64,000 nucleotides of DNA, from the IMG/VR virus record IMGVR_UViG_3300048016_000310. One strand, 5' to 3'. Position 1 is the first letter of the stretch. Each line of letters starts with the position of its first letter. The notes below the pieces were generated by a model, which searched no databases, had not been told where the DNA came from, and was given only the letters and a program-made list of their open reading frames with translations. A program made the position numbers and the translations under genes. Below, in pieces: positions 1 to 64,000 of the stretch. Source of the DNA: a virus (Duplodnaviria; Heunggongvirae; Uroviricota; Caudoviricetes).

Positions 1-1063
1 ACCTAATACCCCACATAATAGGGAAGCGAGGCAATCCTCCATCTGTGTATTCAAAAAATCTAACTTCAGCAGTTTTTCCAATATAATCCTTTCTGTTTTT
101 TAAAAAATCAATTCTATCTTCGTGGGAATATTTCATTCCAGCTGAAAACTGTTTTCCATTAAGCTCAAAAATAGGTTTACCCCATTCTGGTCTTTGGTCT
201 GCTGGTACTATGTCAATTATAGGTAAGGCAATGTCTTGAAAATCTTTGTATTTCAAAAGGTTAGAACTTCTACCATTTACTTTGTAAGGATTATCTCCCC
301 ACCTAACAATAGTACCTTCGTATCCTTCTGCAATATTTTTTATGTGGAATTGTTTTAAAATTTCTTCACTTTCTATTTTAAAAGTATGGACTAATTTTAA
401 GTATGGAGAATTTATTATTACAGAAATTTTCATAAGTCTAAAAAATCTATCTTTAAAAGAACCTTCTGTTAGACAGTCATACACATTAAAATATATTTGC
501 TCACTTAAACTTTTAGTATATTTTTTTATAGCTTTCATTTGATTTTGAAAACTACCTAAATCTTTATTATAAAGCTCTCCATCTAAAATAAGATTTCCTT
601 GAGTATTTCTAAATAGATTCTTAATGTGTTCCATATTGTGAATTTCTTTACCATCTCTAGACATAAGTCTTACTTCTCCATTGTTAATAAAAGCAAGACA
701 TCTCATCCCATCTAGTTTAGGTTGAGCATAACAGTTATCCCAATCTATTTTCTTTTTCTCATCTTTATAAGATTTTGCAAGCATTGGTAGAATTACTTCT
801 GTAGTTTCTGCTTCTTCTTGAGTTAAGAAATAACCTTCTGTTAGTTTTTCCTTTATTGAAGATTGTACTTCATTTAAAGCTTGCTCAGCTCCTGTAGTTT
901 CATTTGCTTTTCCTACATTTTTAGGAGTAGCTCTTTTTTGATGTGTGACTTCGTTGGGAGTACCTAGTACTCCTGAGGATTGTAAAATGGTATCTCCTAC
1001 TACAGAGAATAGGAGATACCTGATTTTTCCTGACGAATCTTTCTTAAAGAGTTTCTGGGTCAT
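1..1063 (-). CDS. ATP-dependent DNA ligase (T7/chlorella-virus type). Partial: the 3-prime end runs off the window start.
   Basis: Manual minus-strand translation from ATG at 1063 gives an open frame to position 1. It has motif I KLDGMR (KxDGxR), motif III LILDGELY, motif IV EGYEGTIVR and motif V LLKYK. It is absent from the ORF track because it is incomplete. Confidence 0.75.
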   Translation of the reverse strand, partial: MTQKLFKKDSSGKIRYLLFSVVGDTILQSSGVLGTPNEVTHQKRATPKNVGKANETTGAEQALNEVQSSIKEKLTEGYFLTQEEAETTEVILPMLAKSYKDEKKKIDWDNCYAQPKLDGMRCLAFINNGEVRLMSRDGKEIHNMEHIKNLFRNTQGNLILDGELYNKDLGSFQNQMKAIKKYTKSLSEQIYFNVYDCLTEGSFKDRFFRLMKISVIINSPYLKLVHTFKIESEEILKQFHIKNIAEGYEGTIVRWGDNPYKVNGRSSNLLKYKDFQDIALPIIDIVPADQRPEWGKPIFELNGKQFSAGMKYSHEDRIDFLKNRKDYIGKTAEVRFFEYTDGGLPRFPIMWGIR

Positions 1064-1457
1064 TTTTTAGAGCTTCTGTGATTGAAGCATTGTATTGATT
1101 TTCAATTTCTTGAATATTTTCTACAATTCCAAAAAGACCTTTCATTTCTTCAGAAAATTCTTTTTTCTTTTGTACAACAAGTTTCTTCAAGTTTTCTTCA
1201 GCAATTTTGATTTCTTTATCAAATTCTGTTTTCTTCTTTAAGATTGCTCTTGCTTTTTCTTTAAACTGTACGATTACAGCTTCTTTTTGTTCAGCTACAA
1301 GTTCATCTACTAGAGATGCAACTTCTGAATTAGAGACTTTAGGTTTTTTAAAAATAGACTGTCCTCCTAAAAGGGCTACTAGTTTTGAAAAGTTAGCATC
1401 AAACTGTTTTGATACTTTGTCATTGTCATTTTGTTGGTTTTGAACTTCTTCTGTCAT
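1044..1457 (-). CDS. hypothetical coiled-coil protein
   Basis: 137-aa ORF, Lys/Glu-rich with heptad-like pattern. No recognisable catalytic motif. Confidence 0.45.
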   Translation of the reverse strand: MTEEVQNQQNDNDKVSKQFDANFSKLVALLGGQSIFKKPKVSNSEVASLVDELVAEQKEAVIVQFKEKARAILKKKTEFDKEIKIAEENLKKLVVQKKKEFSEEMKGLFGIVENIQEIENQYNASITEALKNDPETL

Positions 1458-1840
1458 TGAAATTTAAAATTTGATAAATTTTTTATATGTTTATTAAAGC
1501 CTTCTAGAGTTTTAACCCTAGTATCTTCAACTTTTGGACTATTAGATATTGCTTCTTCTAAAAATCTATTTATTAGTCTACAACTTTCGAAAGCAGTGTC
1601 TTCACAAGAAAAAAAAGAAAGTTTTTGTAAACCTTCTTCAGTCAACCTTATACTTAACCATCTAGGTTTAAAAAACTTATAGACATGGTGACCTACATGT
1701 AACCTCAAGGGTTGCATAAAATTTAAAATTAAAGCAAAAGCATGTTCTTCAGTTCTTGGTAAACCTTGTTCTGAAATGTAAAAATTCATTTTTTGAACTA
1801 CACTAGAACAAATCCTTCTTATTTTTTCAGTTTCTAACAT
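1454..1840 (-). CDS. Putative C-terminal (body) segment of the tRNA nucleotidyltransferase. May be a split or frameshifted continuation of 1834..2538.
   Basis: 128-aa ORF immediately downstream of the CCA head-domain ORF, overlapping it by 7 nt. Its position is consistent with the missing body domain. No independent motif. Confidence 0.35.
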   Translation of the reverse strand: MLETEKIRRICSSVVQKMNFYISEQGLPRTEEHAFALILNFMQPLRLHVGHHVYKFFKPRWLSIRLTEEGLQKLSFFSCEDTAFESCRLINRFLEEAISNSPKVEDTRVKTLEGFNKHIKNLSNFKFQ

Positions 1841-2538
1841 TCTGTAGTAGGTTTAAGCCAGAGTCCTGTATGGTCAAAAGCATATTTTTGCAAAGCTTCA
1901 AATTTGTAAAGCATTTTTAAAGTTGCCATTGTATTAAACTTAAAACATTTGTAAAGTTCTTCTCTAACTCTTTCAATACTTATTGTAGAATAATCATAAG
2001 AATAATGTAAAGCGTCTGCTACATTATCTGACAAATTAAACTTTTTGGTTATAGAAAATCTTATAGCTCTGAAAATTCTTAGAGGATCATCTTTAAAAGT
2101 TATATAAGCATCTAAAGGAGTATCGATAAGTCTTAATTTTAAATCTTCTATACCTCTACCTGTTAAATCTATGATTTCTCCATCTTTTTCAAATAAAGTG
2201 TTGATTGTAAAGTCTCTTCTCCAAACGTCGTCTGCAATAGTTCCAGGAGCTAAAATAGGCTGCCTTGTATTAGGATAATATCCTAATTCTTTTCTTGCAA
2301 GAACAAAATCAGCTACAAGACCTGCATTTTCATGAATGGTAGGAAACTTAGCCCTAACTGTATAACAAGATTCAGTTGCAAGAAAAATTTGATACCCTTG
2401 TAATTCTAGGTAAGTAGTCATTTCTTTCCAAGCTAAATCTATAGTACTTGCAGTAGGAATTACTACAAAATCCCTATCTTTAGATTGAATCTCAAGTAAT
2501 CTGTCTCTAATAGACCCTCCTATTTCATATATTTCCAT
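1834..2538 (-). CDS. cca: Class II tRNA nucleotidyltransferase (CCA-adding enzyme / polyA polymerase family), head+neck domain
   Basis: Motifs IGGSIRDRLL (GGxVRD), DRDFVV (DxD), RRDFTINTL and DDPLRIFRAIRF are all hallmarks of class II nucleotidyltransferases. Confidence 0.8.
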   Translation of the reverse strand: MEIYEIGGSIRDRLLEIQSKDRDFVVIPTASTIDLAWKEMTTYLELQGYQIFLATESCYTVRAKFPTIHENAGLVADFVLARKELGYYPNTRQPILAPGTIADDVWRRDFTINTLFEKDGEIIDLTGRGIEDLKLRLIDTPLDAYITFKDDPLRIFRAIRFSITKKFNLSDNVADALHYSYDYSTISIERVREELYKCFKFNTMATLKMLYKFEALQKYAFDHTGLWLKPTTEC

Positions 2539-2541
2539 AGT

Positions 2542-3531
2542 TTAATTGTAAATATTCCAGTACTTTTTATTACATGAAGTACATTCTGCAGATAATTTAG
2601 ACAGAGGTGTTAGTTCAGTCAAGCAGGCAGGACATAAATTATAATCTAAAAGACTATCATATGACTTATACTTTGTAACAGGATATACAGGAATTTGTGA
2701 AACATAATGATGCTTTTTATATCCTACTTTTTGGATAACATCATAAAAAAAGTTCAAAGAAAGTCGAACAAAGTCTAATAGAATTATTTCATTATCTCTA
2801 TGTTCCCTATAAGAACCATTTGTAGCATTAAAGGCTGGAATAGTTACTTCTGGATTATATTTCAATTGTCCTACATCTGTAGCTAAACCCCTGGTTATCT
2901 TATATCCGTATTCATTTAGCTCTTTTGTAATCAAATCTGTAAATTTTTCATCACAAGTTTGGATTCCATTAGTAAAGTTAATAAAATCTACAGTGTCAGA
3001 CCTCCTATCTGGTTGTCCTAAAAAAGAACAATCTTTAAAGAAACTTAAATTAACTTCTCTAGCACCAATCATACCTACTTCTTCATCTAGAGTAAAAACA
3101 ATTTTGATTTTATCGCATAATCTTAAAAGTTCTAAACAAATATAAATACCACAATTGTCATCTCCACCAACTCCTGTTTGTTCTCCAGTCAAATTATCAA
3201 ATCCAAACAAAATATTTCCACTCTGACATACTTGAAATAAAGGCCTAATATCATGAACTATATCCAAATGAGATACGATACATGGATATATTTTTGATTT
3301 TCCTTTAGTAACATATAGATTTCCATAAGAATCAATAGATGTTTTTACATTTTCTATGTTTTGTGAAATCCAAGTTTTTAAAAAATTTCTTTTTTCTAAT
3401 TGAGCTTTAGAATAAGAAGGAGATTGTTGCTTACATAAAGTAACTAGTAAAGGAACATCAATATTTAATGCTAATTCTTCTACATTTTTTAGTTTAGGTA
3501 ATTTAACCTTTAAGCGTTTGTAGTAGTCCAT
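2542..3531 (-). CDS. M42/M28-type metallo-aminopeptidase-like protein with C-terminal Zn-ribbon
   Basis: HLDIVHD (HxD), GGDDNCG (DD metal ligands), LDEEVGMIGA (EE). C-terminal CPAC...CTSC cysteine pairs. Confidence 0.55.
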   Translation of the reverse strand: MDYYKRLKVKLPKLKNVEELALNIDVPLLVTLCKQQSPSYSKAQLEKRNFLKTWISQNIENVKTSIDSYGNLYVTKGKSKIYPCIVSHLDIVHDIRPLFQVCQSGNILFGFDNLTGEQTGVGGDDNCGIYICLELLRLCDKIKIVFTLDEEVGMIGAREVNLSFFKDCSFLGQPDRRSDTVDFINFTNGIQTCDEKFTDLITKELNEYGYKITRGLATDVGQLKYNPEVTIPAFNATNGSYREHRDNEIILLDFVRLSLNFFYDVIQKVGYKKHHYVSQIPVYPVTKYKSYDSLLDYNLCPACLTELTPLSKLSAECTSCNKKYWNIYN

Positions 3532-4739
3532 TTTTGATTAATAATTAAATTTAATTTTTCGTGTAAAGGCTTAGAACCATAAATAGTAGCACTTTCTTTT
3601 TGTAACTCATGCAAAAGCTCATCTAAATACATAACATAACCATTAAAGTGAGCTAATTTCTTTGTAGGGTCAATTAAATAATATTTAGCACTATAAGCAC
3701 TTGGGTTATAAAAAAATCCAACTACAGGATCTTTTACATAATAAACACCTGATAAAGTTATTAGAGTATGTTTTTTATTTACTAAAGTTCCTGCATACGC
3801 ACCTAAAGTAACTTTTACTACTTCTGAAGGGTCTTCCCAAGTATTTGTAAGTTTACAATATGTAGTTTCAACTATTGGTTTAAACTGACTGCATCTATTT
3901 TCGTATCCTCCACTAGTTCGGATAAATTCTTTACTTACAAATCCTACACCATTATTTAAAGTTTTAGAATCATTTTCGTAATATTTAAAAGTGTCAAGAT
4001 AAGGATAAAATCGGCATGTAAATTCAACCTGTATTTTTAAAACTTTATGTATTGGAGTACCTTCAGGACTTATCCAATATTGAGTATCACTGTAATTTTG
4101 AGCCCATTTTCTATAAAACTTATTAGTTATTGCATATTTGTAATATTCTTCTAGAATTAAAGGGCTTTCAGCATAAATTCTATCCATATAAGTTTCTCCA
4201 TCAATTTCCCAAATTAAAGCTCTACCTACAAGATCTCCATCTTCATTACATTCTAAAATTGAACATTCTGGAATTTCTTTATAAAAATCAAATAAAGCAG
4301 TGCTTTTATCTTGCATACAACTTCTTTCTAAAACTGTCCCTGATTTTCTTACATTTCTCTGATAGGTATCTGCAAAATCTCTATGTCTTTTGAAAGTTAA
4401 ATCTTGTGCTGAAAAATTAGATTTAAAACAATTATTAAATTGTTCAATATCATCATCATCAAAATTTTCTAAACCTGTTGGACTTAAAAAGCTTCTTATA
4501 ATTTTTCCAGGTTTTCCTGTTTGAAAATTAGAAAAATCTATTTCTCCTGATTCAAAAATTTTTAAAGTTCTATTTTTAGCTAAATAATAAAGTTTTGAAT
4601 CTTTTACCTCAAAATATTTATATTTAGAACTGTCAAAATAGCTACTGCAACCTGAGTCTTTTGCAAAACTAAAGATATATTGTCCAATTTCTGTTGGACA
4701 ATATGTTAAGAAGTCTAAAAAATTTTGACCAAAAATCAT
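3510..4739 (-). CDS. hypothetical protein
   Basis: 409-aa ORF in tight operon spacing. No recognisable motif. Confidence 0.45.
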   Translation of the reverse strand: MIFGQNFLDFLTYCPTEIGQYIFSFAKDSGCSSYFDSSKYKYFEVKDSKLYYLAKNRTLKIFESGEIDFSNFQTGKPGKIIRSFLSPTGLENFDDDDIEQFNNCFKSNFSAQDLTFKRHRDFADTYQRNVRKSGTVLERSCMQDKSTALFDFYKEIPECSILECNEDGDLVGRALIWEIDGETYMDRIYAESPLILEEYYKYAITNKFYRKWAQNYSDTQYWISPEGTPIHKVLKIQVEFTCRFYPYLDTFKYYENDSKTLNNGVGFVSKEFIRTSGGYENRCSQFKPIVETTYCKLTNTWEDPSEVVKVTLGAYAGTLVNKKHTLITLSGVYYVKDPVVGFFYNPSAYSAKYYLIDPTKKLAHFNGYVMYLDELLHELQKESATIYGSKPLHEKLNLIINQKWTTTNA

Positions 4740-4942
4740 AATAGTATAAATCTTACGTTTAAGTTTCCTTTTGTTTTTCTAGAATCTTTCAGAGTAGTTT
4801 CAATTTTGTATTTTACTACAGATTTTTTGTAACGCAGTTCGATTATAGAACCTGAACTTAAATCTTTTTGAAATCTTCTTACTTTTCTTTTTACAGTTTT
4901 AAAAGAATTTCCTACTTTTGTGTTATTTACGTAGATGTTCAT
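4736..4942 (-). CDS. hypothetical small basic protein
   Basis: 68-aa ORF with a 4-nt overlap with flanking genes (translational coupling pattern). Confidence 0.3.
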   Translation of the reverse strand: MNIYVNNTKVGNSFKTVKRKVRRFQKDLSSGSIIELRYKKSVVKYKIETTLKDSRKTKGNLNVRFILL

Positions 4943-5481
4943 AAAAATAAATTGTTTAAATAATTTAACATTTCTGGATATTTTTTTGCATTCACACTTC
5001 TTGTAAAATGTTCATTTTCTTGTCTATACATATCAAACTGCCTTGATTTAGTCATTTTTGAATACTGTACGTTGGCAATTCTATCACAAAGTTTTACAAA
5101 AGTTGCACCTTTTGTGTTTTTTATACCTTTGTAGTATTTTGCATTGGCTCTTTCTGCTCTTGTTTTACCTTTCTCATTAGTACAAGCAAAGATAATATCA
5201 GCAATATCAGAACCTAATTGCATCTTCACGTCGTTGTAAGAAGCTCTTGTATCTTCTATAGAATCGTGTCCATAGCAAGCTAAGTAAATAGTTCTTGCTG
5301 TTATATCTACTCCAGAAAAAGAATCTATAAAAGTGTTTATAGGTAACAAATGCATGAAATCTTCAGCTACTTGTGCTACCATTTGTAAATGAAACTTATA
5401 AGGTAAGTACTTATCATAAAAATGATTAGTCTTTTCATGTAGCCCTATAAGCCAATCAATTTGTTGTTGTAATGGGCTCAT
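4939..5481 (-). CDS. HD-domain metal-dependent phosphohydrolase (small, ~180 aa)
   Basis: H...HD...D pattern with LACYGHDSIEDT (HD motif followed by ED), as in RelA/SpoT-HD, YfbR-like or dNTP/dNMP hydrolases. Its size matches small stand-alone HD hydrolases. Confidence 0.55.
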   Translation of the reverse strand: MSPLQQQIDWLIGLHEKTNHFYDKYLPYKFHLQMVAQVAEDFMHLLPINTFIDSFSGVDITARTIYLACYGHDSIEDTRASYNDVKMQLGSDIADIIFACTNEKGKTRAERANAKYYKGIKNTKGATFVKLCDRIANVQYSKMTKSRQFDMYRQENEHFTRSVNAKKYPEMLNYLNNLFL

Positions 5482-5837
5482 TAATATATGTCTCCTGATA
5501 CTGTTTTAACTGAACCAAAAATTTTCTGGGCTTGAACATCTCCAGATACTGTAGTAACATTTCCTCCAACATCTTTACAATTCACATCTCCAGAAGTAGT
5601 TTTTATATCTCCTTCAACAAGACCTGCTTGAATATCTCCAGAAGTACTGGTAATAGCCTTAGCATTTTCAACAGAAATACTTGCTGCATAGTCTACATGC
5701 AAAGAATTTATTGTATCTATTTTGATATGAATCTCTTTGTCACTTGGTAATGATTGAGACTTTCCATCAATTATAACATTGTTATTGATTATCTGAACAT
5801 TATTGCCCTGATATTTGACTCCGTTTATGATTATCAT
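5481..5837 (-). CDS. repeat protein with reiterated (T/V)SGD(I/V) units (beta-helix / bactofilin-like)
   Basis: 118 aa containing TSGDI, TSGDV, VSGDV and VSGDI repeats at roughly 10-residue spacing. Confidence 0.4.
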   Translation of the reverse strand: MIIINGVKYQGNNVQIINNNVIIDGKSQSLPSDKEIHIKIDTINSLHVDYAASISVENAKAITSTSGDIQAGLVEGDIKTTSGDVNCKDVGGNVTTVSGDVQAQKIFGSVKTVSGDIY

Positions 5838-6219
5838 AATTTTCTAAAAGTTTTTGCATATTTTCTTTCCCAACAGGATTTGCTGTTTGAAAATAATATA
5901 CAGGTAATGGTAAATTGTTTTCTTCGCAGTAGTTTATAAGCCACTTAACACAGTCATATCCAGTCTTTTCTTGGACTTTTGAGTAGTCAAAGTCTTTAAA
6001 GTCCTGCTCTATAGCATGATTCATAGCTTTTTCTCCTAAATCATGGTCAAAGAATATAACTTCTGGTAATCCCAAGGTAGATATATCATGTACAAAGTGT
6101 TCAAAAGATTTCACCCAGCCTATGTCGCTGAGTGAAACTTCTGGAGCAGCTTGAAATATTAATCTAATCCAAGGAGATGTTAAAGGGTCTCTCAAATCAT
6201 CAAGCCACAAAATTCTCAT
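5800..6219 (-). CDS. hypothetical protein (possible Rossmann/receiver-like fold)
   Basis: 139-aa ORF. N-terminal MRILWLDD and VIFFDHDLGE are reminiscent of flavodoxin-like folds. No firm assignment. Confidence 0.4.
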   Translation of the reverse strand: MRILWLDDLRDPLTSPWIRLIFQAAPEVSLSDIGWVKSFEHFVHDISTLGLPEVIFFDHDLGEKAMNHAIEQDFKDFDYSKVQEKTGYDCVKWLINYCEENNLPLPVYYFQTANPVGKENMQKLLENYDNHKRSQISGQ

Positions 6220-7307
6220 AATACATATTGAATGTTCTTGAAGCTTCTTTCTAGATAAAATAAAGCTTCTTCTGTTTTATTTATTTCATCACCAGTTTTA
6301 GAGTCATAGCTTCTGGTAACTTTCATGCCTTTAACTACTTCTCCACCTTCAAAAAAACCCATTCTTTCAAGACCATACAAGTAGATATTTGAATCTTTTT
6401 TACGTTCTTGATGAAAGTAATTACCTTGTTCAAGATTAGAAGAATCTTCAAAATAACTTTCAAAGTTGTAATCAGTGTAATGTTTAGTTCCAATTTTGGC
6501 TCCAAGTTTAAAAGGCTCTTTACTTTCCAAATGATGAATATGATATGTAGCTCTCTCAACAATGTAGTTGAAGAAAGATTTGAACTGACTGTAAGGACAT
6601 CCAGTTAAATTAACTTCTTCTATAATTTTGACAAGTATGTCAATGTTTAAAGTATCTACATCCAAATTTTCAATTAAATCATCTACAAAAGCTTTGTCTT
6701 GTAGCTTGTCATCTATGATTTCTTGAATCACAGCTTGGTCAAGTTTGTAGTAACTACGAACATAACGTAATCTAGAAGGTCTGTTATAGAAATGAGTTTC
6801 AATTTTTGCATTTGAAGTGATGATAAACAACTTCTTTGTATTGCTTTTGTTGTTTCCATCCAAAAAACTCAAAAATTCCATTTGACTTACTTTTTCAGAT
6901 TCATCATGAAAAATTTTTTCAAACTCATCAATGTAAACTACAAAAGGATTCTCAATCTTGTTTAGCAAGTCAAACATACCTGAATGCGTATTTTTTGTAA
7001 TATGCACAATCGGTAGATTTAAAGATTGAGTTAAAACTTTGGCAGTGAAACTCTTACCTAATCCAGGTTTACCATAAAGCATAATGCCTAATGAATCATC
7101 ACTCTTTGAGAATACGTTTTGAACATGCTCAATAAAAAGTTTGTCATTAGAATAAATTTTATCAGGCAAAGTTTGAGGCTCTGATTCTTCTAAAAAAAGT
7201 CTTCCAAAAGCTCCTTCTTGAAGTTTGTATTCTTTGGTAGGAAGTAAGTCAAAAGTCTCAATATTTTCGTAGAAACTGTATTCTTTACCTGTTTTAATAA
7301 TTTGCAT
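6216..7307 (-). CDS. AAA+ ATPase
   Basis: Walker A GKPGLGKSFTAKVL and Walker B-like VVYIDEFEK. Confidence 0.6.
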   Translation of the reverse strand: MQIIKTGKEYSFYENIETFDLLPTKEYKLQEGAFGRLFLEESEPQTLPDKIYSNDKLFIEHVQNVFSKSDDSLGIMLYGKPGLGKSFTAKVLTQSLNLPIVHITKNTHSGMFDLLNKIENPFVVYIDEFEKIFHDESEKVSQMEFLSFLDGNNKSNTKKLFIITSNAKIETHFYNRPSRLRYVRSYYKLDQAVIQEIIDDKLQDKAFVDDLIENLDVDTLNIDILVKIIEEVNLTGCPYSQFKSFFNYIVERATYHIHHLESKEPFKLGAKIGTKHYTDYNFESYFEDSSNLEQGNYFHQERKKDSNIYLYGLERMGFFEGGEVVKGMKVTRSYDSKTGDEINKTEEALFYLERSFKNIQYVL

Positions 7308-7313
7308 AATTAT

Positions 7314-9056
7314 TTATTTGTTTATTTTTGCTCTAATTTGTTCAAATGTCTGCTGGTTGAAGAATTTTCCATCTTCATATATTACTTGTAGTAGACCTTG
7401 AGCCTCTTCTTCTTCAGTACATTCTTGTTTAACAATTAAGGTGTCACCTTCTGGTTCTTCATAATCGTTATGTACAGCACACATTCCTTTCAAAGACTTT
7501 TTAGTCCCATCATCTGTTACTGGGTCTTTGTAGATATTGTAAGAAGTTGTTTCTAAACCAGGATATGTTCCATAACCAGTAGGTTCTTTTACTTCTTGAA
7601 CTTGAAACCAAGCTCCTTTTGCTGCAAAACCTGCTGTATCTCTTGTCATATACACATAAGTGTATGAACCTATGCCAAGAACAATATTTGTGGCAGCAAA
7701 GCCTTTATTTGCAAGTCTAGAGTAAATTTGTACTTGTCTTTCTAAAGTTATTGAATCACCATAGATTGCTCCAATATGCGAGTCTAAGCGTTTATAGCCA
7801 GTAGAAGTCTCAACTGTACCAAAAATATCAGCAAGCAACTCAATTACTCCTTTCTTTTCATTTATAGAGATTTCTTGAGTCATAGCTTCATCTCTAAAGT
7901 AGGTAGTAATACCATCTTTAGTATATTCAGTTCTATTTCCTATTCCACAAGTAATTTCTACAGGGTCTCCAGAGTCAGGTCTAATTACAAGTTTTCCATC
8001 TCTAGCCATAATCAAAGATTTCAATCTAGGCAGAATATGCGTAATCAACTTCCATAAATCCATTGTATCAGAAACTACTGACAAAATGCCTTTAGGAAAT
8101 TTCAATAGCCAATCTCTAAGATTCAAGAGTTCTGCTATAGCAAGATAGTCGGGATTTTCGACTGAACCTTCAGAAGGAGCATCAAAAGCATAATAGTCTT
8201 TAATCTCTTGGTCTAGTTTACCATCTTTTAGCTTAGCTTCATAGTAAAATATTCCAGTACAAGTAACAGAATGTTCTGAAGCCAAAACTGAATTGATAAG
8301 AACTTTATCATCTGCAACATCATAGTAGTAACGAGATGCTGGAATTACATTAAGTGTATCAGAACCAGAATTTGACAAAGCATGACCAAGACCTACTGCT
8401 ATTGAGGTAAATGGATTACCTCCTCTTGAATGAAAATCATGACACATGTAATCTGCAAGCCATAAATTTTCAGGGTCTGTTTTGTTTACCCATTCTACTG
8501 CATTTTTCTTAAATTCAAATCCAAGAGTAGCAGCAATTGGCATTTGCCACGAAAGCTTTGATACCAAAGTCTCAAGGAACAAACCTAACCAAGCATATCC
8601 ATCAACAGTATTGATACCTGTCATATGTGGAATATTTGGAGGAGTAAACATACCTTCTGGCAAAGCTTTGATTTTTACAGGCAAATAACCTAAATCCCAA
8701 AGTGCAGCAAAATGTTCTCCATCGTAAGGCATACCAAAGTAGAAACTTAAATCTTCAGCAAATTTTAAAGCTTGATTTTTATGTTTATGCCAAGCTAAAG
8801 TTTCTTTTCTAAAAGTTTTTCTTTTTTCTGTAAAGAAAAAGCATTCAGAAAAAGCTGAATGAATGTATCTCCAAGTAAATTGTTGACCAGCAGACATGAT
8901 TTTTGTTATGCTTTTTGGCATGTACTTAAGATTTCTTGGAATCCATGTAAAGTACTCTTTGTTTGTTCCAGGAGCAAGCATTTCTTTATGCCCTGGTTTG
9001 TAACCATCTGCTTCATACAAAGGATTTATGCGAAACATTGTTTCTAGTTTTTCCAT
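7314..9056 (-). CDS. nadV: nicotinamide phosphoribosyltransferase-like protein (Nampt/NadV family; alternatively Namat-type nicotinamide ADP-ribose transferase)
   Basis: 580 aa. N-terminal DGYKPGH motif and overall NAPRTase-family signature (YK..H, GxGS, SEHS). Confidence 0.8.
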   Translation of the reverse strand: MEKLETMFRINPLYEADGYKPGHKEMLAPGTNKEYFTWIPRNLKYMPKSITKIMSAGQQFTWRYIHSAFSECFFFTEKRKTFRKETLAWHKHKNQALKFAEDLSFYFGMPYDGEHFAALWDLGYLPVKIKALPEGMFTPPNIPHMTGINTVDGYAWLGLFLETLVSKLSWQMPIAATLGFEFKKNAVEWVNKTDPENLWLADYMCHDFHSRGGNPFTSIAVGLGHALSNSGSDTLNVIPASRYYYDVADDKVLINSVLASEHSVTCTGIFYYEAKLKDGKLDQEIKDYYAFDAPSEGSVENPDYLAIAELLNLRDWLLKFPKGILSVVSDTMDLWKLITHILPRLKSLIMARDGKLVIRPDSGDPVEITCGIGNRTEYTKDGITTYFRDEAMTQEISINEKKGVIELLADIFGTVETSTGYKRLDSHIGAIYGDSITLERQVQIYSRLANKGFAATNIVLGIGSYTYVYMTRDTAGFAAKGAWFQVQEVKEPTGYGTYPGLETTSYNIYKDPVTDDGTKKSLKGMCAVHNDYEEPEGDTLIVKQECTEEEEAQGLLQVIYEDGKFFNQQTFEQIRAKINK

Positions 9057-9086
9057 TATCTTTTGGAATTTTTGTTTTTAAATAAG

Positions 9087-9518
9087 TTAAACATAAGTAT
9101 ATTTATTGAGTAATAGCCAAACTAGTAATTCTAGTTCTGCATATGTTTGTATGAGTCCTCCTCTGTCATCGAGATAAGCATTCGCATATAGCTTTCTAGG
9201 TATTAAAGAACAGTCTGAATTGTATAAAAACTTTAGGCCAGCAGGACTTTCCTCATTTATCGAATGATATGGAATATTATTTTCTGCTAGATATGTTTTT
9301 ATAAACTCTGTATTTTTGTTTGCAGTCCATATAATAATGTGACATCCTATTTTATGTAAATCTCTAACTAGTTGAAACATCATTTCATAGGTTTCTCCTT
9401 TTTTATGAAAATCATATAATGTTGAGTCAAAATCTACAGCTATAATAAGTCCTTTATGTTTATGGTACTCTTCCCACAATCTCTTAAATTGAGCATTTGG
9501 TTTTAAAAATTCATCCAT
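9087..9518 (-). CDS. HAD-superfamily phosphatase (possible nucleotidase)
   Basis: DFDSTL (DxDxT motif I) near the N-terminus. Small cap-less HAD size. Confidence 0.5.
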   Translation of the reverse strand: MDEFLKPNAQFKRLWEEYHKHKGLIIAVDFDSTLYDFHKKGETYEMMFQLVRDLHKIGCHIIIWTANKNTEFIKTYLAENNIPYHSINEESPAGLKFLYNSDCSLIPRKLYANAYLDDRGGLIQTYAELELLVWLLLNKYTYV

Positions 9519-9972
9519 TTAATTCAGTTTTTACGTAAACATGACCTTCTATTAACATACACAAAGTTTCAAGTTCATGAGTATGAACTATACCAAATTT
9601 CTCACAAACTTTTAACACATTTCTGTATCTATAAAATTCTGGTGGGCAACAAACATACAATTTCAAAGAGTTAGCATGTAAACCTAATTCTAACAAACTA
9701 ATTGGACTTTTAGAATCTGGCAAAAAGTTTAAAATGATAATATCACATTTTTGCATAGCTTCTAATTCCCAATCAATCTGCTTGTCTATTTCTTCATCAG
9801 AAGCACTTGAAGCCCATTGCTTTCTTCTTGGATTGTATATGTCAAGATTTAAATCTTTCCATCTTTCTACTAATTTGTCTTGCCAATCTGTAGAATTACC
9901 ATCATCTATTGTACCACCTAAGAATACAGTTAATTTTGGAAATATTGGTTCAGGTGCTGTGAATATGCTCAT
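9511..9972 (-). CDS. nucleoside 2-deoxyribosyltransferase-like protein
   Basis: FLGGTIDDG N-terminal Rossmann-like start and PISLLELGLHA (conserved Glu in a PxxxxELG context), as in NDT/Rcl family. Confidence 0.45.
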   Translation of the reverse strand: MSIFTAPEPIFPKLTVFLGGTIDDGNSTDWQDKLVERWKDLNLDIYNPRRKQWASSASDEEIDKQIDWELEAMQKCDIIILNFLPDSKSPISLLELGLHANSLKLYVCCPPEFYRYRNVLKVCEKFGIVHTHELETLCMLIEGHVYVKTELNG

Positions 9973-10246
9973 TTTTCTGGGTTATATGGTGATTATATTG
10001 AGACAATGCTTGCTCTTTTGAAGGAAATAAATAAGCATCTACTTCATTTCTAAATCTTTCTTTGTATGATAAAATACCACAAATTCTAATAGTATAGAAA
10101 ATAGAATACTGGCTGTACATAACTAAAGATTTTCTATTTAGACTTTGAATTTCTACTATTTCATAGTCTTCATAGTCTGGTTTTATCTGATAATGTGATA
10201 TATACCACATTAAGATAATTAGAGAACCTAAAAATATTAATGGCAT
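9950..10246 (-). CDS. small membrane protein
   Basis: 98-aa ORF with an N-terminal hydrophobic segment. Confidence 0.3.
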   Translation of the reverse strand: MPLIFLGSLIILMWYISHYQIKPDYEDYEIVEIQSLNRKSLVMYSQYSIFYTIRICGILSYKERFRNEVDAYLFPSKEQALSQYNHHITQKNEHIHST

Positions 10247-10626
10247 AAGTAATAATAAGTTAAAAATAATTGTAAATAGTGCAAAACTTGATCCGCCCCT
10301 ATATAAGTAAATGCTCCAAAATTTGGAACAGCAGAACCTAGTTCTTTTTTATCAAACTTTTCTGCAACTAACCGAGAAGTAAAATAATCAGTTATTGTAT
10401 GTGCTACAAAAGTTATAAAAGCAAAAGCAGCTACATCTAAAGGTTTAAATTTACCATTAAACATAAAAGCTAATCCTACCCATAACCATACTGCTGAATA
10501 AACTACTGTATGAGTAATTAAAGGTTCAAATTTTTTTGACTTACCTAAAGCCCACTCTTCATCTTGACATATGAAATCTGCTACAAAATGTATAAAGATT
10601 ATTGAAAAAATCTCTACAAGTGTCAT
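10237..10626 (-). CDS. integral membrane protein
   Basis: 129 aa with several hydrophobic helices. Confidence 0.4.
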   Translation of the reverse strand: MTLVEIFSIIFIHFVADFICQDEEWALGKSKKFEPLITHTVVYSAVWLWVGLAFMFNGKFKPLDVAAFAFITFVAHTITDYFTSRLVAEKFDKKELGSAVPNFGAFTYIGADQVLHYLQLFLTYYYLCH

Positions 10627-11489
10627 AAAATTACAAGTTTATCTTGAAATTGATAAGGAACTACATATTCTAATTGTTTTGAATTTGTAGTAAAAATTTT
10701 GTCATATAGTTCAAACAACAAAGGATTTGGATTAGGGACAGTTAAATGACTTATTGCTAAGTTCAATTTACCTATATTTCTTTCTCTAAAAAGTTTAGCA
10801 AGTCCTATAAATGTTCCTCCATATAAACACATGTCATCTACGATGAGTAAATCTTTACCTTCAAAATTGTCCCTTAAAACTTCTTGTGTAAGTTCAGATT
10901 TTCCATGAACATATTTTCTAGCTTTCAAAGCTGAAAATGTTTCTCCTTTCCAATCAAGTTTGTCACAAAGTTTCTGCAAAGGTTTGTTTCCACCAGCATC
11001 AGAAGACACTAAAATTAAGTTTTTAGTATCTCTAGTAGTATAATCTCCTTCAAACATAGTCAAAGGTACTTTTTTTCCTTCTTCATCATAAGCTTGAGGG
11101 CTGGTAATAATGTCTAATACTTGCTTTATAAACAGCGAGTTATCCAAAATTACTGAGTTATTAGTTAAAGCAGGAGTTACATCTGAATGAGGATGAAAAA
11201 TTATAACTTGACCAAAGTTCAAAGAATTCAAAAAATTTGCAACAATCTTAAGATTGAAACTTTCATTTGGTTCAAACTGTCTGTCTGCTTGTTGGTCTAT
11301 CATGCAATTAATTTTTATGATACTTTTTGAAGCATCAATTAAACTTGCACATTGAGCTAAAAACCATAAGTCTTCGTAGGAGTTTAAATACACATTAAAA
11401 ATCCCATGTGAAATGTCTTCGAGTTTTGTAGCATAAAAAGTACCATCAGGATACTTTGTTTTTTTAAAGACTTCTGTAAGTTCTTTCAT
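10623..11489 (-). CDS. prs: ribose-phosphate pyrophosphokinase-like protein (Prs family; alternatively Adps-type ADP-ribose pyrophosphokinase)
   Basis: LLIVDDMCLYGGTFIGLAKLFRERNIGK closely matches the Prs PRPP-binding loop ([25 protein letters not shown]) at the expected position. Length is 288 aa. Confidence 0.7.
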   Translation of the reverse strand: MKELTEVFKKTKYPDGTFYATKLEDISHGIFNVYLNSYEDLWFLAQCASLIDASKSIIKINCMIDQQADRQFEPNESFNLKIVANFLNSLNFGQVIIFHPHSDVTPALTNNSVILDNSLFIKQVLDIITSPQAYDEEGKKVPLTMFEGDYTTRDTKNLILVSSDAGGNKPLQKLCDKLDWKGETFSALKARKYVHGKSELTQEVLRDNFEGKDLLIVDDMCLYGGTFIGLAKLFRERNIGKLNLAISHLTVPNPNPLLFELYDKIFTTNSKQLEYVVPYQFQDKLVIL

Positions 11490-11959
11490 AGTTCTGTTAA
11501 AAATTGTTTAAATAATCTTTTAATTTTAAATAAATGAGCCTTATTTTCATAGGGATTTATAAAATTCTGAAGAACAAATTCTTCTGGAACTCTATGTAAA
11601 GATATTGTTACAAAAGAAGTTGGAAAAAATCTAGAATCGCAAGGACATAATATACTAGCACAATCTTCTGATGTAGTCAAAGTTAAAGAATAACAAATAC
11701 CATTCTTTTTTTTTATTACTACAGCTGGATGTCTAAATCCTGTAACTGTATAAACATCTCCTACTCTTACTTCTGTTACAACTCTTTCATGTTTAAGTTT
11801 CATAGAAGCTAAAGCCCCTCTTACTTCAGCTTTTGTCCAATTGTCTTTTTCATTAAAAAGTTCTATAAGTTCTTCTCTTGTTTTTGCTTGCATATTTGTA
11901 TTAATTCTGGTAATGTTATAAATTGAGAATCTAATCCTCTTAAACCTATTTGTAACCAA
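11486..11959 (-). CDS. hypothetical protein (true start probably the internal Met near 11893)
   Basis: The ORF overlaps the upstream helicase by ~97 nt. The internal MQAKTREEL start would reduce the overlap. Confidence 0.35.
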   Translation of the reverse strand: MVTNRFKRIRFSIYNITRINTNMQAKTREELIELFNEKDNWTKAEVRGALASMKLKHERVVTEVRVGDVYTVTGFRHPAVVIKKKNGICYSLTLTTSEDCASILCPCDSRFFPTSFVTISLHRVPEEFVLQNFINPYENKAHLFKIKRLFKQFLTEL

Positions 11960-13149
11960 ATGCTGTCACTAGGTATAATTTCATCGAAAGGCTCTATTAC
12001 AAAGTTGATAACCATTGGTGCTTTATCGGGATTATTTGGGTCTACTCTTAAAATTCTACCTAATGACTGAACTGCTGATTGTTTAGTAGAATCAAAAGAT
12101 TCTCTTAAAATACATTCTGCTGTTTCATCATCAAGCCCTGCAATAAGTTTGTAAACTGAAGAAATTTTAGCATTTTCAGATTCTAGAAATGCATTTAGAT
12201 TTTTAGTAGCAACTTTTGCTGATTGTTGTGAATGATATAGTAAACAGGTACTGTCAAGTTTAGCTATTTCTTTAGCTTTTGCAATACTTTTTGAAAATAA
12301 AATAGTTTTTTTGTACAAGTAAGGGTATAATTCTCGTAGATATACGAGCTTATTTTGAGCATTACTTAAAAGCCCAATTCTTTTTGTTCTAGTTCTAAGC
12401 CAGTTGAAGTTTATTCCTACTGCTTGAGGTTCTTGTGTTAAAGCTTTAATTTGTGCAGCACTTACTAAAGGTTTATCTACACCAAAGTTTGAAAAATAAG
12501 TTTTGCATCTGGATTCTTGTTCTGTAACAGCTTTATATAAAAGTTGTTCTTGTTTAGTAAAAGGTACATAAACATTGTATATTTCAAATTCTGGGACAAG
12601 TTCAAGCAAAGAAGCTTCTTGTAAAGAAATATGAAATTCATCTTTAAGTCCTATTGTTTGAAAAAATCGTAATTGTTCATTCTTTAAAGTAGCACTTAAA
12701 AATAACCTAAATTTAGGCTTAAAATTATGAATATTTGCAAAACCTGTTCCTTCTTTAGCTACTCCAATATGACATTCATCGACTATTAATAGTAGAGGAT
12801 TTTGTGGAGGCAGCTTACTATATGTATTTATTATGAAAATTTTAATATTTTCAATACCTTGTGTGTGAGTTTGCCACTGTTCTAACAAAGCATTTGTAGG
12901 CAAGACTATATGAATTTCTCCAAGCGATTGTTTTCGCAGAAGCTTTATAATCTTTAAAGCAAATACAGTCTTACCTGTAGCAGTAGCCCATGTACATAAA
13001 AGTTGTCCTTTAGTTTCAATAAAATACTTTATTCCAATATCTTGAATTAAATCTCTCTTCTTGAACTTATCAGGTTCTTTTTGTATTGCTTCTATATGGA
13101 TTTGTTGTAATTTATACTTCATAATGCACAATATATGTATTAGGTACAT
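11863..13149 (-). CDS. superfamily-2 DEAD/DEAH-box helicase
   Basis: Walker A CTWATATGKT, DEAD-like LLIVDECH, SAT-like motif LSAT. Confidence 0.7.
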   Translation of the reverse strand: MYLIHILCIMKYKLQQIHIEAIQKEPDKFKKRDLIQDIGIKYFIETKGQLLCTWATATGKTVFALKIIKLLRKQSLGEIHIVLPTNALLEQWQTHTQGIENIKIFIINTYSKLPPQNPLLLIVDECHIGVAKEGTGFANIHNFKPKFRLFLSATLKNEQLRFFQTIGLKDEFHISLQEASLLELVPEFEIYNVYVPFTKQEQLLYKAVTEQESRCKTYFSNFGVDKPLVSAAQIKALTQEPQAVGINFNWLRTRTKRIGLLSNAQNKLVYLRELYPYLYKKTILFSKSIAKAKEIAKLDSTCLLYHSQQSAKVATKNLNAFLESENAKISSVYKLIAGLDDETAECILRESFDSTKQSAVQSLGRILRVDPNNPDKAPMVINFVIEPFDEIIPSDSIWLQIGLRGLDSQFITLPELIQICKQKQEKNL

Positions 13150-13660
13150 AATCTGTTAACCATACATTATTTTCAGTAAGAAAAAATTTATAACCATCTT
13201 TATGCATTTCTAAAGCTTTTACTTCTAGTGCAATAGGGTCTCCATGTCTTAATCCTGTAAGTAAAGCTATTTGAAAATTTTCAGTTAAGTGTGCGGCATG
13301 TCTTTTTTGTTTTTTTATACCTTCTACTCTGATTAAATGCTCTACTTCTTTACAAGTACCATGATATAAAATCTTTGGAGGTACTGAAGGCTTTAACTGT
13401 AAATCTACATCAAATGAGTGTCCTTGCAAAGCTCTAATTTTTTTACTATCTTCTGAAAATTCAAATCTTTTTTTGTTGTTTGTAGCAACGATGTGCTTTA
13501 GTTTTTCTTCTGTTATCTGTAACTCCCTACAAATAAAAGAAGCATCAGCCCACCCAGTAGAATCTACTAAATGTGGCTGATGTCTTAAAATGTAACTTAA
13601 CTTAGTCATGAAATTGAACTTCACCGCATCTTTGTAAAGGCTGATACAGTGAAGGGTCAA
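13112..13660 (-). CDS. kptA: RNA 2'-phosphotransferase Tpt1/KptA (NAD-dependent). Likely start is MTKLSYILRH at ~13609.
   Basis: KLSYILRHQP, GWA, IRALQGHS, LYHGT and a GI...R...HVHL-like C-terminal region are all conserved Tpt1/KptA blocks. Confidence 0.75.
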   Translation of the reverse strand: MTLHCISLYKDAVKFNFMTKLSYILRHQPHLVDSTGWADASFICRELQITEEKLKHIVATNNKKRFEFSEDSKKIRALQGHSFDVDLQLKPSVPPKILYHGTCKEVEHLIRVEGIKKQKRHAAHLTENFQIALLTGLRHGDPIALEVKALEMHKDGYKFFLTENNVWLTDYVPNTYIVHYEV

Positions 13661-14657
13661 AAGTTTTTAAATCTTCAGTACAAGTTACATGGATATACGT
13701 AGAACAATCTATATTTAAGCCTTCTTTAATAAGCCTTTTATTTGTTTTTATTGCATACTCACAAAGGTCTAAGTTTATTGGAGCAACTTTAAAGGCTCCT
13801 TGAAACTCATTACTTACATTTGTTTCTCTAAGGTCAGGCTTTAATTCTACAGTTTCTTCAGAAAAAGGCCCAAAACCATGTCTTGTTTGATAAGCTCTGG
13901 TTACACAATGTAATTTTACATCAGAAAGATTATGTCCTCTAATTTTGTACTTTTTTAATAACGATACAGCATTTTTTACTGTTGTTGATGCATGAGTTAC
14001 ATTAGGAAAATAACCAAAATCTTCATCTAAATAAAAACCTTGATTTCCTTCAAATATAATATTAGAATAATAAGTAGGATTTCTATCATAAGTAGCTTTT
14101 ATCATCCATTTAGAAGCATCTAAAAACGCAGAAATTTCATTTTCTAAAAGCTCTGTATTGTTATAATATCTTCTAACAGACTCTAATTTTTGCAAAATAT
14201 GCCATTCAGGAGCAAATAAATCTGCAAAAATAAAACTTACTCCATCATTCATACGTTTTTGAGTAGTATGAATACCTTTTCCAGTAGTTGCACCTAAACT
14301 TTCCGAATTTTCTTGATTGGCTATAACATCAAAAGGAGTTATAATTGGGCAATTTTTATCTACAACCAATTCAGAAGACATATGAAATGTTTTTAAGATA
14401 AGGTCGCATTCTCTTTTTAACATTTCTGGAGATACTAAAACTTTTGGACCTATAAATCCAGCATTTCCAGTAGAAAAATTTGCTGGAATACTAGAACAAA
14501 TATGAGTTTTAGCATTTATTCTAATAGTATGTCCACAATTGGGTCCTCCACCAGTTCTTACAGCTGTACAATCTCTTAATTCATTTGCAAGTTTATTTAC
14601 AATACGACCTTTACCTTCATCTCCAAATCCAATACCAACTACTATATGTCCTACCAT
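13602..14657 (-). CDS. adenylosuccinate synthetase homolog, short archaeal/PurZ-like form (351 aa)
   Basis: GFGDEGKGRIV (P-loop GDEGKGK), RTGGGPNCGHTI (GxNAGHT), GATTGKGI (GTTGRGIGP), EGNQG (EGAQG). About 80 aa shorter than bacterial PurA. Confidence 0.8.
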   Translation of the reverse strand: MVGHIVVGIGFGDEGKGRIVNKLANELRDCTAVRTGGGPNCGHTIRINAKTHICSSIPANFSTGNAGFIGPKVLVSPEMLKRECDLILKTFHMSSELVVDKNCPIITPFDVIANQENSESLGATTGKGIHTTQKRMNDGVSFIFADLFAPEWHILQKLESVRRYYNNTELLENEISAFLDASKWMIKATYDRNPTYYSNIIFEGNQGFYLDEDFGYFPNVTHASTTVKNAVSLLKKYKIRGHNLSDVKLHCVTRAYQTRHGFGPFSEETVELKPDLRETNVSNEFQGAFKVAPINLDLCEYAIKTNKRLIKEGLNIDCSTYIHVTCTEDLKTFDPSLYQPLQRCGEVQFHD

Positions 14658-14658
14658 T

Positions 14659-15507
14659 TTAAAAGTTTATTATTTTGTTTACAACATTTTCTTTAGCAAC
14701 TAATGGATGTTCTATGTCTAAAACTTGATTCTGAATAACAATGTCAGCAATTGTATCTGCTATTGTTTCAAAAGAATCTACTTCAATGCAACGTTGACCT
14801 AGAAGTTCATTCCAATAAGTTTTAGCACCTCTTACAGGTTTAATTAAAATGTGAAATACTTCCCATTTTTCTTGAGCTAATTCTAAAAGTTCCTCATCTG
14901 TATAAGCTTTTTCAGCTCCAGCCATAACTGAATCTAAGACATTCTTAGGATAACTCTTTAGATTAGGCTCATCACCTATTGTAATCAAGAAACCTTTTTT
15001 CTGTCTTTTTTCCCAATGGTCTGTTTGAATTCTAGTAGTAAAAGCCCAAGGAAGCGAATAACTTTCGCCAGCATTTGCACCACCACCTTTTTCAATCCAA
15101 GTTCTTGATAACCAAGTATCAAGTTCTACATCTCCAGATTCAAATTGTCCTACTTGAAAAGGAGCAGAATCAGCCATATGGTCTCCAATAGCTCCAAAAA
15201 GTATTGCAGGAGAAGGGATTCCAGCTTGTATGATTTTGTCAATAATATGAGGCAACCCATCTACAATAATTTGCTTAGGTAATTGTCCCATAGAACCTGT
15301 GACATCCAAATTTAAAAATATTGGAATAGCCAAAGGATGTACTTCAGAATCTCTACATTCTCTTAGTAGGGCTATCTTTGGCTCCATTGATTCATGTAAT
15401 CTTCTCAAAGTGTTTTGAGTAAATATAGAATCTAAGGAAGCTGATTTTGTATAAGTATCTGCTGTTCTAGCAGACCTTGATAACATGTTATAACTAGAAC
15501 CTCCCAT
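14659..15507 (-). CDS. von Willebrand factor A (vWA) domain protein
   Basis: MIDAS motif LDVTGSMG (DxSGSM), plus downstream conserved T and D positions typical of vWA. Confidence 0.55.
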   Translation of the reverse strand: MGGSSYNMLSRSARTADTYTKSASLDSIFTQNTLRRLHESMEPKIALLRECRDSEVHPLAIPIFLNLDVTGSMGQLPKQIIVDGLPHIIDKIIQAGIPSPAILFGAIGDHMADSAPFQVGQFESGDVELDTWLSRTWIEKGGGANAGESYSLPWAFTTRIQTDHWEKRQKKGFLITIGDEPNLKSYPKNVLDSVMAGAEKAYTDEELLELAQEKWEVFHILIKPVRGAKTYWNELLGQRCIEVDSFETIADTIADIVIQNQVLDIEHPLVAKENVVNKIINF

Positions 15508-15842
15508 TATTCTTCTTTTCCGAATAAGTCTACAAATCTTTGTTTAACTACAGCTAGTTTGTCTTCTAACTGTTTAATCTCCAATGATATAAAAATATCA
15601 TCATTGATAAATTTGTCAGAATCAAACTCTTTTGCAGAAATAAAAGAATAACTGTTTGAAGGACTTATATCCAACATTGCAGCTCTTTCTCTTTGTTTTC
15701 TTTTTAATTCTCTTTCCAAGTCTTGCACAATTCTTTCATATGCTATTTCAGCATCTTCTTGAATACTTGCAGCTCTTTCAGCTTTAATTTGATTGTTTGA
15801 ACGATTCAAACTTTCATTAAATAAACCTCCTACTTTGCTCAT
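15507..15842 (-). CDS. hypothetical coiled-coil protein
   Basis: 111-aa ORF with a 1-nt overlap with neighbours. Confidence 0.4.
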   Translation of the reverse strand: MSKVGGLFNESLNRSNNQIKAERAASIQEDAEIAYERIVQDLERELKRKQRERAAMLDISPSNSYSFISAKEFDSDKFINDDIFISLEIKQLEDKLAVVKQRFVDLFGKEE

Positions 15843-16210
15843 TTTGAATTTTGTTTTAATTTTAAGCCTAATGAATAAGGGTCTAATATTTCTTCTACTA
15901 CACGATTACATGAAATGCAACTTGCTTTCCATTTTGTAGTATCTAAATATAGTTCCTTAGATTTTTTTCCTTGCATGTGGTGAATACATTCTGCATTGTA
16001 AGTGCAACCTTGTAATTTCATTTGACACAAAGGGTTTTCTTGTAAGAATTCAGCTCGTAAAGGAGCATATTCTTTTAAAGTTTTTTTATAACTTTCTGCT
16101 ATTTTTTTTATTGGTTGTTGGAACTGTCTAGCACAAGACTTACACATTGGAGGATTTGATTTCCATAAATAATGTGGGTCTTTACAGACTGAGCATATTT
16201 TCTTTTTCAA
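15839..16210 (-). CDS. Zn-ribbon protein
   Basis: Paired CxxC motifs (CSVC...CKSC and C...C...CISC). Confidence 0.4.
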   Translation of the reverse strand: MKKKICSVCKDPHYLWKSNPPMCKSCARQFQQPIKKIAESYKKTLKEYAPLRAEFLQENPLCQMKLQGCTYNAECIHHMQGKKSKELYLDTTKWKASCISCNRVVEEILDPYSLGLKLKQNSK

Positions 16211-16446
16211 AAATACAATATTCTAGAATTAGTAGGAAGAGATAGTACTTCATAATGGTTATCTAAAATTCTAACTAGACCATCTCCATGTCCACCAATT
16301 ATATGTCTTTTACACCATTCTTGTAAAGCAAAATAGAATAATTCTGGTAGGCATATTAACCCTTGTCTAGTTGTATAGTTATACAATAGATTTACTAAAT
16401 CTCCTCCAAAATGATTTCTAAGTTCTATATATTCTTCTCTGCTCAT
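16207..16446 (-). CDS. hypothetical protein
   Basis: 79-aa ORF with 4-nt overlaps. Confidence 0.35.
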   Translation of the reverse strand: MSREEYIELRNHFGGDLVNLLYNYTTRQGLICLPELFYFALQEWCKRHIIGGHGDGLVRILDNHYEVLSLPTNSRILYF

Positions 16447-16670
16447 TTTGTTTTGTTCTGAACATAAACAGGAATTTGTTCTATATCTTTTCCATCAAGA
16501 AATGTTCTTTCTTTTGGTATAGCTTTATATCCTACAACAACACCTTCTTTTTTGAATGGGTTTATTTTTCCACCACCGCTACAAGTTTCTAAAAAAGCAA
16601 CAGCATAGTTTTGTGCTGTTTCTAAAGAACCCTGTATTTCTATACTACACACTTTTAATTTTTTGTCCAT
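16443..16670 (-). CDS. hypothetical protein
   Basis: 75-aa ORF. Confidence 0.35.
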   Translation of the reverse strand: MDKKLKVCSIEIQGSLETAQNYAVAFLETCSGGGKINPFKKEGVVVGYKAIPKERTFLDGKDIEQIPVYVQNKTK

Positions 16671-17133
16671 CTTGTATAAAGGTTTTGAGGAACATGACTA
16701 AATCTTGAGGATTTGCAAATATATATTTATCTGCATAATACAAAGAGATTTCTTCATCTTCAATAGATTGAAATTCTACTCTTTTTTGCCCTTTAGTCAT
16801 TATTACTTTTTTGGAGTTTCTCATAATCAAAAAAGAATCTATTTTTTGCATAATAAATTTTACTCTATTGATTTCAATTTCCAAAGAGGCAATAAAAGCT
16901 TCTGCATTAGCTCTACCTTTGTAGATATAATTAGATTCAAAGGCTTTTGTTTTTAGCTGTTCATTTGCAAGTTCAGCTCTTAATTGCATATCTAGCTTTC
17001 GAAGTACAAATTTTGCTAGAGTTTCTTGAAAAGATTTTATATCATTGAGAGTCATTCTCTCAAGATTATAGGTTCTGGTATTGAATTTTACATTTCTATC
17101 TGAAATGTATTCTGCTGTAATTTGATAAGGCAT
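16645..17133 (-). CDS. hypothetical protein
   Basis: 162-aa ORF. Confidence 0.4.
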   Translation of the reverse strand: MPYQITAEYISDRNVKFNTRTYNLERMTLNDIKSFQETLAKFVLRKLDMQLRAELANEQLKTKAFESNYIYKGRANAEAFIASLEIEINRVKFIMQKIDSFLIMRNSKKVIMTKGQKRVEFQSIEDEEISLYYADKYIFANPQDLVMFLKTFIQDGQKIKSV

Positions 17134-17179
17134 AATAAATAATTAGATAAAAAAGGGAGATTGCTCTCCCTTTTGAGTT

Positions 17180-17863
17180 TTAAGCTTGAAATTCAAATTC
17201 TTCTTCTTTTACTGCTTCAGCAGCATCTGTATCTTCAGGAGTTACAAAAGTTTTATACAACTCATTCAAGTAAGCCTGATATTCTGGAGTTTTACGATTG
17301 TTTGGTCCTCTCATAATTCCAGTATAAACAGTAGGATGAGCACTTTCTTCTGCTGCAGGTTTTGCAAAAGGTACATAGTTTCCAGTAACTCTAGAAACCC
17401 TTCTAAACATTGGAATCAAGTTTGTGTTGTCTCCATCCAAAAACTTGTACAAAAGAACTTCATTTGTACTAACTCTTGGAACAGGTTCCTCAGTTACATT
17501 TCCTAGTTTATCCAAGCCAAACTTAGTAGATAGTTTTGTAATTGGAACATAAGTTTCTCTTAAAGTTTGACCTTCAAGTTCTTGTCCAATTTTTAATCCA
17601 CTTTTAACAAAACCAAGTTTTGCAAAGTTTTCCCAAGCTACCAAAGTTTTCTTTTCTTTTAGTTCACCCCATTTTGCATGTCCTTGCATTCTAAAAGCAT
17701 CTGACCAAACATCAGTAGAGGCTTCAACTGGAACTTCTTGTTTTAATTCTAAGGTGATAGTATCACCATCTTCTAACGTTTCTAAAAACGCTGTTAATTC
17801 TTCTTGTGTCTGACAAATCTGTGCTCTATCTGAAGATAAAGCTCTAAAAATTTTTACTTTCAT
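17180..17863 (-). CDS. hypothetical protein
   Basis: 227-aa ORF. Good coding periodicity. Confidence 0.45.
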   Translation of the reverse strand: MKVKIFRALSSDRAQICQTQEELTAFLETLEDGDTITLELKQEVPVEASTDVWSDAFRMQGHAKWGELKEKKTLVAWENFAKLGFVKSGLKIGQELEGQTLRETYVPITKLSTKFGLDKLGNVTEEPVPRVSTNEVLLYKFLDGDNTNLIPMFRRVSRVTGNYVPFAKPAAEESAHPTVYTGIMRGPNNRKTPEYQAYLNELYKTFVTPEDTDAAEAVKEEEFEFQA

Positions 17864-18039
17864 TCTTGTATAATACCAACTTTTTTGGCCTGTGTTTGAA
17901 ATTCTCTGTAACCATTTAGCACCAACTCTGATGCTTCTTCTGGTGACAAGCTTTGACCATGCACATATTCTTCATACAATGCAGTATAAATTTGTGGTAG
18001 ATCCTTCTGGATTTCTTCGAGTCTTTTTTTATGTGTCAT
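17860..18039 (-). CDS. hypothetical small protein (59 aa)
   Basis: Manual translation MTHKKRLEEIQKDLPQIYTALYEEYVHGQSLSPEEASELVLNGYREFQTQAKKVGIIQE. Its stop overlaps the downstream ATG (ATGA). Below the ORF-track size cutoff. Confidence 0.3.
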   Translation of the reverse strand: MTHKKRLEEIQKDLPQIYTALYEEYVHGQSLSPEEASELVLNGYREFQTQAKKVGIIQE

Positions 18040-18068
18040 AAAATAAGGGAGCCTTCCTCTCCCTTTGT

Positions 18069-18551
18069 TTAAAGTTTTCCTAAAATACTATCGAGTTGTA
18101 GCTCAGTTTTGAAGCTTGGGTCCATAGACACCAATGTTCTTTTGTACTCAGCTAATTCTGCTTTTCTTGAAGCTAATTTCATTTTGGTAACACGAGTTTT
18201 TAAGTCTGTTTTCCAAACTGCAATTGGAGCAGATAACCATTTAGCTTCTGAGGTCAAGCCAAGCTCTTCAGCAGCTTTTACATCATAAGACTCTCTTTGC
18301 AAAAGAAAGCTATAAATTTCTTTAAGCTTTTCTTCTCCTGTAACAGTACGTATATCAACAGGTTGCCCTGTGGTACTAAATCTAAAGATACCATCTGTAG
18401 AGTAGTTTCCTACCTCTGCATTATGAATTTCTTTTTCTAATTCCTCTACTTTTGCGTATGCTGCTCTAATCTTAGCAGCTTGTGATACTGTTTTTGCCAT
18501 GTTATTTGTTATATTAATGTTATAGAAAATCTGATAGGGAAGGACTATCAT
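18069..18551 (-). CDS. hypothetical protein (likely start at internal MAKTV near 18503)
   Basis: 160-aa ORF. Coiled-coil-like middle. Confidence 0.4.
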   Translation of the reverse strand: MIVLPYQIFYNINITNNMAKTVSQAAKIRAAYAKVEELEKEIHNAEVGNYSTDGIFRFSTTGQPVDIRTVTGEEKLKEIYSFLLQRESYDVKAAEELGLTSEAKWLSAPIAVWKTDLKTRVTKMKLASRKAELAEYKRTLVSMDPSFKTELQLDSILGKL

Positions 18552-18553
18552 TG

Positions 18554-18660
18554 TCGGCCTGTTTGGATTCGAACCAAAGCTATAATTGTTCCTAGAAGTA
18601 TCATAGTTATTAAAATTAACTAAGAAATGACAATCGCCTCTACCACTGGGCTACAGGCCG
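18554..18660 (-). tRNA. tRNA-like gene (107 nt). Acceptor, D and T arms are canonical. The anticodon region carries a ~33-nt insertion.
   Basis: Acceptor CGGCCTG/CAGGCCG, D-arm GCCC-AGTGGTAG-AGGC, T-arm TTTGG-TTCGAAT-CCAAA. Putative anticodon stem ATTGT/ACAAT encloses 40 nt, including hairpin TAGTTA-ATTTTAA-TAACTA and the TGATACTTCTAGG tail. No canonical 7-nt anticodon loop could be read. Confidence 0.5.
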
Positions 18661-18664
18661 AATT

Positions 18665-19027
18665 TTACTTTAAGAATAAAGTAATTTTTTGTTTTTTTAT
18701 TAAAATGTTATCAAGATTATATGAGCAAAAATCTGAATCCCACAAAGCTATCCTGATTCCTTGCAAAAACTCATGTGAATCTTCAAATGTTTCTTCAAAT
18801 CTGTATTCAAATACTGGAGGAAGATAAGTTAATGTTAAACGATTTCTATCTTTAGAAAGCTCTTCCCATCTTTGCTGTTGCAGACTTTTGTCTTTTTCAT
18901 TAAACCAAGAGTTTGTTAATCTTCGATGTTTAAAGAAGTCTTGCATAGAAAAATCTTCTTCTCTTAAAGTAGGCATTATTGCTGCTATTTGCTCACCTAC
19001 TTCTAAACCTTTTTCATAGTCTGTCAT
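18665..19027 (-). CDS. hypothetical protein
   Basis: 120-aa ORF ending 4 nt from the tRNA-like gene. Confidence 0.4.
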   Translation of the reverse strand: MTDYEKGLEVGEQIAAIMPTLREEDFSMQDFFKHRRLTNSWFNEKDKSLQQQRWEELSKDRNRLTLTYLPPVFEYRFEETFEDSHEFLQGIRIALWDSDFCSYNLDNILIKKQKITLFLK

Positions 19028-19042
19028 AAATAAAAATTGTTA

Positions 19043-19113
19043 AAATAAAAATGAGATTCGAACTCATATCTCTGAATTCTTAGTTCAGTGTAATACCATT
19101 ATACTATATTCCC
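19043..19113 (-). tRNA. tRNA-like gene (71 nt), possibly degenerate. Clean anticodon arm (loop CTAAGAA, anticodon AAG) but poorly paired acceptor stem.
   Basis: D-arm GTAT-AATGGTA-TTAC, anticodon arm CTGAA-CTAAGAA-TTCAG, T-arm ATGAG-TTCGAAT-CTCAT. 5-prime GGGAATA versus 3-prime TTTTATT pairs at only 5 of 7 positions. No encoded CCA. Confidence 0.4.
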
Positions 19114-19147
19114 AAAGCGGAAAATAGAAGTAATTTTAACATAAAAG

Positions 19148-19258
19148 GGGAGATGATGGGATTCGAACCCACATCTGGTCATTTAACAATTGATAGAAGT
19201 AACTTAGTCATAAAAATTGACCAAGTAATTCCCGCTCTACCATTAAGCTACACCTCCC
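19148..19258 (-). tRNA. tRNA-His-like gene (G-1 / C73) with a ~36-nt insertion in the anticodon region
   Basis: Extra 5-prime G opposite discriminator C. Acceptor GGAGGTG/CATCTCC, D-arm GCTT-AATGGTA-GAGC, T-arm GTGGG-TTCGAAT-CCCAT. Middle 60 nt contain hairpin TTGGTCA-ATTTTTA-TGACTAA followed by GTTACTTCTATC. No GTG anticodon identifiable. Confidence 0.5.
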
Positions 19259-19324
19259 ATAAAGAAATTGACTGTCTAAGTTTTTTATCCACTAAAATTA
19301 GGAGTAAGACAGTCATAAAGATTA

Positions 19325-19873
19325 TTACATTAATAGAAGAAGCCTTCTATCATATGAATGAAATTCGAATTCGAATGTACAACAATACTCTACTATTTTT
19401 GAATCTTCAAGAGTGTCATGCATTTTAACAACTTCTGAAAGCTGCATTAATTGGGAAGGCTTTCCTACTGGTTTTTCAAAAGACATAGCTTTTAAACTAC
19501 TTTGACCTAAAGAGTCATAAGTTTGAGGAACTCCTCTGATATGTGCATTCACAGAAAGATCTGCTTTATACACAGCAAGAGAGTTATTTGTTTGAGTCCT
19601 ATATGCAATATAAATAGATTTGTTTTGAAAAACTGCTTGTTCTAGTTCTGTTTTACACCCTTTTGGAAGACTGGTTCTTACATATTGCCAAGCAAATTCA
19701 GGCAACACTATAACAAAAGCATCACAAGTGTTAATCCAATTTTTCTCTTTATCACCATATGTTGTACCTCTTTCCCAAAATACAGCTGCATTACCAGCAT
19801 CTTGTAGACGTTTTTGAACTAAATCAAGCTGCCATTGTGGAATTGACATCGGACAAGAAATGTAACATTTCAT
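19325..19873 (-). CDS. hypothetical protein
   Basis: 182-aa ORF. Confidence 0.4.
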   Translation of the reverse strand: MKCYISCPMSIPQWQLDLVQKRLQDAGNAAVFWERGTTYGDKEKNWINTCDAFVIVLPEFAWQYVRTSLPKGCKTELEQAVFQNKSIYIAYRTQTNNSLAVYKADLSVNAHIRGVPQTYDSLGQSSLKAMSFEKPVGKPSQLMQLSEVVKMHDTLEDSKIVEYCCTFEFEFHSYDRRLLLLM

Positions 19874-20250
19874 GCTCCAAAGTAAGTTTCAAATGACTTT
19901 ACTTTACATTCTAACTCAAGCTCGGCAAGCTTAAGGTCATATTCTAAGTCTATAATCTCTTTGAACCGAGCTGTGGCATCTTCTCTAGTCATGAGCTTTA
20001 AGCCTAGATTATGGTCAGTTTTTAAAGTAAACTCTTTTTTGTCTGCAATTTTGTCACGAAGACTTTCTACTTTGTCTTGCAAAGGAGAGATTACTGTTTC
20101 AACAAGTTTTCTCTTCACAGATGAAACATACTCTGAAGCCCTTTCTTGAGGGGTTTTGTTATTTACTAACAATTTAAAGGCTTCTGTGCCTTTTAGGTTT
20201 TCTGGTGTTTTGATAGACATAATTTTACAATTTAATAATAAAAAAAACAA
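19870..20250 (-). CDS. hypothetical protein
   Basis: 126-aa ORF. Coiled-coil C-terminus. Confidence 0.4.
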   Translation of the reverse strand: MFFLLLNCKIMSIKTPENLKGTEAFKLLVNNKTPQERASEYVSSVKRKLVETVISPLQDKVESLRDKIADKKEFTLKTDHNLGLKLMTREDATARFKEIIDLEYDLKLAELELECKVKSFETYFGA

Positions 20251-20725
20251 TCATCGGAGACCCCGATTGATATTCTACATAGCTTATAGTTCTAAATCCT
20301 AGATGTTTGAAAAGCAGAGCATAACTCTGAGGTCTGTTGCTTATATCTATAAACTTTTGAATTGTTCTTGATTCTCGTGCAGCTAAAAATGTTAAAACTA
20401 ATTTAGAGTTTGGTTTAACATTTCTTAAAAAATTTAAAAGTTTAAAAGGAAAAGGGCCACAGAAATCTAAGAACATACCATCATACAAAGAAGATTCTGC
20501 ATTTAATACATTCCCACAATTTAATTCTACGTTAAGAGGAGCTACTAATTGTTGCTGTTTAAACACTACTCTATTTTGTTCGAAACAAACTACTTTTGCA
20601 GTTTTTGCTAAAAATTCTTCTAAGTCAAAATAAAGATTAGGTAGTGTTAAAACATTTTTACAACTTTTTAGAAAATTTTTTACAAATTCTCTAATTTGTA
20701 TTTTATGGTCAGTAGGTTGATACAT
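20225..20725 (-). CDS. hypothetical protein (weak resemblance to a SAM-dependent methyltransferase fold)
   Basis: 166 aa. MFLDFCGPF resembles MTase motif I (LDxxCGxG) but is not conclusive. Confidence 0.35.
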   Translation of the reverse strand: MYQPTDHKIQIREFVKNFLKSCKNVLTLPNLYFDLEEFLAKTAKVVCFEQNRVVFKQQQLVAPLNVELNCGNVLNAESSLYDGMFLDFCGPFPFKLLNFLRNVKPNSKLVLTFLAARESRTIQKFIDISNRPQSYALLFKHLGFRTISYVEYQSGSPMIVFFIIKL

Positions 20726-20726
20726 A

Positions 20727-21029
20727 TTACCAAGAAAATTCTATTCCTTGAATAACAGCTCTATTACTTGGAAATTCCATTTTAGTACCATTGACTTTTA
20801 TTTCATTTGGTTCTAAATTTGGCATCATTATCATTTGTAGTGGACTAAAGTCTGGCTGCTTCATAAGCTCTTCAACTTTTTTTGGCTTATGCTTATAATA
20901 TTGATATAAGTTAAAAATAGATTGAGAACCTATATTAAACTTTATTGCAAGTTTAATTCTTTCTTGTTTGTTTTTTGTAGCTAAAAGTTCAGCTAATTGT
21001 TCATCTGTAAGCACTCTCATTCTTGCCAT
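20727..21029 (-). CDS. hypothetical protein
   Basis: 100-aa ORF. Confidence 0.35.
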   Translation of the reverse strand: MARMRVLTDEQLAELLATKNKQERIKLAIKFNIGSQSIFNLYQYYKHKPKKVEELMKQPDFSPLQMIMMPNLEPNEIKVNGTKMEFPSNRAVIQGIEFSW

Positions 21030-21067
21030 GATTTTGAAATAAATTTAATAATTAAAAATAAAAAAAG

Positions 21068-21176
21068 CAGTGGGGCTAGGATTCGAACCTAGGTCTCTCT
21101 CGTGACAGGAGTAGAAGTAGCTAAATTATAAAAATTAATCAAGCAATAAGCGTATTAGCCACTATACGACCCCACT
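21068..21176 (-). tRNA. tRNA-like gene (109 nt) with a ~36-nt insertion in the anticodon region
   Basis: Acceptor AGTGGGG/CCCCACT, D-arm GTAT-AGTGGCTA-ATAC, T-arm CTAGG-TTCGAAT-CCTAG. The middle contains hairpin GATTA-ATTTTTA-TAATT followed by TAGCTACTTCTACTCC. Confidence 0.5.
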
Positions 21177-21252
21177 ATAAAAAATTGACTGTTTAAAGGT
21201 TTTTTCAAATAGAATTTTTAGAAGTAAGATAGTCATTATAAAGTGTTCATTA

Positions 21253-21696
21253 TCAAGAAGTTATGACTAATAATCCTTTATCAAATTCCCAATGACAATT
21301 GGGACATAAAAAGACTAAGTTCTTGATATTGTTAATTTCTCCTATTAAAGTTTCTTTAGAAAAGGTTCCTATTCCTTTAATATGACAACATTCCACATGT
21401 TTGTCATAGCCACAATTGTAGCATTCTTTAACATAATATTCAGATGCAATAGCTCTTGCTTGCATTCTTATTTTCCCATACTTGTTTTGTGGGGAAGAAG
21501 AGCTAGAAGAATTTTCTTCTAATGTTTTTAAATGTGCAATACTTCTTTTAGGATTTTCTTTATTTACACAAACATTACAATACTTTCTTTGAGAAGGAGC
21601 TTCTGCATTACAATTAATACATAAGTATTTTTTACCATCTCTTTTAAAAGTGTTTTTGTATTGTTTCCAATTTGTTCTTTTTACTTTGTCTTTCAT
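21253..21696 (-). CDS. HNH endonuclease
   Basis: ECCHIKGIG...NNIKNLVFLCPNCHWEFDKG (H-N-H core with a flanking Cys pair), plus an N-terminal CxxC...CxxC zinc finger. Confidence 0.65.
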   Translation of the reverse strand: MKDKVKRTNWKQYKNTFKRDGKKYLCINCNAEAPSQRKYCNVCVNKENPKRSIAHLKTLEENSSSSSSPQNKYGKIRMQARAIASEYYVKECYNCGYDKHVECCHIKGIGTFSKETLIGEINNIKNLVFLCPNCHWEFDKGLLVITS

Positions 21697-21753
21697 AGTA
21701 CAAAGATAAAAGAAATATGCCTAACTTACAAATAAATTAAGCATATTTTATAG

Positions 21754-21862
21754 TGGGGATGCCAGGAATCGAACCTGGAACAGCTGCTCCTGATGCTAGA
21801 AGTATCACAGTTATTAGAATTAACTGAGAAAATAAACTGTGTTACCATTACACCACATCCCG
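21754..21862 (-). tRNA. tRNA-like gene (109 nt) with a ~36-nt insertion in the anticodon region. The insertion is near-identical to that in 18554..18660.
   Basis: Acceptor CGGGATG/CATCCCC (C1 mismatch), D-arm GTGT-AATGGTA-ACAC, T-arm CCAGG-TTCGATT-CCTGG. Insert TCAGTTAATTCTAATAACTGTGATACTTCTAGC versus TTAGTTAATTTTAATAACTATGATACTTCTAGG in the first gene, with a compensatory T-A to C-G change in the hairpin stem. Confidence 0.5.
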
Positions 21863-22024
21863 ATGAATAAACAAATTAACTAATCATTTTTACTACAACC
21901 TTTGTTTTTTAGAAGTAGATTAGTTATAAGACAAATTAAGAAATAACATATACCAGCTATTTATAATATAATTTGTTTTTTAATTAGGAACTTATAGAGG
22001 TCACATTATAAGTATAATATAAAG

Positions 22025-22109
22025 TAGAGATAAATGGACTCGAACCACTAACCTTTTTACAGCAAACTAAATAGACTATAAAATGCTCTACCAATTGAGC
22101 TATATCTCC
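22025..22109 (-). tRNA. tRNA-like gene (85 nt) with an enlarged (19-nt) anticodon loop, i.e. a ~12-nt insertion
   Basis: Acceptor GGAGATA/TATCTCT, D-arm GCTC-AATTGGTA-GAGC, anticodon stem TTTTA/TAAAA enclosing TAGTCTATTTAGTTTGCTG, T-arm AGTGG-TTCGAGT-CCATT. Confidence 0.45.
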
Positions 22110-22171
22110 AAGATAAAATTGATTAAGTAAATAATTTTTAATCAAAAATAGAAGTAACTTAATCATAATAG

Positions 22172-22242
22172 TGCAGAACCTAGGATTCGAACCTAAAGTT
22201 TAAAAATTCCCTTTTACGTGTTGCCATTACACCACTTTCTGC
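22172..22242 (-). tRNA. tRNA-like gene (71 nt). Anticodon loop appears 6 nt (GGGAAT). Isotype unresolved.
   Basis: Acceptor GCAGAAA/GTTCTGC (one mismatch), D-loop TAATGGCA with GG, anticodon stem TAAAA/TTTTA, T-arm TTAGG-TTCGAAT-CCTAG. No encoded CCA. Confidence 0.45.
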
Positions 22243-22320
22243 AAAAAAATTGACTACCAATGGTTATTGTAACAGCCTGTGAGGCTGTGGTTTTTAGAAG
22301 TATGGTAGTCATAAAGTTTA

Positions 22321-22554
22321 TTATGCTATGATTTCGCCAATTTTATCAGCTATTCTAGCATTTTTACCAATAAGCTCTTGAGTTTGAACTTTTTGAAGTT
22401 CTAATCTTTCAATTTCAGCAGTAGTTTTTGCTTGTTCTTCAACAAGTTCAGTATTTGCTTCAAGTAAAAGTTTTTGAGCATTTTCAAAACCTGATATAGC
22501 TTCTGATGCTTTTTGTCTAGCTGTTTTAGGTGCTACCTCTTTGTTAAACCACAT
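22321..22554 (-). CDS. hypothetical coiled-coil protein
   Basis: 77-aa ORF. Confidence 0.35.
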   Translation of the reverse strand: MWFNKEVAPKTARQKASEAISGFENAQKLLLEANTELVEEQAKTTAEIERLELQKVQTQELIGKNARIADKIGEIIA

Positions 22555-22581
22555 AATAGAATTTTTTACAAATGTACGAAA

Positions 22582-23547
22582 TTATTTTCTTTGAAGCAAC
22601 ATTCCAGGCATAGAACCAAAAACATTATTAGTACCCCAAGGAGAAGTTTTAGCTTCTGCCCATTTTCTCTCAGTTTCTGCTCTATACAGTTCTAGCATTT
22701 TTGGTTGTGATAAAATATCATTCTTTTTGGCTGTAAGTATAGCTGCATCATAATCACCTTGAGCATTAGCTACTTTAGTTTTGTTAACTGCTAAAGCTTT
22801 TACCTCATTAAGTTCTGCATTCTGAGTCTCTTGAATAGTCTTTATTTTATCTGAGATAATTTTAGCTAAGTCCTCTGAAGGTCTAATATTTGTCTTCATT
22901 TGAGTTACTTCTAAAAATTCTCCAAGATTTTTATTAACTTCTGAATAAATCTCAGCTTCAAACTTTTGCTGGTTATTAAAAATGTAATCAGGCTCATATC
23001 TGTTTGCAACATGATTAGCAGAACCCATTATAGATGTTTTTGCCCAAGTATCTAAAACATGAGGTAACCCTCCTTGTTTAAACATTTGTCTAACTTCTAC
23101 AAAAAATCTATTGGCATTTTTAGGTTTTACTTTAACATTAAATGTAAGATGTATAGGACAAGGATATCCACCTTTTACAGTAAGAGCACTTTCACCATAA
23201 TCAACATTTTTTGCATCAGTTTCAATCTCATGAATATTCTGAGTGTAAGAATTATAAATCTGATAACCAGAAGCAAACTCTACACCTTGAATACCTCTAG
23301 AAGTGCCAGTAAGATTTTCTTTAAGCCCCACTGCACCAGAATCTATTCGTTCAATAGTAAAAGGTTGGAAAGTAATTACAAGAGCTACAACAATAATGCC
23401 AAAGAGATACTTCGAATTAACACTTAAAACTTTTGAAGAATAAGGTTTATCATCTTTTACTTCATAAGAAATAATTCCTTTTTTAAAAAGAATCCAACGT
23501 AGAGCTACAAACAAAACAAGTAAGAATAATAAAATAATAGTAAACAT
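22582..23547 (-). CDS. SPFH/Band-7 (prohibitin/flotillin-like) membrane protein
   Basis: N-terminal TM helix, central beta-rich domain, C-terminal Ala/Glu/Lys-rich coiled coil (EVKALAVNKTKVANAQGDYDAAILTAKKND...RAETERKWAEAK). Confidence 0.4.
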   Translation of the reverse strand: MFTIILLFLLVLFVALRWILFKKGIISYEVKDDKPYSSKVLSVNSKYLFGIIVVALVITFQPFTIERIDSGAVGLKENLTGTSRGIQGVEFASGYQIYNSYTQNIHEIETDAKNVDYGESALTVKGGYPCPIHLTFNVKVKPKNANRFFVEVRQMFKQGGLPHVLDTWAKTSIMGSANHVANRYEPDYIFNNQQKFEAEIYSEVNKNLGEFLEVTQMKTNIRPSEDLAKIISDKIKTIQETQNAELNEVKALAVNKTKVANAQGDYDAAILTAKKNDILSQPKMLELYRAETERKWAEAKTSPWGTNNVFGSMPGMLLQRK

Positions 23548-23564
23548 ATTAATAAAATTTGGTT

Positions 23565-23608
23565 TCTAAAAATGAGGAGCTACTCTCGTAACTCCTCGGT
23601 TTGAAATT
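23565..23608 (-). terminator. hairpin GAGGAG(N12)CTCCTC followed by a TTTT run on the minus strand
   Basis: Seen directly in the 23548-23771 intergenic region, about 18 nt upstream of the 22582..23547 start. Confidence 0.35.
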
Positions 23609-23771
23609 TGTGAACATCCAGTTAGAAAAGAATATCCTTTTCTGCAACCCTTTAAGGAGATATTTCCCATAGTACAATTTTTTAAATTAACTAACAAGCA
23701 TTTGGGGTTACCAGATGATTCGTTACTTGTATTTTGTTAGAAGTATGTTAGTTATGAAAAATTGACAAAAA

Positions 23772-24314
23772 TTATTTCTTTACGTAAAGTCTTTGAAGAA
23801 AATAAATGCTTTTAGGCAATTCTAAAATACTAACTCCTAGCTTGTTTTCAGGATGATAAGGATTTGGTTCTATACTTTTTACAGTACCTAACAATCTTAG
23901 TTTAGAAGGACTTACTTTTTTATAAACCACATCACCAGGTGCTAATTCTTTCTGAATAAATAAAGATTTATGTAGGAAAGTATTATTAGTTGGTCTAAAA
24001 GGTTTATCACCATTTCCTTTATCTTCATTACAAGTTTTACACATTGGTTGTAGATTATCTAAAGTATTTGGTCCTCCTTTAGATTTGGGTAAGATATGAT
24101 CTATAGTAAATGCATTACCTTCATCATCATACAAATCTAAATGTTTACCTCCACGTTTATCTTCTCCTAATGCAAGATGAGTTCCTACTTTTCCACAGGA
24201 AACACAAGTACATCCTTTATAAAAAAATACTTGTAATCTCCTGTGTTTTTTAAAATTTTCTAAAGCAGCTAAAGGTAAAGTTTTTAAAATCTTATACCCA
24301 AAGTTTTGTCTCAT
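23772..24314 (-). CDS. HNH endonuclease
   Basis: CVSCGK...FTIDHILPKSKGGPNTLDNLQPMCKTCNEDKGN (DH...N...C..CN..K HNH core). Confidence 0.7.
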   Translation of the reverse strand: MRQNFGYKILKTLPLAALENFKKHRRLQVFFYKGCTCVSCGKVGTHLALGEDKRGGKHLDLYDDEGNAFTIDHILPKSKGGPNTLDNLQPMCKTCNEDKGNGDKPFRPTNNTFLHKSLFIQKELAPGDVVYKKVSPSKLRLLGTVKSIEPNPYHPENKLGVSILELPKSIYFLQRLYVKK

Positions 24315-26404
24315 CCTATTAGCTCTAAAGTTTTTTGATATGAATATCTAAAGTCTTCCTCTTTGAAGAAAGTTTCAGCTTCATCCAAAGAACTAACTTG
24401 GCCTCTAGCTTCTACATGTAATCGAATTAAATCGTAGACTGAAAGCTTAGGTGGCTCACAATAAGGCTTTAACTCATTTAACAAAGCAGAAGCATCACCA
24501 GAACCAACAGTTCTTTGAAAGATATTCCAGTCTAAGTCTAAATGAATATACTCTCTTGTTTCCAAGTCATACATTCCTACTAAACAATACTGAGCTTCTG
24601 AGTTTAATCTCATTGCATTTGTTACAGAAGAAGGAGTCCATGAAGAGTTTACCAAAGCATCATCTCTTTCCATAAAACCTGTATAGCAATCATTTAAAGA
24701 AGAGAATGGTTTTTGTTGAAAATTATGCAAAACCATGACAAAGTACTTAAATCCAAAAGCAACTGCTTTCTCTACATCAATATCTACATATTCTGCACAA
24801 GCACCTCTTCTACGTCTTACATCTCCTGAATAACAACCATAGTTAGCTCTTTTTTCTCCATTAAATCCAAACTGTGTAGCTCTTTTACCTTCTGCTAAAA
24901 GAAAACCATGCATATCAATATCTTCTGAACCTTGAACATCATTCCAATGAACAAATGGACGAATAACTCTTTTAGTTACACCCATAGCAATTCTTTGCCC
25001 TCTCACAACTGGAACAAGAGATTCTGACATTGACCTCATATTGGTAGGTAGTGGTATGTTTTTAAGATTTTCATCTATCCAACATTTACCCATAGCTGGA
25101 AGTTCAGCATATTTACGAGCTAAAGCATCCCAAATAAATCCACTACAAGTATCAACAACTTCTTGAGACAAAGCTTTCAAATCTGGCAAAGGAGTTCTCT
25201 GCCTAGCACCTTTAATAAAGATACTTCTATTTTGAACAGGCTTAAGTCTTTCTTGAAAATGTCCAAAAGCTTCAAACAAAACTTTAGAAGAAGTCTTATC
25301 TACATTCTTCAAAAGAGCATCAAAGATGATGTTAATCTTCTTAGGGTTCTTACGAACAAGTTCATCAAGTCTACGAATAAATACTCCAGGTCTCTCTGCA
25401 AGTCTTAAAACTCCAGCTTCAAAAGAGGCTTTAAAATCACTCTCTACCAATGATTGCCATGTTCTAACTTTAGGTACACCAGTAGGTTTACTTTTCCGTA
25501 ATTGATTACGAAGAGTAAAGGCAGCTTGGAAAGTCTTAGGATGAGTCTCTTTATGAGCTTGCACAACAAGTACTTCAAATAATCTAATCCATCTTGAGTA
25601 CTTTGAACCTTGTTGCATATCTCTTATATCAAGATTAGAAGACTCAAGCAATTGAAGAACTCTAAGTTTTTGAGCAGAATTAAGCTTAAATCGAAATGCT
25701 TTACGCTCTTCTTCTCTAGCAGCCCATTTAGGTCCTTGTTTCTTTAAAGATTTAGGAACAGCAGGTAATGAAACATCTCCACCAGAAAATCCAACAGCTA
25801 CTCTAAGACAATCAGTTACAGTCTTCACTGTGAAAGTAGGACATAAAGCAGCTATAACAGCTAAGTTTTCTTTGAATGGAATATCTTTAGGATACCTACA
25901 TTCATAGCCTGACTCTACCCACCACTTGATAACTTTAGTATCAGTAGGAGTTAAAGAGTTTCCTACACTAAGTAAGCGAGTGAAAATTGCTAGAAATTCA
26001 TCTTCAGTACAAGGATACACTTCTTTGTAAGAAACATGCTCAAAACCTTCAATCTTTTGTTTACCATAAGGCTTAAAGGTTTTTACACCCCAGTAATGAA
26101 GTAATTGATTCATGTATAATTCCTGCAAGGATTGAGACATTACATCTTGAGGGAAATTTTTGTACAACGATTGAAAATCGAGCTTTCCTCCTGTTTGAAT
26201 CTTGAGCCAATTTACAGTTTCATTATAGAACTTAATGATTTCAGCTTCTTCTGCTTTTTGAAGCATTTCAAATGCCTCCTGCGTTAGGAGAAATCCGTAG
26301 TGCATCAATTGTCCTTGACAAGACATAGCTAAAGCTAGATTATTCTGGCCCGAATCTGTAAAATTGACTAGAAATTTTTGTAATAATATCGTGTTCTTAG
26401 TCAT
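24311..26404 (-). CDS. large protein with C-terminal TerD-like domain
   Basis: 697 aa. C-terminal segment DIDMHGFLL...FGFNGEK...YSGDVRRRRGACAEYVDIDV resembles TerD-family blocks (DLDLSAFLL...VFFNQ...HSGDNxxGxGDGDDExIxID). Confidence 0.4.
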   Translation of the reverse strand: MTKNTILLQKFLVNFTDSGQNNLALAMSCQGQLMHYGFLLTQEAFEMLQKAEEAEIIKFYNETVNWLKIQTGGKLDFQSLYKNFPQDVMSQSLQELYMNQLLHYWGVKTFKPYGKQKIEGFEHVSYKEVYPCTEDEFLAIFTRLLSVGNSLTPTDTKVIKWWVESGYECRYPKDIPFKENLAVIAALCPTFTVKTVTDCLRVAVGFSGGDVSLPAVPKSLKKQGPKWAAREEERKAFRFKLNSAQKLRVLQLLESSNLDIRDMQQGSKYSRWIRLFEVLVVQAHKETHPKTFQAAFTLRNQLRKSKPTGVPKVRTWQSLVESDFKASFEAGVLRLAERPGVFIRRLDELVRKNPKKINIIFDALLKNVDKTSSKVLFEAFGHFQERLKPVQNRSIFIKGARQRTPLPDLKALSQEVVDTCSGFIWDALARKYAELPAMGKCWIDENLKNIPLPTNMRSMSESLVPVVRGQRIAMGVTKRVIRPFVHWNDVQGSEDIDMHGFLLAEGKRATQFGFNGEKRANYGCYSGDVRRRRGACAEYVDIDVEKAVAFGFKYFVMVLHNFQQKPFSSLNDCYTGFMERDDALVNSSWTPSSVTNAMRLNSEAQYCLVGMYDLETREYIHLDLDWNIFQRTVGSGDASALLNELKPYCEPPKLSVYDLIRLHVEARGQVSSLDEAETFFKEEDFRYSYQKTLELIG

Positions 26405-26412
26405 AGTTATTT

Positions 26413-26673
26413 TTAATTGTTAATAATTATTGAATCATGTATTTCATCAAGCATAGAAGAAGCTTTTACTTCTCTAAAATGATAAACATTTTTATGTAGG
26501 TCTTTAGTTAAAATCCAAGCACTACTAGTACTTCTCCAACTGATAGTTATAAATTTTTCTGTTGAAGGTATAATAATAGTACGATTTTTAACAGGCAAAA
26601 ACTCATTAACTTCACTTTTTGAAGTTGAAGTACAAGCTACAAAAAGAAAACAAAAAATTATAAACTTTTTCAT
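26413..26673 (-). CDS. small secreted/lipoprotein-like protein
   Basis: Signal-like N-terminus MKKFIIFCFLFVACTSTS (Cys after a hydrophobic run). Confidence 0.4.
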   Translation of the reverse strand: MKKFIIFCFLFVACTSTSKSEVNEFLPVKNRTIIIPSTEKFITISWRSTSSAWILTKDLHKNVYHFREVKASSMLDEIHDSIIINN

Positions 26674-27041
26674 TTGTATTCTATTAGAAATTTATTTTCT
26701 TCTATTTTATACATTTTATACTTACCATCTGTACCTTCTGTTGCTTGACTAAGAGGTTGGTACAAATCAGAAGCTCTAGAAGAACTATAAATAAGCTTAG
26801 CTCTTCCTTCAGGATTTTCTATCCTAAGCTCTTTAATGTTCTGGTCATATACATACCAAACAAGCAAAACTTCTAAGCCAACAATAAAGATTCTCAAGAA
26901 TCCAGCCCAACCTTCACGATTAAGCCAAAATTGTTTATAAGCTTCCCAATCCAAGAACCAACAAAATACCAAAAAGAAAACTACTAAAGTAGGAAGCATT
27001 AAGTAAGTCATAGATTTTAATAATACTTTATAATTTATCAT
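26670..27041 (-). CDS. small membrane protein
   Basis: Two hydrophobic helices near the N-terminus. Confidence 0.4.
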   Translation of the reverse strand: MINYKVLLKSMTYLMLPTLVVFFLVFCWFLDWEAYKQFWLNREGWAGFLRIFIVGLEVLLVWYVYDQNIKELRIENPEGRAKLIYSSSRASDLYQPLSQATEGTDGKYKMYKIEENKFLIEYK

Positions 27042-27616
27042 TTCACTAAAGTTTTAAGGTTATCAATTATGAACTGAATTGTGTAATATTCAGGATTAAA
27101 AGTTTTTCCTACATTTTCAGAAAAACTTCCTAAATTAGAGCCTAAAGCTCCTACAAGTACAATTACAAATATTAAAGAACATATACCTAAAGGTATGCTA
27201 TAATCTGCATTAGCTAATATTGCATTTTTAAGTCTTTTATACAAAAATTTTACAATAAAGAAAAAAACTATACAATAAGCTAAATTTCCTATTAATCCTA
27301 CAACACCTTCAAGAAAAAACTTCTTCGTCACAACAATGTAGACTTTCTCAGTAGCAATTCCAAGATTAGTAGCAATGGCTTTTACCACATACTTAACATC
27401 ACCATAAATTTGTTTTGATACAGAAGATGTATCCATCGAATGTACAGTTTGTACAGCAAAATCTTTTCCTTCTTTCAAAAACTTTGAAGCAGAAGTCAGA
27501 GATTCTTTTCCCACATCAGAAACTGCTACAGCAGAAGATTTTATATCTTTTTTTACTGAATCATATGTTTGACCTAACAACATAAAAGGTAAAAGTAAAA
27601 ACAAAAGGGTTTTCAT
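27038..27616 (-). CDS. membrane protein
   Basis: Signal/TM at the N-terminus and 2-3 C-terminal TM helices. Confidence 0.4.
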   Translation of the reverse strand: MKTLLFLLLPFMLLGQTYDSVKKDIKSSAVAVSDVGKESLTSASKFLKEGKDFAVQTVHSMDTSSVSKQIYGDVKYVVKAIATNLGIATEKVYIVVTKKFFLEGVVGLIGNLAYCIVFFFIVKFLYKRLKNAILANADYSIPLGICSLIFVIVLVGALGSNLGSFSENVGKTFNPEYYTIQFIIDNLKTLVK

Positions 27617-27619
27617 TTA

Positions 27620-27994
27620 TTAAGTATTTAAATAGTGAACAAAAGGTTTAAAAAAGAATACAATAAGACTTACAATAAAAGCTCCTAAAAAACAGTAAAA
27701 AGCTCCTAAAAAACAGTAAAAAGCTCTTTTATTTACAGACATATAAAATTCTGTATGTGTTTGAGCTGGAGGAACTTGATATTCTGAAGTACAATAATAA
27801 TAAGTACTTTTATCTGGTCTTTGGTATAAGTAAACAAACCCACGATTAGGACCAGTACAATTAGAAGGAGCCTTATTCGAAGAAACTTCTGTTATAAAAG
27901 TTCCTACTTGATCAGTTTGATACTTAGGTGGTTTGCTAAATAAAAATAAAAATACACAAGCAAATACAATATAAGCAAAAATAAATCTTTTCAT
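27620..27994 (-). CDS. small membrane protein carrying an in-frame 21-nt tandem duplication
   Basis: The protein has a duplicated AFYCFLG segment. The DNA has cagtaaaaagctcctaaaaaa repeated twice at 27673-27722. Confidence 0.4.
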   Translation of the reverse strand: MKRFIFAYIVFACVFLFLFSKPPKYQTDQVGTFITEVSSNKAPSNCTGPNRGFVYLYQRPDKSTYYYCTSEYQVPPAQTHTEFYMSVNKRAFYCFLGAFYCFLGAFIVSLIVFFFKPFVHYLNT

Positions 27995-27995
27995 A

Positions 27996-28148
27996 TTATT
28001 CAGAAAATATAAAGCCTAATAACATAAACAAAAGAAATGTACCAACAATTGTCATTAAAACAATTTTAGTAAAAAACCATAGCAAAGCTAGGAAAAGTAG
28101 AACAACTGAGATAATTAAATACCACTTAATAAATATTTTTGGTTTCAT
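27996..28148 (-). CDS. small TM protein (below ORF-track cutoff)
   Basis: Manual translation MKPKIFIKWYLIISVVLLFLALLWFF... . Its ATG overlaps the upstream stop (ATGA). Confidence 0.3.
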   Translation of the reverse strand: MKPKIFIKWYLIISVVLLFLALLWFFTKIVLMTIVGTFLLFMLLGFIFSE

Positions 28149-28309
28149 ATTTTAATTTTTTTTTTATCTAAGAAATATGCAAAATACAACACACTGAGAG
28201 TATGAATAATTACAGCAAGCAAATCTACAAACTCAGAATCAACATGTTGTACAATATACCACATAAATATATTTAACCAACACAATAAGTATAATCTAAT
28301 CCATTTCAT
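28145..28309 (-). CDS. small TM protein, paralog of 28306..28473
   Basis: MKWIRLYLLCWLNIFMWYIV... . The N-terminal MKWI(R/K)xY..CLNIF.W motif is shared with the next ORF. Confidence 0.3.
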   Translation of the reverse strand: MKWIRLYLLCWLNIFMWYIVQHVDSEFVDLLAVIIHTLSVLYFAYFLDKKKIKI

Positions 28310-28473
28310 TTTAGTTTTTTAAATATAAATAAGAGTATTAAAAAACTTACACTAGCAAAAACAATTGCGATTACCATACCTACAAAAAAATCTGCTGGAT
28401 TATTCATGTCACAAATCCAAATCCATACAAAAATATTTAGACATACAATAATATAAGTTTTAATCCATTTCAT
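28306..28473 (-). CDS. small TM protein, paralog of 28145..28309
   Basis: MKWIKTYIIVCLNIFVWIWICD... . Overlapping ATGA junctions. Confidence 0.3.
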   Translation of the reverse strand: MKWIKTYIIVCLNIFVWIWICDMNNPADFFVGMVIAIVFASVSFLILLFIFKKLK

Positions 28474-28627
28474 GTTTTCTAAAGGTTAAAAGCCACAATT
28501 CTCCTGTTGTAAGATAAAATTGCAACCCATTTATTGTAAGTTCAAGAGTATCAAAATCTACTTCTTCTAACTTGAAAGAAGGATTAAATTGCTTAAATAA
28601 AGCAAGAAAGAAATCTTTTAAAGGCAT
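28460..28627 (-). CDS. small hypothetical protein
   Basis: Manual translation MPLKDFFLALFKQFNPSFKLEEVDFDTLELTINGLQFYLTTGELWLLTFRKHEMD. Overlaps the next ORF by 14 nt. Confidence 0.25.
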   Translation of the reverse strand: MPLKDFFLALFKQFNPSFKLEEVDFDTLELTINGLQFYLTTGELWLLTFRKHEMD

Positions 28628-29172
28628 AAGTTTTATTGTTTAATTTTTAAAAGTCACCTACCACCACAAGTGATAGGTGAACTTAACCATTAGTTTAAGA
28701 ACCCTGACCAACACCCTTTACTCATTGGTTTAGAATGGTCAGGATTTAAAACCCTAATAGTTTAGCATTAACATGAGTCATAGTAATCATAACTCTGTTT
28801 TTGCTTCCTAATCGATAATTAAAATCAATAGATTCTCTATTGAAAATAATCAACAATCGTAAAAATTCAGAAAGTTTAACAACAAAAGTCTTCATCTTTT
28901 AGGTAAAGGAACATTTAGAGGTACAACAACTTTCATACCATATTTCATTTGTACTGAAATAGGCATAATTCTTGGTCTTTTATCAGACCCAGCAACTCTA
29001 ACTTTTGGAGTATCTGCAAATAACATAGATAGGTGAAGCATAAAAACAAAATTTTAAGGTGAAGTTTGGTAAAAATTGTGAACTTTATTCATTAGTTACC
29101 ACATCTAATGAGTTGTACTCAAGAAAGATAAAATCTCTCTCAAGTATCAACTTCAACCCTAACAAGTACCTA

Positions 29173-29250
29173 AGTACTAAGCTCATCCAAAGAGACTCGA
29201 ACTCTTAATCTTCCTATCACCAGGATAGGTGTTTTACCAATTAAACTATG
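29173..29250 (-). tRNA. tRNA-like element with non-canonical anticodon loop (CCTGGTG; TGG, Pro-like?)
   Basis: D-arm GTTT-AATTGGTA-AAAC, anticodon stem CCTAT/ATAGG, T-arm AAGAG-TTCGAGT-CTCTT, acceptor TCTTCCA/TGGATGA (one mismatch). No CCA. Confidence 0.3.
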
Positions 29251-29293
29251 GAAGAAGATAGGGATTCTAAGCGAATCCCTCTTTAACACAACA

Positions 29294-30154
29294 CTACTTC
29301 TTGAAATTAATTGTAGCTGTTTCAGCTTTAAACTCTTTTACAAGTCTTTCACCTTCAGCCTCATTAATAGCTTTTTCAGTAGACATCTGTGCCACAATAG
29401 GCTTTACTTTAACTTCAAATGCCTCAATTGAAGCAATGAAAGTTGTTACCTCACTTTCAAGTTGAGTGAGACTTTCTTGATAAATCTTATACTCCGTAGA
29501 GTTATTTTCAATTAAAGAACTTGCCGAATTGGTAGCACTATCTACCTCTTTGAGGAGTTTATACTCCTCTGCTTTAGAATCTAAAGTGTATTTCAATTGT
29601 TCAGCTTGTAAGCTGGTCATGTCATACATCTCTTTCAAAGCTTTTTCTTGTCTTTTGACCATTTCTAGTCTAGGTTTTAAAACCTCAATTTGCTTGGAAT
29701 CTACAGCAACTTTAGAAGAAAAAGATGTTGTAGCAATTGTATTGCCTTGGTCTTCTGCTACTATAGCTTTTGCTTTATTGTTCTTAACTAAAAGCTCTAA
29801 TTCATTTATCTTTCTTTCTAAAGTAACTCTCATTGCTGAGACAGACTTCAAATTATCATAAATTTTTACAGTTTTCTCAACTATATAATCATGGTAACGA
29901 TATAAATAACCAAGTTTATCTTTAGAAATAAGCCATTTAGTCATATTCCAAGACAAAGTTTTAAAAGTCATCCATATAATAGAATAATTCCATATTACTA
30001 AAAGAACACAACCCACCAAAAACCCAAAGTAAAAAAGATTTTCTAAGAAAAAGATCATAGGTGGCAAAAGCCATTTTAAAAGAAAAAGTAAAGCAATAAT
30101 TAATACTAAAGCAAAACCTTTTTGGCCAGATGTTGTTAAATCTACTTTGTTCAT
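29294..30154 (-). CDS. membrane-anchored coiled-coil protein
   Basis: Two N-terminal TM helices, then a long heptad-rich region. Confidence 0.4.
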   Translation of the reverse strand: MNKVDLTTSGQKGFALVLIIALLFLLKWLLPPMIFFLENLFYFGFLVGCVLLVIWNYSIIWMTFKTLSWNMTKWLISKDKLGYLYRYHDYIVEKTVKIYDNLKSVSAMRVTLERKINELELLVKNNKAKAIVAEDQGNTIATTSFSSKVAVDSKQIEVLKPRLEMVKRQEKALKEMYDMTSLQAEQLKYTLDSKAEEYKLLKEVDSATNSASSLIENNSTEYKIYQESLTQLESEVTTFIASIEAFEVKVKPIVAQMSTEKAINEAEGERLVKEFKAETATINFKK

Positions 30155-31113
30155 TAGTTAAGAGTTAATAGAAAGCCAATTGTAAAGTTGGCATCCCAGT
30201 CAAAAATGTATTTTGTAGGTATCTCTTGCACCATTGCTGAATAAATGTTTAAGCCAGATTTAAGCTTTACATCATCACCAAAAGAATATTCTTCTGGAGC
30301 TTTTAGAAGCGTAAAACGCTCTTCTGCATTTCTAGATTCTTTTGCAAGTTTAAATGGAACTCCACCAATGATAAAGCAATTCTCCCTTTGAGAAGTAGGA
30401 ATTGTTTTTAAAGCAACTTTTATAGCTGTAGCAACTTCATCATCTGTTTTTCCATCTTGATAATATTTAGCACCTGGAGCTTCTACTGAAAATGGATTAC
30501 CATTTTTATATGAAGTAATCTTAGTATTTCCAGAACCAATATCTACAACAAATGAATTAGAACGATAAGACTTAGGCAGTAAAGCTTTTAATGCATACTT
30601 AGCCTCTTGGTCAGCAGTAACTCTATTTACTACATAACCCATATCTTCTATAGCTTTAGCAATTAATTCAGTCTTTTTATTCTTTAAAGCACCTGATGAC
30701 ATAACGAAATGTGCATTACGACCTGCTACACCTCTTTCAAACATCTTGGCAAGATACTTTTTTATTCCTGTTTGTACATCAAGAGTAGTAATAAACCCTT
30801 CATAAGCTAAAGATTCACCAAACTCTTTTGATATTAATTCCCAATTATCTTGTTTATCAACTTCTACTACAAATGAGTTGAATCCTGAAGCACCAACTTC
30901 AATTACTCCAAGTTTTTTACCGTTAATAGGTCTTTCTGTTTGAATGTTAATTGAAGAGGCTGTAGATGAAGGGATTAGATCAATATTCTCTATTGTAAGA
31001 ACTTTCTCTGGCTCAGAAGGCAAGACATCTGGATGTTTATAAGTATAATACTTAAATCCAGCTAGTGCTAAGACTAGCAATACTACGATTCCTAAAACGA
31101 TTTTCTGTTTCAT
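30154..31113 (-). CDS. ASKHA-superfamily (actin/Ppx-GppA-like) ATPase-fold protein with N-terminal TM anchor
   Basis: Phosphate-1/2-like motifs GVIEVGASGFNSF and VVDIGSGNTKIT. N-terminal hydrophobic helix. Confidence 0.4.
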   Translation of the reverse strand: MKQKIVLGIVVLLVLALAGFKYYTYKHPDVLPSEPEKVLTIENIDLIPSSTASSINIQTERPINGKKLGVIEVGASGFNSFVVEVDKQDNWELISKEFGESLAYEGFITTLDVQTGIKKYLAKMFERGVAGRNAHFVMSSGALKNKKTELIAKAIEDMGYVVNRVTADQEAKYALKALLPKSYRSNSFVVDIGSGNTKITSYKNGNPFSVEAPGAKYYQDGKTDDEVATAIKVALKTIPTSQRENCFIIGGVPFKLAKESRNAEERFTLLKAPEEYSFGDDVKLKSGLNIYSAMVQEIPTKYIFDWDANFTIGFLLTLN

Positions 31114-31553
31114 AATTCTGATCTGATTTTCATTAATAATAAACCTAATTTATTTTCACCAACATTATCGTAAATTGAGACTCCCCAAATTTTATCATTC
31201 CAATTATTCCACTCAATGATTTGTGAATCACCTGTGGCTTTTAACTGAGATTTCCAAGGGTCTCTCGAAAACTTAATACGTAGAGCTTTTTCCATTACAG
31301 ATTCTTTAACCTGTTCCCAATCTTGTCTTAATAGGACACTTCTTCCAAGTCTTTTTGATTCTGAAGGAGTTACTTTTCTAAAAGAATATTGTACTGTAGG
31401 TTCTATACTTTTTTGAGCTTGAAAATAATTCTCTACTGAAGGCCATTGTACACCATCAATTATTAAAGGTGTAATTTCCATGTTTGAGAACCAATTATAA
31501 ATCCATTTTCCTCTGTACGAAAATTCTTCTGGTTTATGTTCTTGCCAATTCAT
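31110..31553 (-). CDS. NADAR-domain protein (YbiA-like)
   Basis: GKWIYNWFSNMEITPLIIDGVQWPSVENYFQAQK...SKRLGR matches the NADAR signature (FSNF...PF..DG..Y.S.EHYFQA.K...AK.LGR). Confidence 0.65.
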   Translation of the reverse strand: MNWQEHKPEEFSYRGKWIYNWFSNMEITPLIIDGVQWPSVENYFQAQKSIEPTVQYSFRKVTPSESKRLGRSVLLRQDWEQVKESVMEKALRIKFSRDPWKSQLKATGDSQIIEWNNWNDKIWGVSIYDNVGENKLGLLLMKIRSEL

Positions 31554-31807
31554 AAATATTTTTTAGCTTTTGTTTTAGTGTAAAATAAAATGTTTCTTGT
31601 AAAATGAAAAGTTTCTTTATCTTTAAAGAAATCTCTTATTACAAAAGGCCAAAAAACTAACACTATAGAAAACATATAAAAATCTAACTCATTATAAGTT
31701 TTATGATTTCTATAATATTTATAGTGAGCACATTTATCTCCTAAGATATAAACATACAAACTAAAGACAGAACCAATAAGGTAAGAAATTAATAAAAACT
31801 TAAGCAT
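31550..31807 (-). CDS. small membrane protein
   Basis: 85 aa, two hydrophobic helices. Confidence 0.35.
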   Translation of the reverse strand: MLKFLLISYLIGSVFSLYVYILGDKCAHYKYYRNHKTYNELDFYMFSIVLVFWPFVIRDFFKDKETFHFTRNILFYTKTKAKKYL

Positions 31808-31991
31808 AATGCACAGCTTTTAAATTTTGTATTCTTTCTTCTTCCTCTTTCTCAATTTTTTTAGCTGCCTTAGCTATAAGAGCTTTTAAAGCTAACTCTT
31901 TATTACAATTAGGTCTTCTAATGTAATCTGCATCTGTTAAAGGTACATGCACACCTTGTAAAGCTTGAAGTGTTCTTGGTACTGGGTTCAT
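31800..31991 (-). CDS. hypothetical small protein
   Basis: 63-aa ORF. Confidence 0.3.
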   Translation of the reverse strand: MNPVPRTLQALQGVHVPLTDADYIRRPNCNKELALKALIAKAAKKIEKEEEERIQNLKAVHYA

Positions 31992-32287
31992 AATTTAATT
32001 CCTTTTTTTTGTACAACAATAAAACAATGCTGACCATTGAAAGTCTCTACAGACTTTAAAAGAAGATAATCTTTACCATTAAAAATTTGTCTTTCAACAA
32101 TAGTAAATTTATAATTCTTATACAAAGGTGTTCTTTCATCCTCCCAATGGTAATTAGATTCTTCTCTAACACCAATATGAGTATTCCATCTTATCTTACC
32201 AATTCTTTTAGAATGGTTTTGATAAATTTCTTTTTCTTTATAACTAAAATCAATTATCATTAAAGTAAAAGTTAAAAAAAGCCCCAC
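31988..32287 (-). CDS. hypothetical protein
   Basis: 99-aa ORF. Confidence 0.35.
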   Translation of the reverse strand: MGLFLTFTLMIIDFSYKEKEIYQNHSKRIGKIRWNTHIGVREESNYHWEDERTPLYKNYKFTIVERQIFNGKDYLLLKSVETFNGQHCFIVVQKKGIKL

Positions 32288-32302
32288 TTGGAGGCTTTTT
32301 AA

Positions 32303-32575
32303 TTAAAAAAACTTAGTTTGATAGCCTTCTAAAGCTTTCACTCCTCTTTGGATACTGGCAAGCTCTTCTTCAAGTTCTGCTAATTTCTTAAAAGACAAAG
32401 GATTTTCAAGCACACAAGCATCAATTTCTTTTTGTTTAGCTGACAATGACTTCTTGGTTGCTAAGAGGTCTGATTGTAACTGTAACTTGGCACTTTCTAC
32501 CCTGTACTGTATGTCCTCTGATTTCTGCTCCTCTGGTGATTTTTGCAACAGGTCTACTAATTTTGAATTCTTCAT
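32303..32575 (-). CDS. hypothetical coiled-coil protein (overlaps the 32436..33074 C-terminus in another frame; one of the two calls may be wrong)
   Basis: 90-aa ORF. Confidence 0.3.
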   Translation of the reverse strand: MKNSKLVDLLQKSPEEQKSEDIQYRVESAKLQLQSDLLATKKSLSAKQKEIDACVLENPLSFKKLAELEEELASIQRGVKALEGYQTKFF

Positions 32576-33074
32576 CTGTACTTTGTTTTTGGTTTAAAAA
32601 TTGATTTTTATATTCTTCTAGTGTGTAGATGTTATTAAAAAAATAGTTCTTAGCAGAACTTGAATCTGAAAAATAATCCCATACAAGAGTTCTATCAAAA
32701 CCCATGTATTTAGGTATAAAATTTTCGCTATAAGAATCTTTAGTCCATCTTGGATTAGGAAATAATTCTAGAAATTCTAAAAAATCTGAGTATGTTTTTA
32801 TATACATTCCAAAAATAGGAAACACTATATCTTCTTCAAAATTATTACTAAAAACTCCAGTATAATTAACCATAACTCTAGATGCAAGTTCATAAATTCT
32901 TTCCCAAAACTTAGAAGAATTATCTTTAAGGCTTTTGTAAATATTTGGAAACTCTTTTAAATCTTCTAAAGCTAAAGGTTTTCCTGTTTTTGCATAAACT
33001 TCTACCCACTCTGTACCTCTACTTCCAGAAGGTTTATTTCTAGTATAGTCTTGTTTAGTTATATCGTAGTACAT
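32436..33074 (-). CDS. hypothetical protein
   Basis: 212-aa ORF. Confidence 0.4.
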   Translation of the reverse strand: MYYDITKQDYTRNKPSGSRGTEWVEVYAKTGKPLALEDLKEFPNIYKSLKDNSSKFWERIYELASRVMVNYTGVFSNNFEEDIVFPIFGMYIKTYSDFLEFLELFPNPRWTKDSYSENFIPKYMGFDRTLVWDYFSDSSSAKNYFFNNIYTLEEYKNQFLNQKQSTDEEFKISRPVAKITRGAEIRGHTVQGRKCQVTVTIRPLSNQEVIVS

Positions 33075-33085
33075 TGTAATTTAGT

Positions 33086-33286
33086 TTAATGGTAACAAGT
33101 TGAATCACACTTTATTGCAAAAACGTACTCATAAGTCTCAATCTCATCATCAGTAGTTATTCTATGCTTTTCTTTGTATCTCTGCTCAATATCTCTAATT
33201 TGAGCTTGATATTCAATACCAACAATCGAAACTAAAACAAAAACTACAATCATATATGGGATTGCTCTTTTAAATCCTGCTTTCAT
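33086..33286 (-). CDS. small membrane protein
   Basis: 66 aa with a TM helix. Confidence 0.3.
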   Translation of the reverse strand: MKAGFKRAIPYMIVVFVLVSIVGIEYQAQIRDIEQRYKEKHRITTDDEIETYEYVFAIKCDSTCYH

Positions 33287-33573
33287 AACATAAGGGAGTA
33301 ATATTCAACAATAAACTTTTCTGAATAATTAGTAAGAACTTCAAAATCTTTAAAGATATGTAGTAAGTTCATACAGTCTGCTTCTTCACCTAATTCAGTT
33401 TGAAAACAGAACCCATCTCCTTCTGGAAATGGTGAGACATACGAGAAATGAACAAGAACTTTTTCTACATACCCTAAGAGTTCTTCTCTTGGTAAAGGCT
33501 CTTTCCATATAACATTACCAAACACAGCATGGTCTAGATGCTTAAAAGGCTTAAGAATTTTAATTGTTTTCAT
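33283..33573 (-). CDS. hypothetical protein
   Basis: 96-aa ORF. Confidence 0.35.
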   Translation of the reverse strand: MKTIKILKPFKHLDHAVFGNVIWKEPLPREELLGYVEKVLVHFSYVSPFPEGDGFCFQTELGEEADCMNLLHIFKDFEVLTNYSEKFIVEYYSLML

Positions 33574-33919
33574 ATCTTGGGGTTTTTATCACCTGTTGCC
33601 AGGCCGCACAATTACTACTTTTTAAAACAACTTTGAACAGGTTATTAATAAATACTTGTAGTATAAGACTTGGTGTTTCTACCAAGAATGCAATAAATAT
33701 GACTTCTAATTTACCAAGGTAAACACTTGCATTGACCAAGTTGTAGTTTCATCTTACGTACTGCTGCCTCCCCATCATTTGCAACTGATGGTTCATATCA
33801 TTATCTTTTAATTAACTTTTAAAACCAAGTCAGCTGGTCTGCATTATGGAATTAATGTATTTGTCAATCAGTCAAATATGAATATCTAGTTGTTAAGCAC
33901 AACTATAAGCTTTTAATAT

Positions 33920-34444
33920 TTACCTACAGAACTTTAGTTTAAGTTCATCGTAAGAAAAATCTTCTATTACTTGACCTTGATTCTTAAAGGTGTATCGAGT
34001 TAAGTCAACCATTTGGAATACTGACCAATTTTTTAAGCCAGAACAATGTTTACCAAGAAATACATCTCGAAATGTTTCTTTGGTAGTCATGCTCTGTAAA
34101 GTTACATAAGCATGTTTTGGTGGATTAATCTCTAAAACCTGATAAGTATCTTGCTGTTTAGAAACAAATTGTTCTTGTCTTGCAGCACATCCAAACAGAA
34201 TAAAAGGTATTAATAAAAACTTTACAGTTTTTTTAAACCAATCTTGTAATTCTTTTGGAGTCATTTTAGGCAAAAATTCCATACAGAATAAACCTAATAT
34301 AGAATACATCAAAGCTTTGTCTTTTACTTTAGTTTCTACTTTCCACTCAAAATGCTTTGAATGCAAGAGCATTACAATATTTGGAGCAAGTAAACAAAAT
34401 AATAACAAAGCATTTACAAATAAAGACCAATGTAATGCATTCAT
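33920..34444 (-). CDS. membrane protein
   Basis: 174 aa. N-terminal TM helices. Confidence 0.4.
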   Translation of the reverse strand: MNALHWSLFVNALLLFCLLAPNIVMLLHSKHFEWKVETKVKDKALMYSILGLFCMEFLPKMTPKELQDWFKKTVKFLLIPFILFGCAARQEQFVSKQQDTYQVLEINPPKHAYVTLQSMTTKETFRDVFLGKHCSGLKNWSVFQMVDLTRYTFKNQGQVIEDFSYDELKLKFCR

Positions 34445-34692
34445 AATGGCTTACAAGTTACTATAGTATATAACTCATACTTACCAAGTACTTTTGCATT
34501 ACCAGAAAACTGTTCTTCTAGTTCTTGAGCAGTCTTTGGAGAATAAAATTCTCTTACAGTTCTGCCTGTTTGTATTAGGACACCTTCTTCATACTTCTTG
34601 TAATTAAATTCACAAGAAACAGAAAAATTTAATTCTTTTGGTTCGCAGCTCATACATAGTATGCCTACAAACAATGTTAGGAGTTTTTTCAT
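34441..34692 (-). CDS. lipoprotein-like small protein
   Basis: MKKLLTLFVGILCMSC signal with Cys. Confidence 0.35.
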   Translation of the reverse strand: MKKLLTLFVGILCMSCEPKELNFSVSCEFNYKKYEEGVLIQTGRTVREFYSPKTAQELEEQFSGNAKVLGKYELYTIVTCKPL

Positions 34693-34991
34693 TGTTGTTC
34701 AATTAAATATTTAATAAATTCTTTACGTTGTTCAGTACTATCTTTTGTACCTTTTTGCCACCAAAAATTATTCCAAAAAGACTTATTATATGTTGAATGA
34801 GAATAGAATTGAGGATGTTTACCCACAGAAGGTCTTTGTTCAATAAAATGAGATGATAATATTTTATACTCTTCTTGTGATATTTTTCCATAATGTGCAA
34901 GAGTAGAAATAGCCCAACACAAACTAGATACAACATCATCATAAACAATATGTTCATATAGAATCTGATATAATTCTTTAAGAGTTCTCAT
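34689..34991 (-). CDS. hypothetical protein
   Basis: 100-aa ORF. Confidence 0.35.
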   Translation of the reverse strand: MRTLKELYQILYEHIVYDDVVSSLCWAISTLAHYGKISQEEYKILSSHFIEQRPSVGKHPQFYSHSTYNKSFWNNFWWQKGTKDSTEQRKEFIKYLIEQQ

Positions 34992-35251
34992 CTTAGTTCA
35001 GGGGAAAAGGATTCAACAACTTTAGGATTCAAAGTATATGGCAACACAGCATTAAAATAAAGCAATTCCCACTCATCAAATTCTTGGTCTTTCAAACGCT
35101 CCTCTTGATATTCTTCCCAAGAAAGTTTTCTCCAAGCATTTTGAGTTCTATACAAAATAGTAAGAATGTTCTTAAATATAAGCTCATGATCGTATTTTCT
35201 AAAAATGCTAGCCATTGGCATAATTCTGTAGTAATCTTCAGGTAATTTCAT
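34988..35251 (-). CDS. hypothetical protein
   Basis: 87-aa ORF. Confidence 0.35.
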   Translation of the reverse strand: MKLPEDYYRIMPMASIFRKYDHELIFKNILTILYRTQNAWRKLSWEEYQEERLKDQEFDEWELLYFNAVLPYTLNPKVVESFSPELR

Positions 35252-35604
35252 TTTAAAAAGGTTTAAGTTTTAATTACATCATAGCTACTACACGTTGTCT
35301 ATTAGATTTTTCAAGACATTAAGCTACCAACCCACCTAAGTAGGTATTTGTACAATCCAATTTCCATCATCAGCATCAAATATAGATGCTTCATAAGTGC
35401 TTTTGGTATTTTTATCATACACTAAATCACCAATTTTTGTATCTTGGTAAATAATAGTATAGATTACACCTTCAATTTCTACTTCTTCTTTCACAATTAT
35501 GATATTTAAAATGGAAAGAGTCCAGCATCAAAAGACACTGGACTCATGAAAGGTGATAAGCTATTTTAAGCAAACCAATTCTTACTATCCCTACTGTTGT
35601 TTTC

Positions 35605-35958
35605 TTAGAACAACTCTTCTTGTAGGATTACAAGATAAGCTTTAAGCTCATCTATTTCTTTGGCAGCTTCTTTTTTAGACTCTAAGTCAAACTCAGCTTT
35701 TGTGACTGCTTGTTTTGCATCAACAATTTTCTGAACATAGTTATCAGGCCCACCACCTTTTGCTGCTTCCAAAGCTGCTTTAGCTTTTCCAAGAGTTACC
35801 TCTGCTTGAGAAGTCTCTTTTTTAGCATTGAGTATGTTAGACTCAATGGATAGTAATCCATGAGCATACTCAATTTTGACCTGCTCAATTTGCAAGTCTT
35901 GTTGCTCTTGATTTACTTCTTCTACTGATTTACTGATTAACTCTTTGTACTTTGACAT
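35605..35958 (-). CDS. hypothetical coiled-coil protein
   Basis: 117-aa ORF. Confidence 0.4.
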   Translation of the reverse strand: MSKYKELISKSVEEVNQEQQDLQIEQVKIEYAHGLLSIESNILNAKKETSQAEVTLGKAKAALEAAKGGGPDNYVQKIVDAKQAVTKAEFDLESKKEAAKEIDELKAYLVILQEELF

Positions 35959-37102
35959 TTGATTGTTTGATTATGATTTGAACTTGTTTAAACTCTTTTT
36001 TCTTTAACTCTAGTCTTAATGGTAGAGTTCTTCTGATTTTAAAATCAGGCTGAACAGGCTGCTTTTTGATAACTTCTACATGAATTCCCTGCTTGTAACC
36101 TATAATCTTAAGCATTTCATCAAGAGTTATTACTAAATTAGTTTGACTATTGTTATCTTGAGAATAAACATACTCTGTACCTTTAAGGTTAGAAGATACC
36201 CAAAAACAAGAATATCTTCCATCTACAAAATTATCCCAGCTTACAATAACATCTTTACGTTTATATGGTCCATACTTCTTCTCACAATACGTAAGCATTG
36301 CATAAAACATAGGCTTAGTAAACTTTGGAGAATATTCTACACACCAAGATTCTTTTTCTGGTTTTTTGTAGTTAATTAGTTGAAGCATATCTAATAAACT
36401 TAGTAAAGGGTTATCTAGTCTTGAATTATCTTGAGAAAACTTTACATCTTTTTCAGAATCTACCCAAAACCAACCATACATATCATTTTTAAAATTATCC
36501 CAAGATAACTTTACAACAGATCGTTTATATGGTCCATGTTTATCAGTTAAATATTTAACCATTGCAATGAACATCTCTTCAGTAAAACTAGATGAATATC
36601 GAACACTCCAACATTCTCTTTCTGACTTAGATAAAACTTCTTCAAATTGTAAAGGTTCAAGCATATCCTCTTTGTAACCAAGCTGAGTTACTAAATCTCC
36701 ATGTTGATTTATAACTTTAACAATATACAAATCTCCATGATAACCTACTATTTCAAAAGTACAATATGATGCATCACATGAACCATGTTTTATAAAATCT
36801 TTTGGAATAGCTGCAGAATAATTAGATATATGCTGATTACCATTTAACTTAAGTCTAATAGGTCCAAGAGGATACTTATACTTTCTTAATAGTGCAAACA
36901 ACTCAGGTTTCATGTTTTCGGCATCATCAAATTCACCTTGATCTATTGCTTCCCAAAAAACTAGTCCTTCAGGTGTTTCATCCCAAGAAAAGGCAAGATC
37001 CAAATCATTCTCATTAGGTGTATTCCAATCAGAATCTGCTCTATTTTTTACAGCAGCAGCATAAACTAAAGGATAATCTTGTTGTAAATCTGAAATAGTC
37101 AT
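35930..37102 (-). CDS. hypothetical protein with an internal tandem duplication of a ~95-aa domain
   Basis: Repeats ECWSVRYSSSFTEEMFIAMVKYLTDKHGPYKRSVVKLSWDNF...FWVDS...SQDN and ESWCVEYSPKFTKPMFYAMLTYCEKKYGPYKRKDVIVSWDNF...FWVSS...SQDN. Confidence 0.45.
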   Translation of the reverse strand: MTISDLQQDYPLVYAAAVKNRADSDWNTPNENDLDLAFSWDETPEGLVFWEAIDQGEFDDAENMKPELFALLRKYKYPLGPIRLKLNGNQHISNYSAAIPKDFIKHGSCDASYCTFEIVGYHGDLYIVKVINQHGDLVTQLGYKEDMLEPLQFEEVLSKSERECWSVRYSSSFTEEMFIAMVKYLTDKHGPYKRSVVKLSWDNFKNDMYGWFWVDSEKDVKFSQDNSRLDNPLLSLLDMLQLINYKKPEKESWCVEYSPKFTKPMFYAMLTYCEKKYGPYKRKDVIVSWDNFVDGRYSCFWVSSNLKGTEYVYSQDNNSQTNLVITLDEMLKIIGYKQGIHVEVIKKQPVQPDFKIRRTLPLRLELKKKEFKQVQIIIKQSNVKVQRVNQ

Positions 37103-37506
37103 GACCCAAGAATTTTACGATATAAAAATCCTACATGCTTATAGATAAACTCCCAAGCTAAGCGAAACAGGTCCCTAAATATCCATACAAGCAAAGATAC
37201 AGGCCAATAAAACAACCACCTAAAAACAAACTCTTCTAGGTCTATATGTTTTTTTTGTTCAGGTGTAAGCAAGCCTCTTAAATTCCAAGTCTTTACTAAC
37301 GAGTAAATGAAGCCCACAAACAAGTACATACCTACATTGAACCAAGTAATGTATTGTACTATAGGATAATGTATCCAAAAGTAATTAACACCACAAAATA
37401 ATAATGTAGCAACAACTAACGTAGCTATACTCTCTTCTACTTCTCCCCATATAAGAGAGATAAAGAACAAGAGTAAACCAATGTTTAAAAATGTGAAATA
37501 TTCCAT
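37099..37506 (-). CDS. integral membrane protein
   Basis: 135 aa with 3-4 TM helices. Confidence 0.4.
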   Translation of the reverse strand: MEYFTFLNIGLLLFFISLIWGEVEESIATLVVATLLFCGVNYFWIHYPIVQYITWFNVGMYLFVGFIYSLVKTWNLRGLLTPEQKKHIDLEEFVFRWLFYWPVSLLVWIFRDLFRLAWEFIYKHVGFLYRKILGS

Positions 37507-37522
37507 ATTTAATGTTTTAAAA

Positions 37523-37933
37523 TTATTCTGTTAAACGTGATTGAACTTCTACCCAATGGTCTATGATGTGCTGAAGGTTTTGAGCTCCTCCTGGTCTAGA
37601 CTCTGACATAAATGCAACTTTATCTACAAACATGTATGCTCCATTAGAATTTCCCCAAATTTGAGGATTCTCCTTTGCCCAAAGCCTTAACTGCATGTTA
37701 TCTATAAAACCTAAGTGATAAGCTAACTTATTTGCACCATGTACAAATATTATAGGTTTTAAAGTATCACAAGCAGCAATTGCATACCAGCCACCATGAC
37801 AGTGAATAGTTCCACATTTATATCCATCTGTATTCACAGCACCTTGATGCATAGCCAAATGGTTTTCTTGTACAGTTAGTGGTAACACCTTACGGAAGTT
37901 ATCTATGACTGTTTGTACTTGTGCCTTTGTCAT
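37523..37933 (-). CDS. hypothetical protein
   Basis: 136-aa ORF. Confidence 0.4.
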   Translation of the reverse strand: MTKAQVQTVIDNFRKVLPLTVQENHLAMHQGAVNTDGYKCGTIHCHGGWYAIAACDTLKPIIFVHGANKLAYHLGFIDNMQLRLWAKENPQIWGNSNGAYMFVDKVAFMSESRPGGAQNLQHIIDHWVEVQSRLTE

Positions 37934-38241
37934 GAGTTCATGAGTTTATCAAAGAAATCTTTTAAATCTACAGGAATATCTCCCTTTAAAATAGCAGCAT
38001 TTTTTCTTGCAGAATCTAAAAACTCTTTATCTTTCTTCTGTTTCAATGCAGCTTTGGCTAAAAGCTCTTCAAGTTCTTGAAACAATTCTACTAAAGATTT
38101 TTTCTTAGCTTCTTGTTTTTTAAACTTGATTAAAACTGATTTGGTCTCTGCTTCGTAATGAGCTTCTATTACTTCTTTTGGAAGACTATTGAAGAAGTCT
38201 TTTACACTTTGAGCTATTTGTTGTTTTTGTACTAAGTCCAT
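37930..38241 (-). CDS. hypothetical protein
   Basis: 103-aa ORF, Lys-rich. Confidence 0.35.
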   Translation of the reverse strand: MDLVQKQQIAQSVKDFFNSLPKEVIEAHYEAETKSVLIKFKKQEAKKKSLVELFQELEELLAKAALKQKKDKEFLDSARKNAAILKGDIPVDLKDFFDKLMNS

Positions 38242-38404
38242 TTGTTTGGTTGTTTACTTAATTATACAATATCGTACTTTTACTTCTATCTCTTCTGTAA
38301 TCATATCTTTTACCTCTTCATCCCAAACATTATAGACAACTCTAGGAAAAGATATAATATTAGGAATGACACTAATTTCTATAGTGCCATCCTCTAAGTG
38401 GTAC

Positions 38405-39217
38405 TCATACATTACCACCTGCTAAAATTGCTTCTTTTTGTGTTGCATACACAGCCATGAATCCAGAATTATGTCTAAATGTCTGATTGTCTGATGCAGC
38501 AATAGGATAGTTCTCTGAATCTCTTGAAATAAGGTTAAAGCCTCCTCTTGGATTAGGAGTAACCAAAAAGATAAGACCTTTTGCTTCTGCAAACTCCTTC
38601 CAACCAAGTAAGATGTTAGAGTCTTTGTTTATTGCTACTACACCTTCTACAGGTAATTTATTAAACAAAAGCTCATCCTTAAAGTACTTCTCAATATCAC
38701 TAATCATACGAGATATGATAGCTATGGAAAGCTCTAAAGCTTGAGCAAAATCATCACATCCTCTGATAATAGAGTTAAACTCCCAGGAATCCCCACCTCC
38801 AGGCACAATACCTGTATCAATGTGCGATATTCTATTGAAAAGCAACTCTTGAAGTTTCCCAAAGAGCCTTTCATCCTTCTGCAAATCCCACAAGTAGTTC
38901 ATCATTAGAAGATTAGAAGCCCCTAGAAGAGCATCCTGATGATGGTCAAGGTTAGATTTACCATAATCAAGACTCCTACCTATGTCAAGAACTAAAATTG
39001 AAGGGTCTATAAGTTCTTCTGGAGTGATAACAAACTTCCTTTCTACAGAAATGTCAATATCTCCTCTCAAAATAACCTTTCTATCCTCCTTGGGATTTGA
39101 AAGGTTAGAAGAGATTACAAGCTCTAGTTTATGCACAATTGCAAATAAAGCAATAGCTGATACTTCATCAGCATGCCATGCTCCTGCATGAGTTATAATT
39201 TTTTTAATCTGTGTCAT
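38405..39217 (-). CDS. MYG1/UPF0160-family metal-dependent hydrolase (putative 3'-5' RNA exonuclease)
   Basis: N-terminal IITHAGAWHADEVSAIALF matches the MYG1 signature THxGxFHADEalA. Length is 270 aa. Confidence 0.5.
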   Translation of the reverse strand: MTQIKKIITHAGAWHADEVSAIALFAIVHKLELVISSNLSNPKEDRKVILRGDIDISVERKFVITPEELIDPSILVLDIGRSLDYGKSNLDHHQDALLGASNLLMMNYLWDLQKDERLFGKLQELLFNRISHIDTGIVPGGGDSWEFNSIIRGCDDFAQALELSIAIISRMISDIEKYFKDELLFNKLPVEGVVAINKDSNILLGWKEFAEAKGLIFLVTPNPRGGFNLISRDSENYPIAASDNQTFRHNSGFMAVYATQKEAILAGGNV

Positions 39218-39580
39218 GGTCTTAATGTTTTGGGTTGGAAAATACCTAAGATTTCTTTGCTTCCATGTGTAGGAGAAATCAGTAAAAACTTAAACACATC
39301 ATGCTACGTTCTAACTCTTAATCATTGCTAACCAATCAGCATAAAGAGTTAATACACCATTCACGAAGATAAACTTATGTTGAAATGTATTGAAGATGCA
39401 GCAAGCATTTACCTAACCAATGCTCAAAGGATAATATTAAGACTTGTATAATTTATATAATCCCCAAAACTTACCATATATTACAGCAACTATCAAAAGG
39501 TTTGGCCAATTGAAGTTGTATAGTAATACACAAAACAAGGAAGAGACATGCCATGAATGCTGTAAGAGCTATAAACTGCT

Positions 39581-39832
39581 TCATATATTAGAATCTAATA
39601 ATTTAAAGCCTCTGCCACATACCATATAAACTTTTTCCTCTTCTTGAATAACATCTCCTACTGATGTCGACCGAACATCTTTCTCAAGATTCCAAGACTC
39701 ATCTATGTTTTGTGATGCAACAAATGCACCTTGTAAAGAATCTGCTTCTACTGTTCCAACAAATTCTCTTGGTTGGTCTTCTGTTTCAGTGAAAGCATTT
39801 TCACCTGTTGAATGATAGATATGATATGTCAT
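39581..39832 (-). CDS. hypothetical protein
   Basis: 83-aa ORF. Confidence 0.3.
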   Translation of the reverse strand: MTYHIYHSTGENAFTETEDQPREFVGTVEADSLQGAFVASQNIDESWNLEKDVRSTSVGDVIQEEEKVYMVCGRGFKLLDSNI

Positions 39833-39963
39833 TATTAAAGCTATTAAAATTTAATAAATATTGTAAAATTTAAGTCGAACCAAGGAGTGAAAATGGACTA
39901 TATATGTATCCAACAGTCTCATTTTCAATCACTTAGCTCTTTTAATTAAACAAATTACACAAT

Positions 39964-40362
39964 TTAAATACCATCTGTTAATGCTTCATGTGTTCTCCTA
40001 AAAGGATCATCAAGATTAATCTTTCCAATGACTTTTACACCTTCCTTCAAAGGCTCATCAACAGAAGATTTTTCTTCTACAGCAGGCTTAACAGCATACA
40101 CATCCCAATTGTTAGTAGAGATATTATGAATGAGAGCTCTTTCGTCAACCCATTCTTTTGCTACATTGATTGTATGAGCCAAACCATCTTTCTTAGCATC
40201 TCTTAAGTCATCTATAAAATTACCTACTATTGTATCAATAGAAGCTAATGATAAAGATTCAGCATAGTTTGCTAATAACTTTTGTGCTAAATGTGCTGGC
40301 ATTACAGCCACTTCTACTTGTTTCACTCCTTGAGTGAAATCAAATTTAATTACTTGATTCAT
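39964..40362 (-). CDS. hypothetical protein
   Basis: 132-aa ORF. Confidence 0.4.
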   Translation of the reverse strand: MNQVIKFDFTQGVKQVEVAVMPAHLAQKLLANYAESLSLASIDTIVGNFIDDLRDAKKDGLAHTINVAKEWVDERALIHNISTNNWDVYAVKPAVEEKSSVDEPLKEGVKVIGKINLDDPFRRTHEALTDGI

Positions 40363-40990
40363 ACTTGTTAAGTTTATTTGTTTTTTGGTTTACCATCATC
40401 AGCCATGCAAGAACCACTTGCATAGGACTCACCTCTCTTTCTAATCTCAAGAGGTGAGTTTCGGTAATTTGTTGCCTCCATGTAACTGGACACATTTTCT
40501 ACTTGTCTTTGGAGACAACAGAATTGAGCTTGTAATAATAAATTGAAAGGAGCTTAAACTCACCTCTCTATAATACATCCTACATTATCTCTTTTGAGTT
40601 TAATAAGAACATATTGAATTTTACGGTAGTAATTTATCAGGCTGAACCTCCCAACATTAGTGTATCAATAGACCACTGACTTAATGAGTTGCTAAACTCT
40701 CTGGTGGTGTTACATCCCCTAGCTTTACGAGGAAACCCTTTTTGTGATTACATAATTCTACTGAATTTCACAGCAAATCTCTTAATACTAGTTAAACAGG
40801 ACAGAGATTTTCCCAGTCCCAATATAAAGAGCTTGAGGTTACCTATAATAAGGAATGCTCTTGCCCTTTCTTTATCAACCTCTTGGCCTTCGAGGTCAAT
40901 GTCTTAATAAGTAAGGAAAAGACCAAAGGAACAAATGTCCCAATGGTCTCCAAATTCAACCTTAACCTATGAATATAAAGTCTTTGGAAG

Positions 40991-41018
40991 AGCAAAAAAA
41001 GAGGGCAAAGCCCTCTTA
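40991..41018 (-). terminator. rho-independent terminator on the minus strand (AAGAGGGC-TTT-GCCCTCTT followed by a T7 run)
   Basis: Perfect 8-bp GC-rich stem overlapping the stop of 41016..41507, followed by TTTTTTT on the minus strand. Confidence 0.6.
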
Positions 41019-41507
41019 GTTATCCGCATGGATTCTGTTCATCCTTCTCTGTAGCATGAACTCCATTGTCTTTTCACTTTCCTTCGCAGCTAATGCCTCC
41101 ATGCCTCTCAAGGATGAGATTGTAGCCAATCTTAGTTGAGGCTGTCCTGTCTGCACCACACCATTGGATTCTGCTCCTTTGATGATAGTTACAGTCTTAC
41201 CTTCTAAGCCTAGAGCTGAACCAATGTAGAACTCCATAGCATTCCTCACTGGTATAAGGAACTGGTTGTTCACAATATATGCTCGGCCTGTTCTAGTCTC
41301 CCTAGCCTTAGTAACTGTGATAGTCACCTCATTTGGGTCTCTTGGCGTAGCCACTTCTGGCGAAGCCTCATCAAGTGCATCCTTCAAAATCTCAAGCTGG
41401 TCAAGTGCAGCATCAAGTTCTTTTTGAATAAGTGTTTTCTTTGCAGCAACTGTTTCAGCTTCTAGTTTAAGTCTAAGGTCTGCGATTAACAATTCTAACT
41501 CTTCCAT
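41016..41507 (-). CDS. hypothetical protein, first gene of the minus-strand arm next to the control region
   Basis: 163-aa ORF with noticeably higher GC than neighbours. N-terminal coiled coil. Confidence 0.45.
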   Translation of the reverse strand: MEELELLIADLRLKLEAETVAAKKTLIQKELDAALDQLEILKDALDEASPEVATPRDPNEVTITVTKARETRTGRAYIVNNQFLIPVRNAMEFYIGSALGLEGKTVTIIKGAESNGVVQTGQPQLRLATISSLRGMEALAAKESEKTMEFMLQRRMNRIHADN

Positions 41508-42161
41508 GATTTTAATAAAATTTAATAATTTAAGATATTGTAGATAGGGGTCACCCCCCGTTTGCCAAAGTAGATAGGGTATTGGTTCTAACTACCCACC
41601 ATAATCTGTACCTATAAATAATTTTTGTGTAAAAATAAAAAAGATAATTTATCTAGGAGGGGGCCTTTTTGTAGATAATTTATCTACTGGGGCTTTTTAA
41701 AAAAGTTAATTTCTCTTTTCTGCATATCTGAGAAGAAAAATTTTCTACATTAGTAGGAGTACCTAGAAAAATATTCTACTAAAGTTCTAAGAGGCCAGCA
41801 AAATATTCTATAAAAGATAATTTATCTAGAAAGTGCCAAATCTTTAGAGAATTTATCTCTTGACAAAGGTAGAAATTGTGACTATCTTTGCAGAGACAAT
41901 GGTAATTCAAGTCCAAACTTTCATGGAGACATGATTGGAACAGGCACTCAAAGTCCCATCAATAAGTCCTTTCGAATTTTGTAATTTTTCTTGGACCCTA
42001 GAAAGATAACTGTTGATTGGCATTGCTCTTAAATTTAAAATTACAGGGGGTCCCCTCCTTAATCCTCCCCTTCTGGGAGGAGTTGCACAAAAAAATAATT
42101 TATTTTATTAGGTTTATATACTTTTATAAAGTATATTTGTACTACATTTAAACAATTACAT
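41508..42161. promoter_or_regulatory. divergent control region with four copies of near-palindrome AGATAATTTATCT and several GC-rich hairpins
   Basis: Near-palindrome copies at ~41643, 41674, 41816 and 41848. aatattcta appears twice. GC-rich palindromes GGGGTCACCCC (41562), CAGGGGGTCCCCTCC (42044), CCTCCCCTTCTGGGAGG (42062). Confidence 0.5.
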
Positions 42162-42383
42162 ATGGAAGTACATTTAATGAGTCAAAGTCCTGTTGAGCCT
42201 TTACCAGCTCCAGAGGGTATTTATCAAGCAAAAGAAGGAGATTGGGAAAAGCTTATCAGTCAAGCAGCTGGGCAAGTTCAGACTAAGATGTTAAAGATGT
42301 TTGAAGTCAAAGCTAAAGAGATGGCAAACAGAGTTAAGAAGAGACGCACAAAAAGAGCTTTAAACAAGAAATACACAAAATGA
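42162..42383 (+). CDS. hypothetical small basic protein
   Basis: 73-aa ORF. First plus-strand gene. Confidence 0.4.
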   Translation: MEVHLMSQSPVEPLPAPEGIYQAKEGDWEKLISQAAGQVQTKMLKMFEVKAKEMANRVKKRRTKRALNKKYTK

Positions 42384-42886
42384 AATATTTTAGAATTGAT
42401 GGTGAGCTTACAGATGAGATTACAGATAAGTTGGTAGAGTTTTTCAACATATACTCAGAGGATCAGAAAACTGTATATCTATCTTCTTCAGGAGGTAGTG
42501 TATATCATGCTGAAGTAATAACTGACATATTAAACTTAAACAAGTTAAAAACTACTTTGGTTTTAGGAGAATATTTGTATAGTTCTGCAGTTTGTTTAGC
42601 TTTTGATTTTCAGGGAAACAAAAGATTTTTACCACAAGGAACATTAAGTATGTTGCACTTTACTAATGTAGATGTTTCTGCAAGGGATTTACACGACGAA
42701 AATTCACTTTCTTCTGTACAAGTAAAAGAAGTTGCAATACTTAATGCACATCTCCTAGAAAAGTACTTTAAGTTTTTAACTCATGCAGAACTTGAGATAG
42801 TGCAGAAAGGAAAAGAGGTTTGGTTAGGGTCAGAGAGAACTAAAAAACTAATATTAAATGAGTTACCAGAAATGTCCAGTATGTGA
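42380..42886 (+). CDS. ClpP/S14-like serine protease-fold protein (possible prohead protease)
   Basis: LSSSGGSVYHAEVITDIL resembles the ClpP INSPGGSVTAGLAIYDTM block. Confidence 0.4.
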   Translation: MKYFRIDGELTDEITDKLVEFFNIYSEDQKTVYLSSSGGSVYHAEVITDILNLNKLKTTLVLGEYLYSSAVCLAFDFQGNKRFLPQGTLSMLHFTNVDVSARDLHDENSLSSVQVKEVAILNAHLLEKYFKFLTHAELEIVQKGKEVWLGSERTKKLILNELPEMSSM

Positions 42887-43070
42887 GGGTTTAGGTCAAT
42901 TTATAGATTTGACACAACCACTAGCTAACTTTTCTAATCCTGTAACATGTCCTACATGTAAAGGAACAAGGATTATAAGTACTTTAACAGGAGAACCCCC
43001 ACTAAAACAAAAGAATACAAAGAGTCAGAATCAAAAAGACTTTGAAAAAATGTTAAAAAGCAAACTATGA
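42858..43070 (+). CDS. Zn-ribbon protein
   Basis: CPVC...CPTC. Confidence 0.35.
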   Translation: MSYQKCPVCEGLGQFIDLTQPLANFSNPVTCPTCKGTRIISTLTGEPPLKQKNTKSQNQKDFEKMLKSKL

Positions 43071-43486
43071 ACAAGAGACAGATAAAAGCTAAGCTACGTA
43101 ATTTAAAATTCTATGACCATACTTTGACAGCAAAAGATTCTGCTGTTAATGATTTGATGCTCAAGACCAAGAACATAGAAGGAACAGATTTAGTAGATTT
43201 TTCTAAACTTCCTAAAGGAATACAGAAAGAATTAAGGAGATTTCAAGTAGAGACTGAATTAGTTACCAAATTATTTCAGGCACACATTCTACATACTTTG
43301 CCTGAGAGTTATGATATTTTGACTAACCCTAAGCAGATTATAACTAAAAAGGAAGCCGAGATTATTATCACATCAGATAATACTAAAAGTGAGGGTGGTG
43401 TTTTAAAAGGAGGATACTTCTTTATACATCTACCAAAAGAGGAGTTAAAAATATTAAAAGAAATATACAAAGAACTAAGATTATGA
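43067..43486 (+). CDS. hypothetical protein
   Basis: 139-aa ORF. Confidence 0.4.
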   Translation: MNKRQIKAKLRNLKFYDHTLTAKDSAVNDLMLKTKNIEGTDLVDFSKLPKGIQKELRRFQVETELVTKLFQAHILHTLPESYDILTNPKQIITKKEAEIIITSDNTKSEGGVLKGGYFFIHLPKEELKILKEIYKELRL

Positions 43487-43728
43487 TGTTACTTACATTA
43501 ACAAACTGTCCTCCATGTAATTTGGTTAAGCAGTATTTAAACGCTCAACAAAAGGTAATCCCTTCTTTATTATATGAAAGAGGTAGGGATTCTTGGACTG
43601 AAGAGCAATTAGACTACGTAAATCGCTATAAAGTTATGAGTTTTCCTACATTAGTCACTGAAGAAGATGGAGTTATTGTAGGTTCACAAAACATTATAAA
43701 TTACATAAGTACACATGATTCAATTTGA
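43483..43728 (+). CDS. glutaredoxin/NrdH-like thioredoxin-fold protein
   Basis: CPPC active-site motif near the N-terminus in an 81-aa protein. Confidence 0.55.
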   Translation: MMLLTLTNCPPCNLVKQYLNAQQKVIPSLLYERGRDSWTEEQLDYVNRYKVMSFPTLVTEEDGVIVGSQNIINYISTHDSI

Positions 43729-44623
43729 AGAAAAAGCACATAGGTATTTTGATGAACAAAATAATACATATACCTCTGCTACACAGTTTATAGAGAAGTT
43801 TTGTCATAAGTTTGAAGATCAAGAGGAATTTTGGTTGATGTACAAAGCTTTACAATATTGTTCTTTGATAGATAAGCCTACCAAGATTAAAAAATATAAT
43901 CTTGAACTAGACCAGCGTATTAATACGCTTATCTTTTCTGAGGAACAATACAATGATTCAGTAGCATATGCTTTAAGAGCATGTAACAAAAATGTTGAGA
44001 AGTTTAAATCTATTTTTGAAGAAGACCAGTTATTTGCTTTGGAGCTTGCTGCTAAACATATTAAAGCACATTGGCTTAGTGAGAATGAGATTTCAAAAGT
44101 AAAAGGAACTACCTTTCACAATTGGAAAGAGGATGAGCAGTTTAAGGACAAGCAGTTTCAATTTAGGAATACTCTTTTAAATGTAGTAGATTCTCAAATA
44201 AAGAACTTAGAGAATTTAGAAGAAGGAGTACATCCTGAACTACGTTTATGGAACAAGAAGTTTTTCTTAGCTGGAACATCAGACCAGATTATAATTTTAC
44301 CCCATAGAAAGGCAATTATAAGAGACTGGAAGACCAACAAAGAGTTTGTACTTACAAATAAGTATCAGAAGTTAAAAGCTCCTGTAGACCATTTAGAGGA
44401 TACTCATTATAATCATTATGCCTTACAATTAAGTTTGTATGCTTGGATGCTTGAACAGTTCGATTATGAAGTGATTCACTGTGAAGTAGAGCATTTCGAT
44501 TTACAACCAGTAGGTCCAAACTGGAAGATTGTGAACAATAGGGTTTTTGAGTTACCATACTTGAAGAAAGAAATAGAAAACATGTTAGATTATGCATATA
44601 TACAAAAAAACATTTCTGTATAA
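43715..44623 (+). CDS. PD-(D/E)XK nuclease (RecB/YqaJ-like)
   Basis: AGTSDQIIIL...IRDWKT (D...D/ExK) and LQLSLYAWML (QxxxY motif typical of RecB-family nucleases). Confidence 0.45.
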   Translation: MIQFEEKAHRYFDEQNNTYTSATQFIEKFCHKFEDQEEFWLMYKALQYCSLIDKPTKIKKYNLELDQRINTLIFSEEQYNDSVAYALRACNKNVEKFKSIFEEDQLFALELAAKHIKAHWLSENEISKVKGTTFHNWKEDEQFKDKQFQFRNTLLNVVDSQIKNLENLEEGVHPELRLWNKKFFLAGTSDQIIILPHRKAIIRDWKTNKEFVLTNKYQKLKAPVDHLEDTHYNHYALQLSLYAWMLEQFDYEVIHCEVEHFDLQPVGPNWKIVNNRVFELPYLKKEIENMLDYAYIQKNISV

Positions 44624-44933
44624 TTCAGAATACAGTTTATGGGAAATCTTAGTAAAGATACATTTAGTCTTTAAAAAGATAAGCTTACAACAACAACAAT
44701 TAAATATTTTGGTATATTTTTGTATGTATGGTGTAAGTCAAGAGACTATGGATTTACTTTTAGATGATAAGATTGTACCTAACAAACAAGCTATTTACAA
44801 CACGAGAACTGTGTTAAAAGAACTTGGTTTAATCTCTAAGGGTAAAAAGGGTAGATGGATTTTAGCTCCAGTTTTAGAGGAGTTAAAGATTAAAGACACT
44901 TTAAATATTATGGTACAGTGCAAGACTCAATAA
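44592..44933 (+). CDS. hypothetical protein
   Basis: 113-aa ORF. Confidence 0.35.
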   Translation: MHIYKKTFLYNSEYSLWEILVKIHLVFKKISLQQQQLNILVYFCMYGVSQETMDLLLDDKIVPNKQAIYNTRTVLKELGLISKGKKGRWILAPVLEELKIKDTLNIMVQCKTQ

Positions 44934-45253
44934 TAGAACAAGTAGGAAAAGAGTTTGGCTTAGATAAGAGGCAAGCAAAGGAGTTATATGAGCAGTACTG
45001 GATGGAATTCGTAATCCGTTCATTATATGAGCTCAAGCATGATTATATTTTTGTAGAAGGTTTAGGAACTTTTTCAATAAAGCTACGAAAACTTTTAAGA
45101 CAAAAACATTTACTTAATGCTAAGCTTAAAGTTATTTCCTCAGATTCTAGTCTTAGGCCAGCTGCTGAACAAAAATTATTACAAATACAAAAATTAATAG
45201 ATTATGTTGAAATGGCAAACACTCGTAGAAACTACAAAAAGTATTATGGATGA
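44918..45253 (+). CDS. hypothetical protein
   Basis: 111-aa ORF. Confidence 0.35.
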   Translation: MQDSIIEQVGKEFGLDKRQAKELYEQYWMEFVIRSLYELKHDYIFVEGLGTFSIKLRKLLRQKHLLNAKLKVISSDSSLRPAAEQKLLQIQKLIDYVEMANTRRNYKKYYG

Positions 45254-45554
45254 CCCTAAAAATGTGTGGTATTTTATACAAGGTACAGTTCGAATGTATT
45301 TATATAAAAATTATCCTATGTTTTTAAGAAGTCACATAATAGAACAGTTTGAATGGAGAAAAAAGAAAGCTTTAAAATGCTCTAAAAACAAAAAATGCCT
45401 TGCTTGTGGCTGTAAAACTGATGATTTATTTTTTGCAGATAAAGCTTGCAGCTTGTCGAAAATAGATTCAGAAGATACAAGAATATTTTTAGCAAATAGA
45501 AAAACTGTTTGCTATCCAAAAATGATGTCAAATAAAAAATGGAATAACAAATGA
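45204..45554 (+). CDS. hypothetical Cys-rich protein
   Basis: CLACGC...C cluster. Confidence 0.35.
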   Translation: MLKWQTLVETTKSIMDDPKNVWYFIQGTVRMYLYKNYPMFLRSHIIEQFEWRKKKALKCSKNKKCLACGCKTDDLFFADKACSLSKIDSEDTRIFLANRKTVCYPKMMSNKKWNNK

Positions 45555-45805
45555 TTTGGAACAAACAACAACATGACTTTGGTAAAGTCAAAGTGGGAGA
45601 AAAACTGGAAACAACTTTTCAGTATTTTGGAGAGGAAGCTTTAGTAGCTTCTGACTTTCATAAAATGTGTACTTGTACAGGGTTTACCTGGGACAGAGCA
45701 AGAGGAATACTTACAGTAGGACTTAAAAACGATACCACAGGATATAAGTCAAGTTTTATAAAAGTAAAAGGAGTAGAATTATCATTTAAAGCCATAGCAG
45801 AATGA
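45551..45805 (+). CDS. hypothetical protein
   Basis: 84-aa ORF. Confidence 0.35.
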   Translation: MIWNKQQHDFGKVKVGEKLETTFQYFGEEALVASDFHKMCTCTGFTWDRARGILTVGLKNDTTGYKSSFIKVKGVELSFKAIAE

Positions 45806-46182
45806 AGTATTATATTAATGAAGAAGCTTTAAAAAACATTTTCTCCAAGAAAATGGAAGCCTACAGAAAAGAAGCAGGAATTAGATTTGCTGAGCAGAAT
45901 CGCTATACAAATCCTTTACAGGATTTAACAGAAGAAGACAAGGAATATTTGTCTAAATTTTATGCAGGAGAGTTAGAATTTAAAGATTTGCCTGAATCGT
46001 TTAGACAAAAAGCAGAGTTGATGGTAGAAGAGGTAAAAAGCATTGATGCAAAAATTCAGGAAGGACTTTACTCTGCACATCTATTTACAGAGGAGGAACT
46101 AAAAAATGTTTTAAACTTCTCTGAAACTGAACTAAAAGAAATATTAAATGGCAAAGAAGAAGAATCCATTTCAAAACCTTGA
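45802..46182 (+). CDS. hypothetical acidic protein
   Basis: 126-aa ORF. Confidence 0.35.
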   Translation: MKYYINEEALKNIFSKKMEAYRKEAGIRFAEQNRYTNPLQDLTEEDKEYLSKFYAGELEFKDLPESFRQKAELMVEEVKSIDAKIQEGLYSAHLFTEEELKNVLNFSETELKEILNGKEEESISKP

Positions 46183-46720
46183 TTTACAACAAGTAAAAAT
46201 AGAGTTAACTCGTAATGTTGACTATCTAGCTTCTATTCAAGTGGAAGAACTTCAGGATGATATAACAGATAATGTTACTGCCCAAGGTGGTGTCATACCA
46301 ATAGTAGAGACTTCAATAGAGCAAAAGTTAGACAGTTATATTGTTTTGATAAAAGATTCTGTAGACCAATTAAAGTATATCACAGACATAGAACAAGAGG
46401 TTTCTGTGTTCGTAGATACTCTTTTACAAAAACTAAAAAAACACATGAAAGAGATTCAGGATTACTTTGAAAAGAGACCTCCTGAGTCTCTTTGTGTTAG
46501 AAATTGGGTTATGGAAAAAACAAACAAAAAAACTGGTTACACTTATCAGATAAAAAAATTAGTGGCAAACGTGCCCACACAAATAAAAACAAGGTCAAGA
46601 ATACTCAAGATTATTTTAGAACTACAACCTAAAGTTGCTACTATTGAGGAAGCAAAAGGAGAAGAGTTATCTATTAGAGGGGGTAAAGAGGTGCCTTGGT
46701 TAATGAGAGCAAGATTATGA
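46148..46720 (+). CDS. hypothetical protein (candidate terminase small subunit by position)
   Basis: 190-aa ORF immediately upstream of, and overlapping, the terminase large subunit. No motif. Confidence 0.3.
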   Translation: MAKKKNPFQNLDLQQVKIELTRNVDYLASIQVEELQDDITDNVTAQGGVIPIVETSIEQKLDSYIVLIKDSVDQLKYITDIEQEVSVFVDTLLQKLKKHMKEIQDYFEKRPPESLCVRNWVMEKTNKKTGYTYQIKKLVANVPTQIKTRSRILKIILELQPKVATIEEAKGEELSIRGGKEVPWLMRARL

Positions 46721-48762
46721 AACACATATTATTTTATAGAAATCACTTTCCAAGAGAGAAAGGCGAATCTAGACCAAAACTCCTACCAAAAGAAGGGACT
46801 GCGGAGTTTGAAGAGATAGCTCAATGGGAAGTGGAAAAATGTTTACAAGGTATCACAATACCAGATGTAAAGTATAAAGATGGAACTGTAAAAGATTTAT
46901 ATATTCCTGGCCGTCTCTACTACTTCTTAAACCATCACTATATAGGATTTGACAAGGAGCTACCTAATGGTGAGATAGAAGTTACAATCTCTTTACCAAA
47001 CTTAAGAGATATAGATTGGTTATGGCACAACTATTATGCAGAGTGTTTGCGTGAAAACGTAGGACTTGTAATAGGTGGAACAAGACAGTTAGGAAAATCT
47101 GAGTTTATTGTAGCTATGGCTATGTATGATTTAATGTTTAAGCAAAACTCAGAAGGACTAGCTTTATTTTCTACTGCTGCTGATAAGCAGACCTTTACAA
47201 AGAAGCTTGATATAGCTTTAAAAAACAATACAGACTTCCTTACTATTCCATCGTTAGATAATGACTTTAGCAAAACTTTAATTAGATTTGGTATAAAGCA
47301 GACTTCAAATGAAGATATAATTCAATCTAAGTTATATATCTACTTGACTGAGGAAGGAAACAATACTGAGGTAGCTGCTGGTAAGACTCCTACATTTTAT
47401 ATAATTGATGAGATTGCTAAGTATAAGTTCTTAAGAGTAAATGAGGCCGTAATCCCTGCGATTAGGTCTACTCTTGCAGGTAAAACAAGACTTAGATGTA
47501 GTCCAATTTATTTATTTACAGGAGGTAATGTGGAGAGAGGTCAGGATGCTAAAAAGATGTTCAACAATCCTAAAGCCTACCATTGTAAGGAGTTCGACGA
47601 CGATAAAACTGGTTTATTCATGCCTGGAGAGTATAGGTCTGACTTCAAGAAACCTATCTTATTTCAAGATTATCTTGGTTGTGACCTAAGTCATACAGAG
47701 CTTAAGGATTTAATAATAATGTCTACAGACTTCGCCTTTGCAAAAGAAGTCCTAGACCAAGAAGAGCTTGATGCTAAAAAAGAGTCTTTGCAAGCTTTTA
47801 ATGCCAGAAAAATGTATGCTCCTCGCAAGAAGACTGATATGTTTATGTCTGGAAAAGATAATCCATTTGCCCACTTGTATAGTGACTTCGAAAAGCATCT
47901 ACATTACATTGAAAGGAATTCAGAGTATATTAAACCAATAGAACTTAAGATAAAAGATTCTATTCTATACGCACAACCTTCAGAAAAACCTTTGCTTAAT
48001 GAATACCCTGCTTCTAATTTAGAATCTTGGCAGACAGATACAGCAATCTGTATGACCATAGATAAGCCTATTATTTCTAGAGGAACAAAATTATATGTTG
48101 CAGGACTTGATCCCTTCAACGTAAACAAAACAGACTCATCTGCTTCACTAGCTTCTATGTACATAATGCAGAGAGAAACTACAGATTACACAGATGCACA
48201 CAATGAAAAGATTGTTGCTTGGTGGAATGGTAGGGTTAATCTAAAGCACATGAAAGAGACTGTTTTAAATATGCTTTTATACTTTGGTGCAGAAGTAGGA
48301 GGTGTTACGCTTCTTCATGAAGCTGCTGATGATAACTTGACACAATGGTTTGATGAGCAAAATAAAATTTATCTTTTGGAAGACACATACAATCTTGCAA
48401 GAGAAATAAATCCTAACACTCGCTCTCACAACGTAAAGGGTTTAAAACCTACTATAAAGAATCAAGACTACTACATATCAAAAGTAGTAGAGTATTGTGA
48501 GGAGGAACTACCTGATGGTAGATTAGGGTTATATAGGATACCAGACCCTTACTTAATCAAACAAATAATGAACTATGAAGGAGATTTAGGTCCTCTAGAT
48601 GCTTTGGTAGCATTTGGACATACTTTAACACACCTACATAAAGAACGTAAGTACGCTCTGCAAAAACCACCAGAGGAAGAAACTCAGACTCAAACAAGAA
48701 CACAAGCTTCTGCTTTTGGATTAGGAAGAAGGTCAAGTAGACAAAAGAATATATTAATGTAA
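46696..48762 (+). CDS. terminase large subunit
   Basis: Walker A VIGGTRQLGKSEF, Walker B FYIIDEIA, large C-terminal nuclease-sized domain. 688 aa. Confidence 0.7.
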   Translation: MVNESKIMKHILFYRNHFPREKGESRPKLLPKEGTAEFEEIAQWEVEKCLQGITIPDVKYKDGTVKDLYIPGRLYYFLNHHYIGFDKELPNGEIEVTISLPNLRDIDWLWHNYYAECLRENVGLVIGGTRQLGKSEFIVAMAMYDLMFKQNSEGLALFSTAADKQTFTKKLDIALKNNTDFLTIPSLDNDFSKTLIRFGIKQTSNEDIIQSKLYIYLTEEGNNTEVAAGKTPTFYIIDEIAKYKFLRVNEAVIPAIRSTLAGKTRLRCSPIYLFTGGNVERGQDAKKMFNNPKAYHCKEFDDDKTGLFMPGEYRSDFKKPILFQDYLGCDLSHTELKDLIIMSTDFAFAKEVLDQEELDAKKESLQAFNARKMYAPRKKTDMFMSGKDNPFAHLYSDFEKHLHYIERNSEYIKPIELKIKDSILYAQPSEKPLLNEYPASNLESWQTDTAICMTIDKPIISRGTKLYVAGLDPFNVNKTDSSASLASMYIMQRETTDYTDAHNEKIVAWWNGRVNLKHMKETVLNMLLYFGAEVGGVTLLHEAADDNLTQWFDEQNKIYLLEDTYNLAREINPNTRSHNVKGLKPTIKNQDYYISKVVEYCEEELPDGRLGLYRIPDPYLIKQIMNYEGDLGPLDALVAFGHTLTHLHKERKYALQKPPEEETQTQTRTQASAFGLGRRSSRQKNILM

Positions 48763-48866
48763 TAAAGTAGTATATCTAAGCTAAAAAAGTAAAATTTGGA
48801 TATTAATCTTTTTTTATATTATTTTGCAGTGATATACACTTTAAGCTTTTAAACAAAAACAAGCCA

Positions 48867-51599
48867 ATGACGCTAGATGTGCATCCATTTATAAAATCAT
48901 TTATGGGTTCAGGGTTTTACAATACCTTGCCTCCACAGATGATTACTTATAAAGAAAAAGTAAAAGGTATAGACAAGAGGGGAATATCTCCTTGGATGAG
49001 AAGAAACATGGATACTTTCGAAATGATTGGAAGAGTCCAGTATCAACAAAATCTAAAATTAGTAGAGAATGAGAGGTTAGTAAATGGTGAATTTATACCT
49101 CAAGATTACATGGAAGATTGTGAAGATTGTGATGAAGCTTTCTTTGACCCTTTACAAGAGCTTACAAAAGATGGTGGATTACCAAAATTTATAAAACACT
49201 ATGATATAATTTCTACTATTATTAAAACTCAAGTCCAAGAGTTTACACAATTACCTGACACTTTTCATGTTGAAGGACATGGAGAATACATTCAGAATGA
49301 TAGAATGCAGGTACAGAAGGACGAATTAATGAAATGGGTTAATGGTTCATTAGAAAAAACATTTAATACTTTCTTAAAAGAGAGTGAGCTTTTAAAGACT
49401 GAATTTGCTTCAGAAGAAGAACAACAACAGTATCAGCAACAAATAGCTCAATTAAAAGAAGAAAGGACTCCAGAAGAGATTGGTAAGATGATGAAGTATC
49501 ATTATAGACACTTTGCAGAAGAGTGGGCTGAACATGAACTTCAAGACCAAAAAGACAGATTTAATCTTAATAAACTAAGAAGAAAAGAATTTTTGAATTA
49601 CTTGACAGTAGGGCGTAGATTTCGTCACTTAAGAGTTTCTTCTAAAGGGTTAAATGTTGAATATGAAAATTATGTAAATATCTTCTATCATAAAGCTCCT
49701 AATACAGAATATGTACAAAATGGAGATTATGCTGGTAAAATTTACGTAGATACAGCAGCAGGTATCATAAATAGATTTGCTGAAAATATGACAGAAGACG
49801 AGATTAAATCGTTTGAATACTTCTCTAATCTATCATATAATCAAGAGAGTGCTACAAAAGACTTATTTGGTAACACAATAAACTATACAGCTACAGATGG
49901 TAATCCTTACAACACTTGGATGCCTTCATACTCCCCTATTTTAAACCAGCTTGCTCCAAACTTAGGAATGAACTGGATTTCTTCTAACCCAATTGTAGGA
50001 GCTCCAGCAGGACTACAAGATAATAATGGTTACAACAACAGGTTATTCGTAGTTACAGAAGCTTACTGGAAAGGGTTTAGAAGAAAGGGTAGACTTTGTT
50101 GGATTAATCCTGTAACTCAAATGTATGAGGTTACAGTGGTAGATGAATCCTTCATCGTACCAGATTACATAAAGACCCTAAAAGATGCTACCTTTGTTGA
50201 TGAGCCTGAAGTTAATACAATTGTTTGGGCTTGGGAAGAGCAAATTTGGCAAGGGAAAAAAGTAAATAACTACAACATCCAGAGAGACAGAGCTCCTATA
50301 TATTTTGACATTAAACCATGTGAGTATCAAGGAGTTTCTAAATATCAGATGTATAACAAGAAACTACCTATAGTAGGCCAAATCGCCAACAACTTAAATA
50401 CAAGGTCTACTAATCAGGTAGATATGATTAAGCCATATCAGTTCTTGTTTAACATAGCAATGAACAAAGCATTTAAATATATGCAGAAATCTCTAGCTGC
50501 ATTCTTAGCAATGGAGATTAAAAACTTACCTAATCAAAAAGGTTGGGGTGGAGAAGATGCTTTGGTAAAGTGGGTAAATGCTACAGAAGAAACACAAATT
50601 GGTTTACTAGATACTTCTCCTTCTAACACATTAGGAGCAAATTCAGGTGGAGTTTTACCTAAAGTTATTGATGTGGATAACACTCCAAAAGTAGTAGCAC
50701 ATATGAACATTGCCAACTCGATTAGACAATTAGCTATGGCTCAACTAGGATTTAGTCCACAAAGACTTGGAGATGTAGAGGGTATTGATACAGCAACAGG
50801 TTTAAATATGTCAGTTGCTAAATCTTATAATGCTACAGGCTCATGGTTTACAGAGTTCTGGGAATGTGAAGGAGAAATTTTAAAACAACAGTTAGATGCT
50901 GCTCAATGGCTACAAGCCAATAATAAAGACTTTACAGCTTTATTATCTAAAGGAATTATCTCAGATTCTTTCTTAAGAATCAACAACTCCGAATTCGATT
51001 TATATGACCTTAGAATCTACATCACAAACTCTCAAGAAGAGTTAAGACAACTAGAAATTTTTAAGAAACTAGCCATAGAACTAAATACGCAGAATACTTC
51101 AATGTCTTCTAGAATGCAAATGGCAGGGTTAAATAATGCTCAGCTAATCTTACAGATAGTAAAAGATGAAGAAGACAAGGCTTTAAAACTACAAAGAGAA
51201 ATGCAAGCTTTGGAACAACAAAGAGCTCAAACTCAAGATCAACTTGAATATGAGAAACTTGCTTGGGAGAAAGAAGCTTTGTCTTTAGAACTAGAAAACA
51301 ATTTAGAAGAAGCTTGGATTAGAGCTTTAGGTCATTCTCAATTAGCTACTTCAGATGAAGATACTAATAAGATACCAGATGCTTTTGAATACGAAAAATT
51401 CAATTCTCAAGCAGAACATTCAAGAGAACAACTTGGAGTACAAAAAGACAAGTTAGCTCTAGACAGAGATAAGGAAAGAAACAGAAGATTGGAGCGTCAA
51501 CAAGAGCTACAATTGAAAATTCAAGACTTAGATTTGAAGAGAAGACAAATAGAACAAACAGCTAGAAATGTAAAAATTCTAGGAGATAAATCTAAATAA
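48867..51599 (+). CDS. putative portal protein with extended Q/E-rich coiled-coil C-terminus
   Basis: 910 aa directly after the terminase. Assigned by position and size only. Confidence 0.45.
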   Translation: MTLDVHPFIKSFMGSGFYNTLPPQMITYKEKVKGIDKRGISPWMRRNMDTFEMIGRVQYQQNLKLVENERLVNGEFIPQDYMEDCEDCDEAFFDPLQELTKDGGLPKFIKHYDIISTIIKTQVQEFTQLPDTFHVEGHGEYIQNDRMQVQKDELMKWVNGSLEKTFNTFLKESELLKTEFASEEEQQQYQQQIAQLKEERTPEEIGKMMKYHYRHFAEEWAEHELQDQKDRFNLNKLRRKEFLNYLTVGRRFRHLRVSSKGLNVEYENYVNIFYHKAPNTEYVQNGDYAGKIYVDTAAGIINRFAENMTEDEIKSFEYFSNLSYNQESATKDLFGNTINYTATDGNPYNTWMPSYSPILNQLAPNLGMNWISSNPIVGAPAGLQDNNGYNNRLFVVTEAYWKGFRRKGRLCWINPVTQMYEVTVVDESFIVPDYIKTLKDATFVDEPEVNTIVWAWEEQIWQGKKVNNYNIQRDRAPIYFDIKPCEYQGVSKYQMYNKKLPIVGQIANNLNTRSTNQVDMIKPYQFLFNIAMNKAFKYMQKSLAAFLAMEIKNLPNQKGWGGEDALVKWVNATEETQIGLLDTSPSNTLGANSGGVLPKVIDVDNTPKVVAHMNIANSIRQLAMAQLGFSPQRLGDVEGIDTATGLNMSVAKSYNATGSWFTEFWECEGEILKQQLDAAQWLQANNKDFTALLSKGIISDSFLRINNSEFDLYDLRIYITNSQEELRQLEIFKKLAIELNTQNTSMSSRMQMAGLNNAQLILQIVKDEEDKALKLQREMQALEQQRAQTQDQLEYEKLAWEKEALSLELENNLEEAWIRALGHSQLATSDEDTNKIPDAFEYEKFNSQAEHSREQLGVQKDKLALDRDKERNRRLERQQELQLKIQDLDLKRRQIEQTARNVKILGDKSK

Positions 51600-51668
51600 A
51601 GCTATAAGGGCTTTTAAGATAAACAAGAAATTACTTTTAAAACGAACATAAATAATTATAACTTTGAA

Positions 51669-52766
51669 TTGCAGATGGAACAAGTAAAAAATTTAGACTT
51701 TACAAACAATGGTGGTGTGACTTTAGAAGACATCGATTTTGGAGATGCAGAAATTATAGAGCCTACAGTAGTAGAACCTTTAGTACCTGAAGAAACAGTA
51801 GATGTACCAGTAGTAGAAACCAAAGAAGATGTAAAGTTAGAAGACTTAGATTTTGAAGGAGATGACCCTGAACAGGTTGAAGATAAACCTAAGAGAATAA
51901 CTAAAGACCTGAGAGTAGAAGCTGTGAAAGCAGTTTTGAAGAAAAAACTAGATAGATATGACATCGAAGCAGATGTAGATTTAGATAGTATGGATGAAGA
52001 AACATTAGCTGAGTTTGAGGAACAATTAGACCAAGCAGTGTTAGAAACAAAATGGAATGGAATAAAAGGTCAATCTAAGAATTTAGAGAAACTTTTGTCA
52101 TTTATTGAGAATGGTGGCGACCCACAGAAAATTCTAAGTTTGTTTCAGGAACAACAAGAGGTAGCAAAAATAGATTTAACAGGCTCAGAAGGGCAAGCTA
52201 AACTTGTAAAAAGCTATTATACTGATGTTCTAGGTTGGAGTCCAGAAAAAGTAGAAAATAGAGTTGAGAGGCTTTTGGCTTCAGGACAACTTGAAGATGA
52301 GGTTAAGGATGTTAAGGACGCTTATGACCAACATTTTGAGGAAACTCAGAATAAAAAAATTCAAGCACAAGAAGAGAAGTCTTTAAGAGAACAACAATTA
52401 CAACAACAAAAAAGATTAATGTTTGAAAAAACATTATCTGATTCAAAGATTCCAAAGAAACTGCAGGATGAATATAAAACTGTAGCATTTGGAAAAGGAG
52501 TTCTAAAAGGAACTGAAGAGAAGATAGATATTTTGGATTACAAGATTTTGCAGATGCAAGCTAATCCAGAAATGTTTTTAAAATTAGTTCAGTTTGTTAC
52601 AGACCCAGCATCATATGACCAAGTAGTTTTACAGAATCAAAAGAATGCTACAGTGGTAAGAGAGACAAAAAAGGGATTCCAATTTGAAAGAGGTGAAAAA
52701 CAATCTGATAATGTTGCTGTACAAAGAGCAGAATCAAAGAAGAAATTTGAATTTCAATTTAATTAA
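51669..52766 (+). CDS. acidic scaffolding-like protein
   Basis: Very acidic N-terminus (DLDFEGDDPEQVEDK) and coiled-coil content. Sits between the portal and the capsid candidate. Confidence 0.4.
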   Translation: MQMEQVKNLDFTNNGGVTLEDIDFGDAEIIEPTVVEPLVPEETVDVPVVETKEDVKLEDLDFEGDDPEQVEDKPKRITKDLRVEAVKAVLKKKLDRYDIEADVDLDSMDEETLAEFEEQLDQAVLETKWNGIKGQSKNLEKLLSFIENGGDPQKILSLFQEQQEVAKIDLTGSEGQAKLVKSYYTDVLGWSPEKVENRVERLLASGQLEDEVKDVKDAYDQHFEETQNKKIQAQEEKSLREQQLQQQKRLMFEKTLSDSKIPKKLQDEYKTVAFGKGVLKGTEEKIDILDYKILQMQANPEMFLKLVQFVTDPASYDQVVLQNQKNATVVRETKKGFQFERGEKQSDNVAVQRAESKKKFEFQFN

Positions 52767-52780
52767 TAAACAAATAAAAC

Positions 52781-54514
52781 ATGGTACAAAGTACTTTTAA
52801 CACAGGATACACTAACATTGGAGGTATCCCTATGGGAGACCCAATTAGTTCTCCATTCGATCCAAGGAAACATTTGGAGTCCAACAGTTATTCTAGAGTT
52901 TTAGGACAAGAGAATACTTGGTTAGGAATTCTAAATGTGTTGGATAAATATAACAAGATGAAGATTCCATTCATCTCAATGACAGAACTTTCTAAGAACG
53001 TTGTTGAAGTAGATGGTCCAGGTTCTAAATTCACATTTGGTGTACCTTTTGTAAAAGGATGTCCATTTATTTTAGAAAATCTTTGTGCAGACAATCCTAA
53101 GCCTGGATATGGTAATCAGCCTTTCTTCATCGTTCTTTCGGAAAATGCTTTCACATATGGTGATGTGTTGACTACAGACTACAGAAATGGAAAGCAACTA
53201 AGAATCCAAACTATCAAAGATAGAGGTCCAGAAGCAGAAATTACACCTTACCTTAATGGTTGGAAGTACATGGTAGCTCTTGATACTTGGGATGATGAAA
53301 ATTACTACCCACATGAATTTCTTGAAGTAGGAACTCCATACATGAAATTATTCTCTATTGAGGGTGGTGAGTTTGGTTCTACTATGTCAGGTCTTTCAGG
53401 AACAATGGATGGTGATGGTAAAACAGGTCTACAGTTGTATCAATACACAGTAGGTAACTCAATGCAATCAATTCATGCTTGGATTACAGCTGATGCAACA
53501 TACAGACAATTCAATTTAGAAAACAAAACTCACCCAGCTGTTGCACACTTAAATGGTGCTTCTACTGATATTCTTACATATTGGACAGGAACAGACAGTG
53601 GTAAAAAAGGTGTATTCTGGATTCCTTCATTTGTTCAAAGAATGATGGGTGAACTAGCGAAGATGAAAGAGAACTTCCTAGTTTGGTCACAAGGGAATTC
53701 AATCATCTCAAATGGTAGAGAAAAAATTGTTACAGGTCTTGGTTGGTATCAACAAATCAAACAAAGAGGTAACTACGATACTTATTCAGATTTCAGACAA
53801 TTGTTAAACATTGTTTTGAACTTCTCTGAGAAATTGTTCACAGTACACAATCAAGTTCCACCTATTGAAAGAGTAGTTAAACTAAGAGCAGGTAAGTTAG
53901 CTTATGCTGAACTAAGAAAACAATTCTCTCAATACTTTAAAACTGATAATCCATTTACAGTATTTGCAGACCACCCAGCTCTTATTAAAGCAGGTCTTTT
54001 GACAAATGATGCAAAAGGTGGATTGATTTACAAACCAGTTCAGTTCAATGGAGTATTCTTCCCAGAACAAGGACTATTGTTAGTAGAGCATGACCCTACT
54101 TTAGACCAACTAGATGACTACTTAGAAACTCCACAGTTGAGTTCATATCTAAGTAACTCTTCAGGTATGGTATTCGTAGAAGACATCACAGATGGAAACT
54201 TCACTAATGCAATCCCTAATGAAATTAAACAAAGTGGTAAAAACTACAAAAACACCACAATGATTAAGAGAAAAGGATACAAAGATAAAGTAGAATGGAG
54301 ACCTCACTCTGACTGTTCTCAAGAACTACTTTCAATGCTTGGTGTATTTGGTGCAGGACAAACTCCTATGTCATGGGATAAAGGTTTGGAAGTTAGAATG
54401 TCAACAGAAGGTGAAGTATGGGTACAAGACCCATCAAGAGCTTGGATTATAGAATATGACCCATATGGTGTTATCTCTAAAAACACAAGTGCTTACACAA
54501 ACAGAATTATATAA
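52781..54514 (+). CDS. putative major capsid protein
   Basis: 577 aa. Its position follows the scaffold. A strong intrinsic terminator lies immediately downstream. Confidence 0.45.
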   Translation: MVQSTFNTGYTNIGGIPMGDPISSPFDPRKHLESNSYSRVLGQENTWLGILNVLDKYNKMKIPFISMTELSKNVVEVDGPGSKFTFGVPFVKGCPFILENLCADNPKPGYGNQPFFIVLSENAFTYGDVLTTDYRNGKQLRIQTIKDRGPEAEITPYLNGWKYMVALDTWDDENYYPHEFLEVGTPYMKLFSIEGGEFGSTMSGLSGTMDGDGKTGLQLYQYTVGNSMQSIHAWITADATYRQFNLENKTHPAVAHLNGASTDILTYWTGTDSGKKGVFWIPSFVQRMMGELAKMKENFLVWSQGNSIISNGREKIVTGLGWYQQIKQRGNYDTYSDFRQLLNIVLNFSEKLFTVHNQVPPIERVVKLRAGKLAYAELRKQFSQYFKTDNPFTVFADHPALIKAGLLTNDAKGGLIYKPVQFNGVFFPEQGLLLVEHDPTLDQLDDYLETPQLSSYLSNSSGMVFVEDITDGNFTNAIPNEIKQSGKNYKNTTMIKRKGYKDKVEWRPHSDCSQELLSMLGVFGAGQTPMSWDKGLEVRMSTEGEVWVQDPSRAWIIEYDPYGVISKNTSAYTNRII

Positions 54515-54516
54515 TT

Positions 54517-54542
54517 GAGGGAGGAGAAATCCTCCCCTTTTA
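54517..54542 (+). terminator. rho-independent terminator (GGGAGGA-GAAA-TCCTCCC followed by TTTT)
   Basis: Seen directly downstream of the 52781..54514 stop. Confidence 0.6.
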
Positions 54543-54562
54543 AATCTTTAAACTAAAAAACA

Positions 54563-55465
54563 ATGCAGGTTATTATAAAATCAAAAATTACTGACGAAAC
54601 TAGAACTTTAGATACTGAAAGAGTTGCAATTAGAAATGCTTGGCCTATGGCTGAACAGAATGTATCTCTAAGAAAAAGTCCTACTACTGAAAAGTTTATT
54701 ACAGGGTATGACTTAGAATATGGTGAATCTAAAGAGAAAATTTTAGGAGACAAGAAACACGCCAAGTATGCTTTAATGCAAGAATTGGATGAAATAGAAA
54801 AAGCTCTTGGAGTTTCTCTAGATGGAGACAAAGACAATGAGTTTCTTTTAAATCTAAGATTACCTTTGTGTTTGAGAAATGGTGGAGAGGTGAAACTTAA
54901 CTTAACCAAGCCTAGAGACAAGTTTTATTACAAAGCTTTAATTGCTTCAGGTTATGTTGCACCAGACAAAGAATCATTATATGAACCTAAATATACTGGT
55001 TCATTATATTTCTTCTCTAAGCCAAAAGCTGATGAGAGTTCAAGACAACTTGTAAGTAAACTTAAAAATGAAATAGGAGCTAAACTTACGGTTTATTCTG
55101 AGAACAAAGTTTGGTTACTAGCAATAAGTTTAAAACTAGGATTACCTACTGGTTCTGAACTTTCAAAAAACTTATTGTATATTCAAATTGATGACTACAA
55201 AAACAAGTTGACGAAACTTACAGATGCTGAAAAATTAGTAAAAATAATGAATACAGCTCCAGAAGATTTAGAATATGACTTCATCACAGAAGTAGGAAAT
55301 AAATTTGGAATCATCACAATAACTCCAGACAAAGCAAGAATGCTAGATGGAGTAGTTTTAGGAGGAAGTATAGATGAGGTAAAAAATAATTTAAAATTAG
55401 ATAGATACGTAGATAGCTACGTAGCCTTGAGACTAAAAGTTTATCAAAAGTATAACATACAATAA
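54563..55465 (+). CDS. hypothetical structural-module protein
   Basis: 300-aa ORF. Confidence 0.4.
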   Translation: MQVIIKSKITDETRTLDTERVAIRNAWPMAEQNVSLRKSPTTEKFITGYDLEYGESKEKILGDKKHAKYALMQELDEIEKALGVSLDGDKDNEFLLNLRLPLCLRNGGEVKLNLTKPRDKFYYKALIASGYVAPDKESLYEPKYTGSLYFFSKPKADESSRQLVSKLKNEIGAKLTVYSENKVWLLAISLKLGLPTGSELSKNLLYIQIDDYKNKLTKLTDAEKLVKIMNTAPEDLEYDFITEVGNKFGIITITPDKARMLDGVVLGGSIDEVKNNLKLDRYVDSYVALRLKVYQKYNIQ

Positions 55466-56136
55466 TGACCAGTCAAGAATTATATTACGATTTTCATCTT
55501 CTTCTAAACAAGAGTAATGAGCAAAAATCAGTTAATATAGAGAAAGGTAATTTTGTAAGATTATATAACAGAGAAGCATCAAGATGGTTATCTGATTACA
55601 TAGAAAAAAACAATACTTCTGACAATATCTTAACTATAAACGATTTAATTGTTCGTGATTATGATTTAGTAGAAGTAGAGTCAAATACAGAGTTTGCTGT
55701 ATATAAAATACCAGACAATTATTTCAACCTGTTGCATGGAGATTTTTATTCAATAGTAGATGCAAACAAGTGTAAAGGCATAGTTTACAATCAAGTGGCA
55801 AAGCCCAATGACTTGAATGCTCTCAGAGATGATAAGTTTAGCACACCTTCATTTCATTGGGAAAGAGGTCTTGCAAAAGTCTCAGATAATGAAATAGTAG
55901 TTTTTAAAAACAATTTTGATATTATTTCTTCTTACATTTCGTACTATAAAAACATTTCTGAAATAGATTTGCAAGGTTATGAAAGGTTAGATGGAACAAC
56001 ATCAGAAGACAAGAACCCACAAGAATCGGACTATATATGTCAAATGATTTTAGACAGAGTAGTTCTGGAAGTACAAAGACAGCAAGAAAACCAAATAGGT
56101 TTTCAAGTCTCTAAAGAAAGAGACAGACAATATTAA
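55465..56136 (+). CDS. hypothetical structural-module protein
   Basis: 223-aa ORF. Confidence 0.4.
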   Translation: MTSQELYYDFHLLLNKSNEQKSVNIEKGNFVRLYNREASRWLSDYIEKNNTSDNILTINDLIVRDYDLVEVESNTEFAVYKIPDNYFNLLHGDFYSIVDANKCKGIVYNQVAKPNDLNALRDDKFSTPSFHWERGLAKVSDNEIVVFKNNFDIISSYISYYKNISEIDLQGYERLDGTTSEDKNPQESDYICQMILDRVVLEVQRQQENQIGFQVSKERDRQY

Positions 56137-56218
56137 GGTTCCCATACACCTTTGAGCATGGGCGATGAATGGGCAGGTACATCTCAGTAGTTGAAACAAT
56201 AAGTACATTAAACAAAAC

Positions 56219-58537
56219 ATGAACGGAATTTTTGGACAATTAGACCAAAGTTTTAAAGCAGTCTGGGTTTCAAACTCAGGTTCAGTAGCTAGAGGGATTC
56301 TTCACAGTCATTTAGGACCAGAGCAGATTGCAATCTTTGCAGCTGATAACTACTGTGCTTTGGATGAGCAAGTATCTTTATCTGCTCCTAACTTTAAAAC
56401 CAACAAAAGACTTATTATTAAGCAAGGTTTGCATCCTTTTGCAGGACAGACAAACACTTTCCTTTCAAGACAAGATTCTAAGCCAAGACAAACTTTCGAG
56501 TTTGAAGCTTCAGATATTATTTCTTGGAAAGGAGAAAAAGCAAGAAAAGGTGCTAGACCTGAAATGGTAGCAATTGGTTATGATGGTTTAGATGCTTCAA
56601 GAACTCTTGGAGGAACTTTAGATGCAAAACCTTTGCACGTAAACATTAGATTATCAGGAGAGCCTATCAAAAGATTCTTCCACAGAAATTTTATTGACCA
56701 CAGATTTGTAATCGACAAAAACTTGTGCCTTGGTGCTTGTGACTGTTTTGATGCTTGTGGTAATGTTCCAGCAGACTTAATTGCTGATGCTGTTATTAAA
56801 CACTTCGAAACTCAAGAACTATTTGTTCCAGGTGGAAATGGTGGATTCTACAGAGCTCCTCTAAGACAATTTGTTAAGGCAAATAAAATCAAAAAATGTA
56901 CAGATGCTTTGGTATCTCCTACATTGATTGAAGTGAAAAAATGGACTATCTCTATTCCTGATGATGGAAAAACTACAATTGCTTTATTGCAAGCTGAGTA
57001 TCCTGCATATAAAATTACGCTAGAGTCTAGAATTGATGGTGTTTCTACTTATGCTTTCTGGATGCAAGAAGGTGCTGTAATTAACGAAGTTTCTACTTTG
57101 ACAGTTACAACAGGTGTAACTACTACTACTGCAACTATTACAGTTAACGTAAATGGTACTGCTTACACAACTGCAAGTATCACTTCAGGTGCAGACCAAA
57201 ATGCGGTAGCTCTTGCTATTAAAACTGCAATTGGTTCATCAGCAGCAAACGTAGGTGGTGTAGTGACAATAACTGGTGTTGGTGCAGATACAGATACGTC
57301 TGTTACTACAAATACAACAGGTTTAGCAGTTACAGCAGCTACTACAACTCAAGGGGATAACAGTGGCTTTATTGCTCCAGCTGATTTCACAATCACTAAC
57401 CACGTACAACCTATTTGCGATACATGTCCTACATGTCCAGAGGCTTATACTGAAGTAGTAGGTTTAAGAGTTGTACAAGTAAGAAAAGCATTTGGAGCAG
57501 CAGCACCTACTATCACTGGTAGTGTATCATCTGTGAAAATGTCATCTTCACTTGCAAATGGAGATGTTTACATCATCAAAGTTCCTTTGGCTACTTCTGA
57601 TACAACTATCTCAACTGACTTAGGTGTTTCAGCAGAATATCAAATTTTAGGAACAGAATCAAAAAGTTGTGTAGGTTCTACAGCAACATTTGAGTGGGCT
57701 AACTGTGATGAAAGTAGATTCAAAACTACTAAGAAATTCATGATTACTCTACCTGACACAGATTGTGAGCAAGGTGAGTCAAGATTGGCTGAATTACAAG
57801 CTGCATATCCTACTTTGGTTATTGCTGACTTGGCAGAAGGTTCATGTTTACACTCATACGAGACAACAGTAGAATCTGACATGGTAGCACCAGAAGACTG
57901 TGACAGACTTGTAACATATAAATTCAAGCAACCAGCTGGATTTGAAGGATACCAATGGGTAGATTTCGTAACTCCAGTAACAGAGGTTGATTGTACTGTA
58001 CCAACAGCACCAACAGTGCCTTGTTGTGTAGCAGGTGTTATCTTGGAGACTGCATGGTGGGATTCTAAAACAGGAGAATGTACTTACGGATGGAGTAACT
58101 GGCATCCAAATAACAAAAAGCCAGTAAGAATTCAAGTAAATATTCACTCTTTGGATTATTCAAACAATCCTTGTGATGAAACTAAATACTACTCTACTAT
58201 TATTCAGAAGCTTGCTATGGATATGGGAACTAGTGGTGAAGTGGTTCAAGAATATGAAAGAAACTTTTTACTATATGAAAACAAATATTGGTCTTCAAAT
58301 CCATATGTTAATGACATTGATGGTTTTGTAATGACTGCTAAAGCTCACTTGTTGTACGACCAGTACACTTTGAGACTGAAAAGAAGACAATATGGAAACT
58401 CTTATATGTTGAAAGACCAAGGAGCAGTAGACTACATATTCTACGTTCCAACAGGAGAAGGAAAAGACCTAGAGGGATTAATCAACGAGTTGGTTCTTTC
58501 AGCAGGAAATCCTGACCTAACAGCAGTGTATCTGTAA
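56219..58537 (+). CDS. large structural protein (possible tail sheath or fiber) with a Thr/Val/Ala-rich beta segment
   Basis: 772 aa. Central TTGVTTTTATITVNVNGTAYTTASITSG... low-complexity beta-rich insert. Followed by a terminator. Confidence 0.35.
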   Translation: MNGIFGQLDQSFKAVWVSNSGSVARGILHSHLGPEQIAIFAADNYCALDEQVSLSAPNFKTNKRLIIKQGLHPFAGQTNTFLSRQDSKPRQTFEFEASDIISWKGEKARKGARPEMVAIGYDGLDASRTLGGTLDAKPLHVNIRLSGEPIKRFFHRNFIDHRFVIDKNLCLGACDCFDACGNVPADLIADAVIKHFETQELFVPGGNGGFYRAPLRQFVKANKIKKCTDALVSPTLIEVKKWTISIPDDGKTTIALLQAEYPAYKITLESRIDGVSTYAFWMQEGAVINEVSTLTVTTGVTTTTATITVNVNGTAYTTASITSGADQNAVALAIKTAIGSSAANVGGVVTITGVGADTDTSVTTNTTGLAVTAATTTQGDNSGFIAPADFTITNHVQPICDTCPTCPEAYTEVVGLRVVQVRKAFGAAAPTITGSVSSVKMSSSLANGDVYIIKVPLATSDTTISTDLGVSAEYQILGTESKSCVGSTATFEWANCDESRFKTTKKFMITLPDTDCEQGESRLAELQAAYPTLVIADLAEGSCLHSYETTVESDMVAPEDCDRLVTYKFKQPAGFEGYQWVDFVTPVTEVDCTVPTAPTVPCCVAGVILETAWWDSKTGECTYGWSNWHPNNKKPVRIQVNIHSLDYSNNPCDETKYYSTIIQKLAMDMGTSGEVVQEYERNFLLYENKYWSSNPYVNDIDGFVMTAKAHLLYDQYTLRLKRRQYGNSYMLKDQGAVDYIFYVPTGEGKDLEGLINELVLSAGNPDLTAVYL

Positions 58538-58559
58538 TAGTTTAAAGTGTATATCAATT

Positions 58560-58592
58560 AAGGGTGGGGTATTACCCTGCCCTTTAATTTTT
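58560..58592 (+). terminator. GC-rich hairpin followed by TAATTTTT
   Basis: AAGGGTGGGG-TATTA-CCCTGCCCTT then a T-run. Confidence 0.45.
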
Positions 58593-58599
58593 AAAATAT

Positions 58600-59088
58600 A
58601 TGAAACATGTAATAGATTTTGACATTTATACTAGAGGTGTAGAGAATACGCTAATAGTCATAGATACTTCAAGCTACTTTGAAAGACCTTCAAATCCAAT
58701 TATTGAAGTTACCTTTCCAAACTCACAGCAAGTTTATGCTACTTATTTTACTCCTAAAAGTTTAAATGTACTTAATACAAAATTGTTAAATTATTCAGAA
58801 GATGTTATAGATTTTCCAGATGGTTTATACAATATTAGAATGTCTGTAGGCCCAAATGAACATGTATTCTTATGTAAAAATTATCTAAAATTGGATAAAC
58901 TCAGAAAAAGATTTTTGGATTTATTACCTGCTGATTGTGAAAATCTCGATAAAATAGACTTTATTTATGACATTGAAAAGATGATTACAGCAGCTTTAAT
59001 TAATGAAAACACTAATCCTACAAAAGCACTAGAATTTTACAAAGAAACATTAAAAAGAATATCTAAATTAGAATGTAATGGCTTGTAA
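58600..59088 (+). CDS. hypothetical protein
   Basis: 162-aa ORF. Confidence 0.4.
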   Translation: MKHVIDFDIYTRGVENTLIVIDTSSYFERPSNPIIEVTFPNSQQVYATYFTPKSLNVLNTKLLNYSEDVIDFPDGLYNIRMSVGPNEHVFLCKNYLKLDKLRKRFLDLLPADCENLDKIDFIYDIEKMITAALINENTNPTKALEFYKETLKRISKLECNGL

Positions 59089-59338
59089 CACATGCAAACA
59101 AAAAAACTTATCTGAAATATATTTTCAGATGGCTGCACCAAAATTCTACGGAGATTGTGATGTAACCCAAGAACAAGTAGCTGCTATAAAAGACAGACTT
59201 ATTTGTCTTAAACCAAAAATAAAATACGTAGATTATAATAGAGCTATGGGTATAGTAATATCTTTACTTAATACTCAGAATTACTGTAAATATAATCTTC
59301 AACCTTTAATTACTTTATTAGATGAATTTGACTGCTGA
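59078..59338 (+). CDS. hypothetical Cys-containing protein
   Basis: 86-aa ORF. Confidence 0.35.
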   Translation: MACNTCKQKNLSEIYFQMAAPKFYGDCDVTQEQVAAIKDRLICLKPKIKYVDYNRAMGIVISLLNTQNYCKYNLQPLITLLDEFDC

Positions 59339-59436
59339 AATTGAAGCTTTAATACAAAGCAAGAGGCTTGACATACGTCATAAAGAAAAAGTAAAAGAAA
59401 TCAAATTAGAGATTTTAAGAGAAAAATATAAAAAGT

Positions 59437-59814
59437 ATGTCTAAATGTAGGGAATGCCTTGGGGAGAGTACTACTCCAGAATGTATCGAACTTGAAGGAA
59501 AGTATGATAATCTTGGTAAACTTCTACCAAGCCTTATCGCTTTAGTAGCCAAAGATGAAGCTCCTTTGAAAATAGATACAAAAACTCTGACTTCTAAAAA
59601 GTTGACCAGAGATGAAATTATTCAGCTTCTAATAAATGAAGTAATTATTTTAAAAAAAAAGCTGAATGAAACACAAACTGTTATAAACACAAATGGCTTA
59701 TGTCCAAATGTCAATTGGGATATGTTAAATCAATGTATGCCAGGAGATGCTTCATTTTGTGATAAATTGCAGAATTTAATTAACATCGTATATCAAATAA
59801 ACAACAATGTGTAA
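59437..59814 (+). CDS. hypothetical Cys-rich protein
   Basis: 125 aa with 8 Cys. Confidence 0.35.
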   Translation: MSKCRECLGESTTPECIELEGKYDNLGKLLPSLIALVAKDEAPLKIDTKTLTSKKLTRDEIIQLLINEVIILKKKLNETQTVINTNGLCPNVNWDMLNQCMPGDASFCDKLQNLINIVYQINNNV

Positions 59815-60295
59815 CTGCAAAAAACCTTGTGGCAACTGCCACTCACATAAACCTCAACCTTCTTTAGATTGTTTTGAACCTTGTGATTTAGAATTGTATG
59901 ATGCAAAAGATGTCAGATATAAAACAAAACCAGATGAAGTATCACAGCTTTTAAATTTGGGGATACATAAAGGAGAACATCTTGAATACATTCTTGAATT
60001 GTTTGGTCAGATGTTATATAATGTCAAGTATATTGAATCTCCTAGAGTTGCAGGACATGACCTTTTAAATACTTATGAAAAAATCATTCATTATTTATTT
60101 CAAAAGAATTCTGATTTAGAAGATTTACTAGAAGCTCAAAGTTCTAACATTGAAGATTTAACAGCAGAGCTAGTTATAATCAAAGCAAATATAGAAAAAT
60201 TAAAGTATCCAGAAGTAACAGACGACACCAATATTGGTTTCTTATCTGGTGACTCTCTAGAAACAATTTTACAAACAATTATAAATAATCAATAA
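59807..60295 (+). CDS. hypothetical Cys-rich protein
   Basis: 162 aa. [12 protein letters not shown]-terminus. Confidence 0.35.
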
Positions 60296-60297
60296 AA

Positions 60298-61680
60298 ATG
60301 AGTCATGGATGTCAAAAATGTATGAGGAAACCCAAATGTACTTGTAAAAGAGTATGGGAACCTGAATATGAAGTTGGTTGCACAGAAAAGATAGACTCTA
60401 AATGTGTAATATACAGACCCGAAGGTGGGTCGTCCCTAATAAAAGATTTTATTGGGATTAATACTAGAACTTCTATAGAAGTAATTTTAGAAACATTTGA
60501 CTCTAAATTAGCTTCTCTATTCCTTTTAGAACTTACTCAATGTTCTAGAGATTTATTAGATTTACCTCAAGTAACTAATGTTAAGTTGGCGTTGTCAAAA
60601 CTCTTAGACCATGTGTGTGTTCTACAAGATAAATATGTGAAAGTAACTAGCTCAGATACAGCAGCTGGATTTCTTTACAACAAGATTACAACAGGAGAAT
60701 GTGTTCAAAAAAGAACTGTAACTGATCTTACAGGAACACAAACTTTAGAGATTTATCTTGACTATGAATGTATAGCTGCGAAATTACCTACTGTAATTGA
60801 AGTTAACTGTTGCAACCAAGGATTTACTATTGAGACATCTACAAATGAAATTTGTAACTCTACTCTAGCTACTCTTACTGCATACAACTGTTCTGATACT
60901 GTAGTATGGTATAAAAATGGAATGATTATTGGAACTGGAAATACTTATACTGGTGGAGTTGGTAACTATTATGCTAAATGTGGAAGCATTCAGTCTAATA
61001 CAATTACTGTATCTGCTTGTAGCTGTGAGCCAGTATGGTCTGATAAAATTCCAGTAGAGATTTATTGTGGAGCTGTTATAGACCTAGACCCTTGTAAACT
61101 ATGGATAAAACAAAGTAATCAATGTAATAACCTTACTCAATGGGTTGAATACACAGGTTCTGGTTCTATCAATGCTTCACAATGTGATGGTTGTGTACAA
61201 ACACCAACTCCAGTCCCTGTACCTGTTCCAGTACCAACACCTACACCTACTCCAACTCCGACACCTGTTCCAACACCTGTCCCAGTTCCAGTACCTGTAG
61301 GTAGTCCAACACCAGTACCTGTACCAGTGCCTACACCAACACCTGTGCCTACTCCAGTGCCAGTTCCTGTTCCTGTTCCCACTCCTGTACCAGTGCCTGT
61401 ACCTACTCCTACACCTACCCCTGTTCCAGTTCCTGTAACTTTGGTTACTTATTGGGAGATTCAATCTTGTCCTACAAGTGGTAATGGAATGGATAGTGGA
61501 ACCAAAACTACTGACACTGATTTAACTGGAGAGATTACCAACCAAAGAGTAACAATAGGTTCTAATGAGTATCACTACTTAGGAACTACAGTTAGCTCTG
61601 GAACTATCCCAGGAAACTTTGTAGCTGGAACTGCAACTATAGTATCAGGTCAAACAGGATGTAGTGAAATTATACCTTAA
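60298..61680 (+). CDS. Cys-rich structural/adhesin-like protein with a ~80-residue (P-T/P-V)n linker
   Basis: [31 protein letters not shown]... encoded by imperfect tandem DNA repeats at 61195-61440. N-terminal domain has more than 20 Cys. Confidence 0.5.
61195..61440 (+). repeat. imperfect short tandem repeats encoding a Pro-Thr/Pro-Val linker
   Basis: Reiterated cc(a/t)gt(a/g)cc(t/a)(g/a)(t/c)(a/t)cc units visible in the sequence. Confidence 0.6.
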
Positions 61681-63215
61681 TGAAAACTTTACATTTTGAC
61701 TTATATCAAAATCAAAAAGTAGGAATGTCAAACGTAGTGATGAGTGCTGAGAATGCACTCATCATTGCTTTTTTGACAAAAAGAGACAAGATTATATTCT
61801 ATGGAAATGAGTTTTTATTTAACTCTCAAACCAAAAGAATACAAGATTTATATACCATCCTATTTGATGTAGAATTTAAAGAAGCTTCTGAGAAGCCTAG
61901 CGTAGATTCTCTCCCTTCAAACTTCTATGATACTGTCTTTTATTATCAGCAAGAACCTAATGCGAATTTTATAAATAAAAGAAAGTCTTGTATAGATTTA
62001 AAAAAGTGGGAAGATAAAGAAGAATTTTCTACTTTAAATAATGAAACTCTTGGGTATTATTCTTACTTGTTTTATCTTGACCAAGAGCGTATCCCAATCT
62101 TAAATAGACTAAAAGAAACATTCTTTCCAAAGCTAGAATATCAACAAAAAGCCAAAGATATAGTAGATAGTATAAATAGCTTATATGCAGGATTTAATTC
62201 TGTACATGTTCGTAGAGGGGATTATCTTCACACTTCTGCTGAAAATAAAAACATCACAGCTCAAGATTTTCTACCAGTTTTAGAGGAACATTTAGAACAA
62301 GACAAACTTTTGTTAGTACATACTGATGAACAAGATTTATCTTACTTTCAGGTAGTAAAAGAAAAGTATCCTAATATTTGGTTTATAGATTCTGTAATCA
62401 CAGGAGATACTGCTGAAAGAGGATTAATTTCAATGCTTGTAGCTTCTTTCAGTGATAAGTTTATAGGAACAATGAAATCTACTTTTACTGGTTTAATTCA
62501 ACGTTATCGAATTTATAATGGAAAGTTAGAAGATTTTATATTCTTGTACTCTCAGCTTGCTAACATTAGCTTGGAAAGAGGTATGTTTAAAAAAGAATCT
62601 TTTGCTCAATATGCTTGGAATTATTCTTATCTTACTCCAGAATTTAAACAAATTGCTTTTTGGATAAGAGAGTTTGAAAGCTGCTATCCTCAAGAGAGAT
62701 ACCCAGTTCAGGCTTTAAGAATTTATCCTAACTTTATTACAACAGAAGAATCTTCATACATTATAGAAAAAGCAAAAGCAAACACATCAGAGTATTACGA
62801 AAGAGAAACTAGAAATAGATTTATTCTTGGTAGGACTGACCCTGTAGCTAAAGCAATTATGGAACGTTCTTGTGAAGCCTTGGGTTATGATGTAAATAAA
62901 ATTGAATCTTCTATACAAGTATTTACACAATATAAAGATGGTCAGACTTTCTGGCATATGGATTCTCTAGCTCCTGATTACCAAGGGTTAAGAATAGCAA
63001 GCATCTTGTTTTATCTGAATGAGGATTTTAGAGGTTCTAAAATTGAATTCCCTTTTCTGGGTGTAACTTGGCAACCAAAGAAAAACACAATGCTTTCCTA
63101 TCCTCTTGTAAATGAGTTTGGAGAGATGAATAAGTTAACAAGTCATTCAGCAAGTATAATAACAGAGGGCACTAAATATATGTGCTACTTTGACATAAAA
63201 GAAAAAAATTACTAA
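61680..63215 (+). CDS. fusion protein: N-terminal GT11/GT23-like fucosyltransferase-type domain plus C-terminal prolyl-4-hydroxylase-like 2OG-Fe(II) oxygenase domain
   Basis: N-terminal HVRRGDY, the signature motif of alpha-1,2-fucosyltransferase / O-FucT families. C-terminal WHMDS (HxD) ... RIASILFYLNEDFRGSKIEFP (P4H-type R/S/YLN/F.GG.I.F block). Confidence 0.55.
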   Translation: MKTLHFDLYQNQKVGMSNVVMSAENALIIAFLTKRDKIIFYGNEFLFNSQTKRIQDLYTILFDVEFKEASEKPSVDSLPSNFYDTVFYYQQEPNANFINKRKSCIDLKKWEDKEEFSTLNNETLGYYSYLFYLDQERIPILNRLKETFFPKLEYQQKAKDIVDSINSLYAGFNSVHVRRGDYLHTSAENKNITAQDFLPVLEEHLEQDKLLLVHTDEQDLSYFQVVKEKYPNIWFIDSVITGDTAERGLISMLVASFSDKFIGTMKSTFTGLIQRYRIYNGKLEDFIFLYSQLANISLERGMFKKESFAQYAWNYSYLTPEFKQIAFWIREFESCYPQERYPVQALRIYPNFITTEESSYIIEKAKANTSEYYERETRNRFILGRTDPVAKAIMERSCEALGYDVNKIESSIQVFTQYKDGQTFWHMDSLAPDYQGLRIASILFYLNEDFRGSKIEFPFLGVTWQPKKNTMLSYPLVNEFGEMNKLTSHSASIITEGTKYMCYFDIKEKNY

Positions 63216-63216
63216 T

Positions 63217-63867
63217 ATGACAATAAAAGATGTTGTATCAACTATAAAGAATAATCTGAACTTATTAAATTTAGATTCAAAGATTTCTAATCAATTCGTC
63301 TATTCACTTGCTGTGAATATAGCAAGCTTTTTGATAAAAAGAGAAGCAGAGTATAAAAGACTATTTAAAAATACTTCTGTATTTAAGAAACTAGATTGTG
63401 TAGAAATGGAAGAAAGATCTCTACTAGAATGTGGTGTAAACCTTGGATGTAGGACTATTATGAGAAGCAAAAAGCCTTTACCTAAAACGTTCTTGTCAAA
63501 CTTTGGTTCTGTTATACAAATATTTAATATACTAAGAGATAAAGATTATAAAGAGATTTCTGCTACAGGATATAAGACTATGATGCAGCAAAAATTTAAA
63601 TCTAGAAATACTAAGTATTTTTGGATAGAAAATGATTATCTTTACGTCCCAGATTCAGAAGTAGAAATTTTGATTGTTTTGGGGTTATTTTCAAACCCAG
63701 AAGAAGTTATAGCATTTAATGGTGGTTGTGATAAACTTTTAGACTTTCCCTTCCCAGCTCCAGATTATTTACTACAACCAATCATCGAACAGACACTTAA
63801 ACAACTAAGTATCAAACTTCAGATTCCAGAAGATGAAAATAGTAATTTAAATTCCAATTTAAAATAA
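63217..63867 (+). CDS. hypothetical protein
   Basis: 216-aa ORF. Confidence 0.4.
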   Translation: MTIKDVVSTIKNNLNLLNLDSKISNQFVYSLAVNIASFLIKREAEYKRLFKNTSVFKKLDCVEMEERSLLECGVNLGCRTIMRSKKPLPKTFLSNFGSVIQIFNILRDKDYKEISATGYKTMMQQKFKSRNTKYFWIENDYLYVPDSEVEILIVLGLFSNPEEVIAFNGGCDKLLDFPFPAPDYLLQPIIEQTLKQLSIKLQIPEDENSNLNSNLK

Positions 63868-64000
63868 TGGGTAGAGTTTGCGAGAATGGTGCTATCTTCT
63901 TTACAAAAGAAGAATATGCTGAATTAAAATATCAGCACTTACCAAGAACAGAGTATAGAAAGTTCATAGATAGGATTCATGGCAGAGTTGCAGAAGAAGA
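63866..64000 (+). CDS. hypothetical protein (partial; runs off the window end)
   Basis: ATG overlapping the previous stop (TAATG). Open frame MGRVCENGAIFFTKEEYAELKYQHLPRTEYRKFIDRIHGRVAEE... to the window end. Confidence 0.35.

Follow-up and report, generated by a model that had tools for sequence, protein, structure and literature searches.

A short, strand-specific folded RNA element, present in two circularly permuted forms, recurs through the tRNA region of this caudovirus DNA and is conserved across an uncultured phage family. We favour, tentatively and at slightly less than an even chance, the reading that it is an RNA-level recognition element for excision, punctuating the tRNA-region transcript and marking introns for splicing; it may mark a phage system for cutting and splicing RNA that is so far undescribed. 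On the minus strand between positions 18593 and 23756 of the window (the whole 64-kb stretch analysed) lie 11 copies of xAU-[8 nt]-UACUUCUA, each of which has a matching complementary 8-mer with AAUU after it: seven are units in spacers and four are inserts in tRNA genes, and the remainder of the window holds no further copy of the module. The window contains the word TACTTCTA 17 times where 5.2 are expected (shuffles reach 10 at most), so that the motif noticed near tRNA-like genes in a sequence-only reading of this DNA is present far above chance, and the case for it is stronger than that reading stated; GTCAATTT on its own shows no enrichment in the window (7 versus 6.2 expected). Allowing up to 2 mismatches, TATGAC-N5-TACTTCTA has 12 matches in the window, one of them at 21112, and all 12 are on the minus strand and inside 18593-23756. 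A covariance model trained on spacer-type copies, with the 21182-21237 unit left out of the training set, gave 6 matches at E<0.01 in the window, all on the minus strand within 19259-23753, the next having E=0.31. Both kinds of scan, which the sequence-only reading had proposed, thus confine the motif to the tRNA region and to one strand. The spacing from GAC to TACTTCTA, first given as N6-8, is N5 in the correct register.

The seven spacer units share the layout UAU-B-UACUUCUA-loop-A-AAUUU, in which strands B and A pair as helix P1, 8-9 bp long (distant relatives reach 10) and free in sequence. At one end of P1, xAU lies 5' of strand B (the 5' strand) and AAUU(U) lies 3' of strand A (the 3' strand); at the opposite end, the invariant UACUUCUA stands immediately 3' of strand B. 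The enclosed cargo may be as little as ~16 nt lacking conservation, or a T-arm, or even a complete tRNA-like gene. All units are on the minus strand, and each has complementary arms of its own sequence. The unit at 23684..23756 (CAT-AACTAACA-TACTTCTA-41 nt loop-TGTTAGTT-AATTT; 8/8 pairs; covariance model 26.2 bits, E=0.007) has the HNH gene on one side and conserved non-coding sequence on the other, and has an orthologue in a related phage, L040. The unit at 22247..22313 (TAT-GACTACCA-TACTTCTA-35 nt loop-TGGTAGTC-AATTT; 8/8 pairs; E=1.6e-4) holds a further hairpin in its loop and lies immediately 5' of the tRNA-like gene 22173-22241; its minimum-free-energy fold contains a 9-bp stem (z=-6.6). 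That gene is separated from the tRNA 22025-22109 by a unit at 22116..22167 (TAT-GATTAAGT-TACTTCTA-20 nt-ACTTAATC-AATTT; 8/8 pairs; folded; E=1e-5). Another, at 21873..21928 (TAT-AACTAATC-TACTTCTA-24 nt-GATTAGTT-AATTT; 8/8 pairs; E=1e-6), stands 5' of the tRNA 21754-21862. The helix is weakened, with 6/8 pairs, in the unit 5' of tRNA-Asp (21182..21237; AAT-GACTATCT-TACTTCTA-...-AAACAGTC-AATTT), which the covariance model nevertheless recovered from outside its training set (28.5 bits, E=0.002) and whose L040 orthologue has 8/8 pairs (GACTATCT/AGATAGTC). The top covariance-model match (50.9 bits) is the unit 5' of the tRNA 19148-19257, at 19265..19317 (TAT-GACTGTCT-TACTCCTA-21 nt-AGACAGTC-AATTT; 8/8 pairs). 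Finally, the unit at 19034..19143 (TAT-GTTAAAAT-TACTTCTA-...-ATTTTAAC-AATTT) pairs 8/8 at long range, its loop enclosing the entire tRNA-like gene 19043-19113.

The copies originally listed are real, but two more belong with them: the 21873-21928 unit, upstream of the tRNA 21754-21862, and an insert copy at 18593-18625 that falls just beyond the range of 19118-23775 first considered. Two copies taken for halves, 22145-22176 and 19118-19140, each have a partner arm, ACTTAATC at 22121-22128 and ATTTTAAC at 19039-19046, respectively. What follows the stem on its 3' side is an invariant AATT(T) and then a varying number of extra T, where a T-run ending each copy had been described. When six spacer units were folded by minimum free energy, a 9-bp stem formed in four and a 7-bp stem in the 23690-23760 unit; in the sixth, 21180-21243, the stem does not form.

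The second form of the module lies inside tRNA genes. The tRNA(-like) genes associated with it span 18554..22241 on the minus strand by the Rfam tRNA model (18554-18660, 19043-19113, 19148-19257, 21068-21176, 21754-21862, 22025-22109 and 22173-22241). The motif had been reported in all four large tRNA inserts and is indeed found in 4/4, as a circular permutation of the spacer unit, A-AAUUUUUAU-B-UACUUCUA; in full, the arrangement is 5' exon-linker-A-AAUUUUUAU-B-UACUUCUA-3' exon, placed in or adjoining the 5' strand of the anticodon stem. AAUU is retained in two contexts, a hairpin loop and an open strand. The tRNA 22025-22109 has a 12-nt insert of a different kind.

As they stand, none of the four insert-bearing genes is detected by ARAGORN, which over the unspliced span finds 19043-19113 and 22171-22242 only; removal of 33-38 nt in silico converts them to tRNA calls. 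All four inserts are on the minus strand. Taking out the 37 nt at 21112..21148 (TATT-GCTTGATT-AATTTTTAT-AATTTAGC-TACTTCTA, at 28/29 of tRNA-Asp(GUC) 21068-21176) leaves a 72-nt sequence called as tRNA-Asp(gtc). Without its 38 nt at 21797..21834 (29/30), the gene 21754-21862 gives a tRNA with anticodon CAG and its L040 orthologue gives Trp(CCA), so that the anticodon of this 'spliced' tRNA is not the same in close relatives. The 38-nt insert 19194..19231 (27/28 of 19148-19257) forms a 9-bp local hairpin in its minimum-free-energy fold, and its excision yields tRNA-Asn(gtt); the gene, labelled His-like at first sight, thus becomes Asn (GUU) despite the presence of G-1/C73, with an A-A mismatch at 31-39. 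The fourth insert, at least 33 nt in the anticodon loop of 18554-18660 (18593..18625), has the least certain boundaries, and its removal gives tRNA-Gln(ttg) with A rather than U at position 33. Across the window and relatives, 11 of 11 sequences spliced in silico were called as tRNAs by ARAGORN (Asp, Leu, Asn, Gln, Trp, Met, Gly, Leu, Arg, Asn and Met), a result that is partly circular since splice junctions were picked to restore stems; the spliced lengths agree with those of intron-less tRNAs of related phages. In at least nine tRNAs, joining the exons around the insert recreates an anticodon stem with 5 perfect pairs and a loop of the standard 7 nt. The permuted topology within tRNAs was found in every clade examined, and 26 distinct cases have UACUUCUA followed at 14-45 nt by a GGTTCGAATC-type T-loop, with none antisense; most of these sit as inserts inside full tRNA genes, and spacer units with T-arm-only cargo account for a few.

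Conservation points to RNA structure as what is selected. Among relatives with ~30-94% identity in a neighbouring protein, UACUUCUA and AAUU are kept while the helix sequence is fully replaced with complementarity retained. A strict motif search gave 56 matches and none antisense, and the covariance model run over 83 loci gave 33, all sense. Selecting sites blind to pairing, we found an AATT-anchored partner with at least 7/8 pairs at 42 of 60 sense-strand TACTTCTA sites (32 perfect), as compared to 6% when B was swapped between units and 0/11 at antisense TACTTCTA sites. Compensatory changes occur at 8/8 P1 pairs (100 cells), where sliding the partner by 1-3 columns lowered pairing to 24-42%, and wobble pairs are asymmetric on the tRNA-sense strand, with 17 G-U versus 3 A-C. 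Degeneracy is greater in the intron-type helices, with 17 non-pairs in 128 cells, than in those of spacer units. More distant relatives add a second, outer covarying helix, P0 (NNNGG-C-UAU...CCNNN; layout parsed by hand in L059), and at 71 of 91 sites (78%) a perfect 5-nt complement follows 25-90 nt downstream, versus 11% in the swapped control; P0 closes the xAU/AAUU side and so creates an internal loop. The covariation of stem halves first seen in the window is therefore real and holds in homologues, and the stem is under selection.

These patterns bear on whether the module is instead a miniature selfish mobile element (of MITE or intron kind) inserting into hairpin-prone DNA, tRNA genes among it, and leaving interrupted tRNAs as decaying pseudogenes with no processing role. 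The set of insert-carrying tRNAs varies among relatives, insertion points range from 27/28 to 35/36, some of these tRNAs look degenerate, two HNH endonuclease genes lie within the cluster, and in L073 a tRNA plus unit is duplicated in tandem. However, arms that differ in every copy yet remain complementary, between flanks invariant down to ~30% identity of the neighbouring protein, indicate purifying selection on structure rather than recent copy-and-paste. The inserts showed neither target-site duplications nor missing exon nucleotides, and the window and L040 share orthologous inserts whose tRNAs retain intact acceptor, D and T arms. We consider this explanation very unlikely.

A regulatory cassette like the T4 'promoter-early stem-loop' (PeSL) is somewhat less improbable, though still unlikely. 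Here a phage-directed RNA polymerase would use UACUUCUA as a promoter element, which distant relatives extend by an upstream GGC-TAT. The element would sit within a stem-loop that forms in read-through RNA only and serves to insulate or terminate the transcript arriving from upstream. Across the wider family, the 5' half amounts to a conserved, nearly linear word of ~27 nt (NNNGG-C-TAT-N9-TACTTCTA; 91 sites, all co-directional with genes), units lie 10-30 nt upstream of tRNAs and also of protein-coding genes, they form tandem arrays, and in the window's clade AATTT plus T's follow the 3' arm. A parallel comes from crAss-like phages, in which tRNA genes are sometimes preceded by a conserved middle-promoter motif (bioRxiv 10.1101/2020.03.07.982082). 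By contrast, a promoter needs no two helices covarying across the motif with sense-strand G-U wobble, and makes no sense within tRNAs, where UACUUCUA lies 0-5 nt from the 3' exon. The units lack a sigma-70-like hexamer pair and fail the intrinsic-terminator consensus (both as implemented in the scanning tool), distant relatives have no T-run after the 3' arm, and the other 58 kb of the window is motif-free although dozens of genes there need promoters. A promoter, one option of the sequence-only reading, fails for helices spanning the motif and for in-tRNA copies, but is possible as an additional role.

That reading's selected stem with a sequence-specific recognition site stands, and of its options a processing signal fits best because the two permuted topologies share the helix and flanks, G-U pairs lie on the tRNA-sense strand, and excision restores tRNAs that ARAGORN can call; the footprint of a recent mobile element is disfavoured. 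Under the excision reading, the helix and its fixed flanks would be recognised by some factor, of which a protein endonuclease encoded by the phage is the likeliest kind, and this factor would cut on the cargo or exon side, immediately 5' of strand A and immediately 3' of UACUUCUA. At spacer units, cutting would divide the polycistronic tRNA-region transcript into individual RNAs; within tRNAs, it would free the insert as a hairpin while the tRNA fold keeps the two exons together for sealing by an RNA-repair-type ligation. Cleavage, ligation and the nature of the enzyme are all deduced from sequence. The inferred splice sites vary: they precede strand A by 0-7 nt, follow UACUUCUA by 0-5 nt and fall at tRNA positions from 27/28 to 35/36, which is awkward for a simple ruler-type enzyme. 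RNase III is, on general grounds, improbable for a helix of 8-9 bp. The proposed module would act much as the archaeal bulge-helix-bulge does for both tRNA introns and rRNA spacers, but the motif here differs and is sequence-specific. Inspection ruled out a bulge-helix-bulge or group I intron.

Consistent with a ligation step, the window encodes Tpt1/KptA RNA 2'-phosphotransferase (13112..13660, minus strand; Pfam PTS_2-RNA, E=7.6e-34), cREC (cyclic-phosphate domain, E=8e-19), a PolyA_pol-head nucleotidyltransferase, possibly of CCA-adding type, and the NAD-salvage enzymes NADAR and NAPRTase. Tpt1/KptA may perform the final step of a heal-and-seal ligation and is possibly tied to the module; its relatives are present in many unrelated large phages, and KptA of phages is mostly taken as an anti-defence repair enzyme (PMC7824862). 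Pfam recognised neither an endonuclease for the module nor an RNA ligase in these 64 kb of a roughly 160-kb genome.

The ends left by self-cleavage (2',3'-cyclic phosphate and 5'-OH) would presumably also suit cREC and Tpt1-type repair enzymes, as expected if the module were a new small self-cleaving ribozyme whose conserved single-stranded nucleotides form a catalytic core. Circular permutation is typical of such ribozymes, some ~13 invariant unpaired nucleotides adjoin the covarying helices across both topologies, and related loci contain Rfam pistol (L043 2990-3051, 63.8 bits) and hatchet (L067 720-889, 56.2 bits) ribozymes. On the other hand, the module matches no Rfam family and no known ribozyme even at E up to 5; in the window's clade it is a single helix with AU-rich conserved nucleotides and unconserved loops, with no conserved pseudoknot or second helix, and intron removal requires two cuts at variable distances. 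A ribozyme therefore seems to us a long shot.

There is a small chance that the module is a binding platform or decoy and no cleavage site, recruiting to the tRNA cluster an RNA-repair scaffold such as SPFH/Band-7, a Nus-type antitermination factor or a titrated host anticodon nuclease; the insert-bearing tRNAs would then be tRNA-like scaffolds that stay unspliced. An SPFH/Band-7 gene (22582-23547) lies within the tRNA cluster here and in L040, and L043 has an ORF at the equivalent position (12926-13801; SPFH by sequence alone). SPFH modules of RNA-repair systems are reportedly tied to a novel tRNA-like RNA. In addition, UACUUCUAA loosely resembles boxA, and UACUUCUAAA looks like an anticodon loop (UCU or CUA). 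The anticodon arms of several 'spliced' tRNAs are non-canonical, and some units consist of a T-arm and capped hairpin only or, in a tRNA-like RNA, take the place of both the D and the anticodon arm. Yet the rebuilt anticodon stems and loops described above are expected of introns, not scaffolds; most spacer cargo lacks conserved features, and none of the available loci offers a candidate binding protein that co-varies with the module.

Beyond the copy at 23746, a 35-aa ORF had been suggested; it is not conserved, having lost its ATG and acquired indels in a 94%-related phage, and a non-coding reading suits the segment better. The claim that the units are not generic terminators agrees with their failing the consensus, and the hairpin and T-run noted at 23565-23608 correspond to a canonical terminator-like site nearby, at 23574-23597.

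The conserved word TACTTCTA occurs 17 times in the window as compared to 5.2 occurrences expected, and all matches to TATGAC-N5-TACTTCTA (≤2 mismatches) lie within 18593-23756 on the minus strand, which confirms and extends a sequence-only reading that had described a recurring motif and stems near the tRNA genes; the pattern with an N7 spacer showed no enrichment, and the register was changed to N5. Aligned copies present the same parts in two arrangements: in seven spacer units, which lie between genes, (T/C/A)AT is followed by an 8-nt strand B, TACTTCTA, a loop, an 8-nt strand A complementary to B, and AATTT; in four intron-type copies, inside the four long tRNA genes, the order is circularly permuted to a linker, A, AATT(T/C)T(T/A)AT, B and TACTTCTA. 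The helix formed by B and A, P1, has 8/8 pairs in all seven spacer units but the one at 21182-21237, which has 6/8 and whose orthologue in a 94%-related phage (L040) pairs 8/8. Of the six spacer units folded as RNA, four gave a 9-bp stem, with the T preceding B paired to the first A of AATTT, and 23690-23760 gave a 7-bp stem; a covariance model recovered six window units at E<0.01 and nothing else under E=0.3. The copies originally listed are all present, while unit 21873-21928 and insert copy 18593-18625 had been missed, and two supposed 'half' copies have partner strands after all, one of them being unit 19034-19143, which encloses a complete tRNA-like gene (19043-19113).

We compared loci around homologues of a neighbouring 697-aa protein, of which there are hundreds; a single-protein search of IMG/VR with this protein returned nothing, and the relatives there were found by an alignment-based search with it. 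The module, by which we mean P1 with xAU before B, the conserved word (as RNA, UACUUCUA) directly after B and AAUU after A, adjoins or sits inside tRNAs in relatives at 94%, 53%, 52%, 50%, 48%, 44%, 40% and 39% identity; in all of these UACUUCUA and AAUU are unchanged, and the helix sequences are entirely different yet complementary (for example GTGCAACT/AGTTGCAC, GATTGTGT/ACACAATC and GTTTGGCT/AGTCAAAC). A first loose scan (1 mismatch, 7 pairs) was uninformative because it matched equally on both strands, and the criteria were then tightened. For a test of P1 without selection on pairing, every exact TACTTCTA in nine sources was taken, 60 on the sense strand and 11 antisense: an AATT-anchored partner with at least 7/8 pairs was present at 42 of the 60 sense sites (32 perfect), as compared to 6% when B was swapped between units, and at none of the 11 antisense sites. 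When 34 spacer units were aligned, each of the eight P1 pairs was seen to have changed on both sides (100 cells), and sliding the partner by 1-3 columns lowered pairing to 24-42%; since this set had been selected for pairing, its percentage paired holds by construction, and the evidence for a selected P1 is the covariation together with the unselected partner test. The earlier suggestion of a selected stem is thus borne out in homologues.

G-U outnumbers A-C in the helix by 17 to 3, and therefore the selected structure is on the tRNA-sense strand, a location that points to a module probably acting as RNA. In 83 related loci the covariance model gave 33 hits, none of them antisense; motif and model scans thus agree with the predicted enrichment at the tRNA region. 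Exact DNA patterns found few matches in IMG/VR (33 for a 21-nt pattern, all single copies, one of them in a related contig, L033; three for a 26-nt pattern, all without pairing), which indicates that the module is lineage-restricted and not widespread; the total is >100 instances across dozens of uncultured phage contigs. A literature search found no papers on this motif or on short phage tRNA introns besides those of Lak phages. That the module is a lineage-wide and, as far as we could find, undescribed structured RNA class is well supported, and even with a function other than those considered below it would be a new entry for Rfam-type catalogues.

Within the tRNA cluster, two genes are called by ARAGORN and seven are found by the Rfam tRNA model (18554-18660, 19043-19113, 19148-19257, 21068-21176, 21754-21862, 22025-22109 and, weakly, 22173-22241, all on the minus strand); over the whole window ARAGORN misses four of eight. 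Four of the seven cluster genes contain inserts of 33-38 nt in the anticodon-arm region. In clear cases, the flanks of the insert rebuild a perfect 5-bp anticodon stem and 7-nt loop: in the window, tRNA-Asp (CT^...^CTC-CTGTCAC-GAGAG, with ^ for the junctions; predicted exon-exon junction ...ACGCT^CTCCTGTCAC...) and the gene at 21754-21862 (GTT^...^GC); and in related phage loci, Trp of L040, Met, Gly and Leu of L043, Met of L044, Arg(UCU) of L073 and Asn of L059. ARAGORN called 11/11 sequences spliced in silico as tRNAs, which is a consistency test and not proof because the junctions had been chosen so as to restore stems. Insertion points are at 27/28, 28/29 (the commonest), 29/30, 31/32, 33/34 and perhaps 35/36, all 5' of or within the anticodon and none at the canonical 37/38; the 3' junction would lie 0-5 nt past UACUUCUA and the 5' junction 0-7 nt ahead of strand A. 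A GGTTCGAATC-type T-loop follows UACUUCUA after 14-45 nt in 26 distinct cases across all loci, none antisense, most of them inserts in full tRNA genes and a few of them spacer units with T-arm cargo. In the clear cases, the inserts appear intron-like in behaviour.

New covariance-model hits led to a wider motif, NNNGG-C-(T/C)A(T/C/A)-N8-10-TACTTCT(A/G), which occurs at 91 distinct sites, none of them antisense. At 71 of the 91, NNNGG has an exact 5-nt complement 25-90 nt downstream, as compared to 11% when swapped, and the two strands define an outer helix, P0; xAU and the AAUU-like strands (AAUUU, UCUUU, GAUUU and others) are the internal loop between P0 and P1. Tandem arrays of P0-type units, six of them within about 500 nt at L059, come straight after the 697-aa gene; the arrays contain no ORFs, and the units are not followed by T-runs. 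At L059 10515-10600, L070 6107, L078 10507 and L090 610, the cargo is only a T-arm (GGTTCGAATCC) and a capped acceptor-like hairpin, a recurrent subtype that resembles a permuted top half of a tRNA. At L043, about 13945-14047, lies a tRNA-like RNA in which the module replaces the D arm and wraps an anticodon-like hairpin. At L073 7620-7990, an intron-bearing tRNA-Arg(UCU) and the 5' half of a unit are duplicated in tandem; units may be recombination points.

The units do not fit the consensus of an intrinsic terminator or of a sigma-70 promoter. A terminator scan of the region found six terminator-like sites as compared to 2.2 expected from shuffles, among them a canonical-looking one at 23574-23597 (minus strand), and no unit; loops are 24-97 nt, stems are A+T-rich with AA ahead of the T's, and distant relatives have no T-run. 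Promoter-like matches of the sigma-70 type (32 in the region) are not above shuffles (26.7 +/- 6.1), and none coincides with any unit. The promoter-early stem-loops (PeSL) of T4-type phages, reportedly described by Arbiol et al. 2010, are said to be repeated intergenic cassettes of hyperplastic regions, with a conserved word in a stem-loop and arms that differ between copies, that punctuate small genes and favour shuffling. The module has the conserved word in a stem-loop with copy-specific arms in common with them; it differs in having no sigma-70 -35/-10 pair, in lying also within tRNA genes, and in its second covarying helix and internal loop, and a PeSL-like promoter-in-hairpin cassette seems to us unlikely. 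Arguing against a MITE or IS-derived repeat, the flanks are constant and the 8-nt arms are different in almost every copy, the few copies with a common arm being mostly orthologous or duplicated units; no target-site duplications were seen at the inserts, where exon sequence is continuous. We consider a functionless mobile mini-element very improbable. The sequence-only interpretation is supported in part, namely as to a selected stem and a specific recognition site that is not a generic terminator, and of its three options (processing signal, promoter or footprint of a mobile element) the processing signal is the best.

Small self-cleaving phage ribozymes (hammerhead, twister, pistol, hatchet) have in common with the module a size of about 50-100 nt, circular permutation, and tandem or clustered occurrence in phage non-coding regions; Rfam pistol (L043 2990-3051, 63.8 bits) and hatchet (L067 720-889, 56.2 bits) ribozymes occur in related loci, a few kb from tRNA and unit clusters. 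The module has a far simpler architecture, in which conserved tertiary pairing was not identified, and no Rfam ribozyme match, and we strongly doubt that it is a new self-cleaving ribozyme. No Rfam 15 family other than tRNA matches the region, even at E up to 5, and only tRNA models match the units of L040, L042-L044, L047, L067, L073 and L076.

Protein-dependent splicing of tRNAs is considered a trait of archaea and eukaryotes, and in bacteria and their viruses we know only of self-splicing group I introns in tRNAs. Like the module's inserts, bacterial group I introns break up tRNA genes of bacterial or phage type close to the anticodon; these introns are >200 nt, have a P1-P9 catalytic core and lie in the loop, whereas the module's inserts are 33-41 nt and in most cases lie in the anticodon stem, within its 5' strand. 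A group I origin was rejected given the 33-38 nt of the window inserts and no Intron_gpI hit (Rfam, E up to 5, 18400-24000). In archaea, the bulge-helix-bulge (BHB) motif cut by EndA is a single motif found in tRNAs, at canonical and non-canonical sites, in polycistronic spacers, and in tRNAs that are split or permuted; the BHB introns of some archaea (Thermoproteales) appear to have spread among different tRNAs and positions, and an RNA ligase joins the exons. The module likewise is a single RNA motif used in several topologies. In the BHB, however, a 4-bp helix is flanked by two 3-nt bulges, and recognition is of shape and not of sequence, whereas the module has an 8-10 bp helix, the invariant words UACUUCUA, AAUU and xAU and putative cut sites at variable distances, and its setting is a bacteriophage, with no EndA-like protein recognised in the window. 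A BHB tRNA intron was rejected: the junctions flank an 8-9 bp helix with linkers of 0-7 nt on one side and 8-13 nt on the other, and by manual inspection no 4-bp helix with 3-nt bulges could be drawn for Asp, Met, Gly or Arg. Judged by eye, neither a BHB drawing nor anticodon-loop mimicry, T-loop mimicry or boxA similarity was convincing. Closer in setting are the tRNA introns of Lak megaphages, described as short, non-group-I and 'enigmatic', with no Rfam match and a removal mechanism that is unknown (Devoto et al. 2019, PMC6784885); the module's inserts are also short, non-group-I inserts in phage tRNA genes without an Rfam match. Lak introns, of 79-114 nt, are predicted to lie at 37/38, the canonical site, and include a T-arm-bearing minihelix that is tRNA-like, and no matching spacer elements are described for Lak phages (PMC6784885). 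A Lak-type intron was rejected on the sequences of Table S6 (PMC6784885), which differ in position and length and lack UACUUCUA.

The simplest account, because it covers both topologies, is an RNA-level recognition module for cutting and for tRNA insert excision, a proposal in which we infer the cut, the ligation and the factor and to which we give slightly less than even confidence. In the spacer presentation, the xAU/AAUU end is open and the UACUUCUA end closed by cargo; in the intron presentation, the xAU/AAUU end is closed and the UACUUCUA end opens into the tRNA. A factor cutting on the cargo or exon side would free individual RNAs from a polycistronic precursor, and in tRNAs would excise the insert while the tRNA fold kept the exons together for ligation. 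By analogy, such a scheme would work like archaeal BHB/EndA without being a member of that system. Its main weaknesses include the variable distance between putative junctions and motif and the odd anticodon arms of some products; that the units serve instead as a non-cleaving binding platform or decoy we judge improbable. The recognition module might further belong to a sequence-specific RNA excision and splicing system of the phage family's own, which we think possible, if tentatively so: a dedicated endonuclease or minimal ribozyme recognising the P1 helix with its UACUUCUA/AAUU flanks would cut the polycistronic transcripts of the tRNA region at spacer units and free the anticodon stems of phage tRNAs from mobile mini-introns, and a cyclic-phosphate enzyme, a ligase and Tpt1 of the phage would rejoin the exons. 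If true, this would be a new tRNA splicing route beside group I and BHB/EndA, and the first in a bacterial virus.

Inserts that resemble introns, the punctuation of spacers, and tRNA-like cargo are tied together by one module. Should this module prove to be a signal for splicing or processing, it would point the way to a new RNA-processing enzyme or ribozyme, offer a possible physiological substrate for phage Tpt1/KptA and cREC proteins, and account for the under-calling of tRNAs by standard tools in these phages. Its occurrence as mini-introns in phage tRNAs would open a splicing or processing system encoded by the phage to direct testing, and the motif is precise enough for such tests.

The window represents 64 of about 160 kb of genome, is A+T-rich (32% G+C) and phage-like, and has its genes on the minus strand as far as about 41.5 kb and on the opposite strand beyond. 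It encodes a portal protein, a large terminase, and a capsid and a tail-ring protein that are weakly crAss-like; the probable host is a member of the Bacteroidota, the crAss-like markers being weak. A blastn search with the region found no match among 50,697 phage records, and near-identical contigs occur in several JGI and Logan metagenomes. Pfam scans of the 88 window ORFs identified a Tpt1/KptA RNA 2'-phosphotransferase (13112-13660, E=7.6e-34), a PolyA_pol-head nucleotidyltransferase (1834-2538), NADAR (31110-31553), NAPRTase (7314-9056) and a MYG1-like protein (38405-39217), all on the minus strand, as well as a cREC cyclic-phosphate-processing domain, an SPFH/Band-7 protein inside the tRNA cluster (22582-23547) and two HNH endonucleases. 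Among these 88 ORFs, no RNA ligase, RNA endonuclease or kinase, no tRNA_int_endo/EndA-like protein and no endonuclease family other than HNH was recognised. The fungal and plant heal-and-seal tRNA splicing pathway, a functional analogy only, combines a Tpt1 2'-phosphotransferase with a Trl1-type ligase, kinase and cyclic phosphodiesterase; the window encodes Tpt1/KptA and a cREC domain, with no ligase or kinase recognised there. Many large phages carry RNA-repair enzymes of this sort, and counter-defence is the usual interpretation (PMC7824862), so that a link between these enzymes and the module is no more than suggestive; Tpt1 relatives sit on other contigs than those compared for module co-occurrence.

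The tRNA cluster is bracketed by the 697-aa protein (24311-26404, minus strand) and a 160-aa protein (18069-18551, minus strand). In about 100 viral contigs both are conserved next to tRNA clusters, among them contigs of phages that carry 20-25 tRNAs and a tmRNA. A good AlphaFold model of the 697-aa protein (pLDDT 86.8) has a helical N-terminal part and a TerD-like C-terminal beta domain, the only domain found, and no nuclease, ligase or other RNA enzyme fold was recognised in it. The protein is probably not the module's reader, because it is also present in relatives with compact, intron-less tRNA arrays. Within flanks of 8-10 kb, no proteins were specific to module-bearing loci, and a trans-acting guide complementary to UACUUCUA was rejected, the sole intergenic-looking candidate (38281) looking coding.

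Several further features of the cluster deserve mention. Two minus-strand tRNA-like genes are aberrant: 19043-19113, which a unit encloses in its loop, has anticodon AAG and a poor acceptor stem, and 22173-22241 has a 5-nt 'anticodon loop' and scores 26.7 bits, under the Rfam threshold. In the tRNA at 22025-22109 (minus strand), the anticodon loop contains an insert of another kind, about 12 nt long (TAGTCTATTTAGTTTGCTG) and without UACUUCUA; in a similar place (orthology not established) L040 has an intron-less amber-suppressor tRNA (14577-14649, anticodon CUA). CUA or UUA suppressor tRNAs are found in other relatives also, and window ORFs read through under the standard code. The insert-bearing gene at 21754-21862 (minus strand) and its insert-bearing L040 orthologue (14400-14511) have almost identical bodies and different anticodon loops, AUCAGGA (CAG) and AUCCAAA (CCA, Trp) respectively, which suggests a possible anticodon switch or decay. 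The two HNH genes stand free among the tRNAs and units (21253-21696 and 23772-24314, both minus strand), and at their places L040 has other ORFs, of 278 aa and for a DUF7873 protein. A 35-aa ORF proposed after the copy at 23746 is not conserved, indels relative to L040 destroying it, and we reject it. Between unit 23684-23756 and the terminator-like hairpin 23574-23597 lies a non-coding segment of about 90-110 nt (23598-23683, minus strand); it has no Rfam match, is strongly conserved with L040, more so than the loop of that unit, and may be a small RNA ending at a canonical terminator.

Follow-up and report, generated by a model that had tools for sequence, protein, structure and literature searches.

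The 64,000-nucleotide stretch of viral DNA analyzed here (the window) encodes a two-domain enzyme in which a fucosyltransferase (FucT)-superfamily GT-B glycosyltransferase (GT) is joined to a prolyl 4-hydroxylase (P4H) of the collagen/algal type; both activities are predicted. The enzyme gene follows that of a Cys-rich, fiber-like virion protein with a long alternating-proline tract (Table 1), and the locus belongs to a Crassvirales structural module. Comparative genomics suggests that phages may make hydroxyproline (Hyp)-linked sugar coats on fiber tracts, and we consider it somewhat probable that the enzyme described here hydroxylates, and then glycosylates, the tract of the adjacent fiber-like protein. 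According to this proposal, the C-terminal P4H would use Fe(II), 2-oxoglutarate (2OG), and O2 to convert prolines of alternating (X-Pro)n tracts to 4-hydroxyproline, and the N-terminal inverting GT-B domain, closest to POFUT2, would then place a host-made nucleotide sugar, most likely GDP-fucose or a related 6-deoxyhexose, on the same tract, most probably at the new Hyp hydroxyl and possibly at Thr as well. The substrate would be the co-translated fiber-like protein and its counterparts in related phages, and the modified 78-residue tract would form a stiff glycosylated spacer, comparable to those of mucins or arabinogalactan proteins, that keeps the small, conserved C-terminal domain at a distance from the virion. 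The domain identities, the conservation of active-site residues, the coupling of the two genes, and the co-occurrence of enzyme and tract across phages are observed; that the tract is the substrate, which reaction comes first, and which sugar is attached and how are inferred.

Table 1 Features of the enzyme-tract locus in the window
Feature	Position	Strand	Details
Upstream Cys-rich member of the fiber-like gene set, no tract	59807..60295	+	162 aa; BLASTP relatives
Cys-rich fiber-like virion protein, probable substrate	60298..61680	+	460 aa, 24 Cys; synteny orthologs
(Pro-Thr/Pro-Val)n tract, proposed hydroxylation/glycosylation target	61204..61437	+	aa 303-380, 78 residues
Conserved C-terminal domain of the fiber-like protein	61450..61674	+	aa 385-459; 71-73% identity in L082 and L084 despite differing middle
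TAATG stop/start overlap of fiber and enzyme genes	61678..61682	+	TAA 61678-80, ATG 61680-82; one-base overlap
Bifunctional enzyme	61680..63215	+	511 aa; predicted POFUT2-like GT-B glycosyltransferase + collagen-type prolyl 4-hydroxylase fusion
GT-B fucosyltransferase-superfamily domain	61680..62684	+	about aa 1-335
R178-R179-G-D181 of HVRRGDY	62211..62222	+	unchanged across 30 aligned homologs
Prolyl 4-hydroxylase-type 2OG/Fe(II) oxygenase domain	62712..63212	+	about aa 345-511
H426-M-D428, predicted Fe(II) ligands (HxD)	62955..62963	+	invariant in 26 fusions; aligns with HxD of B. anthracis P4H
H489 (predicted third Fe ligand) to K499 (predicted 2OG-binding Lys)	63144..63176	+	both invariant
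crAss tail Ring protein 2 (Ring2)	63217..63867	+	PF25702, E 7.4e-22; phrog_9863, virion structural protein

Domain architecture and distribution of the enzyme

The two ORFs exist exactly as given in the preliminary description of this DNA, and the GT-P4H fusion that it proposed is borne out by sub-threshold Pfam matches, by profile matches to PDB sequences, and by fold matches of an AlphaFold model with a pLDDT of 90.6. The enzyme scores 21.4 bits against O-FucT (PF10250), below the gathering cut-off of 31.5, and 23.5 bits against 2OG-FeII_Oxy_3 (PF13640), below the cut-off of 27; precomputed PF13640 matches are found in four homologs and PF10250 matches in most, and a related protein from locus L012 (compared loci carry L numbers) reaches 73.6 bits against O-FucT. 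When compared with PDB sequences, the family profile matches P4Hs (B. anthracis, 2e-10; PBCV-1, 5e-6) and POFUT2/POFUT1 (1e-5) and no others, and aligns the HVRRGDY region to POFUT2. In a Foldseek search with the enzyme model, the best 32 matches are all P4Hs, followed by AtFUT1, POFUT2, and FUT8. The P4H half has a double-stranded β-helix fold nearest to known P4Hs, the best being collagen, algal, and viral enzymes that act on Pro-rich repeats; the best structural match is an algal P4H, Cr-P4H-1, with a bound (Ser-Pro)5 peptide. The GT half has a GT-B fold nearest to fucosyltransferases, with POFUT2 closest. Matches in PHROG also point to the P4H and O-FucT families. The preliminary description had allowed that the N-terminal half might belong to an unrelated fold and its HVRRGD match be fortuitous; both the profile and the fold matches of this half are to fucosyltransferases.

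Residue conservation is consistent with this assignment. The N-terminal HVRRGDY motif lies at residues 176 to 182, and N18, R178, R179, and D181 are invariant in 30/30 homologs; this Arg motif (HxRRxD) is the GDP donor-phosphate-binding and catalytic motif of the FucT superfamily. The oxygenase block comprises H426-x-D428, R438..S441, Y445-L-N447, H489, and K499, each invariant in all 26 full-length homologs, such that the HxD, RxS, and YLN motifs named previously stand; the segment given as FxGGxIxF actually reads F-R-G-S-K-I-E-F. In the comparison of the family profile with PDB sequences, H489 and K499 correspond to the distal His and Lys in B. anthracis P4H, and K499 is at H+10, the spacing of the 2OG-binding Lys in collagen-type P4Hs. 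DNA hypermodification by paired 2OG oxygenases and GTs is known from phages, and a weak match (E 0.003) to a PHROG family annotated as "DNA endonuclease" would fit a pair that modifies a nucleic acid or a small molecule, in the manner of TET/JBP-type oxygenases and their GTs; we find this extremely improbable and set it aside on the basis of the fold ranking.

The fusion family is small, with 26 clusters at 90% identity; a profile search aimed at P4H-GT pairs gave 4,026 matches. A genome contig scan found the fusion in none of 185,579 species genomes, and a metagenome contig scan returned only GT-only relatives, from high-GC contigs. Against GenBank phages, Megablast with the region gave no match and tblastn gave distant single-domain matches only. 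Fold matches in BFVD were likewise restricted to single domains (best TMq 0.37); we therefore know of no viral two-domain homolog.

The fiber-like protein, its tract, and the structural module

The fiber-like protein consists of a conserved N-terminal region, the (Pro-Thr/Pro-Val)n tract, and a conserved 75-residue C-terminal domain. Pfam searches assign it to no family and reveal neither an EGF nor a TSR domain, and a word search of 5.8 billion proteins with its nonrepetitive 300 residues found only the protein itself. Orthologs, located through synteny rather than sequence search, are encoded by the genes that immediately precede the fusion in L084 (76% N-terminal and 73% C-terminal identity) and L082 (43% and 71%, respectively), and L029, L030, L085, and L002 have tract-bearing proteins that share the N-terminal ≈160 residues. 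Both orthologs retain the two end domains around tracts of very different length and different inserted modules, in keeping with an earlier expectation that linker length would vary. The gene immediately upstream in the window encodes a smaller Cys-rich protein whose BLASTP relatives (L083 165-698, 9e-11; L001 4895-6115, 4e-8; L030 2265-3542, 1e-6) are genes of the corresponding variable block in related phages.

The preliminary description is correct in reporting a Cys-rich protein with a (Pro-Thr/Pro-Val)n tract; the tract is 78 rather than ≈80 residues long, and is not uninterrupted, since a single Gly-Ser breaks it (38 Pro, 23 Val, 15 Thr, 1 Gly, and 1 Ser). It is preceded by C-D-G-C-V-Q-T, and a CxxC motif lies within 12 residues upstream of the tract start in 16/32 tracts across loci. 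An alternating-Pro tract of this length is beyond the reach of chance, and (PX)≥5 is absent from 49 control crAss-like structural loci. At the DNA level the tract is, as also proposed previously, an imperfect tandem repeat (periods of 6 to 30, with 69-87% matches), its Pro codons are CCT (20) and CCA (16), and the phage encodes a tRNA-Pro(UGG). As a separate observation, two related lineages, L030 and L085/L086, have CTA codons at positions where homologs have Pro, which makes CTA a candidate for sense-codon reassignment in these phages (contigs Logan SRR12487029_1093 and ENA ERZ27249409 k141_832185); with a conserved 697-residue window protein as query, no match was found in the CTA-anomalous contig, and no match was Pro-depleted.

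Placement in a virion structural module, also claimed previously, is supported by the next gene, which encodes Ring2 and starts one base past the enzyme stop; this position identifies the locus as the tail part of the module. In crAss001, genes adjoining Ring2 encode tail-hub proteins, where fibers dock (PMC10172136). The window also contains a Crass_capsid match, and the syntenic loci L001, L002, L029, L082, and L084 share the order capsid ... fusion ... Ring2-Ring1-muzzle. The phage has a nearly identical relative of 160 kb (P0186). The TAATG junction that couples the fiber and enzyme genes is found in L082, L083, and L084 as well. Among the 66 other window ORFs, Pfam searches reveal no sugar-nucleotide or fucose-pathway gene and no other GT, so that genomic context gives no pointer to the donor sugar.

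Association of enzyme and tract across phages

In the crAss-like loci, (PX)n tracts occur in fiber genes beside the fusion in the window, L001, L002, L029, L082/L083, and L084, and tract-bearing fiber genes adjoin the enzyme in 6/8 crAss-like lineages as read, or in 8/8 if CTA specifies Pro in L030 and L085/L086. In 49 control loci anchored on Ring2, neither GT nor P4H nor tract is present. When all loci are counted, the figures are 10/18 versus 4/64 (Fisher p = 1.3e-5), a statistic that ignores kinship and is partly inflated by the common ancestry of the crAss-like loci. The arrangement is not confined to the fused form. In L006-L010 and L017, a tract protein, a P4H, and a GT are encoded, in this order, by separate adjacent genes with <30% identity; these split-gene phages are nonsyntenic and differ in gene order, and the P4H and GT genes are always immediately beside those of tract-rich virion proteins. 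That the tracts are ordinary flexible linkers unrelated to the enzyme, with co-occurrence arising from shared descent and chance, is in our estimate very improbable: Pro-Thr linkers are frequent between domains of secreted bacterial proteins, the fusion-bearing crAss-like loci are kin, and four lineages with both P4H and GT (L003/4, L005, L012/13, and L031, the last with only 1.8 kb upstream) have no tract within ±10 kb, but neither the controls (0/49) nor the recurrence of immediate adjacency in nonsyntenic phages is readily accommodated by it, and we set this explanation aside on the strength of the 49 control loci.

Several loci carry additional enzymes. L010 encodes a PF11397 protein (1.3e-25) together with an NAD-dependent sugar epimerase, and its second tract protein has a crAss muzzle C-terminal domain; PF11397 corresponds to GT60 (PMC6418280). 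In L012, the P4H gene is followed by one for a single protein with O-FucT (2.8e-20) and GT60 (5.8e-32) domains, and this pair lies beside a DNA polymerase gene rather than structural genes. The fusion homolog of L032 adjoins a protein that passes the Pfam thresholds for the hydroxyproline O-arabinosyltransferase (HPAT) family and LicD. Neither the multi-GT protein of L012 nor the HPAT-like protein of L032 matched any PDB sequence.

The lineages without a nearby tract bear on a further alternative, that the enzyme is directed at the host, for example hydroxylating a translation factor, as bacterial P4Hs do with EF-Tu, and fucosylating glycans or proteins of the host envelope to aid takeover or exclude superinfecting phages. 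The EF-Tu-modifying P4Hs of B. anthracis and Pseudomonas are among the structural matches (5v7y and 4iw3), the PHROG class of the GT is "moron, auxiliary metabolic gene and host takeover," and in L003, L031, and L012 the gene sits where two modules meet or within the replication module. We nevertheless judge a host target improbable, given that the position of the enzyme gene is conserved in a late structural operon with translational coupling to the fiber gene, that enzyme and tract are strongly associated, with recurrence in unrelated phages, and that the best P4H matches are collagen, algal, and viral enzymes of Pro-rich repeats.

Tract composition speaks to which residue might carry the sugar. 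The Ser+Thr share of the X positions ranges from 0.01 (L002, 158 residues of Pro-Val/Pro-Ile) to 0.76; Pro alone is constant across tracts, and Pro/Hyp is therefore the likely target. An alternative that we regard as rather unlikely holds that the two domains act independently on the same fiber protein, the P4H stiffening a polyproline-II spacer and the POFUT2-like domain O-glycosylating Ser/Thr, either the Thr of the tract or residues in Cys-rich domains. The closest GT structures are indeed protein O-fucosyltransferases that act on Ser/Thr in Cys-rich folds, such as the EGF and TSR modules modified by POFUT1/2; POFUTs normally modify such folded domains, and the window fiber protein has Cys-rich domains too, with 24 Cys, CxxC right before many tracts of this kind, and 15 Thr in its own tract. 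L002 and L029, however, share the fusion and yet have tracts with just 1-8% Ser/Thr at X positions, and the fact that P4H and GT are permanently fused, or stay paired where they are separate genes, suggests that the product of one activity serves as the substrate of the other. Sequential hydroxylation and glycosylation remains our preferred reading. We know of no Hyp-O-glycosyltransferase in the fucosyltransferase GT-B superfamily. Where GT60 co-occurs, the FucT-like enzyme may merely extend the glycan; the window lacks GT60, and an initiating activity of its FucT-like domain is therefore assumed.

Comparison with known hydroxylation and glycosylation systems

Hyp-O-glycosylation is, to our knowledge, considered a trait of eukaryotes, exemplified by plant cell-wall glycoproteins and by Skp1 in protists, and phage virion glycosylation has been demonstrated only recently, and without hydroxylation. 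Prolyl or lysyl hydroxylases are also known from giant viruses. A literature search found no paper describing a phage hydroxylase-glycosyltransferase system of this kind. We tentatively propose that tailed phages possess a modular cassette for the assembly of Hyp-linked glycans on (X-Pro)n fiber spacers, made up of a P4H and a POFUT2-like GT, fused in the window, to which a GT60 GT and a sugar epimerase are added elsewhere. Such a cassette would be the first case of Hyp-O-glycosylation outside of eukaryotes and giant viruses, and the POFUT2-like domain of the fused form would represent a new class of Hyp-O-glycosyltransferase. If true, Hyp-glycosylation chemistry would extend to bacterial viruses, with the acceptor made and used by one enzyme, and the two genes would provide a compact, easily tested system for making defined Hyp-glycosylated polyproline rods. 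The glycosylated spacer would then also give environmental crAss-like phages a surface trait with possible effects on host recognition, adhesion, or resistance to proteases, and, as the P4H reaction requires O2, fiber maturation would be tied to oxygen availability.

The closest individual precedents are found for each half separately. Compared with Cr-P4H-1, PBCV-1 vCPH, B. anthracis P4H, and human C-P4H, the window P4H is the C-terminal half of a GT fusion, is encoded by a tailed phage, and lacks a peptide-substrate-binding or PDI-type partner; its identity to known P4Hs is only about 20%, and its activity is a prediction. The GT shares ≈10-13% identity with POFUT2 and the FucT superfamily (GT68, GT65, GT37, GT23, and GT11) and differs from these in being fused to an oxygenase. 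Where the POFUTs act on a folded TSR or EGF domain, the window GT is presumed to use an extended (X-Pro/Hyp)n tract as its acceptor. The bifunctional lysyl hydroxylase-glycosyltransferases, human LH3/PLOD3 and mimivirus L230, hydroxylate collagen Lys, and their oxygenase domains are farther from that of the window enzyme than are P4Hs. The GT domains of LH3 and L230 are not known to be related to the GT-B FucT fold, and a lysyl hydroxylase domain with an LH3-type GT domain in one chain is not the architecture of the window enzyme; the likeness is one of shared logic rather than of homologous architecture.

As regards virion glycosylation, the mycobacteriophage GTs described by Freeman et al. 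in 2023 reportedly decorate virion structural proteins. That system is said to work without a hydroxylase, in an actinobacterial host, on capsid and tail-tube proteins at their Ser/Thr-rich C-termini, and with GT families unrelated to the window GT. In the Skp1 pathway of Dictyostelium and Toxoplasma, the P4H PhyA acts together with Gnt1 (GT60) and PgtA, which has an α-1,2-fucosyltransferase domain, and these GTs build a glycan on Hyp. L010 and L012 resemble this pathway in encoding a P4H, a GT60 (PF11397), and a FucT-like GT side by side; a Skp1-type cassette with GT60 next to the P4H is absent from the window by Pfam. Finally, in plant and algal Hyp-rich glycoproteins (arabinogalactan proteins and extensins, modified by P4H and HPAT/GALT), [Ala/Ser/Thr/Val]-Pro repeats are the classical Hyp-O-glycosylation modules. 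The window differs from these in lacking HPAT (GT95) and GT31 and in its prokaryotic cytoplasmic setting with no secretory pathway, but has in common with them the alternating X-Pro tract, and an HPAT-family gene adjoins the fusion homolog in L032.

Domain architecture and distribution of the fusion enzyme

Both open reading frames named in the preliminary description are present in the window as given there, with the HVRRGDY motif and the oxygenase block in place. The downstream ORF (61680–63215) encodes a 511-residue protein whose only Pfam matches are to the two families foreseen in that description, each below threshold: O-FucT (residues 155–279; 21.4 bits, cut-off 31.5) and 2OG-FeII_Oxy_3 (residues 415–501; 23.5 bits, cut-off 27). 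A profile of the enzyme family run against PDB sequences matched only prolyl 4-hydroxylases (P4Hs; Bacillus anthracis, 2e-10; PBCV-1, 5e-6; human C-P4H alpha-2; Chlamydomonas) and POFUT2/POFUT1 (1e-5 to 8e-3). AlphaFold modelled the protein with high confidence (pLDDT 90.6, pTM 0.87). Only P4Hs fill the first 32 places among its Foldseek matches in the PDB, one of them the algal enzyme with a bound (Ser-Pro)5 peptide; AtFUT1, POFUT2, and FUT8 rank next. On the basis of these profile and fold matches, we assign the C-terminal oxygenase half as a predicted collagen/algal-type P4H and the N-terminal glycosyltransferase (GT) half as a predicted member of the fucosyltransferase GT-B superfamily, nearest to a protein O-fucosyltransferase. 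That the target is a nucleic acid or a small molecule runs counter to this fold ranking and is extremely unlikely.

The P4H domain retains its active-site residues, and the FucT-superfamily GT to which it is joined retains its Arg motif. N18, R178, R179, and D181 are unchanged in 30 of 30 aligned homologs, as are H426, D428, H489, and K499 across 26 fusions; K499 lies 10 residues past the distal His, which is the spacing of collagen-type P4Hs. A search of 5.8 billion proteins returned these 26 full-length fusion homologs (37–100% identity; longest contig, 130 kb), four proteins of ≈322 residues consisting of the GT alone, and a further set of longer proteins sharing just the GT part. When 1.84 billion representatives were searched exhaustively with the profile, 104 matches reached E ≤ 1e-30, roughly a dozen of them clusters (50% identity) of full-length fusions. 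No fusion was detected in the 185,579 species genomes scanned, and BFVD contains no viral protein spanning both domains. One homolog, P0023, is found in cellular-looking surroundings (P450, FMO, sulfatase, luciferase-like), and the gene that follows it scores above the Pfam thresholds for the hydroxyproline O-arabinosyltransferase family and LicD.

Coordinates of features in the window and in compared loci (L numbers)
Feature	Source	Position	Strand	Remark
HVRRGDY motif	fusion enzyme	aa 176–182		
Oxygenase block	fusion enzyme	H426-x-D428, R438..S441, Y445-L-N447, H489, K499		
(Pro-Thr/Pro-Val)n tract	fibre-like protein	aa 303–380; nt 61204–61437		
TAATG junction	window	61678–61682		fibre-gene TAA stop overlapping enzyme ATG
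772-aa structural-module protein	window	56219–58537	+	no family assignment
697-aa protein	window	24311–26404	-	no Pfam domain
tRNA-Pro(UGG)	window	29181–29255	-	ARAGORN
tRNA-Leu(AAG)	window	19043–19113	-	ARAGORN
Third tRNA-like gene	window	22171–22242	-	ARAGORN
Extended cassette	L010	7451–15907		virion structural proteins, tract protein, P4H, FucT-like GT, GT60, epimerase/dehydratase, second tract protein
Gene pair	L012/L013	7196–11563		P4H gene, then 1032-aa O-FucT + GT60 protein
Cassette	L017	4646–10718		tract protein, at least two P4H paralogs, epimerase, GT; adjoins terminase and portal genes
Low-GC locus	L030	1–17926		Logan SRR12487029_1093; GC 23%
Low-GC locus	L085	1–18465		ENA ERZ27249409 k141_832185
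Methyltransf_21 (PF05050) gene	L030	5790–6374		immediately upstream of fusion
Methyltransf_21 (PF05050) gene	L085	9403–10020		immediately upstream of fusion
Methyltransf_21 (PF05050) gene	L086	563–1180		immediately upstream of fusion
Fusion homolog P0023	L032	10001–13145		Tara Oceans scaffold; GC 55%

Coupling of the enzyme genes to alternating-proline tracts

The window derives from an AT-rich crAss-like phage (GC ≈31%) to which no deposited phage genome is closely related. The upstream ORF (60298–61680) encodes a fibre-like protein of 460 residues with 24 Cys, in which 38 Pro, 23 Val, and 15 Thr, with one Gly-Ser break, form a 78-residue tract; the tract DNA is an imperfect tandem repeat, as had been noted from the sequence. 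The enzyme gene is tightly coupled in an operon with this gene, and the gene for crAss tail Ring protein 2 (Ring2; PF25702, 7e-22) begins one base past the enzyme stop. In L001, L002, L029, L030, and L082–L085, the syntenic crAss-like order runs from capsid through five to seven conserved structural genes (small or large) and a variable stretch of fibre-like, Cys-rich genes to the fusion, Ring2, Ring1, and muzzle. In crAss001, the neighbours of Ring2 are the tail-hub proteins where fibres dock (PMC10172136).

Orthologs of the fibre-like protein are encoded directly upstream of the fusion in L084 (identity 76% in the N-terminal 263 residues and 73% in the C-terminal 74) and in L082/L083 (43% and 71% at the N and C termini, respectively), and the TAATG junction is kept in each. 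Between these conserved ends, the length of the tract and the modules inserted vary strongly, in agreement with the variable-length spacer proposed in the preliminary description. The N-terminal ≈160 residues are found again in proteins with tracts from L029, L030, L085, and L002. Across lineages, alternating Pro is the sole constant of the tracts, the other position being V, I, T, S, A, Q, or L. Of 32 tract starts (window, L002, L006, L008, L009, L029, L082, and L084), 26 follow a Cys and 16 of the 32 have a C-x-x-C no more than 12 residues upstream; this pattern, common to crAss-like and unrelated split-gene phages, may mark either the edge of a domain or a recognition element.

Every fetched locus was scanned with HMMs of both enzyme halves and, by a single script, for (PX)≥5 tracts. 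In the window, L082/83, and L084, the gene directly preceding the fusion carries a tract, as does that in L001 in the form of short PT/PV linkers; L002 harbors a 158-residue PV/PI tract three genes upstream, and L029 has three tract-bearing genes, one adjoining the fusion. None of 49 Ring2-anchored control crAss-like loci contains a GT, a P4H, or a tract within ±10 kb. Over all loci, which are phylogenetically non-independent, a tract is present in 10 of 18 with both domains versus four of 64 others (Fisher p = 1.3e-5). No tract occurs within the DNA examined around the enzyme genes of L003/4, L005, L012/13, and L031.

A stronger pointer than these pooled counts is the recurrence of the tract arrangement where P4H and GT are separate genes of <30% identity in reversed order: in L006/7, L008, and L009/10, a large protein containing between three and seven (PT/PS/PA)n tracts is followed by P4H and then GT. 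In L017, two P4H genes, an epimerase, and the GT come after a tract protein. The enzyme pair associates with (X-Pro)n virion proteins across lineages. That the tracts are linkers unrelated to the enzyme, which the controls and this independent recurrence weigh against, is highly improbable. Gene position, coupling, and the tract association also weigh against action on host molecules, which we regard as quite unlikely.

Split-gene systems also include GT60, the polypeptide alpha-GlcNAc-transferase family to which the Skp1 Hyp-GlcNAc transferase Gnt1 belongs. The L010 cassette encodes a GT60 (PF11397, 1.3e-25), an NAD-dependent sugar epimerase/dehydratase, and a second tract protein carrying the crAss muzzle C-terminal domain. 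In L012/L013, the 1032-residue protein combines O-FucT (2.8e-20) with GT60 (PF11397, 5.8e-32), and the pair adjoins DNA polymerase, PHP, and PD-(D/E)XK nuclease genes, outside any structural module. PF11397 is the Pfam counterpart of CAZy GT60 (PMC6418280).

Predicted hydroxylation and glycosylation of the tract

The reading of enzyme and tract as one modification system is well supported computationally, as a prediction. The P4H would convert tract prolines to hydroxyproline (Hyp); their [Thr/Val]-Pro context in the window agrees with the plant P4H rule of [Ala/Ser/Thr/Val]-Pro. The GT would then glycosylate Hyp, and possibly Thr as well, using a host nucleotide sugar; no sugar-nucleotide gene was found in the window, so the donor would be host-made. 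Since the reaction requires O2, an aerobic host is implied. The expected outcome would be a rigid, glycosylated spacer in polyproline-II form bearing the conserved 75-residue C-terminal domain. Hydroxylation and Ser/Thr O-glycosylation might instead be non-sequential events on the same protein; Ser and Thr account for a fraction of 0.01 to 0.76 of the X positions across lineages, and in the PV/PI tracts of L002 and L029 Hyp would be the sole hydroxyl on offer. We consider this alternative unlikely, though not negligible.

Sequential hydroxylation and glycosylation of the tract would parallel the Skp1 and plant HRGP pathways, in which P4H action precedes Hyp glycosylation, and LH3 and mimivirus L230 resemble the fusion in combining a hydroxylase and a GT in one chain. 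The fusion nonetheless falls outside these families, its oxygenase being P4H and its GT FucT-like, and the window lacks GT60, GT95, and GT31. Phage virion glycosylation is on record in mycobacteriophages; a literature search returned nothing on phage prolyl hydroxylation coupled with glycosylation.

CTA codons in a low-GC lineage and other features of the window

In L030, L085, and L086, which come from different samples and assemblers (L085 and L086 versus L030), the fibre-gene tracts translate as (Leu-Thr/Val/Ile)n, e.g., (LT)26. CTA accounts for 74/78, 25/25, 10/10, and 9/9 of the Leu codons in these tracts, and the lineage makes little use of CCN codons. In a codon-by-codon comparison with homologs (34–41 gene-homolog pairs; 300+ aligned codons), CTA in L030 and L085 aligns with Pro in 43–47% and Leu in 7–10% of cases, whereas TTA, TTG, and CTT align with Leu (37–49%). 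In five control phages, CTA aligns with Leu (39–60%) and Pro is never among the top four residues. Well-conserved Pro columns of the enzyme read Leu in six of six cases in the fusion homolog P0019 and four of six in P0020. We read this pattern as a candidate for a naturally occurring sense-codon reassignment of CUA from Leu to Pro in a crAss-like lineage of 23–25% GC. No tRNA was found in the L030, L085, and L086 stretches examined, and a literature search found no report of such a CTA reassignment. If CUA is Pro, these phages also bear (PT/PV/PI)n tracts on either side of the enzyme gene. Their Methyltransf_21 enzyme may add a further modification step.

In the window, tract Pro is encoded by CCT (20) and CCA (16), and the phage tRNA-Pro(UGG) fits this high Pro-codon demand; the third tRNA-like gene has an abnormal two-base anticodon according to ARAGORN. 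The 772-residue structural-module protein, in which several segments are rich in Cys and a low-complexity stretch is rich in Thr, Ala, and Val (…TTGVTTTTATITVNVNGTAYTTASITSG…), is conceivably another glycosylation target. A GC-skew flip at ≈42 kb marks the start of the structural arm. The early or replication arm (1–42000, minus strand) carries an unusual Pfam set: adenylosuccinate synthetase, Tpt1/KptA RNA 2'-phosphotransferase, NADAR, NAPRTase, nucleoside 2-deoxyribosyltransferase-like, cREC_REC, polyA-polymerase head domain, nSTAND3, and SPFH/Band 7 proteins. The 697-residue protein of this arm is very widespread (380 homologs at E ≤ 1e-5), and one homolog, 94% identical, lies on a 160,096-bp contig that is probably a near-complete genome of the window phage or a close relative.
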